Positions 1 through 41,711 of a DNA stretch of 41,711 nucleotides are shown one piece after another; within the stretch, counting starts at the first letter, position 1; each line of letters opens with the position of its first letter. The notes beneath the pieces are model-generated. The model was not told where the DNA came from. It made no database searches and saw only the letters and a list, made by a program, of their open reading frames with translations. The position numbers were made by a program, and so were the translations under genes. Location: NCBI GenBank assembly GCA_001773135.1, contig MEVX01000012.1:1-41711 (forward strand), written 5' to 3'. The stretch comes from a candidate division WWE3 bacterium RIFOXYB1_FULL_43_24 (GTDB lineage Bacteria; Patescibacteriota; WWE3; UBA101185; UBA10185).

Positions 1-210
1 GGGGTGGGATTGCCCGTTTCACCCTGTTTCATGGCAAAGCTTTAGAAACAGGCTCGTCTCTGTTGCTCTCGGAGCGCGTTCTCGCCCTCCGTTCTTTTGC
101 CCTTTCGGGCTAAGACACCAGAACTTACGTTTCGGAGATTGCCCTCCGTCCCCCTGCTCTGTACAGTCTGGACTTTCCTGGCCATAGGCCCGGTTCGCCT
201 GCTTCCCGTG
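1..210 (-). ncRNA. rnpB: RNase P RNA, 5' portion (3' end runs off the window)
   Basis: Minus strand reads ...CAGGAAAGTCCAGAC... (5' P4 motif), GAGAGCAACAGAGAC, and GGGTGAAACGGGCAATCCCACCCC, in the canonical order. P3 is very short (GGCC-TAT-GGCC). Extended -10 TGgTAAAAT at 224..216. Confidence 0.9.
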
Positions 211-271
211 GCCGTATTTTACCACCTTTTCCTTTATCGGTAATGTTTTCAGCGCACGGAAAAATGTATCA

Positions 272-436
272 ACCGGCCAACCTTACGTGTCTGGAATCTA
301 TCTACTCAGAGTGGTTGCCGATGAGCAACACCCACGCTGACTATGATGAGATAACCTTTTGTACCAGATAAAAGTGTTGCGAACAGACAACTTCTGAGTA
401 CTCGAGGCTGTTGTCCTGTGAGCAACACACCCGACC
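272..436 (-). ncRNA. candidate 6S-like rod-shaped ncRNA
   Basis: ORF-free ~165 nt with nested complementarity (TACTCAGA/TCTGAGTA, GTTGTC/GGCAAC, GCAACAC/GTGTTGC, outer GGTCGG/TTGGCC) around a central bubble. G-U pairs work only on the minus strand. Confidence 0.45.
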
Positions 437-453
437 TATGATATTATTACCCC

Positions 454-1524
454 ATGACCGAGCCACTCGATCCAAACAAATATCACGTGTTAACTCCGGC
501 GGGTAAAAAGAGAATTATATTTGCCGGGCTTTTTTTCGTACTTATTGTGTTGCCTTTTTTATTGCGCGCATATTACCGTGTGGCAATAAATAGACCCTCA
601 CAATCCGGAAAGGAAGTAAGTGTTGAGATTATGAAAGGCGAGGGGGTCGCCGACATTGCGCGTAACCTTGTGGATAAGGGAGCTATTAATTCTGATTTTC
701 TATTCAACGTTTATGTTTACACAGGAAATCTCGGTACCAAGATACAGGCGGGAACTTATAAAATACCTGCAGGATCAAATTTAAAGCAAGTAGTAGAAAT
801 AATTCAGCACGGCACAAACGACCTTCAACTTACTTTTCTCGAGGGTTGGCGTACCGAAGAATTTGCCCGTCTGGCTACAAACAATCTCGATAACATTGAT
901 TTTGAGGAATTTGTAAGTTTGGCCAAAGACAGCGAAGGATTCCTCTTTCCGGACACATACAGCATAAACAAAGACATCCAGGAAAAAGAGTTGCTAAGTA
1001 TCTTTACATCTACTTTCACCGAAAAAACCAAAGACATTTTAACCGAAGATAAGTTGTCAAAAGCAGGGCTGACCAAAGAGCAGGTAGTAATTTTTGCTTC
1101 AATGCTCGAGCGCGAAATACACTCGGAAGAAGATAGACCTGTTGTCGCCGGAATTATTATCAAAAGATGGAGAGAGGAAATGAAGCTGGATGTAGATGCA
1201 ACCACACAATATGTTGCAGCATGGCAGGATATATGCGGTGCCCCCGAGAGATGCATCCCCGCTTTTGAGGAGGTAGTAAACTTTGACTGGTGGCCGACAA
1301 TTCTTACGCAGGATGATTTGGAGTTGGAAAGTCCCTACAACACTAGAAAAAACTTAGGATTACCTCCTGCGCCGATTTCCAACCCGGGCTTAAGTGCAAT
1401 AGAAGCGGTATTAAATGCTCAGCAAAGCCCGTACTACTTTTACCTTACGGATAGTGAAGGCGTTGCCCACTACGCTGTTACTCTAGACCAGCATAATTTC
1501 AACACCGCAAAATATCTTAATTAA
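454..1524 (+). CDS. mltG: endolytic transglycosylase MltG (YceG family)
   Basis: N-terminal TM; motifs EGFLFPDTY, ASMLERE (catalytic Glu), SPYNT, GLPPAPISNPG, YFYL. Confidence 0.95.
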   Translation: MTEPLDPNKYHVLTPAGKKRIIFAGLFFVLIVLPFLLRAYYRVAINRPSQSGKEVSVEIMKGEGVADIARNLVDKGAINSDFLFNVYVYTGNLGTKIQAGTYKIPAGSNLKQVVEIIQHGTNDLQLTFLEGWRTEEFARLATNNLDNIDFEEFVSLAKDSEGFLFPDTYSINKDIQEKELLSIFTSTFTEKTKDILTEDKLSKAGLTKEQVVIFASMLEREIHSEEDRPVVAGIIIKRWREEMKLDVDATTQYVAAWQDICGAPERCIPAFEEVVNFDWWPTILTQDDLELESPYNTRKNLGLPPAPISNPGLSAIEAVLNAQQSPYYFYLTDSEGVAHYAVTLDQHNFNTAKYLN

Positions 1525-1928
1525 TTTTGTGGGCAATTATTAATAGCACTTTCTATCATTTCTTTTGTTACTAAGAAACCCAGGTCTCTGATTATTTTTT
1601 CATCCAGAAGAATTGGAATGCCCAGCATGTTACAGATTTTAAATGCGGCAAGAGGCGGCATATTTATGTCAGTATACTTGCCCTCTTGATTTAAAGTCAG
1701 GTATGCATAAAAAACGTCGTCCTGAAATTTGTATATTTTTGAAGAAACAACTTCTGTTTTTAGAGTTGTAAGAACATGCCGGAAAATTGTAAAAAGGTCG
1801 GGGTACGCAAAGTTAGATGTATCCTTTAACTCCATGGGTACCAACACCTTGGGGTTTTTACATAGAAAGTAAGCTGTTTTTTTATCATTACCGGGTATGG
1901 TAGTAATGTACTTCGCTTCCTTATACAT
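1521..1928 (-). CDS. degenerate bifunctional nuclease (DUF151)-like protein
   Basis: C-terminal pattern FYAYLTL...DINMPPLAAFKICNMLGIPILLDEKII parallels DUF151 (F.A.L...DaRPSDAiAlA....PI.v), but RPSD is replaced. Confidence 0.5.
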   Translation of the reverse strand: MYKEAKYITTIPGNDKKTAYFLCKNPKVLVPMELKDTSNFAYPDLFTIFRHVLTTLKTEVVSSKIYKFQDDVFYAYLTLNQEGKYTDINMPPLAAFKICNMLGIPILLDEKIIRDLGFLVTKEMIESAINNCPQN

Positions 1929-1969
1929 TTTCCCGATGTTAGAATATAGCTGTATAATTTAATTACTTT

Positions 1970-2395
1970 ATGCAACTGCTCAAAGATATCTATAATAGCG
2001 TTGAGGTTCTCAAGGGGCGCAGGCTTGTAATCCTGACCCTGGTGCTTTCTATAGCCTTCCTCGGGGTAGGTATCTTTATCGGGTATCTTAACAACCTCAT
2101 ATTAAAACAAGGTGAAATTTCAACAGAAACAGCACTTCCTCCTCCGATAATAGACCCATCGGTAATTCTTGAAGGTCGCGTAGCTTACACCAATCCCGAG
2201 TATTACCCGGGTGATGAGATTTCTTATGTTTTGACAGATACATCCGGGAAAGAGCTTTATTTGCTTAAGGCGGAAGATGACAAGTTAGCTTTGGCCGAGG
2301 GTCTAAATGTTAAAGTAAGGGGTGTCAAGATGACCACTCAGGCAGGAACCGAGTATTTATTGGTCAGGGAGGTTATTATAAATGCCGCAAATTGA
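1970..2395 (+). CDS. membrane-anchored hypothetical protein (possible small beta-barrel domain)
   Basis: One TM, Pro-rich linker, beta-rich C-terminus; overlaps the ftsE start. Confidence 0.75.
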   Translation: MQLLKDIYNSVEVLKGRRLVILTLVLSIAFLGVGIFIGYLNNLILKQGEISTETALPPPIIDPSVILEGRVAYTNPEYYPGDEISYVLTDTSGKELYLLKAEDDKLALAEGLNVKVRGVKMTTQAGTEYLLVREVIINAAN

Positions 2396-3068
2396 GTTTA
2401 TTAACGTTTCCAAAGAGTACGAACCCGGTAAAAAGGTATTGGACGATGTTACCTTTAAAGTCGAACCCGGGGAATTCATGTTTGTTGTAGGTCCTTCCGG
2501 GGCGGGGAAATCGACAATCATTAAATTACTCACAAAAGAAGAGATGCCGGAAGGCGGGGACATCCTGTTCAACGGAGAAAGTGTTTTGAATATCTCAAAA
2601 GACTCAGTTCCGGGATTAAGAAGAAAGATAGGCGTGGTCTTTCAGGATTTTAGGCTTTTGGAATCAAAAACCGTCTTTGATAATGTTGCTGTAGCGCTTG
2701 AGGTTGCTGATTCGAACCTGGAAGAAATAAGAAGTATCGTACCCAATGTGTTAAATATGGTCGGTCTGACAGACAAGATGTTTAAATACCCGAAGCAGTT
2801 ATCCGGAGGAGAAAAGCAAAAAGTTGCTATTGCCCGGGCCTTAGCGCACGAGCCGGACGTTATTTTGGCTGACGAACCAACGGGAATGATAGATCCGGAT
2901 TCGGTTGATGATGTACTGGAGGTTTTGGAAAAAATAAACTCTTTGGGGACTACCATACTTATGGCTACACACGACCAGGAAATTGTAAATGCAATGAAGA
3001 AAAGAGTCCTCCGCATCGAGAGGGGACAGGTAGTTTCAGATAAGAAGGGAGGCAAATACCGTGCCTAA
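2382..3068 (+). CDS. ftsE: cell division ATP-binding protein FtsE
   Basis: Walker A GPSGAGKST, LRRKIGVVFQDFRLL, LSGGEKQ, ADEPTG; adjacent to ftsX. Confidence 0.95.
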   Translation: MPQIEFINVSKEYEPGKKVLDDVTFKVEPGEFMFVVGPSGAGKSTIIKLLTKEEMPEGGDILFNGESVLNISKDSVPGLRRKIGVVFQDFRLLESKTVFDNVAVALEVADSNLEEIRSIVPNVLNMVGLTDKMFKYPKQLSGGEKQKVAIARALAHEPDVILADEPTGMIDPDSVDDVLEVLEKINSLGTTILMATHDQEIVNAMKKRVLRIERGQVVSDKKGGKYRA

Positions 3069-3948
3069 AAATTGGTCTATTTTCATGTCTAATATAAAGA
3101 AGGAAAAGTTACTGAGTGTTTCTAACATATTGATAATGACTGTCACGTTTGTTTTACTTGGACTTCTGATAAATGTTGTTGTTTTTTCACAGACCGCACT
3201 TAGATACCTTGAGGATCAGGCGCAAGTCACGGTTTTTTTCAAAGACGACTTTAATGAAGCTAAAATAAACGAATTAAAAGACAGTTTATCTAAAGATAAG
3301 AGAGTTTCGGAGTTGGTATATGTCTCAAAAGAGGATGCATTAAGAATATTCAGAGAGATAAATAAGGATGAGCCCGTATTACTGGAGTCCGTTTCGGCCA
3401 GTATACTTCCGGCCAGTCTGGAAGTTCGTGCGGGTAAGATTTCTAATCTAAAACCTTTGGCGGAAGAATTAAAGATAATAGACGGCGTAGAAGAGGTGAG
3501 ATATTTTGAGGACGTGGTGTCCAGATTTAAATTTTGGAGCACTGTTGTTTACATTATAGGTACGCTACTGGTATTGGTATTTTTGGTCGTTTCCTATTCT
3601 GTAGTCATAGCAGCATTGAGAGCCACTATAAATTCCAAAGGTGTTGAGTTCGAGATAATGAAGATTGTCGGGGCATCGGACGATTATGTTAAGGTACCTC
3701 TTATACACCACGGTGTATTTTTTGGATTATTCTCGTCGTTTATCGCATCGGTATTGATGATAATTTTAGGCGTAGTAATTACTCTTACGAACGTTTTCCC
3801 GAGAGGTCTGGGTATAGGATTTTTGCCGGGAGTTTTTGTGGCACCGTGGGTTTTTTCAATAATCCTCACTTTCATTTTACTTCTATCGGGTTTCCTTTTG
3901 GGTTACCTCGGGAGCTCGGCGGCAATAAAGAAATACCTGAATTATTAG
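3061..3948 (+). CDS. ftsX: cell division permease FtsX
   Basis: 4-TM topology with extracellular loop, YVSKEDAL, LPASLEV, EIMKIVGA; follows ftsE. Confidence 0.93.
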   Translation: MPKNWSIFMSNIKKEKLLSVSNILIMTVTFVLLGLLINVVVFSQTALRYLEDQAQVTVFFKDDFNEAKINELKDSLSKDKRVSELVYVSKEDALRIFREINKDEPVLLESVSASILPASLEVRAGKISNLKPLAEELKIIDGVEEVRYFEDVVSRFKFWSTVVYIIGTLLVLVFLVVSYSVVIAALRATINSKGVEFEIMKIVGASDDYVKVPLIHHGVFFGLFSSFIASVLMIILGVVITLTNVFPRGLGIGFLPGVFVAPWVFSIILTFILLLSGFLLGYLGSSAAIKKYLNY

Positions 3949-3954
3949 TCAGTT

Positions 3955-5196
3955 ATGTTAAATAAAAAAAACTGTGTTTGGGCTCTACTGCCTTTAATAT
4001 TCTTTCTGATTCCCTTGGTGACGGTGCTGGGACAGGACACCATAAATAAAGATGAAGTTGAGGAATTGGAAGAGAAAATCGAAAAATATGAAGAAAAGAT
4101 AGACGAATTGCAGGGGAGAGCAAAAACACTAGCTAACGAGATAGAGTATATGAACAGTCAGATAAGCCTGACTGAACTGAAAATCCAAAATTCCGTTGCT
4201 AAGATAAGAAAAACCGAGGAAGAAATCAGGAAACTGGCCGGTGACATCGAAGACTTAAAAGTACGGATTTTAAAACTGGAGAAATCTATTGATTACCAAA
4301 AAGAGGTTTTGTCAGCAAGGATCCGGGAAAGATATAAGTCCCGGGATGAAAACGCAATGGTTGTGTTGTTCGGGTCGGCTACATTGGACACCATGGTTCA
4401 AAAAGTAGAATACCTGAAGGCAATGGAAAGATATGATAACAAGCTACTGGTGGAAATGGGTGACACAAAGACCAGGTACGACATGCAGAAAAATCTTTTT
4501 GAGCAGAAAAAGGACGAGGAAGAGAAACTTAAAATCCAGCTTTTAAATGAAAAAGCCAATCTGGATACATACAAAGGTAATCTTGTCGGTCAGCAGGAGG
4601 AGAAAAAAAGATTATTAGAAGTTACACAGAACGACGAGACTAAATATCAGAGTTTGTTGAGCGAAGCTCAGCGCGAGTTAAATCAAATCGTGGGTGCTGC
4701 CGGCGCCCTGTTGAACACAGAGTCACGGGAGGTAAAAAAAGGAGAAATGATAGGCATCCAGGGTAACACAGGGTATTCGTTCGGTGCCCACCTCCACTTT
4801 GGAGTTTACAGATACTCATCGTTGGAAGAAATAAACGGCTGGAATTGGTACTACTCAGACTACGTCGACCCGTTAAAGAAACTTAAATCCAAGTCCGTTT
4901 ATTGGAACACAGGTTGTGAGTCTGCAGGGACCAGAAAAGTTGGAAATGGAGATTGGGATTGGCCCATGTCCAGCCCGACAATATCCCAGGGCTTCGGTGT
5001 TACCTGCTGGTCATCCTCTCTATATGGAGGCAAACCTCACCCCGCACTTGATATGTACGGTCCCTCTAATTCTCCAGTATATGCGGCGGATGATGGGGAC
5101 GCTTATTTCTGCAGGAATTGTCTCGGTGACGGCGGTAACGGAGTATTCATTTTCCATGACAACGACTATATGACTGTTTATTGGCATTTGAAGTGA
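3955..5196 (+). CDS. FtsEX-associated coiled-coil murein hydrolase with circularly permuted M23 peptidase domain
   Basis: Signal peptide, ~220-aa coiled coil, then IGIQGNTGYSFGAHLHF followed by WPM...HPALD...VYAADDG...YWHLK. Confidence 0.88.
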   Translation: MLNKKNCVWALLPLIFFLIPLVTVLGQDTINKDEVEELEEKIEKYEEKIDELQGRAKTLANEIEYMNSQISLTELKIQNSVAKIRKTEEEIRKLAGDIEDLKVRILKLEKSIDYQKEVLSARIRERYKSRDENAMVVLFGSATLDTMVQKVEYLKAMERYDNKLLVEMGDTKTRYDMQKNLFEQKKDEEEKLKIQLLNEKANLDTYKGNLVGQQEEKKRLLEVTQNDETKYQSLLSEAQRELNQIVGAAGALLNTESREVKKGEMIGIQGNTGYSFGAHLHFGVYRYSSLEEINGWNWYYSDYVDPLKKLKSKSVYWNTGCESAGTRKVGNGDWDWPMSSPTISQGFGVTCWSSSLYGGKPHPALDMYGPSNSPVYAADDGDAYFCRNCLGDGGNGVFIFHDNDYMTVYWHLK

Positions 5197-5262
5197 TTTT
5201 TAGCTAAGCCGAACGTTTTCTAATATAGATAGATTTTCTCCCGACACTATTAATTCATTAAA

Positions 5263-5850
5263 GTGCATATTATTCATGTGAAGATCTACTATTTTTTGAT
5301 GATTGTGTTGGTAATACTACTCCTAGGAAAGGGCGTAAACGCGGGTTCTATTTATTCTGGCCGTTGTGTATACCCGGGAGGGATTTTCAAAATTAACCTA
5401 TCCGGCGGATTTACAGATACCAAAAATTACACAGCGGTAATAAAAAACGAACACGCTACATTAGAGTTTTATGATAATGGGGGTGAAAACGCAGAGATTT
5501 TGATGTTGGGGAATGGCGGGAGATTTCCGTTATACAAATTAAACTATGTGAAAGCTAAGGCTATAAGCGGACCGTACCTCACCTTAAGTTTTGATATTTA
5601 TGATGGGGCGGGAAGCCTTGTTTCGTTTATAGATTCCGGGAAAATATGCAATCTTGCTTGGTTTCGCGAAAAGCACGGAAAATTTGAGCGTTACTACCTT
5701 GAAAAAGACCCTCCTGCAACCAACGAAGCCATCATACCCCCGGATTATAAAGAGAAAGAAAAAAACATGAAAGCCGCAGTATTCTGTTTTGTGAGTTTCA
5801 CGTTAGGAGGTCTTATGGGTTTTAGAACGGCGAAAATGATAGAATACTGA
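5263..5850 (+). CDS. hypothetical exported protein with C-terminal hydrophobic anchor
   Basis: Signal-like N-terminus, hydrophobic C-terminus, fills the gap between neighbours. Confidence 0.65.
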   Translation: MHIIHVKIYYFLMIVLVILLLGKGVNAGSIYSGRCVYPGGIFKINLSGGFTDTKNYTAVIKNEHATLEFYDNGGENAEILMLGNGGRFPLYKLNYVKAKAISGPYLTLSFDIYDGAGSLVSFIDSGKICNLAWFREKHGKFERYYLEKDPPATNEAIIPPDYKEKEKNMKAAVFCFVSFTLGGLMGFRTAKMIEY

Positions 5851-5851
5851 G

Positions 5852-6235
5852 GTGTCAAAAGGTCTGAAGAGCTATAAAAAATGGATACCTGCAGTAATAG
5901 TAATGGGTGTCATTTCGATTCTTTCGTCAATAAAAGGTCCCTATATCGACGCTGTTGGTTTGGGTAAAGAAAGTTATCATATAAACGCTCACTTCTTTCT
6001 TTTTGTTGCCCTGTGCATTTCTTATTATTATGCTACAGGAAAAGTGGCTTTGTCGGTGGTTCTTACTATAATATTCGGAATATTTGACGAACTTCACCAG
6101 ATTTTTACCCCATTCAGGAATGCCAGCCTGTTTGATATTCAGGTGGACAGTTTAGGGGCGGTTATCGGAGGAATTATTTCATGGAAATTTTGGCCAAAAA
6201 TCCAGAACAAACTCAAAAATTTGCAGAAAAAATAG
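5852..6235 (+). CDS. VanZ family membrane protein
   Basis: AHFFLF, DELHQIFTPFRNASLFDIQVDSLG motif. Confidence 0.88.
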   Translation: MSKGLKSYKKWIPAVIVMGVISILSSIKGPYIDAVGLGKESYHINAHFFLFVALCISYYYATGKVALSVVLTIIFGIFDELHQIFTPFRNASLFDIQVDSLGAVIGGIISWKFWPKIQNKLKNLQKK

Positions 6236-6618
6236 CTGCACAACTAAAACCGGGAGACGTGGTGGCTTTATACGGAGACTTGGGTGCGGGTAAAACAACT
6301 TTTGTTTCAATGGCCGCTAAAGCATTGGATTTTTCCGATAGAGTTCAAAGCCCGACCTTTGTTGTTTCAAGAATATATAGTGGGGGCGGTTCATCTTCTG
6401 AAATAAAATATGTACATCATCTGGATCTCTACAGAATGCAAGATTCCACAGATGTTAAAGAATTGGGAATGGAAGATTATCTAGAGCAACCCGATTCCGT
6501 TACATTTATTGAATGGCCCGAAGTAGCTGAAAATTACTTACCGGAAAAAACAATCAGGATCTTTTTTGAAATTCTGTCCAAAAACGAAAGGAAAATACAT
6601 GTTCAAAATTTACATTGA
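6181..6618 (+). CDS. tsaE: tRNA t6A biosynthesis ATPase TsaE
   Basis: LYGDLGAGKTTF, VQSPTF, HLDLYR, IEWPE. Confidence 0.95.
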   Translation: MEILAKNPEQTQKFAEKIAAQLKPGDVVALYGDLGAGKTTFVSMAAKALDFSDRVQSPTFVVSRIYSGGGSSSEIKYVHHLDLYRMQDSTDVKELGMEDYLEQPDSVTFIEWPEVAENYLPEKTIRIFFEILSKNERKIHVQNLH

Positions 6619-6952
6619 TTCGAGGCTAAGAAAACAAACAACAGCGTCCCTTTTTAAGAGGACCCTTTTTTTCTGGTTCAAAAAGGATAGTTTAACTTTG
6701 GAAGCAGATCCTGCAGATGCCCTTGCTGAAATATTACGAAAAAACAATTTGTCGCTGGAGCAGATCGATTCCTTCGAGACATATCCGGGGCCGGGATCCT
6801 ACACAGGCTTAAAAATGGGCCACGCAGTTGTTAATGTTTTGAATTGGGTCTACAAGGGTGTGCCGACAGTTAAATTGCCCTTACCAAAATATGGTTCGGA
6901 ACCTAATATCACTCCCCCAAAGACCAAAAAGAAGGCCAAAAATGAGGTATAA
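6599..6952 (+). CDS. tsaB: short TsaB-like protein (N-terminal domain only)
   Basis: IYIDS N-terminus and GPGSYTGLKMG motif; follows tsaE; start taken at ATG 6599. Confidence 0.75.
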   Translation: MFKIYIDSRLRKQTTASLFKRTLFFWFKKDSLTLEADPADALAEILRKNNLSLEQIDSFETYPGPGSYTGLKMGHAVVNVLNWVYKGVPTVKLPLPKYGSEPNITPPKTKKKAKNEV

Positions 6953-6960
6953 TGACCAAT

Positions 6961-7917
6961 ATGAAAATATTAGTAACAGGAGCCGCGGGCTTTATTGGAT
7001 CGCATCTTTCTGAGAGATTAAAATCTCTCGATCACGATGTTGTCGGTATCGACAACTTTAATACTTATTACTCTCCCGAGCTTAAGAAATTGAACGCCGA
7101 GGATCTTGAGAAAAAGGGCATAACGGTTGAAATGAGAGATTTGACCACGGATGACCTAACCGATGTTTTGAAGGACGTAGAAATAGTTTTTCACCTTGCT
7201 GCACAACCGGGAATTTCCTCAGCAACCGCTTTTGACACCTACTTAAGAAATAATATTGTAGCAACCCATAACTTATTAGAAGCCGTACAGAAAATAGATC
7301 TCAAAATGTTTATAAATGTATCGACGTCTTCAGTATACGGAATGCACGCTACGGAGGATGAAACTACTTCTCCTAAGCCGACATCGTATTACGGCGTAAC
7401 TAAACTTGCGGCTGAGCAGCTCGCTCTTTCTTATCACAGAGATAAAAAAATGCCCGTTGCTTCGGCGAGACTGTTTTCAGTTTACGGTGAGCGTGAACGC
7501 CCTGAAAAACTATTTCCTAAACTCATATATTCAATCCTCAAAGGAGAGCCTTTCCCTTTGCACAGAGGGTCTCAGAAGCATGCGAGAAGCTACACTTATG
7601 TGGGAGATATTGTGGACGGACTCGTGCTTATTATGGACAAGTTTGATGTGTGCAACGGTGAAATATTCAATTTGGGAATAGATCAATCAATGACTACGGG
7701 GGATGCGATTAAAATCGTTGAGAAAATTCTGGGTAAAAAAGCTATTTTTGAAAATAAACCAAAACGGCCGGGAGACCAAAAAGAGACCTATGCTGACATA
7801 AGCAAAGCTATAAGGGTTTTGGGTTACCACCCGCTTACAAACCCTCAGCAAGGTTTGGAGAAAGAGGTTAAATGGTTTAAGGAGAAAATATGGAAAAAGA
7901 TAGAGCTGTACCAGTAG
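6961..7917 (+). CDS. NAD-dependent nucleotide-sugar epimerase (UDP-glucuronate 4-epimerase-like)
   Basis: TGAAGFIGSH, HLAAQPG, STSSVYG, YGVTK; start at 6961 is 7 nt after TATAAT (6948-6953). Confidence 0.9.
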   Translation: MKILVTGAAGFIGSHLSERLKSLDHDVVGIDNFNTYYSPELKKLNAEDLEKKGITVEMRDLTTDDLTDVLKDVEIVFHLAAQPGISSATAFDTYLRNNIVATHNLLEAVQKIDLKMFINVSTSSVYGMHATEDETTSPKPTSYYGVTKLAAEQLALSYHRDKKMPVASARLFSVYGERERPEKLFPKLIYSILKGEPFPLHRGSQKHARSYTYVGDIVDGLVLIMDKFDVCNGEIFNLGIDQSMTTGDAIKIVEKILGKKAIFENKPKRPGDQKETYADISKAIRVLGYHPLTNPQQGLEKEVKWFKEKIWKKIELYQ

Positions 7918-8909
7918 GAGGAACAATTTCAGCGGCAAGAACCGTTTCAATTGTTATTCCCTGCTACAACGAAGAAAAAAATATAAATAGGACAATTGAA
8001 GGTTTGCTGGAACTTGAGCGGGATTCGGGAGAAACCTTCGAAATAATTGCCGTCAACGACGGAAGCAAAGATGGAACATGGGGAGTAATTGAAGAGTACT
8101 CTGAAAAATATCACAACGTAATCGGTGTAAATATGATGTGCAATTTTGGGCAAAGCGCTGCTTACATGGCGGGGTTTGATATTTCGACAGGAGATTATGT
8201 TGTTACAGTATCAGCGGATTTGGAAACACCCTTAGAGAATATTTCTGAGGTAATAAAATATTTGGATGAAGGTTATGATTTCGTAAATACTCACAGGGTA
8301 GGAAGATGGGGAGCTGAAAAAGCAGGGCGTCAGGCAAAAAGCGGGTTAGCCAACAAAATAATTACAAAAATATCCGGCGTTCACATGCAAGATAGAGGCT
8401 CGGGTATGAAAGGATTCAGACGGGTGTTGATAGAAAACCTTCGTTTATACGGAGAAATGCACAGGTTTATTCCCGACTATGTAAAAGTATACGGTGCAAA
8501 AATGACCGAATTCGAAGTAGAGTTTAAGGACCGCGAGTTTGGAGAGTCCTACTATAAAGGTCACAAAAGGACTATTAAAGTTTTGCTGGATCTGGTCACT
8601 TTGTTTTTTATGCTTTATTTTTCTACAAAACCTTTTAAAGCAATGCCGGGTAGGTTGTTCGGTTTTGCAGGTGCGTTAATCGCCGGCTTGGGAGGTTTGG
8701 GAGCAGTTTATCTTACGATATTGAAACTCATGGGACAGAGCATAGGGGACAGACCGCTGCTTATCCTATCGGTCTTATTAATAATTGTGGGTGTTCAGTC
8801 GATGATGACAGGAATGATAGGTGAGTTAGGCATGAGAACTTACTTTGAATCTTCAGGTAGAAAGACCTACATTGTTCGGCAGCTAGCCAAAAAAGGCAGG
8901 CAAGACTAA
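7890..8909 (+). CDS. GT2 polyprenol-phosphate glycosyltransferase (ArnC/DPM1-like)
   Basis: SIVIPCYNEE, VNDGSKD, NFGQSAA, LYGEMHRFIP, two C-terminal TMs. Confidence 0.92.
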   Translation: MEKDRAVPVGGTISAARTVSIVIPCYNEEKNINRTIEGLLELERDSGETFEIIAVNDGSKDGTWGVIEEYSEKYHNVIGVNMMCNFGQSAAYMAGFDISTGDYVVTVSADLETPLENISEVIKYLDEGYDFVNTHRVGRWGAEKAGRQAKSGLANKIITKISGVHMQDRGSGMKGFRRVLIENLRLYGEMHRFIPDYVKVYGAKMTEFEVEFKDREFGESYYKGHKRTIKVLLDLVTLFFMLYFSTKPFKAMPGRLFGFAGALIAGLGGLGAVYLTILKLMGQSIGDRPLLILSVLLIIVGVQSMMTGMIGELGMRTYFESSGRKTYIVRQLAKKGRQD

Positions 8910-8999
8910 GCCGTTTCCGGGTTTTTATGTGAAGGTTGCATGTGTCCCGCCCCTTATGTAATATAGATGGATATAAATTTGTTTTGATAGGAGGTGTTT

Positions 9000-9737
9000 A
9001 TGGAAAATTCTAAAAACTCAAACATTGTTCAGTTAGTGCTTGTTGCCGCGCTTGTAGGAGCCGCTTTTTATATTGGTAGTTTGTCTTCTAAAGTAGGAAA
9101 ATTGGAAGAGGCGAACAAGGGCACAGGAGTGCCTACCCAGGCTGCAGGGGAACCCGCCACATTTGATTCTGTGGCATTAGCGTCCTCTTTAGGTTTAGAC
9201 TCAGGTGCTTTCAAGACTTGCGTTGATAACCGCGATACTAAAGCTAGGGTTGAGGAAGAAGAAAAAGGTGGCCAGAGTGCGGGTGTGCAGGGAACTCCCG
9301 GTATAATCATGTTCGATACTCAGACCGGAAATTCCGTAGTTATTCCCGGAGCCGTCGATCCTACCACTATGCAGCTTTTCCTTGATAACTTATTAGCAGG
9401 AAAAGACACGACACTTGGGACACAGACAATCAAACTAGGAAAAGTTGAGAACTTGATAGCTCTAAACGATGCAGATTACGTCAGGGGTGACAAATCAGCC
9501 CGTGTATTGTTATTTGAGTACTCCGACTACGACTGTCCTTTCTGCAAGCAAGTTCATCCTACGTTACAGACTTTGTTAGATGACAACGCAGGGAAAGTTG
9601 CCTGGATATATAGGCAATTTCCGTTAGATCAATTGCACCCGACCGCCAGATCCAAATCCGAAGCTGCGCTCTGCGCAGGTAAAATCGGAGGAAACGATGC
9701 CTTCTGGGCATTTTCCGACGCTTTGGCGACACTGTAA
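9000..9737 (+). CDS. DsbA-family thiol-disulfide oxidoreductase, circularly permuted
   Basis: RBS AGGAGG before ATG 9000; N-terminal TM; GVQGTP precedes EYSDYDCPFC and FPLDQLHP. Confidence 0.88.
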   Translation: MENSKNSNIVQLVLVAALVGAAFYIGSLSSKVGKLEEANKGTGVPTQAAGEPATFDSVALASSLGLDSGAFKTCVDNRDTKARVEEEEKGGQSAGVQGTPGIIMFDTQTGNSVVIPGAVDPTTMQLFLDNLLAGKDTTLGTQTIKLGKVENLIALNDADYVRGDKSARVLLFEYSDYDCPFCKQVHPTLQTLLDDNAGKVAWIYRQFPLDQLHPTARSKSEAALCAGKIGGNDAFWAFSDALATL

Positions 9738-9751
9738 AAATATCGCTTTTC

Positions 9752-9771
9752 GCGGGGGTGAAAACCCCCGC
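9752..9771 (+). other. GC-rich intergenic hairpin with GAAA tetraloop
   Basis: GCGGGGGT-GAAA-ACCCCCGC between dsbA and VKOR; no U-tract follows. Confidence 0.6.
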
Positions 9772-9779
9772 CCGTTAAA

Positions 9780-10214
9780 ATGACCACATCAAAATACTTA
9801 TTTATTGCGAAGATTTTAGCCGCGTTGGGTATAGGGTTGGCGTTGTACCTTTATGTGAGTTATATTACCCAGCCTGTGTACAGAATTTGCACAATAAGTG
9901 ACACAATAAACTGCGATGCGGTTATCAGCGGAGAAGTATCAAAGACTTTGGGGATGCCCACAGCTTTATACGGACTCATCGGGTACACGGTAATATTGGT
10001 AGCGGCTTTTCTTGGTAAGAAAAAACTAATGTTGGGAACAGCTATTTTCGGCACCCTCTTTTGTTTGCGTATAACCTACATTGAGATTTTCCAGCTTCAA
10101 GTGATTTGCCCGGTATGTTTGCTGTGCCAGATAGATATGTTGGCATTATTAGCGGTTTCGATTTCAGTTCTTAAGAAAAAGGTTCAGGTTACTTCCGTGG
10201 CGGAACCTGTATAG
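9780..10214 (+). CDS. vitamin K epoxide reductase (VKOR) family protein
   Basis: C-x7-C loop (CTISDTINC), conserved Ser, CPVC motif, 4 TMs; next to DsbA. Confidence 0.92.
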   Translation: MTTSKYLFIAKILAALGIGLALYLYVSYITQPVYRICTISDTINCDAVISGEVSKTLGMPTALYGLIGYTVILVAAFLGKKKLMLGTAIFGTLFCLRITYIEIFQLQVICPVCLLCQIDMLALLAVSISVLKKKVQVTSVAEPV

Positions 10215-10244
10215 TAATCCCTCTTCAATTTGTATAATAGGCAT

Positions 10245-11843
10245 ATGTTCGGAAATTATCCTGTAAACGACGACTGGGTGTTTTTTTGGCAGGTAAAGGC
10301 TTTTTCGTTGGGAATTTTTAATATAAACGCCGAGCTTGATCCGTCTTTTATTGCGCAGGGTTTTTTGGGTTTACTGTGGTCAAAAATATTCGGGTTGGAT
10401 TACATTTCACTTCAAGTTCTGACATTTCTAATTTCGTTGGGAACAGCTTTTTTCGTATATAAAACTTTGCGGTTGCTCGGTTCCAGGAAGATTTTTGCCA
10501 TAGCGGGAGCGCTGACTTTATTTTTTAATCCATTGTTCTTTGTTTCTTCTTTCACTTTTATGACGGACAATTACCTTCTGTTTTTTCTGTCAGGTGCTAC
10601 CTACTTTTTTATCCGTTATTTCACAGCAGCTTCATACAGGAATTTAATAGCGGGGTCTTTCTTCGCTATGCTGGCAGCAGCGACGCGCCAAAATGGAACC
10701 CTTATATTTTTGCCGGCAACAGTATTGTGTGCAGTGCCTTTTCAAAAAGAAAAATTAAAGAAACTGTTAATACCGGTGTTTTTCTTCCTCCTTTCAATTG
10801 CTGTAGCATTTTTTTGGCCGAGGTTTGGGGCGAACAAAAGATTTTTGGAAACGGAGGATTTTGCCGGGCGTTTACAAACATTTTTATACGTTCCGCAATA
10901 TTTACTTATATTTCTTTCACCGGTTTTTCTTGGAATCAGAGGACAGTTGAATGGTCTTTGGAGAAAGGCTGTGGTCTTTGTAATAGCAGTTCCGGTTGCT
11001 TACCTTTTGTTTAAGACCGATCTTTTTCCAATGGGCAACATGCTTTACATAGAGGAGCTTTATGCTAAATCGGATTTCAGGGCGAATTTTAGTCTTTTCG
11101 ATAATATTTTTACGAAATTGTTTCTAGCGTTTGTTTGGGGATTGGGGTTTTCGAAAATTCTATTTTACTTATTGCCTAGATTTAGAAAAATTGCGGACAG
11201 GGGAAATTTGCGGAAACCGGAAGTATTTATTCTTTTTGCCGCAGCTTTAAATTTTGGCGTTTTACTGTTCTCTTCCGATATGTATGACCGATATTTACTT
11301 CCGGGGTTTCTATTTTCACTTTTATTTGTGTTTGGCAGACTTGGGGCCGGCTATCAACTTAATAAATATTGTGTTTATTTGTCTATTTTGCTACTTATGG
11401 TCATTTCGGTTGCTTTGCAGTGGGATTTTTCGGCGCGTAACAGGTTAATGTGGAAACAATTGGAGAATCTTAGGCAAAAGACAGGTATGAGTACACAGAT
11501 AGATTTTAACGATACATATATAAATCACATAACTGTGAGAGAGTCCGGCGATTTTACAGGACTTGAGTCAAGACGCGGTAGTTTTGACCCCCTGTGTTTT
11601 ATTCAGGATTACACGCTGGACAGCAGCTTCCCGTTTTCAAAGAAGGTAGAAAGCTTGGGGCGGGTTATTTCGTCTAAGGGTTTGGAAAATCCCAAACCTT
11701 TGGGTGTGCGAAAAAAGACACTCCCCAGAATTAAAAATAATTTGGACAGTTTGACGTTTAATGAGGAATATCCGTCTGTTTTGTACGGATTGGTAGGGAA
11801 GAAAGCCTATGTTGGAAGTTTCTGTGTTGAGAGCGCCGATTGA
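10245..11843 (+). CDS. GT-C fold membrane glycosyltransferase (ArnT/PMT-like)
   Basis: PVNDDW in first loop, FMTD, RQNG, YDRYLLP, multiple TMs; start 6 nt after TATAAT. Confidence 0.8.
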   Translation: MFGNYPVNDDWVFFWQVKAFSLGIFNINAELDPSFIAQGFLGLLWSKIFGLDYISLQVLTFLISLGTAFFVYKTLRLLGSRKIFAIAGALTLFFNPLFFVSSFTFMTDNYLLFFLSGATYFFIRYFTAASYRNLIAGSFFAMLAAATRQNGTLIFLPATVLCAVPFQKEKLKKLLIPVFFFLLSIAVAFFWPRFGANKRFLETEDFAGRLQTFLYVPQYLLIFLSPVFLGIRGQLNGLWRKAVVFVIAVPVAYLLFKTDLFPMGNMLYIEELYAKSDFRANFSLFDNIFTKLFLAFVWGLGFSKILFYLLPRFRKIADRGNLRKPEVFILFAAALNFGVLLFSSDMYDRYLLPGFLFSLLFVFGRLGAGYQLNKYCVYLSILLLMVISVALQWDFSARNRLMWKQLENLRQKTGMSTQIDFNDTYINHITVRESGDFTGLESRRGSFDPLCFIQDYTLDSSFPFSKKVESLGRVISSKGLENPKPLGVRKKTLPRIKNNLDSLTFNEEYPSVLYGLVGKKAYVGSFCVESAD

Positions 11844-11873
11844 TTATTTAAGGACGGCACTGTTCGTGGGTCA

Positions 11874-12079
11874 AATTTTCTATGGTTGGGGTGAATTCGC
11901 TTCGCGAAGCACTAACTTGAGAAGTGAGTGGAAGGACTCGGTCACCGGTTCGCGTCTGCTGACGCGCCCGTCGACCCCCTCTCGCTCGCCTTCGCTCGCT
12001 GCGAATCATTCTCGTCCTGCCACGAATAAAAAATTCCCGCCAGCTCGTCGCTTTGCTCCGAACTAACGGGAATTTTCTA
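11874..12079 (-). repeat. tRNA-Pro-linked structured unit ending in a duplicate of the tRNA 3' end
   Basis: AATTTTCTATGGTtGGGGTGA (11874-11894) repeats 12071-12091 with 1 mismatch; AGGACTCG also repeated; internal hairpins shared with the units at 26907 and 28305. Confidence 0.85.
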
Positions 12080-12156
12080 TGGTCGGGGTGACAGGACTCG
12101 AACCTGCGGCCTTTCGCACCCCATGCGAACGCGCTAGCCAACTGCGCCACACCCCG
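12080..12156 (-). tRNA. tRNA-Pro(GGG)
   Basis: CGGGGTG acceptor stem, anticodon arm TTCGC-ATGGGGT-GCGAA, GGTTCGAGTCC, encoded CCA. Confidence 0.97.
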
Positions 12157-12259
12157 ATACCTACGAGTCAAAATTTACCATTATTCAGACCAAAAATCCA
12201 ACATTTTAAGTAACGAAACCCCGCCTGTTAAAGAAAAAAGTAAAGGCGGCAAAACATCT

Positions 12260-12583
12260 TTAGGATTTGCCGCCTAGGGTTGTGCCGAAACGTTTCTTAA
12301 GTTCTTCAAACGCCTTGGGTTTATCCGAGGGAGTGTAAGTGGGATTTCTCTTTGGCTTTGCCAGCTTCGATTTTGAGAGAAATCCCCAGTTAATGACGAC
12401 GTTATCGGCTGTTAGTTTGTGCAACAAACGTGTCGGGTTCTTGTCCGAAGTGAAAGCGTAGTCCATATCGGTTAAGGAACCCGTGTCAACAGTTTTTGCA
12501 CCCCACCGCAGTATATGCTCGTAGGTCGAATTAACCTCGCTGCGGGTAGCCTGACTACTTAGTCTGACCCACCACCTGTACAT
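12260..12583 (-). CDS. hypothetical protein (possibly the 3' half of a frameshifted gene)
   Basis: 107-aa ORF overlapping the upstream ORF by 29 nt; no clear RBS of its own. Confidence 0.5.
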   Translation of the reverse strand: MYRWWVRLSSQATRSEVNSTYEHILRWGAKTVDTGSLTDMDYAFTSDKNPTRLLHKLTADNVVINWGFLSKSKLAKPKRNPTYTPSDKPKAFEELKKRFGTTLGGKS

Positions 12584-12797
12584 CGAACTTACTCCATTTC
12601 CGTCCGCCGAGGCGGTACTTTGAATTCACTAAGTTCTGGAGAGCTTTGTACACCTCTTTGGGTTTTTCAATCTCCGAGATGGTCACGTGGCCATCGTCTT
12701 CCAGAGTAACGAGCGCTTTTTTATCGACAGCCCACACATAAAGCGCAAGTCTTTTAACAACGGGAACAGACAAAGGTGGCCCTTTCATTTCAATCAT
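12555..12797 (-). CDS. hypothetical protein
   Basis: Strong RBS GAGGAGG upstream of ATG. Confidence 0.7.
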   Translation of the reverse strand: MIEMKGPPLSVPVVKRLALYVWAVDKKALVTLEDDGHVTISEIEKPKEVYKALQNLVNSKYRLGGRKWSKFDVQVVGQTK

Positions 12798-12866
12798 TTC
12801 TCCTCCTCTCTTCTATTTTTCGATTCTTGAACTCGAATACTACACGATAAAAGGTGGAAAATAAAA

Positions 12867-13514
12867 TCAGAGACTCTTTTTTAGTCTTAGCCGATATATT
12901 TGGCGCGGTCTTCCGAATGCCAGTTTTTTTGCCCAATTAGAGCCAATATCGGTGAGTTTCTCCTTAGGAAAAAGCTCACATTTTTCCAGTTTCAGGGTTC
13001 CCGAAAGCGTCTCAAATGCCCGTACGACGACATTTTCAATATATTCTTGGGTAAGTTCGGGAAGTTCCAGCCTGTCCGATTCGGAAGGCTCCAAATCGGG
13101 TGAATAACCGAGTATTAGTTCCAGCTCTCCGGAAACCTTTAACAGCGCCGTAATCTTGTTAATAGCTTCTTTAGACGGGTTCACTATCTGGCCTAAAAGC
13201 GACCCCCAGGGGAGGATAACGCTTACTTTATCTGCGATTTCCGTCATGGTAATAGGCAGATTTTCCAGCGAGGACGCTAGGAACACAGTATTTTCAAGCT
13301 TTTTTCTCACTGATTTTACAGAATATTCGCGGAGTTGCTTTTCTACCGGGTCGGCTCCTATATACAGCGTATTCGGGTCACGAAGGGCCGATTCATACAC
13401 AAATCTTCCATCACCCGTACCTAAGTCAATGTGCACAAACGCGTATTTGGCGGCCATTCCCCTTAGGTTTTCCACCGAAATATCAACTGTCTTATTACCT
13501 TTTACCGACTTCAT
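12867..13514 (-). CDS. 16S rRNA (adenine1408-N1)-methyltransferase, NpmA/KamB family
   Basis: HIDLGTGDG SAM motif, GADPV, ILPWGSLL and SNWAKKL (the two conserved Trp motifs); start taken at MKSVKG (13514). Confidence 0.85.
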   Translation of the reverse strand: MKSVKGNKTVDISVENLRGMAAKYAFVHIDLGTGDGRFVYESALRDPNTLYIGADPVEKQLREYSVKSVRKKLENTVFLASSLENLPITMTEIADKVSVILPWGSLLGQIVNPSKEAINKITALLKVSGELELILGYSPDLEPSESDRLELPELTQEYIENVVVRAFETLSGTLKLEKCELFPKEKLTDIGSNWAKKLAFGRPRQIYRLRLKKSL

Positions 13515-13536
13515 GCGGTAATGATAGAATAAGGCC
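13515..13536. promoter_or_regulatory. overlapping divergent -10 elements (bidirectional leaderless promoter)
   Basis: + strand TGaTAGAAT (13522-13530) lies 6 nt before GTG 13537; - strand TATCAT (13526..13521) lies 6 nt before ATG 13514. Confidence 0.6.
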
Positions 13537-14346
13537 GTGCATAAAGCAAAAAATAACATTTTAGCTGTTTGGCAGCCTGTCGGAATATCGACAAATCGCC
13601 TATCCCAGATAGTAGGTGAGCACTACGGCACACTTTCAAGCCACACAGGTACTTTGGATCCTATGGCGGAGGGAGTGGTAATAATTTTATTGGGGGACAC
13701 CCGTCTTAAAAAGTACGAATACGCGCACTGGCACAAAACCTACGAGTTTGAAATTATTTTCGGCATGTCCACGGATTCTTATGACGCGATGGGTTTTATT
13801 ACCGGAAAAAATAATCTCGTACCTTCTAAAAAGGAAATAGAAAAAATTCTACCCAACTTTAACGGACCCTATTCCCAAAATGTTCCAATGTACTCCGCGG
13901 TAAAAGTAAAAGGGAAAAAACTTTTCGAAAGGGCGCACGCCGGTGAGATTCTAGAAAACACCCCGATTAAAAAAGGAGAAATTTTAAGCATACGTTTAAA
14001 AAGATACAGTGAGGTTTCCCTTAGTAATTGCGTTGAAAATATCTTAAGAAGATTAAACTCAGTCAAAGGAAACTTCAGGCAGGAGCCGATTATTTCGCAA
14101 TGGAAAAAATTTGTGGACTCCGACTGCAAAGTTATAAAAGCAAAGTTCGAAGTAGAGATGTCGAAAGGATTGTACGTGCGTTCTTTATCTCAGGATATTA
14201 GCAGCAAGCTCGGTTGCCTGGGGTTTACACACTCAATTGTCAGAACAAGAAACGGTAATTATGGAAAAAAGGGGGCGGTAAACGTAGAGAAGTTATTTGG
14301 CTCCCGGCGCAATTTCGACAACCTTATTGCGGGAGTTAAATCCTGA
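13537..14346 (+). CDS. truB: tRNA pseudouridine(55) synthase TruB family
   Basis: HTGTLDPMAEGV (catalytic Asp), PMYSAVKVKGKKL, SKGLYVRSL. Confidence 0.9.
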   Translation: MHKAKNNILAVWQPVGISTNRLSQIVGEHYGTLSSHTGTLDPMAEGVVIILLGDTRLKKYEYAHWHKTYEFEIIFGMSTDSYDAMGFITGKNNLVPSKKEIEKILPNFNGPYSQNVPMYSAVKVKGKKLFERAHAGEILENTPIKKGEILSIRLKRYSEVSLSNCVENILRRLNSVKGNFRQEPIISQWKKFVDSDCKVIKAKFEVEMSKGLYVRSLSQDISSKLGCLGFTHSIVRTRNGNYGKKGAVNVEKLFGSRRNFDNLIAGVKS

Positions 14347-14520
14347 CACAATGCTTATCCTGCTCTTGGCAATTCCGAAGTAATCGGACAGGGCGTTTAC
14401 CAACTCGTTATTAGCCTCGTTTTCTTTTGCTATAGCTTTTACCGAGATCCTGAAAATTCCGTTAGATTGTTCGATTTTCGGCTCTTTAGCTCCCGGCTTT
14501 AAAAGTACATGAATTCTCAT
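14293..14520 (-). CDS. DUF167/YggU family protein
   Basis: KPGAK...ENEANNELVNALSDYF...IVSGFNSRNK. Confidence 0.88.
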   Translation of the reverse strand: MRIHVLLKPGAKEPKIEQSNGIFRISVKAIAKENEANNELVNALSDYFGIAKSRISIVSGFNSRNKVVEIAPGAK

Positions 14521-14587
14521 ACGTCTATTTATGATAATATATTTTGGCGTTCTTTTTTAGTTGCTGTTTATTTAATCGGAGGAATTT

Positions 14588-14950
14588 ATGAATTTAGACA
14601 TAGTTACAAAAAGACTTAAAATTATTTCGGATTTGCAGGAAGAGCTGAACGGTGTAAGAGCCGCCTATCAGGAATCGCTTGAAAATGACCCCGCTTACCA
14701 GGAATTGCAGGAAGAGGCGTCCAAGTTCAGAGAAAGCTCCAAAGATAAAAAAATTCAGGTAACTTCCAATCAGACAATGAAAGCCATGGCTGATCAGATG
14801 AAAGAGCTTAAAACAGAGATAACCGAGAATAAGGACATTTTGGGCCAGGAATTGGCTGATTACTACAAAGAGAGTGGTTCCATGGAAATTACTGATGAGG
14901 ATGGGAACGTAAAAAGGATTGTTTTTTCAGTGAAGCTCATAAACGGGTAA
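14588..14950 (+). CDS. hypothetical coiled-coil protein
   Basis: RBS GGAGG, acidic helical 120-aa ORF. Confidence 0.8.
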   Translation: MNLDIVTKRLKIISDLQEELNGVRAAYQESLENDPAYQELQEEASKFRESSKDKKIQVTSNQTMKAMADQMKELKTEITENKDILGQELADYYKESGSMEITDEDGNVKRIVFSVKLING

Positions 14951-15007
14951 TAGAGGGATAGCAAAACCTATTGCCAAACCGCCCTTTTATGAGAGAATAG
15001 CAATGTT

Positions 15008-15091
15008 ATGAGCATTAGAAAAAAGAAAAAAGACGCACAAAAGAATAAAATGATCCGAAAACATAGAAAGAAGTTCCGAAGGGTCAGCTAA
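15008..15091 (+). CDS. 27-aa basic peptide MSIRKKKKDAQKNKMIRKHRKKFRRVS (not in ORF track)
   Basis: Fills the intergenic gap exactly; preceded by TTGCCA-16 nt-GAGAAT with a TG extension. Confidence 0.5.
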   Translation: MSIRKKKKDAQKNKMIRKHRKKFRRVS

Positions 15092-15868
15092 TCACTTTTT
15101 TACTGTATTCCCGCCAAATCTTCTATCCCTGGTGTTGAAATCCTGTATGGCTTTCATTAACTCTTTTTCATCGAAATCCGGCATATGTACGTCGGCAAAG
15201 TATATCTCACTGTAAGCCGCCTGCCAGGGCAAAAAGCCGCTTAAACGTTTCTCCCCGGAGGTTCTTATTAAAAGGTCGGGATAAGGGTAAAGCTGTTCTT
15301 TAGTGTCAAAGTAGTTTTTAAGCATGTATAAGGGATATTTGTCGGCGTATTTGGCGGTGACGTTTTTGAGATCTTCTGTCTTAACCTCGCCGCTTTCTAC
15401 ATCTCCCACTACTTTCTCAACTACCCTTAAAATCTCGTCCTGACCGCCGTAGTCTATTGCCATATTAAGATCGTAGTTTGTGTAATTTTTTGTTTCCTCC
15501 TCAGCTTGTACCAGCTTATTTCTCAAAAATTCCGGGATTCTGTCTTTTCTTCCTAAATGATAAATTCTAACCCCGTATTTGTGGGCATCTTTTAAGTTTC
15601 CGCTAATGTAGCTCTCGAAGATTTTCATTAAGTAGGACACCTCTTCTTCGGAGCGGTTCCAGTTCTCAGTTGAAAACCCCCAAAAGGTTAGTGTGTGTAC
15701 GCCGAGTTCTCTGGACTTGTGCATGATATTCTTAACGGCCTCAAAACCCCGTCTATGGCCTTCGAATGGGGGCAACCCGTGTTCTTTAGCCCATCTGCGG
15801 TTACCGTCAGGGATTATAGCTATGTGGTTGGGAATATTAAGTTGTTGGACGGTTTCTTCTTTATTCAT
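15092..15868 (-). CDS. uppS: undecaprenyl diphosphate synthase
   Basis: HIAIIPDGNRRWA, FSTENWNR, YGGQDEI, IRTSGEKRLSGFLPWQ. Confidence 0.96.
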   Translation of the reverse strand: MNKEETVQQLNIPNHIAIIPDGNRRWAKEHGLPPFEGHRRGFEAVKNIMHKSRELGVHTLTFWGFSTENWNRSEEEVSYLMKIFESYISGNLKDAHKYGVRIYHLGRKDRIPEFLRNKLVQAEEETKNYTNYDLNMAIDYGGQDEILRVVEKVVGDVESGEVKTEDLKNVTAKYADKYPLYMLKNYFDTKEQLYPYPDLLIRTSGEKRLSGFLPWQAAYSEIYFADVHMPDFDEKELMKAIQDFNTRDRRFGGNTVKK

Positions 15869-15903
15869 ATCGGTTCAAAAGCTGCCGCAATCCGTCCATT
15901 TTA

Positions 15904-16386
15904 CTATATCAGTGCCTGTATGTCCCGTAGGACTTCTTCCGCATGTTCCGCAGGTTTTACGTTTTCGTATATTTTAGCTATTTTGCCGTCAGGGTCTATT
16001 AGGAAAGAGGTGCGGTGTGTTCCTAAGAAACTCTTACCCATGAAACTTTTTGTTTTCCAAACGCCGTAATCTTGAACCATCTTTTTGTCCGTGTCCGAGA
16101 GAAGTGTGAAGGGTAGGGAATGTTTCTCTCCGAACTTTTTGTGACTTTCCACGGAGTCGGTACTAACTCCGACTACAGCGGCTCCGGTTTTCTTAAATTC
16201 TCCCCAGGTATCTCTTATAACACAGGCTTCTGTAGTGCAGCCGGGTGTATTGTCCCTCGGGTAAAAATATATTAGAAGCCATTTTCCTGAGAACCCACTC
16301 AAAGTTTTGGTGTCACCGTTTTGATCAGGCAGGGAAAATTGTGGAGCCACATCACTAACATTTAATTTTTTATTTTCCTGAGTCAT
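15904..16386 (-). CDS. bcp: peroxiredoxin BCP/PrxQ
   Basis: YFYPRDNTPGCTTEAC. Confidence 0.95.
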   Translation of the reverse strand: MTQENKKLNVSDVAPQFSLPDQNGDTKTLSGFSGKWLLIYFYPRDNTPGCTTEACVIRDTWGEFKKTGAAVVGVSTDSVESHKKFGEKHSLPFTLLSDTDKKMVQDYGVWKTKSFMGKSFLGTHRTSFLIDPDGKIAKIYENVKPAEHAEEVLRDIQALI

Positions 16387-16406
16387 GTTTTTGCGTCTGC
16401 TGGATA

Positions 16407-16775
16407 TTAAAGATCCAGGTCATCCAAATCGGTTTCTTTGATGAGTGCGTCCATTTCTTCAATATCGATGTTGTCAATTTCTTCGATTTGTTCCTCAGAG
16501 GTTTTTTCGACTACAACTTCTTCCTTCTTTACCTCTTCTGTTACCGGCTGTCTCTGTATTTGCTGTTCGGGTGTTTTACCTTTTACAACGGTTTGATAAA
16601 TGAATAAGGCAATTGCTGCCAGTATTACCAGAAACCCGACAACTAAAAATATTTTTAGTCCCTTAGCTGTACTATATCTATTCAGTTCGTCTTCAACCGG
16701 TTTGGGTGTGTTCCAATCAGGCATTTGTTCTGCCTGTGGTGTCTGTTCTATTGGTGTACTAGTTTGTTCTTCCAT
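16407..16775 (-). CDS. single-TM acidic hypothetical protein
   Basis: RBS AGGAGG, one TM, acidic tail. Confidence 0.8.
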   Translation of the reverse strand: MEEQTSTPIEQTPQAEQMPDWNTPKPVEDELNRYSTAKGLKIFLVVGFLVILAAIALFIYQTVVKGKTPEQQIQRQPVTEEVKKEEVVVEKTSEEQIEEIDNIDIEEMDALIKETDLDDLDL

Positions 16776-16795
16776 ATTTTTCCTCCTTAATTAAA

Positions 16796-17458
16796 TTATT
16801 CCTGCTCCTCTTCGGTGTCTTCATCTTCAGTTTCTGTTTCATTTTCCTGCTGCTGGTTAAGTTTTTCTGTTCTTATTTCTTCTCTCATTGCTGCCAAGTC
16901 AATTTTTATATCTGTAAGGTAGAAGTCCTTAATCGCCACCATACTCACGTGAGTTGCTTCCAAATCTTCTCTGGCAGTTTTCAGAGCCTGTACGAAATTG
17001 ACATCTGAGGCTTCACAAGAAGCCGTTTTTAGCTCCTCGAGTTTGGCCAAGTAGTTGGCGTAATTAATTTTCGTTTCGGCGGTAAGCCTGTTTAGTTCGA
17101 CAATGTCTGCTTCCAAAGCGGCGATATTATCTCCACTGTAACCGTCCTCTTTCAACCTGTTTACGAGGTTTTCAAGTTTGTTTTCGAGACCCAGATATAC
17201 ACCCTGATGTCTTTTTTCTAGATTTTTATACTGTGTTATTTTCTCTGCAATTCTCTGAGTAACAAGCTCGCATCGTCTTTCCTGATTTTCTGCTCTGTTT
17301 AATTGCGCACGCGGGGTGTCCACTTTAGGAAGGGTTTCATTTTGAAGATTTTTACCCTCGTTAGCAGGCAGTACGTTTTGAGCTGCTGCGGTAATTAAAA
17401 AAGGAGAAATAAATATCAACGGAGCAATTAATAGCTTTGCTGAATTTTTAATTTTCAT
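16796..17458 (-). CDS. secreted coiled-coil hypothetical protein
   Basis: Signal peptide from MKIKN (17458; 6 nt after TATAAT), helical, two Cys. Confidence 0.8.
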   Translation of the reverse strand: MKIKNSAKLLIAPLIFISPFLITAAAQNVLPANEGKNLQNETLPKVDTPRAQLNRAENQERRCELVTQRIAEKITQYKNLEKRHQGVYLGLENKLENLVNRLKEDGYSGDNIAALEADIVELNRLTAETKINYANYLAKLEELKTASCEASDVNFVQALKTAREDLEATHVSMVAIKDFYLTDIKIDLAAMREEIRTEKLNQQQENETETEDEDTEEEQE

Positions 17459-17465
17459 AGGGTCA

Positions 17466-18050
17466 TTATATGGATAGTTTAGCCATTTTTGCAAACTCGG
17501 ACGCTGTCATAAACTCCGGTGTAGGGTGGTCTGTGTAGTTCGGATTCGGTTCTATATCTGCCGTTCCGTTATTTTTTACTAAGTAGAATGCCATTCCGTG
17601 GAGTTCCTCTATTTGTTCATAGTCTGCCGGCGTGTGGCCATGTGTCCAATTGTCGAGGGTAATCAAAGGCTCGTTTCCTATGTTGCTCAGGGAGTGTCCC
17701 CATTCTTGAGTTATTATCGCTTCGTCCCCCGGTAATACGCTTACGATAACGAACTGGTCTACTTTATCAGGAGTCCACGACCCGTTCTCAAAATGTTTTT
17801 TTTGTAGCAAAAGAATTCCCTTTCCATTTACTACGCGGTATGTTTCTTCATGAGAATCGTTATGGTAGTGACCGAATGTTTTAACAAATTCCTGACCGTA
17901 AGTTCCGGGAGAAAGGACGGTCATATTTTCCCATTTGTTTCCCTGCGTCACGCCTGAGAATACCCAGTAAGCGAAATCGGGCCCTTTTTCTTCGGGGCTC
18001 AACAACACAGGAGCCAATTCTTCTTTTGTCCTTACTGTCTTTATTTGCAC
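17466..18050 (-). CDS. cupin-type (archaeal-type) glucose-6-phosphate isomerase family
   Basis: KTFGHYH, ETY, G.G.LLLQ, WGH metal-binding cupin motifs. Confidence 0.85.
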   Translation of the reverse strand: MQIKTVRTKEELAPVLLSPEEKGPDFAYWVFSGVTQGNKWENMTVLSPGTYGQEFVKTFGHYHNDSHEETYRVVNGKGILLLQKKHFENGSWTPDKVDQFVIVSVLPGDEAIITQEWGHSLSNIGNEPLITLDNWTHGHTPADYEQIEELHGMAFYLVKNNGTADIEPNPNYTDHPTPEFMTASEFAKMAKLSI

Positions 18051-18059
18051 GGGCAGCGA

Positions 18060-18752
18060 TTAGTAGTTGACTATAACATTAACATTGCCGGTTGTTCTTA
18101 GCTCTTCTATATAACTAACGTATAGTTGACTCAACTTGTTCTGTTTGAGGCTTTCTTTTACCAACGAACGGCCTTGTGCGTCATCGGTAATTTCAGGAAA
18201 GCTTTCTTTATTTTCTTCGATGTAAGCAGTTATTTCTTCTTCTGTTACTGTGACTTTATCCTCCATCAACTTTTCTATGAGAGCTATATGTTTGACCTGA
18301 TCCCTAAATTCGGTTTCGGTCATCCCGTTCTGCACAAGAAATTGATCTAAAGTCTGTCCGCCCTGGAGAATTCCATCTTCGATTGTTTTGATCTTAATAT
18401 TTACTTCGTCGTCGGATACAACAATGTTTTTAGATGCGGCCTCGTTAGCGATTAACTTCTTTTCAATCAGGTTATTTAAAGCTTGTTCTCCCAGTTGGGA
18501 CTCAAGTACTTTGATGACTTCCCACCTGTATACGGGTTTTCCCTGAACTGTTGCTGCTATAAAAAGGGATTTATAGTTATAAATAAGGGCGCCAAGACCA
18601 AGAACCAAAAGAGCTATAACAAGCCCTTTATTTTTCTTTAATTCTTGTCCTATAAAATTTGTAGCCTCCCTGAATTTTACCGGCTCAGTATTACCGGACG
18701 TTGTCAGTACTTTTTCTTCTTCATGACTTTGTATTTTTTCTTTTTTATCCAT
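18060..18752 (-). CDS. SurA N-terminal / PrsA-like chaperone lacking the parvulin domain
   Basis: TM, AATVQGKPV, LIEKKLIANEA, VSDDEV, VTEEEI..Y; start at MDKKE (18752). Confidence 0.8.
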   Translation of the reverse strand: MDKKEKIQSHEEEKVLTTSGNTEPVKFREATNFIGQELKKNKGLVIALLVLGLGALIYNYKSLFIAATVQGKPVYRWEVIKVLESQLGEQALNNLIEKKLIANEAASKNIVVSDDEVNIKIKTIEDGILQGGQTLDQFLVQNGMTETEFRDQVKHIALIEKLMEDKVTVTEEEITAYIEENKESFPEITDDAQGRSLVKESLKQNKLSQLYVSYIEELRTTGNVNVIVNY

Positions 18753-18786
18753 TGCGAAAGTATAGCACAAAAATATGTGCTTATAG

Positions 18787-19245
18787 TTAATTTAATACTA
18801 CTATGCTTAGATTAAGGATTGCGGCAAAACCAACCCACACTATGTACGGAATGAGTAGCCTCGCTGCTACTGTGGATATTTTTTTGAAGCTGTACGCTGT
18901 TAATATGATTGTTATTTCAAGTAATATTATTTCGGGCAAAGCTAGGGCAGGCGCTTTCATACCGAAAAAAATTACGGACCATAGTGTGTTTAGGGTTAAC
19001 TGTATAGCGTAAAGTATTACCGCCTTTGTTTTTTCTTGCCGTGCAAACTCTTTTTTCCACACCAAATAGAGAGCTACTGCCATCAGTATATATAAAACGC
19101 TCCACATCGGACCGAAAATCCAATTCGGGGGATTAAAGAAAGGTTTATTTAAACTCGCGTACCACGTGGCGATGTTGGGTGTTGTGAAATACGAACCTAT
19201 CCCCGCAGCAGCGAAAGTAACTATTAAAGATATTACTAGTTTCAT
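18787..19245 (-). CDS. tspO: TspO/MBR tryptophan-rich sensory protein
   Basis: WYASLNKPFFNPPNWIFGPMW, LNTLWS.IFFG, PYIVWVGFA. Confidence 0.95.
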   Translation of the reverse strand: MKLVISLIVTFAAAGIGSYFTTPNIATWYASLNKPFFNPPNWIFGPMWSVLYILMAVALYLVWKKEFARQEKTKAVILYAIQLTLNTLWSVIFFGMKAPALALPEIILLEITIILTAYSFKKISTVAARLLIPYIVWVGFAAILNLSIVVLN

Positions 19246-19327
19246 TTATGTCCGTCCGATATAAATATTTTGGCCTGTATTAATTATACATTTTTGAAGC
19301 TTTGTTATCCGTTATATAATCAACAGG

Positions 19328-20068
19328 ATGAAGTTTATTAAATTTGCTCTGCCCGCCGGGATAATAATTTTATATTTATATCTGGCTTACGCGGGTTTTT
19401 ACAACACAATGAAGGAGATAAATTTGCAAAGTCCTTATAGCGAAAACCTTATGGTATTTGGAAGTTCCGACACAAGTGGCTCGGTGAAGTATGTTGCTTT
19501 AGGGGACAGTTTAAGTGCGGGAGTCGGAAGCGACAACATAAAAGAAACTATAGTTTATCAATTCGCCTTTAACCTATTTAAGAAGTACGGAAAGGTGAGC
19601 GCTCTTAACCTGGCTCTACCCGGAGGAACTACGGAAGACGTAATTAAAGATCAACTGCCGATTGCTATTAGCGAAAATCCTGCCTACGTTACACTTTTAA
19701 TTGGAATAAACGACATTCACAACAAATTTACTGACGGGCAATATACGGAAAATTATTCTCACATACTAAACGAATTGCTAACAAAAACGGATGCAAAAAT
19801 CATCGTGATAAATTTACCTTATCTGGGATCGCCTAAAGCTGTACGTTTTCCTTACAATTGGATGCTAAATTCCAGGACGAAAGAGTTTAACAGTAAGATT
19901 TACGGGTTAATTTCAGAGATTGACCACAACGACCGTATAAGACAAGTAGATTTATACGGAAAAACGTACAAAACTTTCAATAAAGACCCGAAAAATTATT
20001 CATCCGATCTTTTTCATCCATCAGGCCAAGGCTATTTGCTGTGGAGCCGGATTATAAATGAGGATTAA
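19328..20068 (+). CDS. membrane-anchored SGNH/GDSL hydrolase-family protein
   Basis: ALGDSL, IGIND, DLFHP blocks; N-terminal TM. Confidence 0.92.
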   Translation: MKFIKFALPAGIIILYLYLAYAGFYNTMKEINLQSPYSENLMVFGSSDTSGSVKYVALGDSLSAGVGSDNIKETIVYQFAFNLFKKYGKVSALNLALPGGTTEDVIKDQLPIAISENPAYVTLLIGINDIHNKFTDGQYTENYSHILNELLTKTDAKIIVINLPYLGSPKAVRFPYNWMLNSRTKEFNSKIYGLISEIDHNDRIRQVDLYGKTYKTFNKDPKNYSSDLFHPSGQGYLLWSRIINED

Positions 20069-21142
20069 TATCGCGGATCCTGTTTTTCAGACAGTTCTTT
20101 TTACTATTTTTTTCGTTCTATCTGTAATGGCGACTCTTAAAAAGGACACCAAACCTTATGAGATGGACCACGCGCACACCGATGAATTGAAGGGAGTTGC
20201 GATTTTAATGGTAGTTTTTTCTCACATCGGGTACTTTCTTTTTACCGACACCAGGTTTTTGTTCCCTTTGTCGATTGCGGCTGGGGTGGGGGTTAATATT
20301 TTTTTGTTTTTGTCGGGATTTGGGCTTACAAGCTCGGAGCTTAAGACTAAAAAAACGTGGAAAGAATTTTATGGTAAACGGTTGAAGACTATTTTTATTC
20401 CTATGTGGGTTGCGCTGATTGTTATTTTGGCCCTGGATTATTTTTTGTTAGGGAAGACTTATGACTCACTGATTATTATTAAGAGTTTCCTAGGATATTT
20501 TCCTGTTGCTGATATATACACTTCCATAAATTCCGCGCTTTGGTATTTTACCTTCATCCTTTTCTACTATCTGTTGTTTCCTATTGTTTTCCGTAGGAGT
20601 CAGCTTTTGTTATGTTACTACTGGGATATTTGGTGACCAGACTTGCTTTGCCCGTAACCAAGGATTTACTAAAGCTTTACCAACTTCACATACTGTTGTT
20701 CCCGTTGGGAATGGTCTTTGCTTGGTTGAACGAGAAGAAGCCCGGGGTTTGGTTTCAGGGGGTTTTATTAAAAGTTTTTCATAAGTCGTTATTGGCGGGA
20801 GTTGTGCGTTATCTTATCGCGGCAGGATTACTTTTTGTATTCGGTTACTCAGCTGTACATTCAGGAGTCGGAAAGGGAGTAATGGCAGAACAGCTGTCGA
20901 GTATTGTAACTATGTTAGCTTTAATCGCGGCTTTCTTACTCAAGAATGTTCATTCGAACCTACTGGTTATTTTAGGTAAATATTCTTATGAAATTTATTT
21001 ACTGCACTGGCCGATTATGTACAGACACGATTTTATTTATAAATATTTGCCGGCTTCCTGGGGAACGTTACTTTACTTGTTATTTTTCATTGTGGTTGGA
21101 TATGTTCTGAACAGGTTTGTGAAGAGGTTGGTTCGCAGGTAG
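20058..21142 (+). pseudogene. acyltransferase-3 (OafA/OatA membrane domain) gene split by a frameshift
   Basis: ORF1 has DELKGVAILMVVFSH, GVNIFLFLSGFGL, LWY; ORF2 has LGKYSYEIYLLHWP; the frames overlap at 20597-20636. Confidence 0.8.
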
Positions 21143-21186
21143 AGCTGGCACATAACTAAGTATTAATTTACAGGTATAATAAACAT

Positions 21187-21699
21187 ATGAAAAAAACAAA
21201 AAACATACTCATCTTAGGGTTATTAATCTTATTTTTGGCGGGTGGGTACTACATAGTGTCAAACTACACTTCTAAAAACGAGTCTAATTCTATAAATAAT
21301 GAAATAAATATAACAAAACTTAATCTGGAGTCGCCCGACAGACCGGCAGAAATAAACGGAAGCGTTGTTTCAGTAGAGGGTAATGTATTAATCATTGCTA
21401 ATGAAGTGGGCGTAGAACAACTAACTGAAGAAGAAAGAGCAGAAAGAAAAGTTGAAATGCAGAACTTGTCTCAGGAAGAAAGACAAGCCCTAAGACAGCA
21501 AGAACTGGAGAATACAGAAACAGAAGAAGTAGAAATTATTATTCCCGTAGGTGTGACGATTTTGAAAGGCAGCGGAGATGCTTCAGGTGATGTTGTTTCA
21601 GTTGAGATATCCGAAATCACAAAAGGTACTTATGTATCAATTTGGGTAACCGAGAATAAAGTTCCGGAATTTATTAAAATCAAAGGTTTAACTCAGTAG
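21187..21699 (+). CDS. membrane-anchored hypothetical protein, first gene of exporter operon
   Basis: TM followed by beta-rich domain; TATAAT 6 nt before ATG. Confidence 0.8.
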   Translation: MKKTKNILILGLLILFLAGGYYIVSNYTSKNESNSINNEINITKLNLESPDRPAEINGSVVSVEGNVLIIANEVGVEQLTEEERAERKVEMQNLSQEERQALRQQELENTETEEVEIIIPVGVTILKGSGDASGDVVSVEISEITKGTYVSIWVTENKVPEFIKIKGLTQ

Positions 21700-21703
21700 A
21701 ACA

Positions 21704-22729
21704 ATGAAGAAATATCTAAAATATATACTCATAGCTGCACTGGTAGCTGTCGGGGCATATCTATTATTTTTTAGAGGTTCTGATAGTAAGTCGTCGGAAG
21801 TTGCAATCAGCGAATATAAAGTTAAAAAAGGCGATATTATTGTTGGTTTTGAATCAGAAGGCACTTTTGTTACTGATATTGTGGAGCCTTCGTTCGTGAG
21901 TTCAGGAAAAATTAATTCTATTAATGTAAGCATAGGTGACGAGGTCAAAAGCGGAGATTTGTTAGCCACATTAGAAAGTTCGGAAGATTATTACTCGATG
22001 TTAAGTGCAAAAGCTATCTATGAAAAAGCTGTTGCTGCGCATCACGCTTTTGAGGCCACATACAATAAACTGGACAAGTCAGGTTTTGAGTATGAGGATG
22101 TTAAAAATTACGAGGAGCAAGAAAACCAACTTCGGGAAGCGAGCAAATCAGCAGAGTCTTTATATAACAAATCAATAAACGCCCTTCGTAAAAATAGCCT
22201 ATACTGCCCAATCGAAGGTACTGTTATAGACATTTACTTTAACGAGGGGGAGAGTGTACAAAACCAAAATCAATCAAACCCTATAATGGCAATATTACCC
22301 AAAGAAAAAACCGTATATGTGGAAAGCTATGTAGAAGATTTAGACATCTCAAAAGTCAAAAAAGATATGAACGCAAAATTTATTCCGGATGCTATTGATA
22401 AAGAATATAGCGGAAAAGTTGTATTTATCAGTCCCAAGAGCGTTACAGATAATAATGGTCTGGTTACATACAAAGTAAGAATCGCATTAGATGGTACTGC
22501 GGAACTTTACGACGGTTTCATTGGTAGTGTCCAGTTTTTATCAAAATCAGCAGAAAATGTTTTAGTAATTCCAAATAAAGCAGTAAGAATGATTGAGGGA
22601 ACCCAGTACGTTTTTGAATACCCCGATACTACAAAGAAAATCAAAGTTGTTACAGGATTAACAGATGGAACTAATGTTGAAGTCGTCGAAGGTTTAAATG
22701 AAAATGACACCATTGCAATCACCGAATAG
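21704..22729 (+). CDS. efflux periplasmic adaptor (MacA/HlyD family)
   Basis: GKINSINVSIGDEVKSGDLLA, PIEGTV, ENVLVIPNKAV, VTGLTDG. Confidence 0.9.
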   Translation: MKKYLKYILIAALVAVGAYLLFFRGSDSKSSEVAISEYKVKKGDIIVGFESEGTFVTDIVEPSFVSSGKINSINVSIGDEVKSGDLLATLESSEDYYSMLSAKAIYEKAVAAHHAFEATYNKLDKSGFEYEDVKNYEEQENQLREASKSAESLYNKSINALRKNSLYCPIEGTVIDIYFNEGESVQNQNQSNPIMAILPKEKTVYVESYVEDLDISKVKKDMNAKFIPDAIDKEYSGKVVFISPKSVTDNNGLVTYKVRIALDGTAELYDGFIGSVQFLSKSAENVLVIPNKAVRMIEGTQYVFEYPDTTKKIKVVTGLTDGTNVEVVEGLNENDTIAITE

Positions 22730-23396
22730 CTCAATTATCAAAATCAAAGATATAAAAAGGTCTTTCAGGCTGGGTACCCAAACTATAGATGTTCTCAAAG
22801 GCATAAGCTTGGATATCAAGAAAGGTGAGTTCGTGGCATTGATGGGTCCTTCAGGTTCAGGCAAATCTACGTTATTAAATATATTAGGTCTTTTGGATGT
22901 GCCGACATCGGGCTCCTATATGCTGGATGAAGAAAATGTTGAAAAATTAAGTTCAGATAATCTTGCGGACATAAGAAATAAAAAACTTGGTTTCATATTT
23001 CAAAGTTTCAATCTAATTCCCAAGGTCTCTGCTTTAGATAATGTTGTGTTACCTTCAATATTTTATGTTAAGGAGGAAACTGACAAGGCCGTACAATTGC
23101 TAACTAAGCTTGGTCTTGAAGATAGATTGGACCACCTACCCAACGAACTTTCAGGAGGTCAAAAGCAAAAAGTGGCAATTGCAAGATCATTAATAAACTC
23201 TCCCGAAATATTATTTGCAGACGAACCGACAGGTAACCTCGATTCAAAATCCGGCGATGAGGTACTGGAAATAATTCTTAATTTAAATAAAAAAGATGGA
23301 AAAACAATAGTTATGGTTACTCATGACGACAGTATTTCTGCAATGGCAGATAGGGTAGTGCATATAAAAGATGGATATTTAGTGAACGGATTATGA
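22698..23396 (+). CDS. ABC transporter ATP-binding protein (MacB/LolD type)
   Basis: GPSGSGKST, GFIFQSFNL, LSGGQKQ, ADEPTGNLD, VTHD. Confidence 0.95.
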   Translation: MKMTPLQSPNSSIIKIKDIKRSFRLGTQTIDVLKGISLDIKKGEFVALMGPSGSGKSTLLNILGLLDVPTSGSYMLDEENVEKLSSDNLADIRNKKLGFIFQSFNLIPKVSALDNVVLPSIFYVKEETDKAVQLLTKLGLEDRLDHLPNELSGGQKQKVAIARSLINSPEILFADEPTGNLDSKSGDEVLEIILNLNKKDGKTIVMVTHDDSISAMADRVVHIKDGYLVNGL

Positions 23397-24598
23397 AAAA
23401 CTTGAATCTGTATAAAAAATTGACAAAAAGGTCTTTAGAATCTCTTAAAAAAGCGGGCTTAAAATCATTTCTAACACTCTTAGGGATATTTATAGGATCC
23501 GCCACAGTAGTTTTAGTATACGAGCTGGGAAGAGGAGCGCAGGCAAGTATAGAACAACAGTACTCGAACATGAGTGTTAATACAATTATAATTAATGCCC
23601 CATCAACAGATGGAGAAAAATCTAAGCTCGGGATTGACGATATACCCGAACTTATGGAGATAGATGTAATAGAGAATGTGGCACCTCAACTAACGGGTAG
23701 GTTGCCCGTCACCTACTCAACAAATACGGTTTCACTTAATATTTTTGGAACGACCGCGAGCATTAAAGATATTGTAAATCTTGAGTTACTGCAGGGTAAT
23801 TTTTACACGGACGACGCAGGAAAAAACAAAGATAAAGTTGTAGTTCTAGGATACGAATCAACTCAGGAGTTATTTGGAGATAACTTTGGAAATGTTGTTG
23901 GAGAAAACATAATAATCAACAGAAAAAACTACGAAATTGTCGGGGTACTAGCGTATAAAGGAGGTTCCTTCGGCCCGGTAACTATTGATGATAGTGTTTT
24001 TGTTCCGTATGAGGTATCCGAGAGGTATATTCTTGGTAGTAACGGGAAGTTTAATCTCAATTTAATTGTGGATGACTTTGATAATATTTCGTACGCGCAG
24101 GAACTAATTGCGGAGAAATTAAGAGATCTTCATGGAATAAGAGGTAGTACTCCCGAAGATTTTAGAATACGGGATATGGGGTCGGTCGTACAATCTGCTC
24201 AAGAGTCCGCCCGGACAATGTCTATTCTTTTATGGTCTGTAGGTCTAATCGTTCTAGTTGTGGGAGGCATAGGTATCATGAACATCATGTATACCTCGGT
24301 TCTTGAGAGAACCAAAGAAATAGGCATATTGAAAGCCTTGGGCGCAAGAGATAATTACATACTTTACATCTTCTTATCAGAGGCAGTAATACTAAGTTTT
24401 ATCGGGTTTGTAGTAGGGTCGATTTTAAGTCTTCTTATATATTTTGGAGTTGCACAAACCGGATTTACAATAAGTTTCGAACCTGTTGCGTACTTAATCT
24501 CTTTTGTTTCTACCATGACCATCGGTACGGTATTTGGATATTATCCTGCAAAGAAAGCAGCCGGTTTGAATCCTGTAGATGCCTTGAGATACGAATAG
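23393..24598 (+). CDS. MacB-family ABC permease
   Basis: LTLLGIFIG, VGGIGIMNIMYTSVLERTKEIGILKALGA, LNPVDALRYE. Confidence 0.95.
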   Translation: MKNLNLYKKLTKRSLESLKKAGLKSFLTLLGIFIGSATVVLVYELGRGAQASIEQQYSNMSVNTIIINAPSTDGEKSKLGIDDIPELMEIDVIENVAPQLTGRLPVTYSTNTVSLNIFGTTASIKDIVNLELLQGNFYTDDAGKNKDKVVVLGYESTQELFGDNFGNVVGENIIINRKNYEIVGVLAYKGGSFGPVTIDDSVFVPYEVSERYILGSNGKFNLNLIVDDFDNISYAQELIAEKLRDLHGIRGSTPEDFRIRDMGSVVQSAQESARTMSILLWSVGLIVLVVGGIGIMNIMYTSVLERTKEIGILKALGARDNYILYIFLSEAVILSFIGFVVGSILSLLIYFGVAQTGFTISFEPVAYLISFVSTMTIGTVFGYYPAKKAAGLNPVDALRYE

Positions 24599-24619
24599 TT
24601 TTGCTTAAAGATTGCTTAT

Positions 24620-24662
24620 TTGACAAACTCCCCCCGCCCTACTATTATGAATATGTATTCAT
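24620..24662 (+). promoter_or_regulatory. sigma70 promoter with overlapping palindromic operator
   Basis: TTGACA (24620-25), 17 nt, TATTAT (24643-48); ATGAATA-TG-TATTCAT (24647-24662) covers the -10 and start site. Confidence 0.7.
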
Positions 24663-24682
24663 TATTAAATTATTGGTAGGGG

Positions 24683-24943
24683 GTGATGAAAATGCCGTAT
24701 TTTGATAGAACAGGTCCTCAAGGACAGGGTCCCATGACCGGAAGAGGAATGGGTCCTTGCGGTGGAGATATGGGATTTGGTAGAAGAGGCTTTGGCAGAG
24801 GGTATGGAAGAGGTCTTAGATCCTGGTTTGCCTCTCCAACAAAGGCTCAGATAAAAGAAGGTCTTGCCCAGTATAGAAAAGATCTGGAAAATGAGCTAGA
24901 ACAGGTTAAAGCCGAACAAAAAGGACTTGAGGAGGAAAAATGA
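24683..24943 (+). CDS. DUF5320 family Gly/Arg-rich protein
   Basis: MPYFDRTGPQGQGPMTGRGMGPC, GRG repeats, C-terminal coiled coil; true start uncertain within 24683-24692. Confidence 0.85.
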   Translation: MMKMPYFDRTGPQGQGPMTGRGMGPCGGDMGFGRRGFGRGYGRGLRSWFASPTKAQIKEGLAQYRKDLENELEQVKAEQKGLEEEK

Positions 24944-24948
24944 AAGCG

Positions 24949-24986
24949 AATCCCCACCTGCGACTTAAAAACGCAGGCGGGGTTCA
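24949..24986 (+). other. intergenic hairpin between DUF5320 and DUF134
   Basis: CCCCaCCTGCG...CGCAGGcGGGG imperfect stem; no U-tract. Confidence 0.5.
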
Positions 24987-25015
24987 CCCGTAGTACTAAT
25001 TTTATCAGAAAGTCT

Positions 25016-25309
25016 ATGACAAGACCAAGAATAAGACGTTTTCTAAAATTTAATCCGGATGTTGACTATTTTAAACCAAGGGGAATTCCTCTTAGGGATC
25101 TTGAAGAAGTTGAGCTTTTAGCTGATGAAATTGAAGCTATCAAGCTGTATCTGGTTGATGGTTTAGACCAAACACAGTCTGCTGCAAAGATGGGTATATC
25201 CCAGCCCACTTTTGCGAGAACCTTTGATTCTGCATGTAAGAAGGTTGCGGAAGCTCTAATTAAAGGTAAAGCAATAAAAATAAATAAAATAGATGAGTAC
25301 TCTGAATGA
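25016..25309 (+). CDS. DUF134 family HTH protein
   Basis: MTRPR...YFKPRG...DEIEAIKL...QTQSAAKMGISQPTFAR...KVAEAL. Confidence 0.9.
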   Translation: MTRPRIRRFLKFNPDVDYFKPRGIPLRDLEEVELLADEIEAIKLYLVDGLDQTQSAAKMGISQPTFARTFDSACKKVAEALIKGKAIKINKIDEYSE

Positions 25310-25391
25310 AAACAGCAAGGCTGTTAAATCTTTTAGCTGCTTATAAATAACCAGAAATGCTGATGTTTAGTTAAAGTGATAGTATATATAT

Positions 25392-26015
25392 ATGCCTAAA
25401 AAAATAATCCCCCTACTTATAGTTCCCTTACTAATTTTTGTGGTTTCCTCAAATAATGCCCGTGCAGCAGGCTATCCCGTAGCCGGACATAAAGTAATAA
25501 TCGACGCCGGACACGGCGGAACCGACCCGGGAACTACCCAATGCCCGGATCTTTATGAAAAAGACGCCAATCTTACAATAGCCAATAAGTTAAAGACATT
25601 GCTTGAGAGGGCAGGAGCAACCGTTTACATGACCCGAACCGATGACTCTACCTTAAGCAATGAGGATAGATACTCGTACGCTAATAAAACTAACGGTGAG
25701 GTATTGGTTTCCATCCATCTAAATGGTTCGCTGGATCACTCAGTAAACGGCACTAAAGGACTTTATGCCAAACCCAAAAAAGATAAGGCTTTTACTACAG
25801 TTATGCATAATCAATTAGCTTCAGAACTTGGTGTTAAAAATCTTGGAATAACCAATTTTATGAGCGGTGTGATACTTAAATTTGTCAGACCGGCAACAAT
25901 TCAGGAGTCAGTTTATCTCTCAAATACACAGGAATGTGAAATGTTCAAAACAGGCAACAGAGCTGATCAGGTCGCGCAGTCTTTATTTAATGGACTAAAT
26001 ACTTGGTTTAAATAA
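25392..26015 (+). CDS. N-acetylmuramoyl-L-alanine amidase (Amidase_3)
   Basis: IDAGHGGTDPG, EKDANL, SIHLN, QE catalytic motif; signal peptide. Confidence 0.93.
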   Translation: MPKKIIPLLIVPLLIFVVSSNNARAAGYPVAGHKVIIDAGHGGTDPGTTQCPDLYEKDANLTIANKLKTLLERAGATVYMTRTDDSTLSNEDRYSYANKTNGEVLVSIHLNGSLDHSVNGTKGLYAKPKKDKAFTTVMHNQLASELGVKNLGITNFMSGVILKFVRPATIQESVYLSNTQECEMFKTGNRADQVAQSLFNGLNTWFK

Positions 26016-26046
26016 TTTAAGTTTATAAGGAGGTGCAAGAAAAAAT

Positions 26047-26757
26047 ATGAAAAATTTTTATACTATTTTTTTGTCGATTACGTTGATAACGGTGCTAACT
26101 GCAACTGTTTACGCTGCAAATAATCAGGGAACGGGTTCACAAGGTACGGGACAGGACACGGGTACGGGAACCGGAATTGGTCAAGGTACTCAGGGTACCG
26201 GTGCAATGCAACCTGTACAGAATCAAAACCAAGTCCAGACACAAAATATGGGAGAAGAACAGCAACTTCAAGTAAAAACGCAAGAGCAGCAGGGAACAGA
26301 AACAGGAGCTAACGGTAACGCACAGGGAGCAAAGAAGGGGCTTTCTGAAACTAGAAGTTCGGTTGCGCAGCAAATCCAAGAACTTCTCGGGACACAATCT
26401 GCGGCCGGGGGTATTGGAGACCAGGTAAGATTGTGGGCTAAAGCCCAACAGGAGTCAGAACTTAAGGTTCAGGAGCACTTAACAAATATAGAGAGCAAGA
26501 CGGGGCTAACAAGATCACTTTTTGGACCTAACTACAGGTCATTGAATGCTCTAAAGCAGGAAGTGAATCAAAATAGAGTAAGAGTTCAGCAACTTGAGCA
26601 ACTGGAATTAAAGCTAACCAACCAGGAAGACATAACCAATGTTCAGGAGATGATTGAATTACTTAATCAAGAAAACATCGCCTTGCAGGAGAAGATAGAT
26701 CTTGAGGAGGCAGACGACGGTGTCTTGGGATGGTTAGTGAAACTTTTTGCTAAGTAA
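26047..26757 (+). CDS. secreted Gln/Gly-rich coiled-coil protein
   Basis: RBS AAGGAGGT, signal peptide, GTG/QGT low-complexity segment, C-terminal GWLVKLF. Confidence 0.85.
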   Translation: MKNFYTIFLSITLITVLTATVYAANNQGTGSQGTGQDTGTGTGIGQGTQGTGAMQPVQNQNQVQTQNMGEEQQLQVKTQEQQGTETGANGNAQGAKKGLSETRSSVAQQIQELLGTQSAAGGIGDQVRLWAKAQQESELKVQEHLTNIESKTGLTRSLFGPNYRSLNALKQEVNQNRVRVQQLEQLELKLTNQEDITNVQEMIELLNQENIALQEKIDLEEADDGVLGWLVKLFAK

Positions 26758-26785
26758 AATAACAGTTTCATACGATACTGTTGTT

Positions 26786-26815
26786 CAAAAAGGCCGTTTA
26801 AAAACGGCCTTTTTG
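26786..26815. terminator. bidirectional intrinsic terminator
   Basis: CAAAAAGGCCGTTT-AA-AAACGGCCTTTTTG. Confidence 0.85.
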
Positions 26816-26906
26816 TTTGTTCATACCTTATTTTTTAAAAGATGAAGAACTTGGTGCGGTGCCGAAAAACTTTTGATATTTTACTTCAATGGATCGTACG
26901 GTCTGA

Positions 26907-27086
26907 TTGGCTGGGGGACAGGGATTCGGTCACGCATAAAATTCTGCTGAATTTTTGCTCGACCCCGCCTCGCTCGCCTTCGCTCGCTCCGGCATTCGAA
27001 TCCTCCAAATCACAACAATAAAAAATGTCCGCAAATCCTGCGGACTTCCGGCCATTTTTCATGGCTGAGCACACGGATCTAGAACC
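26907..27086 (-). repeat. tRNA-Gln 3'-end copy plus structured unit (distal copy)
   Basis: 22 bp identical to 32013-32034; 62 bp (26906-26967) identical to 28304-28365; degenerate second copy TGGCTG...GGATCTAGAACC at 27062. Confidence 0.9.
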
Positions 27087-27131
27087 TTAGTCTTTCTCCG
27101 AGATGATTATATATAGTTTTAATAATTAAGG

Positions 27132-28058
27132 TTAACGATTTTCCTGTAAATAGGCTTCAATTAGTTTTATATCATTCAAGTCTTTTTCTCTACCTAAAGC
27201 TTTTTTAAATAATTTTAGCGTAGACAGCTGCACATAGGGATGTCCATCAAGGATCTCAGCTTCTTTTACCTGTGTCTCAACCGGGCAAATGTTTGGATTT
27301 GTGAAATGCGATCCCTCACCTAGAATTGTTACGTTTCCTATTTGAATTGTTTCAAATCTTTCGCTTATGACAGGGTATTTGACTTTATACCTATCCCAAA
27401 CACTAGGTAAAACAATAATATCCAGATCATGTGGTTCTCTTAGGTTTCTTACGGCTAGTGGGCCGGAACCTGTTATTGCATATTCTCCAACTAATAAACC
27501 AATTTGGTCTAACTCTTTGAGGAGATTAGTTAGTATCCCCTGTTTCTCCTCAATTAAAAACTCTGAAAACGTATTCGGATATGGATATTCATGGTCATTT
27601 CTATGCATAGATATAACACTTATTTCGTTATCAATTTTATGAAGAAAGTCGCACACATTTTTGTATGACCCATGATTATCGTTTTCGTTCTGAATAAATA
27701 ACATTTTATTTTTAGGAATACTTTTGAGTATCGAGTAGTGTTCGCAGTCTTCAGAGGATAGATCTTCCAGAGGTATACCGTTAAGAATTATTTTATTTGT
27801 TAATGAAGATTCTTTTTCTAACAATTTAATTGTTACATAGGTTCCAATGGATTTTGCGAGGATATTTATTTTCTGGTTTTTATATTTTTCGCTAACTCCA
27901 TCCGCGGTTTTTTCGATCCAATTTTTGGTTGCAACACCTGTTTTCCAGTGATCCCAATATATTACTTCGGAATCAACATCCGGAGAAAGTTCCTTGCTTA
28001 TATGTTCCGCCCAATCTTTATTTTTTATTGAAAATCCGGGAAGAATTAGTGTTTTCAT
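27132..28058 (-). CDS. alpha/beta-hydrolase-like domain fused to a nucleotidyltransferase-like domain
   Basis: ILPGFS, AKSIG, QNEND, DHEY, then YAITGSG...HDLDIIV...REKDLND. Confidence 0.75.
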   Translation of the reverse strand: MKTLILPGFSIKNKDWAEHISKELSPDVDSEVIYWDHWKTGVATKNWIEKTADGVSEKYKNQKINILAKSIGTYVTIKLLEKESSLTNKIILNGIPLEDLSSEDCEHYSILKSIPKNKMLFIQNENDNHGSYKNVCDFLHKIDNEISVISMHRNDHEYPYPNTFSEFLIEEKQGILTNLLKELDQIGLLVGEYAITGSGPLAVRNLREPHDLDIIVLPSVWDRYKVKYPVISERFETIQIGNVTILGEGSHFTNPNICPVETQVKEAEILDGHPYVQLSTLKLFKKALGREKDLNDIKLIEAYLQENR

Positions 28059-28196
28059 AATTCAATTATACAGTGAGTTTTATATAAAAAGACCCTTCGG
28101 ATCTAGAATTTCATAAAAGGATATTTACTAGCCCTAAAAGGCTATTCGAGGCTTCATGGTCACTTGCATGCCCACTCTGGCCAGCAGTATTGTATG

Positions 28197-28286
28197 TTAT
28201 CTGAAGAATATTGCCCAAATTAGGGCAATAAATAAAACTATTAATAATCCTATAGCTCTTCCAACAAAAAACTTTTTAGGTGTCAT
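28197..28286 (-). CDS. 29-aa single-TM peptide MTPKKFFVGRAIGLLIVLFIALIWAIFFR (not in ORF track)
   Basis: TATAAT (28298..28293) 6 nt before ATG; clean hydrophobic helix. Confidence 0.6.
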   Translation of the reverse strand: MTPKKFFVGRAIGLLIVLFIALIWAIFFR

Positions 28287-28304
28287 GGAGTTATTATACA
28301 TTTA

Positions 28305-28483
28305 TTGGCTGGGGGACAGGGATTCGGTCACGCATAAAATTCTGCTGAATTTTTGCTCGACCCCGGCTCGGCACCGTCGTGCCTGCGCCATTCGAATCTT
28401 TCCGCCTTCAACAAGTAATTTGTCAACCAACCCTGCGGGCTGCTTGCCAAATCACTGGCTGGCGGTTTTGCACGCTATTTGAA
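28305..28483 (-). repeat. tRNA-Gln 3'-end copy plus structured unit (proximal copy)
   Basis: 62-bp identity with 26906-26967; alternative second hairpin; second TGGCTG at 28456. Confidence 0.9.
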
Positions 28484-28506
28484 TTTTGTAGTTATAATAT
28501 TGTTAT

Positions 28507-28968
28507 ATGAGTCTTACTTCAAAAGAATTGATTAATGGATTTAAGAAATCCTATTATCGTACTAAAGATGCGAAAAACTCGGAAGAAATATTAGAAGTGT
28601 ATTACTCCCTGTTCGAGACACTAAACTGGGTTGTGGCGATCGATTACAAACTATGCGCAGAAAAAAATGACAATAAATGGTTTTCAAAACTAGGTTCCGA
28701 TGGTGATTATATAAATGCGCTGAGATTTGCAAGGAACAGGACTTACCATCAGTGGTTTACTATATTTAAATTAGATCGAAATGATACTTTTCCTGCAATA
28801 TTTCCTATGCTTCTTTCTACATGGAAATGGTGCCCTTTATCAGATATACCTTCTGAAAGAGGTCAAAAAGAGGACCCAAACGATGAAAAACTCTACGTAA
28901 AACTTTTGGCAAACAGACCCGTAAAAGATGCTTTAGTGATTATTGATAAAATATTTTCTATTACCTGA
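28507..28968 (+). CDS. putative HEPN-like protein
   Basis: Helical, E in the N-terminal helix (LFETLNW), R-x4-H motif RNRTYH. Confidence 0.55.
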   Translation: MSLTSKELINGFKKSYYRTKDAKNSEEILEVYYSLFETLNWVVAIDYKLCAEKNDNKWFSKLGSDGDYINALRFARNRTYHQWFTIFKLDRNDTFPAIFPMLLSTWKWCPLSDIPSERGQKEDPNDEKLYVKLLANRPVKDALVIIDKIFSIT

Positions 28969-29041
28969 ATTATTTTAGTGGCCGTTTTGTAAGCTATTTA
29001 AACTGTTATTTTACAACGTACTGTGGTATAGAGTAATAAAG

Positions 29042-29380
29042 ATGGAGATTCATAGAAAAACAAAAGAAAGATATGGCTCTTTTTTTGAAGATAGGATTTG
29101 GCTAGCATGGGCAGAAGGCTGGTTTAAGATTCTCGAATGGTTAACCCTGATAGCTTTATTCGAGTATGTTTCAGTTACGACCGGTAGTAAAATACTAAGT
29201 TTTATAGTAACCATCTCATACACACTACTGTTTTATTATCTATATAACAAACTTTTTAATACTTGTTGGTTTAGATATAGACTGTCGAAGCTTTGGTCTA
29301 CGATCAGCTCTCTTATAATAACAGTTTCTGCATTTGCATTAGTAACAAAAATAGTAGAACAAATTACAGGAAAATATTAG
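29042..29380 (+). CDS. small 3-TM membrane protein
   Basis: Three hydrophobic segments. Confidence 0.7.
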   Translation: MEIHRKTKERYGSFFEDRIWLAWAEGWFKILEWLTLIALFEYVSVTTGSKILSFIVTISYTLLFYYLYNKLFNTCWFRYRLSKLWSTISSLIITVSAFALVTKIVEQITGKY

Positions 29381-29524
29381 TATTAGACGATAACAATAGA
29401 AACCAATTATCATTTCGCTGGGTATACGGCATAAATACTCATATGTATTTAGTAATACCAGAGCTGAAAGTTAGCGGATGTTGTTGGCACAATCTTGATT
29501 TTGAAAGACTTGACCGCATTTTTA

Positions 29525-30115
29525 TTAATAACCATTGAAAACATTTCCACAATAGGGACATTTTTCTCCAACTTTTACATTTTCGTTAATACAGTAAGGG
29601 CAAAACATAGGATTATCCTGATCTTCTATATATTCAGGTGAGGGTGAAGGAGAAGGAGATACGGAGACAGCACTTGCAAGACCCGAAGCAGTACTCACTG
29701 CAGTGCCTGCTGTCATTTGATCAATCACATTGTTAGTCACTTTTTTTAGCATCGATTTTAGATCGATAAGACCTTGTGCTTGATTAAGGGATAAAGCTTC
29801 AACCTTGGAATTAAGTTCTTTTAATAGGTCAAAATCAACATCCTTTTGAGCATACATAGCTGCTACTTTTTTATACCACCAATCTCTCATTTGCGTTATT
29901 TCTCTACGTTTTTCAGGGTTAGCACCAAACCAAGTATGGCAATTAGGACATAGCGGAGCTGCGTTATCAAATGTATCCTCTCCTTGTTCTTTTTGCGGTA
30001 TTATATGGTGCGCTTCAATTCCAATATTCTGACACCTACAACACCTGAATGCCGATTTTTCCTTAACGTTATTAATAATTGCTTCACTAAAAGCCATATA
30101 ATCGGGTTGTAGCAT
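29525..30115 (-). CDS. HNH endonuclease with C-terminal zinc ribbon
   Basis: CCRC...EAHHIIP...DNAAPLCPNCH; (SP)4 linker; CPYC...CPYC. Confidence 0.88.
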   Translation of the reverse strand: MLQPDYMAFSEAIINNVKEKSAFRCCRCQNIGIEAHHIIPQKEQGEDTFDNAAPLCPNCHTWFGANPEKRREITQMRDWWYKKVAAMYAQKDVDFDLLKELNSKVEALSLNQAQGLIDLKSMLKKVTNNVIDQMTAGTAVSTASGLASAVSVSPSPSPSPEYIEDQDNPMFCPYCINENVKVGEKCPYCGNVFNGY

Positions 30116-30783
30116 TAAGCTCTAGACCAACCCCCTTCAATAAGTTCTCTTGTTAATTTGGCTTTTTGAGGGTGTATATATAGATTTCTTATGATATCTT
30201 CAATAACATCAATACAGAGAGACAGATCATCTTTATGATGCTTTTTGATTTCATGAGTAGCTAAATTGCCAATATCTTTAACAAGCATGAGCAATACTGC
30301 ACCATCTCTTGTAATAATATTTTTATGAACCATCTCATCTATTTTTGTGTTTATCCCCTGAACCTTTATGTCTTGTTGAATTGATATTGCCTCAATAGTG
30401 GTTCGTACTCCTATTGCTGTAAGAATTAGCATCCCTGCGTTAAAGGATTTTATTGTTTCTTCATAAATTGTACGTACATCTTTAGGTATGCTGAAATAAC
30501 CGTTTACTAATTCCCTATCACTTCTAAAGGGCGTTGGATGTACACTTTCTGTGATGTCAGGATCGCCAGTTTGCGGGTCTACATCTTCACTGCTAACATA
30601 TCTGATCAATAAACAAATGTTATCACAACCTAAACATCGCAAAGTAAGAAAAGTTGTACTGTCCCATATATCACCATCATCGCTAGTTCCAAATTTTTCA
30701 TACTCATTGATTACATTGTGCCAAGTTTCTTGCTGGCAAGCTTTACACATTATTTTACTTTTATATTTTTTTGACACATTCAT
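30115..30783 (-). CDS. DUF4145 (HEPN-superfamily) protein with N-terminal Zn ribbon
   Basis: CKAC...CLGC, IPKDVRTIYEE, RTTIE, KDIGNLATH. Confidence 0.82.
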   Translation of the reverse strand: MNVSKKYKSKIMCKACQQETWHNVINEYEKFGTSDDGDIWDSTTFLTLRCLGCDNICLLIRYVSSEDVDPQTGDPDITESVHPTPFRSDRELVNGYFSIPKDVRTIYEETIKSFNAGMLILTAIGVRTTIEAISIQQDIKVQGINTKIDEMVHKNIITRDGAVLLMLVKDIGNLATHEIKKHHKDDLSLCIDVIEDIIRNLYIHPQKAKLTRELIEGGWSRA

Positions 30784-30806
30784 AGATTTGGTTCAGCCAA
30801 TATTAT

Positions 30807-31718
30807 TTAAGTTTTATCCTCTGAAATTAATTGACTATATGCGGCCTTAAATACTTGCCAGCAAATATGGGCCGTATTTTCATCGGGGTTAAATGCTTGT
30901 GCAACCTGTTCATGTGGATGAATAAAATTTCTAAAATCTCTTAGAGCATGACTAAATTTCTTCACGTCTAGCTTAAGACGCTTCGTTGAATATGAAACAT
31001 CAATCAAATCTGATAATGTCCAATCATATATCTTTTTAATATATCCGTTTTTATCTTTGGGCGCAGAGTTGTTAGTCATGAATTCTTTTTGGTTTTTTAA
31101 AGCTACTCCAAGCAATATACCTTCCAGCGTACTCCCTAACTGAAAGATAAGACTTAAATTAAGGTCACTTTCTAAGCAACGTCGCGCTTCATTAACTCTA
31201 TCTGTAAGTACCTGTGTAATAACAGAATCTAGATTTAATTTATTAATATCAATCTCATCGCTATAATCCTTTTTTAAAAACTGATTAATTTCATTATCTG
31301 AAGATGCGTTATTTGAAAGTTTATCTCCATCTATATTAATTGATTGAATTCGTTTAAGAGTAGGGGTTGCTCCAATATACTCAATTTTCATTGCTTCCAT
31401 GCCAAGTAACTCATTCATTGCTTTGTACGCCATGGCTAGAAGTTTTTGATCGCCTTTGTATTCTTTCGGGTCAACTAACCTTAGTAGCACCTTTTCGAAT
31501 TCAGTAGGTATTAGTCTGTTTAAAGTTTCTAATACCCACCATTTACGGGTAGATCCGTCATGTGCAACGTTAATTCCTATATTTTGAAAAAATCTAGTTA
31601 GATATGATGAAGATCTGTAAACTGGGTAACGTTCCTTTATATCTCCGCAAATGAAATCAGCTATTGTTTCTACAACGGCAGGGTCAGGTAATTGTCCAAA
31701 GTGTAAACTATTGTCCAC
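30807..31718 (-). CDS. AbiJ-N-terminal-like domain plus C-terminal HEPN-like domain
   Basis: ICGD...YRSSSYLTRFF...HDGSTRKWW N-domain; GSTLEGIL and LRDFRNFIHP C-domain. Confidence 0.7.
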   Translation of the reverse strand: MDNSLHFGQLPDPAVVETIADFICGDIKERYPVYRSSSYLTRFFQNIGINVAHDGSTRKWWVLETLNRLIPTEFEKVLLRLVDPKEYKGDQKLLAMAYKAMNELLGMEAMKIEYIGATPTLKRIQSINIDGDKLSNNASSDNEINQFLKKDYSDEIDINKLNLDSVITQVLTDRVNEARRCLESDLNLSLIFQLGSTLEGILLGVALKNQKEFMTNNSAPKDKNGYIKKIYDWTLSDLIDVSYSTKRLKLDVKKFSHALRDFRNFIHPHEQVAQAFNPDENTAHICWQVFKAAYSQLISEDKT

Positions 31719-31815
31719 ATAAGAATTATAACACTCGATGGTTGCAACCGCGGCCTTTAATATTTAGACTTCGCTTATACTCAACAATATCTACAAGTTG
31801 ACTATTTCTACATAA

Positions 31816-32013
31816 AATGCTACCCACCTATACGCTAATAATGGTTTGGGATATAACTTTTCTAAGGCTTATTCTTTACTCTACAAGGCGGTTGAGATTA
31901 CTAATAGTTCGGAAATCAAAAATATTAAGGAATTTCGGGATTATATTTCCGAACCTGACGAATTAGTTGCTAGTAAAATGAAAACTGACTCTTTTCGAGC
32001 CATTCGTTCCTCT
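31816..32013 (+). pseudogene. probable C-terminal remnant of a recombinase gene reading into the tRNA att site
   Basis: Open frame without a good start that runs into the tRNA antisense (…SSWLGDRDSNP); no catalytic domain visible. Confidence 0.4.
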
Positions 32014-32087
32014 TGGCTGGGGGACAGGGATTCGAACCCCAATTTTTGCATCCAGAGTGCAAAGTCCTACCATTAGACGATCCCCCA
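32014..32087 (-). tRNA. tRNA-Gln(CTG)
   Basis: TGGGGGA acceptor stem, TTGCA-CTCTGGA-TGCAA anticodon arm, GGTTCGAATCC, encoded CCA. Confidence 0.97.
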
Positions 32088-32257
32088 ATAGAGCGGTTAT
32101 TGCCTGAAACCGCAGTGTGATTTTACCACTCAAATAGCCATTATTGAAACATAAGCCCGTCAGGGCGCTACCTCTGGCTAACCTAATAATACCCAAACCG
32201 TCCCCTCCCAGAAATCTCTCCGTTGTCGTATTGACCGCAATGAGATAAAATCAACCC

Positions 32258-32827
32258 ATGATAAGCACGCAGCATAAGGAACAAAGAGTAGCGGTATTCG
32301 TAGATGTCCAGAATATGTACTATTCAGCCAAGAATTTGTACGGAGCAAAAGTCGATTTTAGCAAAGTTTTAAGTGTAGGCGTAGGACCCAGGCGTTTAGT
32401 TAGAGCTTTTACCTATGTCATTAGAGCTGATGTTGGTGCCGAACGCGAATTTTTCGAAGCTCTCCATAAGATCGGTTACGAAGTAAGAGAAAAAGAACTC
32501 CAGATATTTTTCGGAGGCTCTAAAAAGGGCGATTGGGACGTCGGACTCTGTATGGACGCCGTCAGATTAATTCCTAAAATAGACGCGATGGTTTTGGTTT
32601 CAGGTGACGGAGATTACACTGACCTTTTGGAATACGCGAGAAGCCAGGGTGTCCGTACCGAAGTGATTGCATTTAGCAAGACAGGATCGAGCAGACTGTT
32701 CGGGACTGCCGATCAAACTACGGATATGTGTGAGGCTCCCGAGAAATTTTTAATCGGAAAATCCAAGTTCACTCTGTTGAATGGATTTAACTCACCTGCA
32801 AATGCCAACACTCCTGCAAAAAATTAA
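32258..32827 (+). CDS. NYN domain protein (LabA/DUF88)
   Basis: VFVDVQN, KGDWDV, LVSGDGDY. Confidence 0.93.
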   Translation: MISTQHKEQRVAVFVDVQNMYYSAKNLYGAKVDFSKVLSVGVGPRRLVRAFTYVIRADVGAEREFFEALHKIGYEVREKELQIFFGGSKKGDWDVGLCMDAVRLIPKIDAMVLVSGDGDYTDLLEYARSQGVRTEVIAFSKTGSSRLFGTADQTTDMCEAPEKFLIGKSKFTLLNGFNSPANANTPAKN

Positions 32828-34559
32828 AAATCTGGCGTTTTCACCGGTATCCAGGAAAATCCTTTTCTTTGTGTATTTTCTGTTGCTTTTGGCGACCCTT
32901 TACCATGTTTATTACGCAAAAAGAATTGTTCCGGGTGTAACAGTTGGAAACGTGTCTTTAGGCGGGAAAAATTTAGATCAAGCCCGCAGTACGTTAGAAG
33001 CCCACGAAAAAACTTTGGATAAAAAAGTAACGTTAAAGTTCGATGGAAAGGAGTACGCAGTTAAGGCTGAGGACATCGATCTTACTTATGATTGGGAGGG
33101 TACTGCTTTACGCGCGTTTGAAATAGGACGAACGGGGGATGTTCTACGTGACACAAAAGATAAAATAGCGGGATTAGTTAAAAACTTAAGCATCCCCGCT
33201 TTCCACGATCACAGCGATGAGAAATTAAGCAGTGTTCTTTCCGAGGCGAAGAGTTTATTTAATATTGTTGCCCAAAACGCCGGTGTAAAAATGGAAAAAG
33301 GAAAGTTGGTTGTGACTCCGGAAAGTGAGGGTAAAAAGGTTTTGGACGATGCGTTACATTCCACTGTGGTAAAAGCTTTTGATAATTTAAGTTTTGGTGA
33401 CAAAGAACTTCCCGGAAAGAAAATAGTACCGAAAATTACCGCTGTTGAAGTCACCGCCCTTCTGCCTCAGGCCGAAAAAATTATAAACAACGAAATTACC
33501 GTGAAAGATGGAACCAGGACATGGAAATTAACATCGGAACAACTTCTGGGATATATGACTTTTCAGCGAGACAAAGAAAGAAATCACGTCGAAATTGATT
33601 TGTCGGGGCCGCGGCTAGAAGCTTTTGCCGAAGAATTAGAACATGAGGTTAACGAGCTTCCCCGTGGCCAGGTTACGGGCATGGATGGTAAAAAAGTGAC
33701 CGGATTTAAGTTAAGCAAAGAGGGAAGCGAGTTAGATAAAGACAAATTTATTATTGCCTTCCGCGATGCTTATTTTAATTCGAAAAACAGCTTAGAGATC
33801 CCTAAACTTGCTGTTTCCGGGCCTCTAGACAAAGATACGTATGGAATCCTTGAATTATTAGGGGAAGGAAAGTCAACTTACAAAGGTTCTGCGTCAGGTC
33901 GTATACACAATTTAACTTTGGCAGCTGAAAGAGCGAGCGGAGTCTTGGTAGCTCCCGGAGCAACGTACTCTTTGAACAATTCTGTAGGCGAAATTGATTC
34001 AAAAACAGGATACGACATTGCTTACATTATCAAAGACGGAAGAACTGTTTTAGGTTCGGGCGGGGGAGTTTGCCAAACTTCTACCACTTTGTTCAGAGCG
34101 GTTTTAAATTCAGGATTACCTATTGTGATGCGGTACCCACATGCGTATCGCGTTAGTTACTACGAGCAGGATCAGCCGGTCGGATTCGACGCGGCAATAT
34201 ACCAACCTTCGTGGGATCTCAGATTTAAAAATGACACCGAGAATTACATTCTGGTGCAGGCGGAAGCTGATGTAGAGAATTACGCATTGAAGTTTCAAAT
34301 ATTCGGTACACCCGACGGCAGGAAAGTGGCAATAACAGAGCCGGTAGTAACCAACCAAAGTCCTCCTCCTCCGGCTTTATACCAGGATGATCCAACGCTA
34401 GCTAAGGGTGTTACAAAACAAGTTGATTTTCCCGCGTGGGGGGCGAAGGTGACCTATTCCAGAACTGTAACCAGGGGAGAAGAAGAGTTGTTCGTGGATA
34501 AATTCGAGAGTAGGTACCAGCCTTGGCGTGCGGTGTACCTGGTGGGAACGAAAGAATAA
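32781..34559 (+). CDS. VanW family protein with peptidoglycan-binding and G5-like domains
   Basis: N-terminal TM, RIHNL, GGGVCQTSTTLF, DLRFKNDT; start may be 32802. Confidence 0.9.
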   Translation: MDLTHLQMPTLLQKIKNLAFSPVSRKILFFVYFLLLLATLYHVYYAKRIVPGVTVGNVSLGGKNLDQARSTLEAHEKTLDKKVTLKFDGKEYAVKAEDIDLTYDWEGTALRAFEIGRTGDVLRDTKDKIAGLVKNLSIPAFHDHSDEKLSSVLSEAKSLFNIVAQNAGVKMEKGKLVVTPESEGKKVLDDALHSTVVKAFDNLSFGDKELPGKKIVPKITAVEVTALLPQAEKIINNEITVKDGTRTWKLTSEQLLGYMTFQRDKERNHVEIDLSGPRLEAFAEELEHEVNELPRGQVTGMDGKKVTGFKLSKEGSELDKDKFIIAFRDAYFNSKNSLEIPKLAVSGPLDKDTYGILELLGEGKSTYKGSASGRIHNLTLAAERASGVLVAPGATYSLNNSVGEIDSKTGYDIAYIIKDGRTVLGSGGGVCQTSTTLFRAVLNSGLPIVMRYPHAYRVSYYEQDQPVGFDAAIYQPSWDLRFKNDTENYILVQAEADVENYALKFQIFGTPDGRKVAITEPVVTNQSPPPPALYQDDPTLAKGVTKQVDFPAWGAKVTYSRTVTRGEEELFVDKFESRYQPWRAVYLVGTKE

Positions 34560-34560
34560 T

Positions 34561-34977
34561 TTAACGCCGTGCCATTTTCAAACTAACAATCGTATATTCA
34601 TCATCGGGCTGCCTTGTTACTGTTATGGTGGCTATTAGATCTTGGTCGTTGTAAGTTGTAACGTAAATTCCATTTTCTCTTTTATCTGATTCCGGCGTCC
34701 AATTTTTATCACTAAAAACATTTTGGTAAAACGTCATGACTTCTTCGGGAGATTTTTTTGTTTGAAAAGTTGTCTGGTGAGAATCAAGAGTTCTGCTTGA
34801 GCATATTTTTTCCGAGCTTATGGGCATGGGAAGTTCTGCTTCTTGTGAAACTTGCGCACCTTTTACATCGCCGTTTTGAATTTTGGGATTATATTGCGTG
34901 AAACTAGCGTAACTCCCGGCAAAGGCAAGTATTAGAACTAAAAGTATTGGTATCAACTTTTTAAAATCTCCGGGCAT
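34561..34977 (-). CDS. membrane-anchored/exported hypothetical protein
   Basis: Signal/TM, EVMTFYQ...W alpha-beta domain. Confidence 0.75.
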   Translation of the reverse strand: MPGDFKKLIPILLVLILAFAGSYASFTQYNPKIQNGDVKGAQVSQEAELPMPISSEKICSSRTLDSHQTTFQTKKSPEEVMTFYQNVFSDKNWTPESDKRENGIYVTTYNDQDLIATITVTRQPDDEYTIVSLKMARR

Positions 34978-35093
34978 TTTGTAAACTTATTATACACGAT
35001 TACAAATGACAATTTGCGCAAGGTGTTAGTCAAAAAGCGGATTTGTTGGTAGAATTTGTGGGATTTATGCCGGGCGTTGCCTAAAGGATGCTT

Positions 35094-35168
35094 GGCCCCA
35101 TCGTCTAACGGCTAGGACGGCGGATTCTCATTCCGTAAATCGGGGTTCGATTCCCCGTGGGGTCACCA
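35094..35168 (+). tRNA. tRNA-Glu(CTC)
   Basis: GGCCCCA/TGGGGTC acceptor stem, GCGGA-TTCTCAT-TCCGT anticodon arm, GGTTCGATTCC, encoded CCA. Confidence 0.97.
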
Positions 35169-35317
35169 TGAACAGGTTCTTCACCGAGTATACGAGGTGG
35201 AGGTTCTGTTTATGTGATTCTCGCAAGGGAGCGGACTAACTTTAGTTATGTTCGACCATTGCGTAATGAAATGAAGCAATCGCTTTGATGGAGTCAAAAT
35301 TCCCCGTGGGGTCACCA
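35169..35317 (+). repeat. tRNA-Glu-linked structured unit ending in a duplicate of the tRNA 3' end
   Basis: ATTCCCCGTGGGGTCACCA at 35150-35168 and 35299-35317 (149-bp period); G.A-mismatch hairpins between. Confidence 0.88.
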
Positions 35318-35353
35318 GAAAAGCGGGTATCACTTTGTGGTAGCCACTTTTTT
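35318..35353 (+). terminator. imperfect terminator hairpin after the duplicated tRNA end
   Basis: AAAAGCGGGTATCAC-TTT-GTGGTAGCCACTTTTTT. Confidence 0.55.
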
Positions 35354-35380
35354 ATGTTCGGTTAGTTTTTTATTCATACC

Positions 35381-35914
35381 TCATTCATTATCCGGAACAA
35401 GATCCGATATTCCCAGAAGTTTTTTCTGCTCTTCTTCCCGTTCATACTGTTCCCTCTCTAATTTTGCCGTCCAGCTCTCTTTAGGTGTACGTTTGATTCT
35501 AGTTTTCTTTGGTGTTACCTCCGGTTCTACTTTCGGTGTCCCGTGAAGAATTAAATCCAAAACTTCAGCAGGGTATTTTTCTTTGGCTGCAAGATACTGC
35601 TCGTATGTTGCAAGCATGGCGTCTTCCGTTTTTATTTTATCCGGAGGATGCGCCATGATAGTCGTGTCTTCCAGCCATTTTTTAGTAGCCCTCGTTGCTA
35701 CATCCATATGGCTAAACGGTTCTTCGTTTGACTCATCTTCGAGCTCTTTCTCAGCCTGCAAAACGTATTTTGCTCTTACATTGTTAATTCTTGGAAGTGG
35801 CTCTGTTGGCGCTGCCTCTGGAGCTACATCTGCAATAGAAGCTATCTCCTCTTTAGGTGTGGTGTCTTCCGGTTCTTCCGGAAACGCATCTAATTGTGTC
35901 CAATTTTCGTTCAC
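35381..35914 (-). CDS. acidic hypothetical protein
   Basis: Start reassigned to the GTG overlapping the upstream TGA (GTGA at 35914..35911). Confidence 0.65.
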   Translation of the reverse strand: MNENWTQLDAFPEEPEDTTPKEEIASIADVAPEAAPTEPLPRINNVRAKYVLQAEKELEDESNEEPFSHMDVATRATKKWLEDTTIMAHPPDKIKTEDAMLATYEQYLAAKEKYPAEVLDLILHGTPKVEPEVTPKKTRIKRTPKESWTAKLEREQYEREEEQKKLLGISDLVPDNE

Positions 35915-36831
35915 AGAGTTTGAGTTGGTTTCGATCGTTTGCGCATTATCTTTTTGATAATTTTGAATACTACGACCGCCCCTAAAATTATCGGCAAGTA
36001 CACAGCAAACCAAATTGCGAATGAACCGATGTCCTGGAGTGTTCCTAACATAGACCTAACCGCCTGTTTGAATATAACTTCAGGTCTCCACGGTTGCGCG
36101 GGGGTGTAAGGCAGACCAAGTTCGTCAGTTGAAATATAGATAGTAAGTTTACTGGTCTTGGTCGTCCCATCCATATACTGTAACTTTCCCTTATAGGAAT
36201 CTATTTGGTTTTGTATCTGATCTAAGGCTTGTTGAACGGATAGCATTTCGTTTACTGTGGTAGCTTTGTCCAGTATCGCGAGCATTCTAGTTCTTTGAGC
36301 TTCGAGATCGCCCAAGCGTCTTTCAATATCTACGTATTGATCCGTAATATCGCGCCCGTCTACGTTCTCAGAAACGACTTTGATCGCAACACTTCTGAGA
36401 TATTTTGACATTTCCTCGATCTTTTCAGACGGAACTCTAATTTGAAGGACGGCATTTTCTCCGTACTCTGTTCTACTGATGTTAGTGTTTACCATATACC
36501 CGCCCATAAGAAGGGTCTTCTCTTTTATCATTTCTACAGTTGGTGTTACGTCTTTCACCAACAAAGAAAAGTTCGATTCAACGACAACTTTTCTATCCGT
36601 AATGTCGGGTTGGGGAGCTGCCTCGCGGCCGTATTTATAGGCACCATTACTTAATCCCATCATTGGCGCGGTACCGTATGAATCAACTGCGTAACTTTCT
36701 TCAGTAGACATTCTCGTACTTCCACTTAACAAGGTTCTGGGAATTGAATTTAACACCCACCAACCTGCAACAATCAGAAGCAGGGTAAGCAATTTGTTTC
36801 TTTTTATCCAGTCAATAATTTTATTTATCAT
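35911..36831 (-). CDS. DUF4349 domain protein
   Basis: RKVV...GGYM...IRVP...DITDQYVD...L...A...EML.V...L. Confidence 0.88.
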   Translation of the reverse strand: MINKIIDWIKRNKLLTLLLIVAGWWVLNSIPRTLLSGSTRMSTEESYAVDSYGTAPMMGLSNGAYKYGREAAPQPDITDRKVVVESNFSLLVKDVTPTVEMIKEKTLLMGGYMVNTNISRTEYGENAVLQIRVPSEKIEEMSKYLRSVAIKVVSENVDGRDITDQYVDIERRLGDLEAQRTRMLAILDKATTVNEMLSVQQALDQIQNQIDSYKGKLQYMDGTTKTSKLTIYISTDELGLPYTPAQPWRPEVIFKQAVRSMLGTLQDIGSFAIWFAVYLPIILGAVVVFKIIKKIMRKRSKPTQTL

Positions 36832-36872
36832 GGATTAATATTCGTACGTTGGGGATTTTGTGTCAAGGAAGC

Positions 36873-37166
36873 TCAAAGCCACTTTTTCTTGGGAAAATCT
36901 TTTACCTTTTCGACGGGTTTGGATTTTATTTTTTTAATAATTTTTTTCTCAGGTTTTTTGGTCAGGTGCTCTATTTCTTTTAATGTAGCGAAAATTCTAG
37001 CTGTAATGAGCTGCTCCTGTGAGACCCAATAATCATACGCAAAATTTTCCCTGAGATCTTTGTTTTCTTCGGCCGCTAAACCTTTTTCAAAAGTGGCTCC
37101 CTCGAGTTTTTTGCGTTGTTCTGATAGGCGCTCTCTCAGCCGTTCGACTTTTTCTTCAACGTTCAT
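36873..37166 (-). CDS. Gre-factor N-terminal-domain-only protein
   Basis: Antiparallel coiled coil with DLRENFAY tip; Lys-rich tail in place of the C-terminal domain. Confidence 0.75.
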   Translation of the reverse strand: MNVEEKVERLRERLSEQRKKLEGATFEKGLAAEENKDLRENFAYDYWVSQEQLITARIFATLKEIEHLTKKPEKKIIKKIKSKPVEKVKDFPKKKWL

Positions 37167-37203
37167 AAAGGGAATTTTATCATGTAGTAAGCGGGCGGAA
37201 AGA

Positions 37204-37929
37204 TTAAATTAGTTTAAAACTGTGCAGGACGATTCCTACCGCAATGCTTAGGTTCAATGAGTCTACATCTTTAGAAAAGTTTATTTTTACGTTTTCACCA
37301 AGCGCCAGTTCTTTTGCCGAAAAACCTGAGGATTCGCTTCCGAAAACGAAAGAGCTTTTTTCAGGAGAGTTTAGTTTTTTTTGCGTAAGTTCCTCTAACG
37401 TGATGTTGCCTTTGGGGGTGAGTAAGAACAGCTCCCTTCCAAATTTCGTGGTGTAATCTGTCAGTTTATCGAAGTATTCAAAATTAACGGTAAACACACT
37501 TCCCATAGATGCCCTTATAACTTTTGGATCAAAAATATCTACGGCGGGACGGATGAGCGCTAGATTTTTGTATCCAAATGCGTGCAAAGTCCTTATTATT
37601 GTACCCAAATTACCCATATTTTCAGGATTTACCAGGACAACGTGGGGTTTGTCAGTTAACAACGGGGCTGAGTATTTTGAGAAACGAGCTCCTGCATAAA
37701 CATTTTCTTTTCCGGAAAGTCTCATCAAAACCTTTTGTCCCTCCTCGACCCTTACGTTGTGTTTGTTAGCAAGTTTGGTAATTTCTTTGACTCCGGAATT
37801 GTTTTGTCCTTTTGGGTTTATGAAAACCTCGATAATACTTTCGGGCTTGTACTTAAACAGTTCGATAGTAGGATAAACGCCCAGGCAATAAGAATTCGAT
37901 TGGTTTTTATCGTAATTTCTTAATTTCAC
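37204..37929 (-). CDS. TrmH/SpoU family RNA 2'-O-methyltransferase
   Basis: GNLGTIIRT, VIRASMGS, FGSESSG, SLNLSIA. Confidence 0.93.
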   Translation of the reverse strand: MKLRNYDKNQSNSYCLGVYPTIELFKYKPESIIEVFINPKGQNNSGVKEITKLANKHNVRVEEGQKVLMRLSGKENVYAGARFSKYSAPLLTDKPHVVLVNPENMGNLGTIIRTLHAFGYKNLALIRPAVDIFDPKVIRASMGSVFTVNFEYFDKLTDYTTKFGRELFLLTPKGNITLEELTQKKLNSPEKSSFVFGSESSGFSAKELALGENVKINFSKDVDSLNLSIAVGIVLHSFKLI

Positions 37930-39116
37930 TGCCTGAACTTAATAGAATTTAGTATGTTGTTTACGGTTGTTTTAAACTCGGCGCTGCCTTCTTTTACACC
38001 TACTACCACCAGTTCAGCTCCCTTCGGGCCCTCTGTGTTTACAAATATATAATAGGCGTCTTTCCAGCTATACCCCGTAACCTTTACCGCAGCTTCGCCG
38101 TTAAACGTGAAGTTTTCCTGGCTTCCATTTGGAGGGTATCCTTTAGCAGCGAAGAAGTCGTCGGACATCTTATTTATCTCGGTTTGTAAAAGACCGTCAA
38201 AAGTTGCTCCTCTTTGCACCGGTGTTACTGATATAACTACCCCGGCATCTTTTTGTGTTTCCTCACATACAGAAAGTATCACTCTGTACCGGGTATCTGT
38301 GGGCATCGGTACCAGGCAGTCATTTACGAGGTACGAAGGGTACTCAAATTTTACACCGCTTTGAACGTCTGACACCGATTTAAGGAACTCTGTAACTTCA
38401 AATCTTTGCGGGAGTAAGGTTATCGACTTGATTATCTCTTCAGTAATAATATCGTACTGCTGTCTAAACCCAACGTCTCCTTTGTAAAATTTAGAGACTT
38501 CAAAAAATTTACCACCGAAGTCTATATAGTGGTTTCTATAATAACCGTTACAATAGTCTATCTGGTAGTAAAGAGTATCGTACTCTCCCATCTTTCCGTC
38601 TGTTATTCCTGAGTAAATTGTTGATTCAGGGCACGTGGTTCTCATCGCTTCTAATCTAGTAGAAGCAAATTGATTCAGATCTCTTATTCTGGTCGAGAAG
38701 ACAGTAATTGTTACTTTGTATCCTTCTAAAAATTCCAGGTTGTTATCTTTCGAATAAAGTACCTCAACCTTACCCTCACCTTTTTCTGTGTCGAAGGATT
38801 CCGTCAGGTTTGCTTCGACTGGATATTTGAAAGAAATTTGTAAAGTTGTGTTGGAATACTCTTTTTCTTTCTCCAAATTTTCCTCGGGCGTAATCATAAC
38901 CGGGGTCTCCGCAGGAGGGTTAGAAACGAATCTCACACGGTCCTGTATCATTTCTTTGCGTATTTTTAAGGCGAAGACTGTTAGCGCTATAAGCGCAGAG
39001 ATCGCCACTACAGCAATGGCGGCCTTCTTGATAAAATTTCTTTTATGGTGAAGAATAATTTCTTCTTTTTGCTGGATGCTAAGATTTTCAAACTCGGGGC
39101 TGTTTATTTTTTCCAT
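37926..39116 (-). CDS. single-TM protein with two PsbP-like extracellular repeats
   Basis: Repeated SFKYP/KFEYP starts and IIKSITL/ILNSIKF ends. Confidence 0.7.
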   Translation of the reverse strand: MEKINSPEFENLSIQQKEEIILHHKRNFIKKAAIAVVAISALIALTVFALKIRKEMIQDRVRFVSNPPAETPVMITPEENLEKEKEYSNTTLQISFKYPVEANLTESFDTEKGEGKVEVLYSKDNNLEFLEGYKVTITVFSTRIRDLNQFASTRLEAMRTTCPESTIYSGITDGKMGEYDTLYYQIDYCNGYYRNHYIDFGGKFFEVSKFYKGDVGFRQQYDIITEEIIKSITLLPQRFEVTEFLKSVSDVQSGVKFEYPSYLVNDCLVPMPTDTRYRVILSVCEETQKDAGVVISVTPVQRGATFDGLLQTEINKMSDDFFAAKGYPPNGSQENFTFNGEAAVKVTGYSWKDAYYIFVNTEGPKGAELVVVGVKEGSAEFKTTVNNILNSIKFRQ

Positions 39117-39290
39117 GATATGTAAATGATATCACTTCATGAATTGTCATTGTAAATGTTGACAAATGTCTTAAATAAATATGTAATTAAAGTGTAATGA
39201 ATGGAAATAAATTTATTTCTGTCCAATAATTATTTTTCTTTAGAACACACTCTGAAGTGTGTTCGCATTTTTTGTAGGAGGTGATCTTTG

Positions 39291-39395
39291 ATGCCAGTAA
39301 AGAAAAAAGCAAAGAAAGTTGCAAAGAAAGTAGTAAAGAAAAAAGCAAAGAAAACCGTTAAGAGAAAAGCTAAGAAATCTTCCAAGAAGAAGTAA
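39291..39395 (+). CDS. 34-aa lysine-rich histone-H1-like peptide (not in ORF track)
   Basis: MPVKKKAKKVAKKVVKKKAKKTVKRKAKKSSKKK; RBS AGGAGGTG; TTGACA-17-TGTAAT upstream; terminator downstream. Confidence 0.85.
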   Translation: MPVKKKAKKVAKKVVKKKAKKTVKRKAKKSSKKK

Positions 39396-39479
39396 CAGTC
39401 TTCCGATAGGAAGCGATATCTTAGGAGGGAGCTTTCATTTGAAAGCAAACTGCCTTCAATTAACGATTAGTTACTTTCG

Positions 39480-39515
39480 GAAAGTGGTCTCACGAAAAGG
39501 GGCCACTTTCTTTTT
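39480..39515 (+). terminator. intrinsic terminator
   Basis: GAAAGTGGTCTC-loop-GGGGCCACTTTC-TTTTT. Confidence 0.8.
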
Positions 39516-39541
39516 GTCTCTTAAATTTTTATTTGAAAATT

Positions 39542-40129
39542 TTAAAGCCCTAACATTCCGGAATTTTTTTTCATTGAGTTGAGGGTCATCGATACAAAAT
39601 CATTCAGGTTTATTCCGAGCTTCTGTTCACATTGAGAAATTTGTTCGCGGTCAACTTGTTTCGCAAATTCTTTTTGCTTAAATTTCTTTAAGACCGAATC
39701 AACCGTAACTTGTTCAAGTTTCTTTTCGGGCATGACTAATGCTACAGCTACAATAAAACCTGTGAGTTCATCACAGCACTCTAAAGTCCATTCAAGACGG
39801 GTTTCCGGGAAACGCAATTTTGTTATTTTTGAATTATGCGAACGGAACACATCTAAAAGTTCTGGTTCGACCTCATAACTTTCAAGCCACTCGAGAAGTT
39901 CAATCGTGTGTCTTTCCGGGTTGTCTTTTGTTATTTCCCAGTCGGCGTCGTGAAGTATGCCTGCAATTTCCCAGTGATCCTTGGTAAGATTTCCAGAAGC
40001 TGGGAAAAAATCATAGAAATCAGCTAGTACCTTTCCTACGGCATAACAATGTCTTCTCAAATTTTCATTTTTCATTTTTTTGTGAAGAAGGTCTAACGCC
40101 GTATTTTTATCCAGCCTACTCTTGTCCAT
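39542..40129 (-). CDS. HD-superfamily hydrolase (HDIG-like)
   Basis: LRRHC, GILHDADWE, SHN, CDELTG, KFKQKEFA; start at MDKSR just after the lysS stop. Confidence 0.88.
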   Translation of the reverse strand: MDKSRLDKNTALDLLHKKMKNENLRRHCYAVGKVLADFYDFFPASGNLTKDHWEIAGILHDADWEITKDNPERHTIELLEWLESYEVEPELLDVFRSHNSKITKLRFPETRLEWTLECCDELTGFIVAVALVMPEKKLEQVTVDSVLKKFKQKEFAKQVDREQISQCEQKLGINLNDFVSMTLNSMKKNSGMLGL

Positions 40130-40134
40130 ACTTT

Positions 40135-41637
40135 TTACTTCAGCCCGTAGATACCTTTTGTAACCGAATCTATCTCGTGCCTCAATTGGGGAAAGGGAAC
40201 TCCTTCTTTTGCCGGTACATTTTCTAAAAACCAAAACACTCTTTCCGAATGTCCGTAACCTAAGGTCGGCGGCATTCCGTATTCAAGCATCTCTACAAAA
40301 TCTATATCCAAAAATTGAGCTTCGGCGTCTCCGCTATCTCTGAGTGACTGTTGTTCCTTAAATCTTTCATATTGATCGACAGGATCGTTCAGCTCGGAAA
40401 ATCCGTTTCCAAGTTCTCCTCCGGCAACAATCGGGTGAAATCTCATCGCATACATAGGATTGGCCGGGTTGGCTTTAGCCAAAGGAGACAGGAATTTTGG
40501 CTCATTTACAACAAAAGCGGGACCCTGAATGTCTTTCCTGATGGTTTTCCATAGACTATCCACGCCGCGCCCAAAGTTCATGTTTTTGTCTATTTTTATG
40601 TGTTTTTTTTCAAGGATTTTTTTGACATCGTCGAAATCGGAATTAAAAATGTCGAGACCAAATTTTTCTTTGAAGATTTCGGAGTAATCGATTATTTCCC
40701 ACTCTTTTCCAAAATCAACTTTGAATCCTTTAATCTCAAACTTTTGAGTTCCATAAACTTCTTCCGCGACGTAGCGGAAAAGATTTGTTATAAACTTCAT
40801 TCCGTCGTTCCAGTCGGCGTATGCCCAGTAGAATTCCATGGCAATGTGTTCCGGTAGATGTTCGTCGGAAATTCCTTCGTTTCTGAAGCGCGGACCTATC
40901 TCGTACACTTTTTCGTAGCCCCCGCCGATTAAACGTTTTAAATAAAGTTCCTGGGAAATTCTTAAATAAAAATCCTGATCAAGAACATCCATGTGTGTAA
41001 CAAATGGGTTGGCATCTGCACCGCCGGGCGTTGTTTCTAAAACCGGAATGTTCATCTCAAGGAACCCTTGTTTCTTAAAAAAATCACGGTGGGCTTCCCA
41101 AAATTTTGATCTTCTTATAAATCTTTGGTAAACGTCGGGGTTTATATTTGTATCAATGTAACGTCTTCGCAGTCTGGTTTCCTTGTCCTTTAATCCGTCC
41201 CACATGTCAGGAAGAGGGCGGAGCGACTTTGTGAGAATTCTTATGGAAGTTACCTCTACGGATACTTCGCCTCTCTGGGTCTTGGTAAGAATGCCTTTAC
41301 CTTCAGCAAAATCACCCGAATCGAGAAGATTAAGCTCTTCAAATCCTACTTCACTTTTTGTGTGGTCGGGATTAAGAAGCGCGTCGTCTTTTATATATAA
41401 TTGTATTTTTCCGGTGGCGTCTTTGAGATCGATAAAAGCAAGTTTTCCGTGTTTTCTAATTGAGACGATTCTTCCGGATGCAACTACTTCGTTACCCTCG
41501 AGCTTTTCAAAGGATTCGTGGAAAACATTATTAGAGTGTGATTTGTATGAAGTAGGGGGAAACGGATCTACACCGAGAGTTTTAAGTTTTTCCAACTTTT
41601 CTATTCTGACTTGTCTGAGCTCTGATAAGGTTGCCAT
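40135..41637 (-). CDS. lysS: lysine--tRNA ligase (class II)
   Basis: OB fold, GGADANPF, YLRISQELYLKRL, FRNEG, ELGNGFSELNDP, EYGMPP; start at MATL. Confidence 0.97.
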   Translation of the reverse strand: MATLSELRQVRIEKLEKLKTLGVDPFPPTSYKSHSNNVFHESFEKLEGNEVVASGRIVSIRKHGKLAFIDLKDATGKIQLYIKDDALLNPDHTKSEVGFEELNLLDSGDFAEGKGILTKTQRGEVSVEVTSIRILTKSLRPLPDMWDGLKDKETRLRRRYIDTNINPDVYQRFIRRSKFWEAHRDFFKKQGFLEMNIPVLETTPGGADANPFVTHMDVLDQDFYLRISQELYLKRLIGGGYEKVYEIGPRFRNEGISDEHLPEHIAMEFYWAYADWNDGMKFITNLFRYVAEEVYGTQKFEIKGFKVDFGKEWEIIDYSEIFKEKFGLDIFNSDFDDVKKILEKKHIKIDKNMNFGRGVDSLWKTIRKDIQGPAFVVNEPKFLSPLAKANPANPMYAMRFHPIVAGGELGNGFSELNDPVDQYERFKEQQSLRDSGDAEAQFLDIDFVEMLEYGMPPTLGYGHSERVFWFLENVPAKEGVPFPQLRHEIDSVTKGIYGLK

Positions 41638-41661
41638 TAACTTATTCAATCAGAAACGGCT

Positions 41662-41711
41662 TTAATAATCAATCTTAAGAATAGTGTAGGTAAGCTTTCC
41701 CATGGGAGCTT
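41662..41711 (-). CDS. greA: 3' end of transcription elongation factor GreA (partial)
   Basis: Reads ...APMGKLTYTILKIDY*, matching the GreA C-terminal P.G...y.Il.I.y pattern; greA-lysS is a common gene order. Confidence 0.65.
   Translation of the reverse strand, partial: APMGKLTYTILKIDY

Follow-up and report, generated by a model that had tools for sequence, protein, structure and literature searches.

Gene-less insertion modules with a covarying three-helix fold behind tRNA genes of a candidate division WWE3 bacterium and its relatives

It is textbook knowledge that tRNA genes serve as integration sites. For serine recombinases about 50 bp of plain duplex is normally enough, and in integron attC and CTX attP(+) it is the fold of one strand, a bulged imperfect hairpin, that defines the recombination site; integron attC also closes promoter-less cassettes stacked at one fixed site. 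The closest known relatives of the elements described here are the Dehalococcoides ssrA islands of the large serine recombinase DsiB, which insert midway within the T-loop, stack in tandem and carry at their far boundary a direct repeat of about 20 bp of the 3' end of the RNA gene (McMurdie et al. 2011, PMC3146451). In these islands the DsiB gene adjoins attL in reverse orientation, its 3' end containing the repeat, and a conserved 15-bp motif stands just upstream of each ssrA-island repeat (PMC3146451). Stacking with partial tRNAs is also described for the tycheposons of Prochlorococcus (bioRxiv 10.1101/2020.12.28.424599).

The locus analysed here lies on a 41,711-nt stretch of DNA from the candidate division WWE3 bacterium RIFOXYB1_FULL_43_24 (GCA_001773135.1, MEVX01000012.1:1-41711), which we refer to, at its full length, as the window. 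Three tRNA genes lie in the window, the Pro(GGG) and Gln(CTG) genes listed in Table 1 and a Glu(CTC) gene at 35094-35168 on the plus strand, and these three are all that pass the Rfam thresholds there. The Pro gene directly adjoins what we call the Pro unit (11874-12079), an element of 197 nt that holds no genes and is bounded by a 21-nt direct repeat, the copies of which, at 11874 and 12071, lie 197 nt apart and are 95% identical. A preliminary description of this locus, made from the sequence alone, had seen here a duplicated tRNA 3' end interrupted by hairpins, and such it is: the displaced Pro tail is split by a hairpin-forming insert of 35 nt, the final C of the P3 hairpin is at the same time tRNA position 56, and tail nt 66-76 at 11883-11894, which differ from the tRNA at one position, are followed by a repeat of the 9-nt trailer at 11874-11882. 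Inserts at position 65/66 like that of the Pro unit also occur in three tRNA-Ser units (L056, L087 and L071). The intact tRNA and displaced 3' repeat that mark Islander-type elements are both present, and an integrase gene inside the Pro unit is absent; the T-loop insertion point and the repeat of about 20 bp that mark the Dehalococcoides ssrA islands are present as well. A further mark of those islands is a large serine recombinase with Resolvase, Recombinase and zinc-ribbon domains, placed beside attL and convergent with the RNA gene; the window has none, and the recombinases of unit-bounded stretches in relatives are described below.

Table 1. Features of the Pro unit and of the tRNA-Gln cassette array, with positions counted from the first nucleotide of the window.
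Feature	Position	Strand	Basis or remarks
tRNA-Pro(GGG), intact gene	12080..12156	-	ARAGORN; Rfam tRNA, 61.7 bits; nt 56-76 are the proximal repeat copy
Pro unit, spacer	12020..12079	-	9-nt trailer TAGAAAATT, then long hairpin and T-run; read directly from the sequence
Pro unit, 5' arm ('guide')	12007..12019	-	CAGGAC, then conserved GAGAATG; alignments
Pro unit, P2 hairpin, type 1	11977..12006	-	GCGAGC-GAAG-GCGAGC, tandem G.A pairs; nearly the same in the distal Gln unit
Pro unit, P3 bulged hairpin	11940..11976	-	base GGTC/GACC, internal loop GA/GT, variable stem, AGCA loop
Displaced tRNA-Pro tail, first part, nt 56-65	11930..11940	-	CGAGTCCTTCC, against CGAGTCCTGTC in the tRNA
Pro unit, extra insert, 35 nt	11895..11929	-	two small hairpins; splits the displaced tail at position 65/66
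Displaced Pro tail, second part, and trailer repeat	11874..11894	-	nt 66-76 TCACCCCAACCA, then TAGAAAATT
Distal tRNA-Gln unit	26907..27086	-	covariance-model match, 106.6 bits
Distal Gln unit, decayed pseudo-tail	27062-27086	-	
Distal Gln unit, spacer hairpin	27006-27061	-	
Distal Gln unit, guide	26993-27005	-	
Distal Gln unit, P2 type 1	26965-26992	-	
Distal Gln unit, P3	26928-26964	-	
Distal Gln unit, Gln tail	26907-26927	-	21 nt
One-gene cassette between the two Gln units	27132..28058	-	308-aa protein
Proximal tRNA-Gln unit	28305..28483	-	covariance-model match, 92.8 bits
Proximal Gln unit, pseudo-tail	28455-28483	-	
Proximal Gln unit, spacer	28402-28454	-	
Proximal Gln unit, guide	28389-28401	-	
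Proximal Gln unit, P2 type 2	28363-28388	-	
Proximal Gln unit, P3	28326-28362	-	
Proximal Gln unit, Gln tail	28305-28325	-	
Cassette between tRNA-Gln and proximal unit	28507..31718	.	five ORFs
HNH endonuclease in five-ORF cassette	29525-30115	-	
DUF4145 protein in five-ORF cassette	30115-30783	-	
tRNA-Gln(CTG), intact, head of cassette array	32014..32087	-	ARAGORN; Rfam

Two further copies stand in an array that, read in the tRNA direction, runs from tRNA-Gln through the five-ORF cassette, the proximal unit and the one-gene cassette to the distal unit, both Gln units closing gene cassettes. Both open with 22 nt that match the tRNA-Gln(CTG) 3' end (32013-32034) exactly, and the two are 99% identical over 67 nt. 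They follow the plan of the Pro unit minus its 35-nt insert, are each preceded by a decayed pseudo-tail, and have P3 in common and P2 different. The sole Pfam match of the 308-aa cassette protein is a weak one to the serine-hydrolase family PF06821 (E = 0.0093, below the curated cutoff). A Pfam search of the Gln cassettes gave no recombinase, and none was found in or beside the Pro unit.

Neither a tRNA gene in pieces nor a catalogued RNA accounts for these units. ARAGORN and Rfam find no tRNA within the Pro unit, which rejects a broken, split or intron-bearing tRNA gene, and a split tRNA was also rejected on the ground that no 5' half lies upstream, where only the spacer or the neighbouring gene's terminator is found. 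At an Rfam E-value limit of 10 the best match of the Pro unit was ASdes, at 18.6 bits against a threshold of 40, and the Gln units returned nothing meaningful; no family, tRNA, RtT, ribozymes and guide RNAs included, matched at threshold. The spacer hairpin of the Pro unit was passed over by a terminator scan restricted to loops of at most 8 nt, a criterion that its loop exceeds.

The motif strings quoted in the preliminary description are all in place. With one mismatch allowed, GGAYTCGGTCAC occurs three times in the window (at 11934, 26922 and 28320) against a chance expectation of 0.19, a count that 0 of 100 shuffles reached, and the sequence said to be common to the Pro and distal Gln units proves to be a 20-mer at 11981 and 26969 (chance expectation 0.00). 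Between the Pro and Gln stems nearly every position differs and both still pair, just as had been claimed. Folded by itself, the Pro unit is unexceptional, with z = -1.18 for the tRNA-sense strand and z = -2.60 for the opposite strand, so that the argument for structure depends on comparing copies with one another.

For this comparison the 778-kb host genome was searched by pattern, which gave 11 copies, and then with a covariance model built from those 11, which gave 12. They lie behind Gly-CCC (two in tandem), Arg-TCG, Leu-GAG, the tmRNA, Arg-GCG, a Leu gene truncated at a contig end, Arg-CCT, Ala-GGC, Pro-GGG and Gln-CTG (two), and 11 of the 40 RNA genes of the host (39 tRNA genes and one tmRNA gene) carry a unit. 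The model also matches 22 of 41 related genomes, with 1-16 copies in each: all six of the genus and 16 of 24 other members of the family. An even sampling of the phylum, 151 genomes in all, gave matches in 8, three of them outside the class, and one out-of-class genome from a distant family holds six copies with scores of up to 98 bits. The distribution is patchy, and the copies form the single element family that had been proposed. Units on viral contigs were also considered and rejected: one strict pattern gave six stretches in IMG/VR, chance matches of which none fitted the covariance model and none had a tRNA, a negative that is soft for resting on a single strict pattern. In four groundwater DNA runs, contigs aligned to positions 11860-31859 break at the units, and depth in the unit bins is several-fold higher, as expected of a repeat. 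The joints between contig parts are short-sided and probably come from other copies. A joint linking 27071 with 28306 would bypass the one-gene cassette, with no more than 23 nt on one of its sides. We draw no conclusion from these contigs.

The full collection comprises 107 copies from 96 sequence stretches. A tRNA or tmRNA gene lies upstream on the same strand within the examined stretch in 94 of them, at a distance of no more than 70 nt in 81, of 71-300 nt in five and further away in eight, and the other 13 copies are at contig ends or behind long cassettes. The tail agrees with the upstream gene at 21 of 21 positions in 67 of the 94, at 19-20 in 15 and at fewer in 12. Identity begins at C56 in essentially all copies and runs to A76, and the host genes span 31 anticodon species plus tmRNA. 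Three expectations of the preliminary description, namely that copies would be tRNA-linked, that the tRNA-derived part would match the local tRNA and that the element adapts to different tRNA targets, are thus borne out by the wider collection. The spacers of the other copies have the architecture of the Pro spacer (A-tract, stem-loop, T-tract), and tandem copies occur at Gly and Gln.

Each module has three components: a spacer with a hairpin, an element of three helices that spans about 78 nt, and a repeat of the final 21 nt (56-76) of the tRNA or tmRNA beside it. The core is modelled as a three-way junction in which P1 would be formed by the 5' arm and tail nt 56/57-62. P2 exists as two types that can replace one another, one with conserved tandem G.A pairs, which are shuffled against the types of P3; P3 has a GGTC/GACC base, a GA/GT internal loop, a bulge, a variable stem and an AGCA loop. 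Over the 107 copies 87.6% of the pairing cells hold a pair, compared with 64.5% after column shuffling (0 of 500 shuffles as high) and 31-41% when partners are slid by 1-3 columns, and 25 of 29 pairs change on both sides, statistics that overstate independence, the alignment having been fitted to the model and the genomes being kin. The double changes involve 8 of 9 pairs in helices 2 and 3 (P2) and 13 of 14 in helix 4 (P3), where the base helix also appears as GGCC/GGCC, GGTA/TACC and GAAC/GTTC. Both the selection for structure and the covariation across copies that had been put forward from the three copies in the window are supported across the family. In 103 of 107 copies the more stable fold is that of the sense strand (mean -38.6 kcal/mol, against -31.5 kcal/mol for the antisense strand), and in P2 and P3 together G.T outnumbers A.C by 49 to 20, the corresponding counts in P1 being 15 and 22. 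Given this strand bias and the G.T excess, P2 and P3 have the look of genuine folds formed by the single sense strand. The complementarity in P1 may just as well be that of a duplex inverted repeat, two half-sites for a dimeric protein.

The 5' arm is specific to the tRNA that it follows, being the inverted complement of the end of the local T-loop and of the 3' strand of the T-stem. In the Pro unit the arm CAGGAC complements GTCCTG of tRNA-Pro; the Leu-GAG unit has GGACTTGAA for TTCAAGTCC and the Arg-CCT unit GGAATTGAA for TTCAATTCC. The helix 1 position 6/224 is Watson-Crick paired in 100 of 107 copies, with four pair types, and the neighbouring position is never unpaired. In about half of the copies the central TC of the arm is replaced by GA, leaving 44-48 of 107 cells unpaired at two positions. 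A conserved GAA in the arm complements T54-T55-C56, a triplet that is missing from the tail of the unit and present only in an intact T-loop. Neither this tRNA-specific arm nor insertion at 55/56 had figured in the preliminary description.

The modules are insertions, linked to tRNA and tmRNA genes, with their junction at T-loop position 55/56. At the tmRNA gene of the same-genus genome G003 there is no unit, and the trailer hairpin there is the sequence that in the host genome follows the displaced tail. This empty site identifies the 150 extra nucleotides in the host genome and G004 as an insertion, made up of tail, spacer, arm and core; the tmRNA genes of G001, G002 and G005 are likewise without a unit. 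For the Pro copy no clean empty site was found among four same-genus genomes: tRNA-Pro(GGG) is identical in sequence in three of them and differs at one base in the fourth, the locus carries no unit, and the downstream DNA is unrelated. Spacers of the same type stand behind different tRNAs in different genomes, and 52 of the 72 canonical cores have their nearest neighbour in sequence behind another tRNA species, which indicates movement between tRNAs or gene conversion among units.

The helices of these modules covary, the modules bound cassettes, and recombinase islands use the same site. Of 41 large serine recombinase loci, 23 have an open frame that runs into a convergent tRNA or tmRNA gene and stops 5-65 nt within its 3' part, eight have a tRNA within 1 kb and ten none in the stretch, and the 23 frames that end in tRNA tails point to integration of large serine recombinases at such tails. 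In relatives, such a recombinase is present in four of eight gene stretches bounded by units (L128, L131, L132 and L135), a fraction biased by the choice of these eight for having a distal unit; the cargo of unit-bounded stretches is mostly restriction-modification systems and accessory enzymes. Units are found both proximal to a recombinase island (L156/L178) and distal to one (L131, L132 and L135), and units and recombinase islands therefore insert independently at one site. When 17 recombinase islands were followed for up to 20 kb, a distal tail repeat was found in two, one of them coreless and one with a divergent unit; the model missed the divergent L183 unit, and negatives from this search are accordingly soft. 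The only serine recombinase of the host is a pseudogene on another contig, and its island ends in a decayed tail without a folded core. Recombinases occur in 20 of 22 genomes with units and in 11 of 19 without. The closing of cassettes and the junction common to large serine recombinase islands were further features absent from the preliminary description.

Other enzymes were weighed as partners. A dedicated tyrosine integrase was rejected because tyrosine recombinases occur in all 41 genomes, about two in essentially every one, irrespective of units. IS110 DEDD transposases, TnpB, Y1 TnpA and reverse transcriptases were set aside as well, PF01548, PF07282, PF01797 and PF00078 having 0 matches each in the host genome, which is 95% complete. 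An IntI-type integrase is absent, and R and L boxes of the attC consensus are not visible in the alignment. A unit-bounded island in genome G010 encodes a rolling-circle replication protein of the filamentous-phage type, a family present in 2 of 41 genomes.

The reading that we favour, with a probability of roughly 0.55, is that the units are gene-less insertion modules of about 145-200 bp whose targets are tRNA and tmRNA genes, at position 55/56 of the T-loop. The balance of evidence tips similarly towards the Pro unit being a partly decayed copy of this family, and the module itself is probably a mobile attachment-site module. It would insert at 55|56, where its own tail (nt 56-76) would restore the tRNA and the old tail of the gene would be pushed downstream, directly behind P3, which would end exactly at the junction; along with the tail the module would supply the terminator-like hairpin spacer and the three-helix element of about 78 nt. 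Serving as an attachment site, it would allow tandem stacking and close cassettes lined up behind the tRNA. The right half-site of the element would equal that of the target, and the rebuilt tRNA would then again be a target and the unit with its tail again a donor-type site, a regeneration in keeping with the clean empty sites and with the stacking in tandem. The inverted arm and tail may be the symmetric recognition site of a recombinase or a guide matched to the target, and it is presumably the tRNA-sense strand in which P2 and P3 fold, whether as RNA, as single-stranded DNA or as extruded DNA, joining arm and tail; by this fold the arm might be placed beside the tail, or the site might be presented in single strand.

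Modules of this kind would be non-autonomous. We suggest tentatively, at rather less than even odds, that a recombinase acting in trans moves them, with a large serine recombinase as the foremost candidate; these are favoured as the only enzymes seen physically at the T-loop junction. The link is weakened by their absence near the units of the window and their presence in 11 of the 19 unit-less genomes, and to our knowledge a folded insert of 66 nt between two half-sites has no precedent, which also counts against the favoured reading. The main point that this reading leaves unexplained is how, at each new tRNA species, a match to it arises in both tail copies and in the arm. The match might arise from transfers within one tRNA species, filtered by selection, together with gene conversion of the core, from a true 21-bp target duplication, or from guide-directed chemistry. 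It is decidedly unlikely that the three-helix element is a programmable targeting device whose arm would read, by base pairing, the T-loop of an intact tRNA gene or of the tRNA itself and so fix exactly where strand transfer occurs, at 55|56; its partner would be a serine recombinase or an RNA-catalysed reaction.

Several features of the units can be read in other ways. Because structure is conserved and sequence is not, the bulge and internal loops included, and only the sense strand folds well, the unit may be compared with folded single-stranded attachment sites such as integron attC or CTX-phage attP(+). On this account, which we consider unlikely, the arm of a circular single strand would pair with tail nt 56-62 and stack on P3 in imitation of a T-arm, a host Xer-type tyrosine recombinase or other enzyme would exchange one strand with the tRNA gene, and replication would fix the insertion. 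A circle opened at P3|56 and inserted at 55|56 gives exactly the observed order, the units do close cassette arrays, tyrosine recombinases are at hand in 41 of 41 genomes, and the G010 replication protein is a possible source of single strands. However, the tyrosine recombinases occur with and without units and thus carry no signal, the replication protein is found in only two genomes, neither an IntI-like enzyme nor attC consensus boxes were seen, and P1 lacks the G.T excess, so that a duplex inverted repeat fits it equally well. The same strand bias, with the tandem G.A pairs and conserved unpaired nucleotides, would suit a structured non-coding RNA that arises when transcription from the tRNA promoter reads through, and that is retained because it serves the cell, possibly as tRNA insulator or terminator, processing signal or decoy with a tRNA 3' tail, its spread being secondary. 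Every unit is on the strand of its tRNA, promoter-like sites near the Pro unit lie only upstream of tRNA-Pro, and a hairpin with T-run is placed behind the tRNA even where a recombinase gene would abut (L156). Yet that same hairpin and T-run, standing between tRNA and unit, should stop most transcription, distal units lie kilobases from any tRNA, and the patchy occurrence even within the genus and the clean empty sites mark the unit as dispensable, and only 11 of the 40 host tRNA and tmRNA genes have one; we give this explanation little credence.

The arm invites a further interpretation, in which it pairs with the intact T-loop, in the gene or in the tRNA, and directs strand transfer at 55|56 through a guide-reading recombinase, as bridge RNAs do, or through RNA catalysis, as in reverse splicing. 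That the arm tracks variable T-loop positions (the 100 Watson-Crick copies, the four pair types and the never-unpaired neighbour), that its GAA has a complement only in the intact target, that P3 ends exactly at the junction and that near-identical cores stand at different tRNAs with different arms would all be expected of such a guide. Against it, the central GA of about half of the copies breaks the pairing, the covariation is explained as well by an inverted repeat that a dimeric protein would bind, no ribozyme family was matched, and the host has none of the reverse transcriptase, IS110, TnpB or Y1 enzymes; we regard it as very unlikely. If, finally, the units were inert scars left by ordinary integrase integrations, with hairpins that are incidental terminators, the displaced tails, pseudo-tails and decayed copies would be as common as they are, and the damage to the Pro copy itself would be natural. 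The 78-nt core conserved between families of the phylum, the compensatory changes seen in 25 of its 29 pairs and the precision of the C56 junction across 31 anticodon species and tmRNA make this highly improbable.

The consequences of the favoured reading differ with the part that proves true. Many hairpins and partial tRNAs that follow tRNA genes in these genomes belong to such elements and are not signals for tRNA processing, and the modules would explain exchange of defence and accessory genes in very small genomes with few classical mobile elements. If the fold is needed for recombination, this would be a second case of a structure-defined attachment site after attC and CTX attP; if the partner is indeed a serine recombinase, it would mean new enzymology and possibly a retargetable insertion tool. 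Were the three-helix element a targeting device, insertion would be guide-directed and retargeted among tRNAs by a few base changes.

In the literature, surveyed mostly at abstract level, we found no structured, guide-bearing module behind tRNA genes, and as far as this goes the unit is a real, widespread and apparently unpublished variant of tRNA-targeted integration. The RtT RNA and tyrT repeats of E. coli (RF00391) are similar in being repeats behind a tRNA with copies of its 3' end, but the Pro unit is not a member, scoring 16.1 bits against a threshold of 45 (E = 1.6). With attC and CTX attP(+) the units have in common a site apparently defined by structure, bulged hairpins and the closure of cassettes; they differ from both in that each carries target-derived sequence, and from attC in the want of an IntI-type integrase and of a box consensus and in that the fixed site is the T-loop of a tRNA. 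Like Islander-type islands and tycheposons, they have an intact tRNA at one end and a displaced partial tRNA at the other, newcomers push older elements outward, and degenerate remnants accumulate. Those elements, in contrast, are kilobases long with an integrase of their own, mostly a tyrosine recombinase, and a structured, covarying attachment module is not described in the parts of these sources that were available. The Dehalococcoides ssrA islands share the T-loop insertion, the tail repeat and the tandem arrangement, and with them the habit seen here in 23 of 41 recombinase frames of ending in a tRNA tail. Unlike those islands, which use one gene, the units described here use at least 31 anticodon species and tmRNA, most are gene-less and about 150 bp long, and those of the window have no recombinase nearby. 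Where the ssrA islands have a 15-bp motif, the units have a covarying three-helix element of 78 nt with a target-complementary arm. What is new is thus a gene-less module of 150 bp that unites a covarying fold with a target-matching arm, stands at many tRNAs and closes cassettes.

The family of gene-less insertions at tRNA tails extends beyond the copies that our covariance model recovers. A divergent unit in a stretch from a relative (L183, genome G014), lying about 12.7-12.9 kb downstream of tRNA-Asn, was missed by the model. It carries a pseudo-tail, a spacer hairpin, P2-like and P3-like parts, and a GTGAC end before the tail; the family is therefore wider than the model detects. In the same stretch GTGAC also precedes a second copy of the tail, 500 nt farther. 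Parts of the unit also occur in another arrangement: behind a tRNA-Arg unit, the arm and P2 are joined with an entire Lys-type T-arm and tail (table).

The Gln units have peculiarities of their own. P3 is AT-rich in all Gln units of the genus, whereas the stems of other units are GC-rich. In the window, P3 (26928-26964 and 28326-28362) has the 5' strand GCAAAAATT, which matches exactly the 9 nt preceding the T-stem of tRNA-Gln(CTG) (32014-32087), an identity that could reflect either chance or a copying event. Decayed pseudo-tails starting with GGTTC precede distal units, both in the window (27062-27086 and 28455-28483) and in three further stretches (L052, L053 and L086). For Gln, these pseudo-tails are kept across genomes and across Gln-CTG and Gln-TTG loci, and they may be former displaced tails that now move along with the unit.

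Features in the window and in related sequence
Feature	Location	Strand	Remarks
Rearranged copy, arm and P2 with Lys-type T-arm and tail	stretch L055, 1501-1660	-	
tRNA-Pro(TGG)	C18 (source genome) 11821-11897	+	
Decayed large serine recombinase gene	C18 12487-13704	-	behind tRNA-Pro(TGG)
Degenerate tRNA-Pro(TGG) tail copy	C18 19890-19910	+	17/21; ~8 kb downstream
Filamentous-phage-type replication initiator	L133 (G010 contig 1) 470-1492	-	PF05144, E = 8.5e-15
Gln-type unit ending the island	L133 (G010 contig 1) 5731-5835	+	
NpmA-type 16S rRNA (adenine-1408-N1) methyltransferase family match	window 12867-13559	-	PF24675; 230 aa
12-nt period repeat D1, six overlapping copies, AAAG/AAGA-rich	window 39296-39391	+	

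Large serine recombinase islands also lie at tRNA tails. We examined 41 recombinase loci (L128, L131, L132 and L134-L170 of relatives, and contig C18 of the source genome), and at 23 of them the recombinase open frame extends 5-65 nt into the reverse-complemented tRNA or tmRNA 3' end, so that the attachment site encodes the enzyme's last codons. The C18 locus is a plain recombinase island: its recombinase gene has an internal stop and no clear N-terminal catalytic start, and the folded core is absent before the degenerate tail copy. The island in L133 is one that ends in a unit. Its initiator belongs to a family that 2 of 41 genomes contain, and it might supply single-stranded circles.

Two further features of the window deserve mention. 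Repeat D1 is probably a lysine-rich repeat within a coding region. The methyltransferase match is strong in the Pfam search (174 bits vs a cutoff of 60), and tRNA-Pro(GGG) lies ~700 bp downstream of the gene. Members of the NpmA-type family confer aminoglycoside resistance, and the protein encoded here may be a housekeeping relative of these resistance methyltransferases.

Follow-up and report, generated by a model that had tools for sequence, protein, structure and literature searches.

Small gene cassettes behind tRNA-Gln in a WWE3 bacterium, most likely stacked by a serine recombinase no longer made in this genome

The array behind tRNA-Gln(CTG)

The window, i.e. the whole stretch of 41,711 nucleotides analysed here (contig MEVX01000012.1, GenBank assembly GCA_001773135.1), originates from candidate division WWE3 bacterium RIFOXYB1_FULL_43_24, an ultra-small groundwater bacterium. 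A tRNA-Gln(CTG) gene predicted with ARAGORN and Rfam (32014..32087, minus strand) anchors the array, and genome comparison revealed that this tRNA locus is kept in congeners. The last 25 nt of the gene, GGTTCGAATCCCTGTCCCCCAGCCA, are the presumed left half of a chromosomal attachment site. It had been claimed that the 3' end of the tRNA recurs three times as a 22-mer; this 22-mer, TTGGCTGGGGGACAGGGATTCG, is the reverse complement of tRNA-Gln from T-loop C56 through CCA plus one base, and we found exact copies at 26907, 28305 and 32013 and no others, with no extra site at two or fewer mismatches (0 expected; 0 matches in 100 shuffles). Moreover, a direct repeat of 67 nt (26906-26972 and 28304-28370) has its single mismatch at repeat position 63, so the perfect 62-nt core previously noted is correct, as is its period of 1398 bp; weaker homology extends to ~27004 and ~28402. 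That identity had also been taken to suggest recent activity, for which it is poor evidence since the Gln-type hairpin sequence is the same in two other congeneric species. The GC content is 0.32-0.37 over 27000-31800 vs 0.40-0.45 in the flanks. The assembly is a MAG (95% complete), and the order of the segments across the 67-nt repeat depends on the assembler.

Insert A adjoins the tRNA (28463..32013, minus strand; 3551 bp), is low in GC and is without a recombinase as judged from ORF, Pfam, PADLOC and NCBIfam searches. It comprises ORFs for a 303-aa HEPN/DUF4145-like protein (30807-31718, minus), a 222-aa DUF4145 protein (30115-30783, minus), a 196-aa HNH protein (29525-30115, minus), a 112-aa membrane protein (29042-29380, plus) and a 153-aa protein of no assigned family (28507-28968, plus); the 303-aa product, encoded next to the tRNA, is HEPN/DUF4145/AbiJ-like and unlike recombinases (Atlas, taken as a lead only). 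The insert is closed by CCAGCCA (28456..28462, minus strand, read from the sequence), a 7-nt partial copy of the tRNA terminus that makes a direct repeat with 32014-32020. Module 1 follows (28305..28455, minus strand), identified by alignment, fold and a match of 90.4 bits to R1, a model of the three-way-junction unit built in the present analysis; on the same strand it consists of a spacer (28403-28455), the three-way-junction unit (28327-28402) and a 22-nt tRNA-end copy (28305-28326).

Beyond module 1, sequence reading delimits insert B1 (28178..28304, minus strand), a 127-nt remnant with the end ...CTGCTGGCCA, which is probably a decayed cassette end, its terminus appearing to resemble that of the P arm described below. 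Insert B2 (27062..28177, minus strand) is a 1116-bp cassette, again without a recombinase, defined by arm alignments (A2 and A3) and Pfam. It starts with a P' arm, GAGTGGGCATGCAAGTGACCATGAAGCC (28150-28177, minus), and ends with a P arm, GGTTCTAGATCCGTGTGCTCAGCCA (27062-27086, minus); in between lies a 308-aa ORF (27132-28058) with a hydrolase-like N-terminal half, for which the best Pfam match was Ser_hydrolase with an E-value of 0.009, short of the cut-off, while family searches assigned no family to the second half, and the two halves are found separately elsewhere. The array continues with module 2 (26907..27061, minus strand; R1 match 103.8 bits), which has a spacer' (27005-27061, minus) including a terminator-like hairpin found by a terminator scan (27027-27045), a unit (26929-27004, minus) and a tRNA-end copy (26907-26928, minus). 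The spacer that follows tRNA-Leu where contig C18 begins is nearly the same as this spacer'.

The original prediction of an array with no integrase holds, since Pfam, PADLOC and NCBIfam searches detected no recombinase domain in its six ORFs, and the cargo is of mixed orientation as described (four ORFs on the minus and two on the plus strand). Its characterisation as defence- or detox-like is fair for the HNH, DUF4145 and HEPN-like proteins; for the 308-aa hydrolase-like protein it is a guess. That each gene mostly carries its own -10 before the start was not borne out: promoter-like sites numbered 17 vs 21.8 ± 5.1 in shuffles, i.e. no excess over chance.

The tRNA-trailer module and the cassette-end site

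The two units in the window belong to a family of covarying three-way-junction modules (tails matching 22/22 nt), of which at least 12 copies lie behind tRNA and tmRNA genes of the host, nearly always without cargo, and units are present in 28 of 61 relatives. Across 64 distinct copies, paired cells make up 96.5% (73% in shuffles), with compensatory change at 20 of 24 pairs. The 5' arm of the unit and positions 56-62 of the local tRNA are complementary and covary; e.g. in relative G003, whose tRNA itself is unchanged, the tail copy has A for G and the arm correspondingly T for C. A conserved G-U pair sets the folding strand as tRNA-sense, and no Rfam family matched the unit. Most of the examined units have a spacer of ~50 nt only and no gene, and tandem units without cargo exist, e.g. 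behind tRNA-Gly(ccc). In G053 a unit sits between two tRNA genes with spacers of 0 and 3 nt, and must thus be co-transcribed with them.

The idea that these structured units act like attC sites found no support: they form a separate, mostly cargo-free module, the arrays of G034 (seven cassettes) and G009 have no unit, and cassettes end in the P arm. The true cassette-end site is this P arm, a conserved sequence of 25-75 nt ending CAGCCA; of 41 family genomes, 20 contain it, at 40 sites in total (0 with a reversed-pattern control). Exact P-arm matches numbered 28 among 185,579 species genomes, all with Patescibacteria-type titles, and P-arm arrays are specific to tRNA-Gln. In G034 tRNA-Gln(ctg) is followed by seven P arms over 9 kb; each cassette holds one or two ORFs, and a recombinase is lacking. 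No fold is conserved in the P arm (-3.3 kcal/mol; 2/10 pairs covary). The joined form P-P' occurs directly in G003 and in five of the 28 species matches. Few genomes have P' arms (5 of 41 at three or fewer mismatches), so the distal arm is the only conserved arm in most cassettes. No cassette ORF was common to the arrays of the five genera compared; thus, these give no case of one cassette moving between arrays.

The locus in relatives and the serine recombinases

At the same locus G003 and G004 have module 1 directly after tRNA-Gln(ctg) and lack insert A, and the spacer and unit of module 1 are directly behind tRNA-Gln in G002 as well. The order in G002 is tRNA, module 1, 3.9 kb of different cargo (methyltransferase, transglutaminase-like, radical SAM/SPASM and NUDIX genes) and module 2, with P arm, spacer' and unit arranged as in the window. 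In G001 a gene for a 584-aa large serine recombinase (LSR) abuts the tRNA, accompanied by T4CP and relaxase-like genes, and G005 has neither at this locus. In G020, G005 and G019 the last 6-8 nt of the cargo repeat the local tRNA end and are followed by spacer and unit.

An empty site for insert A is present in metagenome contigs from three of four runs, which join 28455 to 32014 over 7 shared letters, at depths of 69, 28 and 8 vs ~10 for insert A. These contigs differ from the window by two bases and therefore represent another strain, not an excision product; the joints were read from assembled contigs, in which rare excision products are invisible. Neither a P nor a P' arm could be recognised in insert A, no sequence compared contained a homologue of it, and its sole ties to an LSR are its position and the 7-nt repeat.

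Insert B2 carries both attachment arms of the family. The P' arm can be aligned with the G008 island at its tRNA-proximal end, beside the LSR gene, and also with the tRNA-Pro/LSR junction of the host genome (alignment A2); the P arm can be aligned with the LSR-bearing 12-kb island of G002 at its distal end (alignment A3). In G002, G008 and G010 tRNA-Gln, LSR and distal P arm each occur in the right order and on the right strand. Matches to the LSR were obtained in 43 of 61 relatives, and at 16 of the 20 LSR loci examined a convergent tRNA gene overlaps the LSR 3' end or lies within ~1 kb of it. The G002 and G008 enzymes have Resolvase, Recombinase and Zn_ribbon_recom domains (Pfam), the G010 LSR is known from the LSR match and its ORF, and for the G001 enzyme only the Resolvase domain matched. 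Close homologues of the 430-aa LSR (G008/G002 type) are missing from most P-arm genomes. In NCBIfam the island LSR matched CcrB best, with 115.8 bits (cut-off 900; CcrA 69.7, cut-off 700), which is far under the Ccr equivalog cut-offs, so it is not a Ccr.

The only LSR of the host genome begins at residue 35 of its relatives' proteins, after an in-frame TGA, and thus lacks the first 34 residues including the YARKSS catalytic-serine motif. The host has just two PF00589 genes, on contigs C6 and C15 outside the window, both Xer-like and scoring 128.8 and 43.5 bits vs an integron-integrase cut-off of 265. No tyrosine integrase was found in the array or in the annotated islands and arrays of relatives. 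Taken together, the relatives, the empty-site contigs and the arms support the original prediction of serial site-specific acquisition at one tRNA-anchored site: cargo differs between relatives, and the boundaries of the variable segments coincide with full or partial tRNA-end copies. The proposal that the recombinase acted in trans or was lost likewise gains support from the LSR genes on relatives' islands and the truncated copy in the host.

Origin of the array and known systems compared

We consider it rather probable that elements moved by LSRs have repeatedly used the 3' end of tRNA-Gln(CTG) as a hot spot of site-specific insertion. This reading builds on the anatomy of the array, its variable content with exact boundaries, the arms common to cassettes and islands, and LSR genes being linked to tRNA ends; from the sequences we infer that an LSR would have catalysed the insertions, where the crossover would lie, and that module tails would serve as targets. 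A point against an LSR is that it requires identity over 2 bp only; the invariant 6-nt CAGCCA would be equally suited to the overlap region of a tyrosine recombinase. From the tRNA outward the array comprises insert A (defence-like genes, 3.55 kb), a module already resident, the remnant B1, the cassette B2 and a second module, B2 being a 1.1-kb cassette that still has the P' and P arms of an LSR island family without the recombinase. Each insert starts right after a ...CCA that belongs to the tRNA or to the tRNA-end copy in a module, and closes with its own look-alike of that end, of 6-7 nt (A and B2) or 25 nt. The modules are not cassette sites but members of a genome-wide structured family, each with a copy of the local tRNA tail; since they carry such tails they would offer extra landing sites, and B1 and B2 lie behind one. 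The insertion of cassettes at tRNA-end copies would explain why the two module copies in the window stand apart from their tRNA, which links the module to recombinase-driven arrays. With the catalytic N-terminus missing from the only LSR gene, the array can probably no longer change unless a newly arriving island brings an enzyme. The locus is thus most likely an integron-like store of accessory genes behind tRNA-Gln, stacked by a serine recombinase no longer made here.

A wider, doubtful extension is that Patescibacteria possess a counterpart of the integron that works in two tiers and uses serine recombinases. In the first tier the structured module would copy the tail of whichever tRNA precedes it, its 5' arm staying paired with this copy, and thereby multiply near-perfect attachment half-sites behind tRNA genes; in the second, single-gene cassettes would be closed by the conserved 25-75-nt mimic of the tRNA-Gln tail, and LSRs would arrive on larger islands, stack cassettes and then be lost. 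Genomes <1 Mb would in this way hold a heritable stock of accessory genes that is free of recombinases.

Among known systems the staphylococcal SCC composite island comes closest, ahead of the integron. On the basis of excerpts of 10.1101/336396 and PMC13739063 and of general background on SCC, both insert at the 3' end of one conserved gene, form tandem arrays in which some elements have no recombinase (pseudo-SCC), bound each element by a short repeat copying the end of the target gene, and use a serine recombinase able to act in trans (here putatively). In contrast, the target here is a tRNA gene instead of rlmH, there is one recombinase gene instead of the ccrAB pair, there are more cassettes and they are far smaller (0.6-2.5 kb), the host belongs to the Patescibacteria and has a genome <1 Mb, and the arrays are interleaved with the structured tRNA-trailer module. 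With integrons the locus shares one anchor and a row of small one- or two-gene cassettes, each closed by a conserved site and most without an enzyme of their own, and content that was found to differ between relatives. However, the cassette-end P arm has no conserved fold, whereas attC sites are imperfect palindromes that fold as single strands, and gene orientation is mixed with no common promoter, whereas integron cassettes are promoterless and point one way behind a shared promoter; the array, originally called integron-like, is not an integron because IntI is absent and the linked enzyme is a serine recombinase. Prochlorococcus tycheposons, as far as described in excerpts of 10.1101/2020.12.28.424599, are likewise islands next to tRNA/tmRNA genes in streamlined genomes, with tandem elements split by partial tRNAs, remnants that have degenerated, and genes for defence and adaptation as cargo. 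They carry replication genes, with tyrosine recombinases on 910 of 937 elements (10.1101/2020.12.28.424599, same excerpts), whereas the linked enzymes here are LSRs and many cassettes are single-gene with a conserved 25-75-nt end.

A true integron-like system, in which cargo plus unit form the cassette and a host Xer-like tyrosine recombinase recombines the unit, folded as ssDNA like attC or the CTX-phage attP, with the tRNA T-loop, appears unlikely. The closing helix of the unit would rebuild a double-stranded copy of the tRNA T-loop/T-stem, and such a role would fit the strong structure of the unit (pairing 96.5% vs 73%; 20/24 pairs compensated), its arm covarying with tRNA 56-62 (including the double change in G003), the strand fixed by the G-U pair, the two Xer-like enzymes being the only intact recombinases of the host, and a geometry that places all cargo between a tRNA-end copy and spacer plus unit. 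The empty site, however, shows that insert A entered between the tRNA and an already resident module; cargo ends bear their own partial tRNA-end copy ahead of the spacer, the G034 and G009 arrays have no unit, most examined units have no gene, and this mechanism does not account for a unit gaining the tail of a new tRNA together with a matching arm. That ordinary tandem islands with tyrosine integrases, since deleted, left the repeats as attL/attR scars at the T-loop is quite improbable, although a 22-nt repeat from T-loop to 3' end is the classic pattern of tRNA-targeting islands (excerpts of PMC4383910), tandem arrays split by partial tRNAs are seen in tycheposons (10.1101/2020.12.28.424599, in part) and the identical 6-7-nt core fits the overlap region of a tyrosine recombinase. 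None of the relatives' islands or arrays examined has a tyrosine integrase, the recombinase genes abutting tRNAs (16/20 loci) are of the serine type, the 22-nt copies belong to a conserved module that occurs island-free, and the cassette-end sequence is conserved across genera instead of decaying as a scar.

It is also quite unlikely that no dedicated mobility is involved, i.e. that the units are tandem-duplicated tRNA-trailer RNAs and the genes came by illegitimate or homologous recombination between repeats. Conserved, structured, tRNA-sense units in 28 of 61 relatives, the co-transcribed G053 unit and the cargo-free tandems would suit this explanation, but exact insertion boundaries with short direct repeats, arms shared with recombinase-bearing islands and the restriction of P-arm arrays to tRNA-Gln argue against it.

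The ultra-small genomes of CPR/Patescibacteria are usually held to be poor in mobile elements, and little is understood of the ways in which accessory genes reach them. The array points to a concrete, testable route, with tRNA-Gln ends as anchors and cassettes closed by a defined conserved site, and the tRNA-trailer module would acquire its first functional context, its tail copies acting as insertion sites. A literature search with most subscription journals outside its scope returned no description of serine-recombinase cassette arrays at Patescibacteria tRNA genes or of the module. The candidate enzyme is a serine recombinase, a class in common use for genome engineering (excerpts of PMC12884075). 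If the 430-aa LSR and the P-P'/tRNA-end sites work as proposed, they would constitute a natural, compact integrase/att pair.

Layout and cargo of the array behind tRNA-Gln(ctg)

The array (26906-32034) is anchored on the tRNA-Gln(ctg) gene (32014-32087, minus strand). As originally predicted, a 22-mer, the reverse complement of this tRNA from T-loop C56 to CCA plus one base, is present in three exact copies at 26907, 28305 and 32013 (0 expected, 100 shuffles); no additional match with ≤2 mismatches was detected. The predicted perfect repeat of 62 nt is likewise real and forms the core of a 67-nt repeat with one mismatch and a period of 1398 bp. Read in the tRNA sense, insert A extends from 32013 to 28463 and is closed by CCAGCCA (28462 to 28456), which repeats 7 nt of the tRNA terminus. 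It is followed by module 1 (spacer 28455-28403, structured unit 28402-28327 and tRNA-tail copy 28326-28305), the 127-nt piece B1 (28304 to 28178), which terminates in ...GCTGGCCA, insert B2 (28177 to 27062) and module 2 (spacer' 27061-27005, unit 27004-26929 and tail copy 26928-26907). Spacer' harbors a terminator-like hairpin and is near-identical to the spacer behind a tRNA-Leu gene on contig C18 of the source genome, and hence the spacer travels with the unit. The GC content is 0.32-0.37 within the array vs 0.40-0.45 in the surrounding DNA. The source genome is a metagenome-assembled genome (777,638 bp in 19 contigs, estimated 95% complete, with the window as contig C12) and Logan contigs break at repeats; the segment order across the 67-nt repeat is as assembled.

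The six ORFs between the repeats lack recombinase domains (Pfam, PADLOC and NCBIfam; throughout, Pfam, NCBIfam and Atlas names serve as annotations of predicted function), in keeping with the original prediction, and a tblastn search of the array with a large serine recombinase (LSR) from the congener G002 revealed no LSR remnant (best E 1.7). The suggestion that the cargo genes carry their own -10 elements found no support above chance (17 promoter-like sites vs 21.8 ± 5.1 in shuffles). PADLOC and NCBIfam gave only weak HNH and PD-T7-4 matches for the cargo ORFs and, apart from spacer and arm pieces, no homologue of the cargo DNA or proteins was found in the remaining source genome or in the loci fetched by then. 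For the 308-aa cargo protein (27132-28058, minus strand) there was no usable Atlas match, and a metagenome search returned only four distant relatives with one half matched in each, one of the four having a P arm (the conserved cassette-end site, see below) nearby. Because residues 1-170 and 176-308 match separate metagenome proteins, it looks like a two-domain fusion, as far as sequence comparison tells. Its second half carries a GSG...DLD motif, which we take to resemble a nucleotidyltransferase signature.

The NYN-domain gene flanking the array is 88-99% identical in five congeners (G001-G005). Behind tRNA-Gln(ctg), module 1 follows directly in G003, with an AadA-like nucleotidyltransferase cassette after it, and in G004, where the contig then ends; in G002, a 3.9-kb stretch of different content (methyltransferase, transglutaminase-like, radical SAM/SPASM and NUDIX genes) separates module 1 from module 2. 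G005 has neither the unit nor these genes, and in G001 a 584-aa serine recombinase abuts the tRNA gene and precedes further genes, with no unit present. This G001 island (L062, a fetched stretch, 3700-12770) encodes the 584-aa LSR, an HTH protein, a VirD4/TraG-like coupling protein, Replic_Relax, ArdC-like and DUF3644 proteins, i.e. a conjugation-type gene set within a CPR genome. In sequence, tRNA-Gln(ctg) of G001 is entirely different from its counterparts in the congeners. At tRNA-Pro in G020, tRNA-Arg in G005 and tRNA-Leu in G019, cargo begins immediately after ...CCA and ends with 6-8 nt of the respective tRNA terminus, after which come a spacer, a unit and a tail. In the congeners and at these three loci, the content differs among relatives and the boundaries fall on the repeats, as serial acquisition at one site had led the original prediction to expect.

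In contigs from three of four groundwater or soil runs, position 28455 is directly adjacent to 32014, the joint being ambiguous over 7 letters, at depths of 69, 28 and 8 vs approximately 10 for insert A. These contigs have two base differences from the window in module 1, at 28399 and 28402, and the empty site therefore represents a co-occurring strain and not excision. Other contig joints, 27071>28306 (depth 6, side 23), 26958>32014 and 28398>32014, were discarded: their sides are short and other organisms may be their source. A joint that goes back 1376 positions has extra letters and reflects unit copies elsewhere.

Attachment arms and large serine recombinases

Behind tRNA-Gln(ttg), G002 carries a 12-kb island with restriction-modification genes and a 430-aa LSR (domains Resolvase, Recombinase and Zn_ribbon_recom), which starts after the tail copy of a module and ends with ...GGTTCTAGACCCGTATGCTCAGCCA, followed by a second module. 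The start of insert B2 (CCA|GAGTGGGCATGCAAGTGACCATGAAGCC) aligns with the G008 sequence that separates tRNA-Gln(ctg) from the LSR gene, with the junction between tRNA-Pro and a truncated LSR gene in the source genome, and with sites in G002 and G003 (alignment A2, of the tRNA-proximal P' arm). The other end of B2 (GGTTCTAGATCCGTGTGCTCAGCCA) can be aligned to the distal terminus of the G002 LSR island, to sites in G002 and G003, and to one in the source genome 7.2 kb behind tRNA-Gln(ttg) (alignment A3, of the P arm, which ends in CAGCCA). Since both ends align with arms of the LSR-island family, B2 is a recombinase-less element with both attachment arms. The order tRNA-Gln, LSR and distal P arm, on the correct strand, is found in G002, G008 and G010. 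In G003 a P arm is directly joined to a P' arm, the arrangement expected for a circular form or for two tandem elements. The source-genome site behind tRNA-Gln(ttg) closes a 7.2-kb island (C8:154734-161969, L087), which lacks a recombinase and encodes a C5 DNA methylase and a Vsr endonuclease besides five unknown ORFs; 30 nt ahead of the closing P arm lies another, degenerate one.

LSR matches are present in 43 of 61 relatives. Twenty LSR loci were fetched, chosen among the better-scoring matches (the arrays were likewise taken from the top of the lists), and in 16 of these a convergent tRNA gene is located no more than approximately 1 kb from the LSR 3' end and in many cases overlaps it; among the four others, two stretches stop at a contig end. 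The sole LSR gene of the source genome (C18:12499-13719) adjoins tRNA-Pro(tgg), and its product shares 57% identity with the G002 enzyme. It starts at residue 35, after an in-frame TGA, and consequently is without the N-terminal YARKSS motif; for Bxb1 and phiC31 the catalytic serine is placed in the N-terminal part by PMC12884075. In the surrounding region (C18:11821-16300, L086), tRNA-Pro(tgg) precedes a P'-like arm, the LSR gene with its truncated N-terminus and a gene for a 785-aa AAA_13 ATPase. The two tyrosine recombinases of the source genome are Xer-like and far below integron-integrase cut-offs.

Searching the 41 family genomes with the P-arm pattern GGTWCTRGAYCNNNNTGCTCAGCCA (≤2 mismatches) gave 40 sites in 20 genomes, and none with the reversed control pattern; the P' arm is much rarer (5/41 genomes). 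An exact-match scan of one genome per species (185,579 species) gave 28 loci, all with Patescibacteria-type titles. In G034, where the orthologous locus comprises tRNA-Glu(ctc), genes for VanW-like and NYN-like proteins and then tRNA-Gln(ctg), seven P arms follow within 9 kb, delimiting cassettes of 0.57-2.5 kb with 1-2 ORFs each (radical SAM, methyltransferase, an MFS fragment and unknowns), the orientation of which is mixed; no recombinase was found in this array and no R1 match, i.e. to the covariance model of the unit (see below), in this genome. Moreover, G009 has two P-arm cassettes (phosphoribosyltransferase-like and UDG), G030 has three P arms near a contig end, and in G008 an LSR and type I restriction island precedes an HhH-GPD/NUDIX cassette. 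No cassette protein is common to the arrays of G002, G003, G008, G009, G030 and G034 (six genomes, five genera), their only resemblances being at family level (NUDIX and methyltransferase). A conserved TTTTATACTGTCTCATTTGTCTCATTTACATCCTGGAGAA stretch precedes many P arms (12/28 in one set of loci), and the P arm showed no conserved secondary structure.

A folded unit behind tRNA genes

The sequence of approximately 75 nt that adjoins both displaced 22-mers is also present downstream of many further tRNA genes in the source genome, namely Gly(ccc) (two in tandem), Arg(tcg), Leu(gag), Arg(gcg), Arg(cct), Ala(ggc) and the tRNA-Leu at the start of contig C18, as well as behind tmRNA; in every case the 3'-terminal part (C56 to CCA) of the local tRNA is repeated after it. 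The unit is thus a genome-wide module and not peculiar to the tRNA-Gln locus. Eleven copies align as a three-way junction with 24 pairs, 13 of which show compensatory change, and the R1 model built from them detects 12 copies in the source genome. R1 matches were found in 28 of the 61 genomes up to class level (source genome included; these relatives are kin and counts across them are not independent). In an alignment of 64 distinct copies, which was fitted to R1 and therefore favours the structure, 96.5% of cells pair vs 73.0% in shuffles and 28-42% with slid partners, and changes on both sides occur in 20 of the 24 pairs. The 5' arm is the complement of local tRNA-tail positions 56-62; the tail copy in G003 has a G-to-A change at position 57 and its arm the matching C-to-T change, while the tRNA itself still has G. 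On these comparative grounds the fold itself is under selection, as shown by the covariation, a conserved G-U pair and the compensatory change in G003. The unit is without an Rfam family: gathering thresholds give only three tRNAs in the window, and an E-value scan of 26850-28500 gave three matches, all at chance level.

Thirty-one unit matches were examined in the relatives' fetched stretches, after exclusion of one weak match overlapping a tRNA-Lys gene. The 21-nt tail is identical to a tRNA or tmRNA gene upstream in the same stretch for 20, is decayed or different from that gene for seven, and the stretch is without a matching tRNA for four. A further unit in the window, behind tRNA-Pro(ggg) (11920-12018, minus strand, 90.6 bits), has a tail that is decayed after approximately 8 nt and an intact fold, so that a tail copy can lose its acceptor part without loss of the fold. 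In G053 (L053, 10584-11013) a unit lies inside a four-tRNA cluster, with a gap of 0 nt to tRNA-Leu(taa) on one side and of 3 nt to tRNA-Pro(tgg) on the other, and must therefore belong to the tRNA precursor transcript.

Insertion at tRNA ends

The integron-like architecture that was originally predicted is retained in part: the tRNA anchor, the row of small cassettes, the variable content among relatives and the absence of a recombinase stand, while the proposal that the structured unit acts as cassette-end site falls. The cassette-end site is the P arm, and for insert A the bare 7-nt repeat; the array is not an integron. The units are resident modules, the near-perfect tRNA-tail copies of which have probably been used as further insertion points. 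We infer this role of the tails as target sites from the insertions found there, namely B1/B2 in the window, the AadA-like cassette of G003, a 2.7-kb insert in G019 and, in G002, the 12-kb island plus two other junctions. An LSR would catalyse the insertions, being supplied by one element while its neighbours are recombinase-less, and the best analogue is the composite island of the staphylococcal cassette chromosome (SCC). Insert A would have the same origin, and the module would acquire the tail of each tRNA together with a matching arm.

A competing explanation that we keep under consideration is that the folded unit acts as a single-strand recombination site, and selection on the fold (covariation, the conserved G-U pair and the compensatory change in G003) speaks for it. 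Since none of the 20 LSR loci examined has an R1 unit between tRNA and LSR, the module is not part of the proximal end of LSR islands. IS200/IS605-like, retroelement and TnpB origins of the module were rejected because Y1/HUH transposase, reverse transcriptase and TnpB-type domains were not found in the source genome (95% complete). The P arm might alternatively be an Xer/dif-like 11-6-11 site. The arm is 25 nt, as long as the compared last 25 nt of the tRNA, with which it has 15 positions in common by manual count, among them a terminal GGTTC and, at the opposite end, CAGCCA. LSR-catalysed insertion at the tRNA end and at the tails of resident modules is the reading we prefer.

Finally, other tRNA-end elements are present in the source genome, where the CCA end is encoded in all 39 tRNA genes and in the tmRNA gene. 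A 15-nt exact copy of the tRNA-Ser(cga) 3' end at 13664-13678 (minus strand), the gene itself being on contig C15, may be an orphaned island end or the trace of a rearrangement. A second kind of trailer element, approximately 130 nt of different sequence, lies behind tRNA-Glu(ctc) at 35169-35317 (plus strand) and ends in an exact copy of at least the last 19 nt of that tRNA (ATTCCCCGTGGGGTCACCA); similar elements are located behind tRNA-Glu(ttc) on contig C8 and tRNA-Ser(cga) on contig C15.
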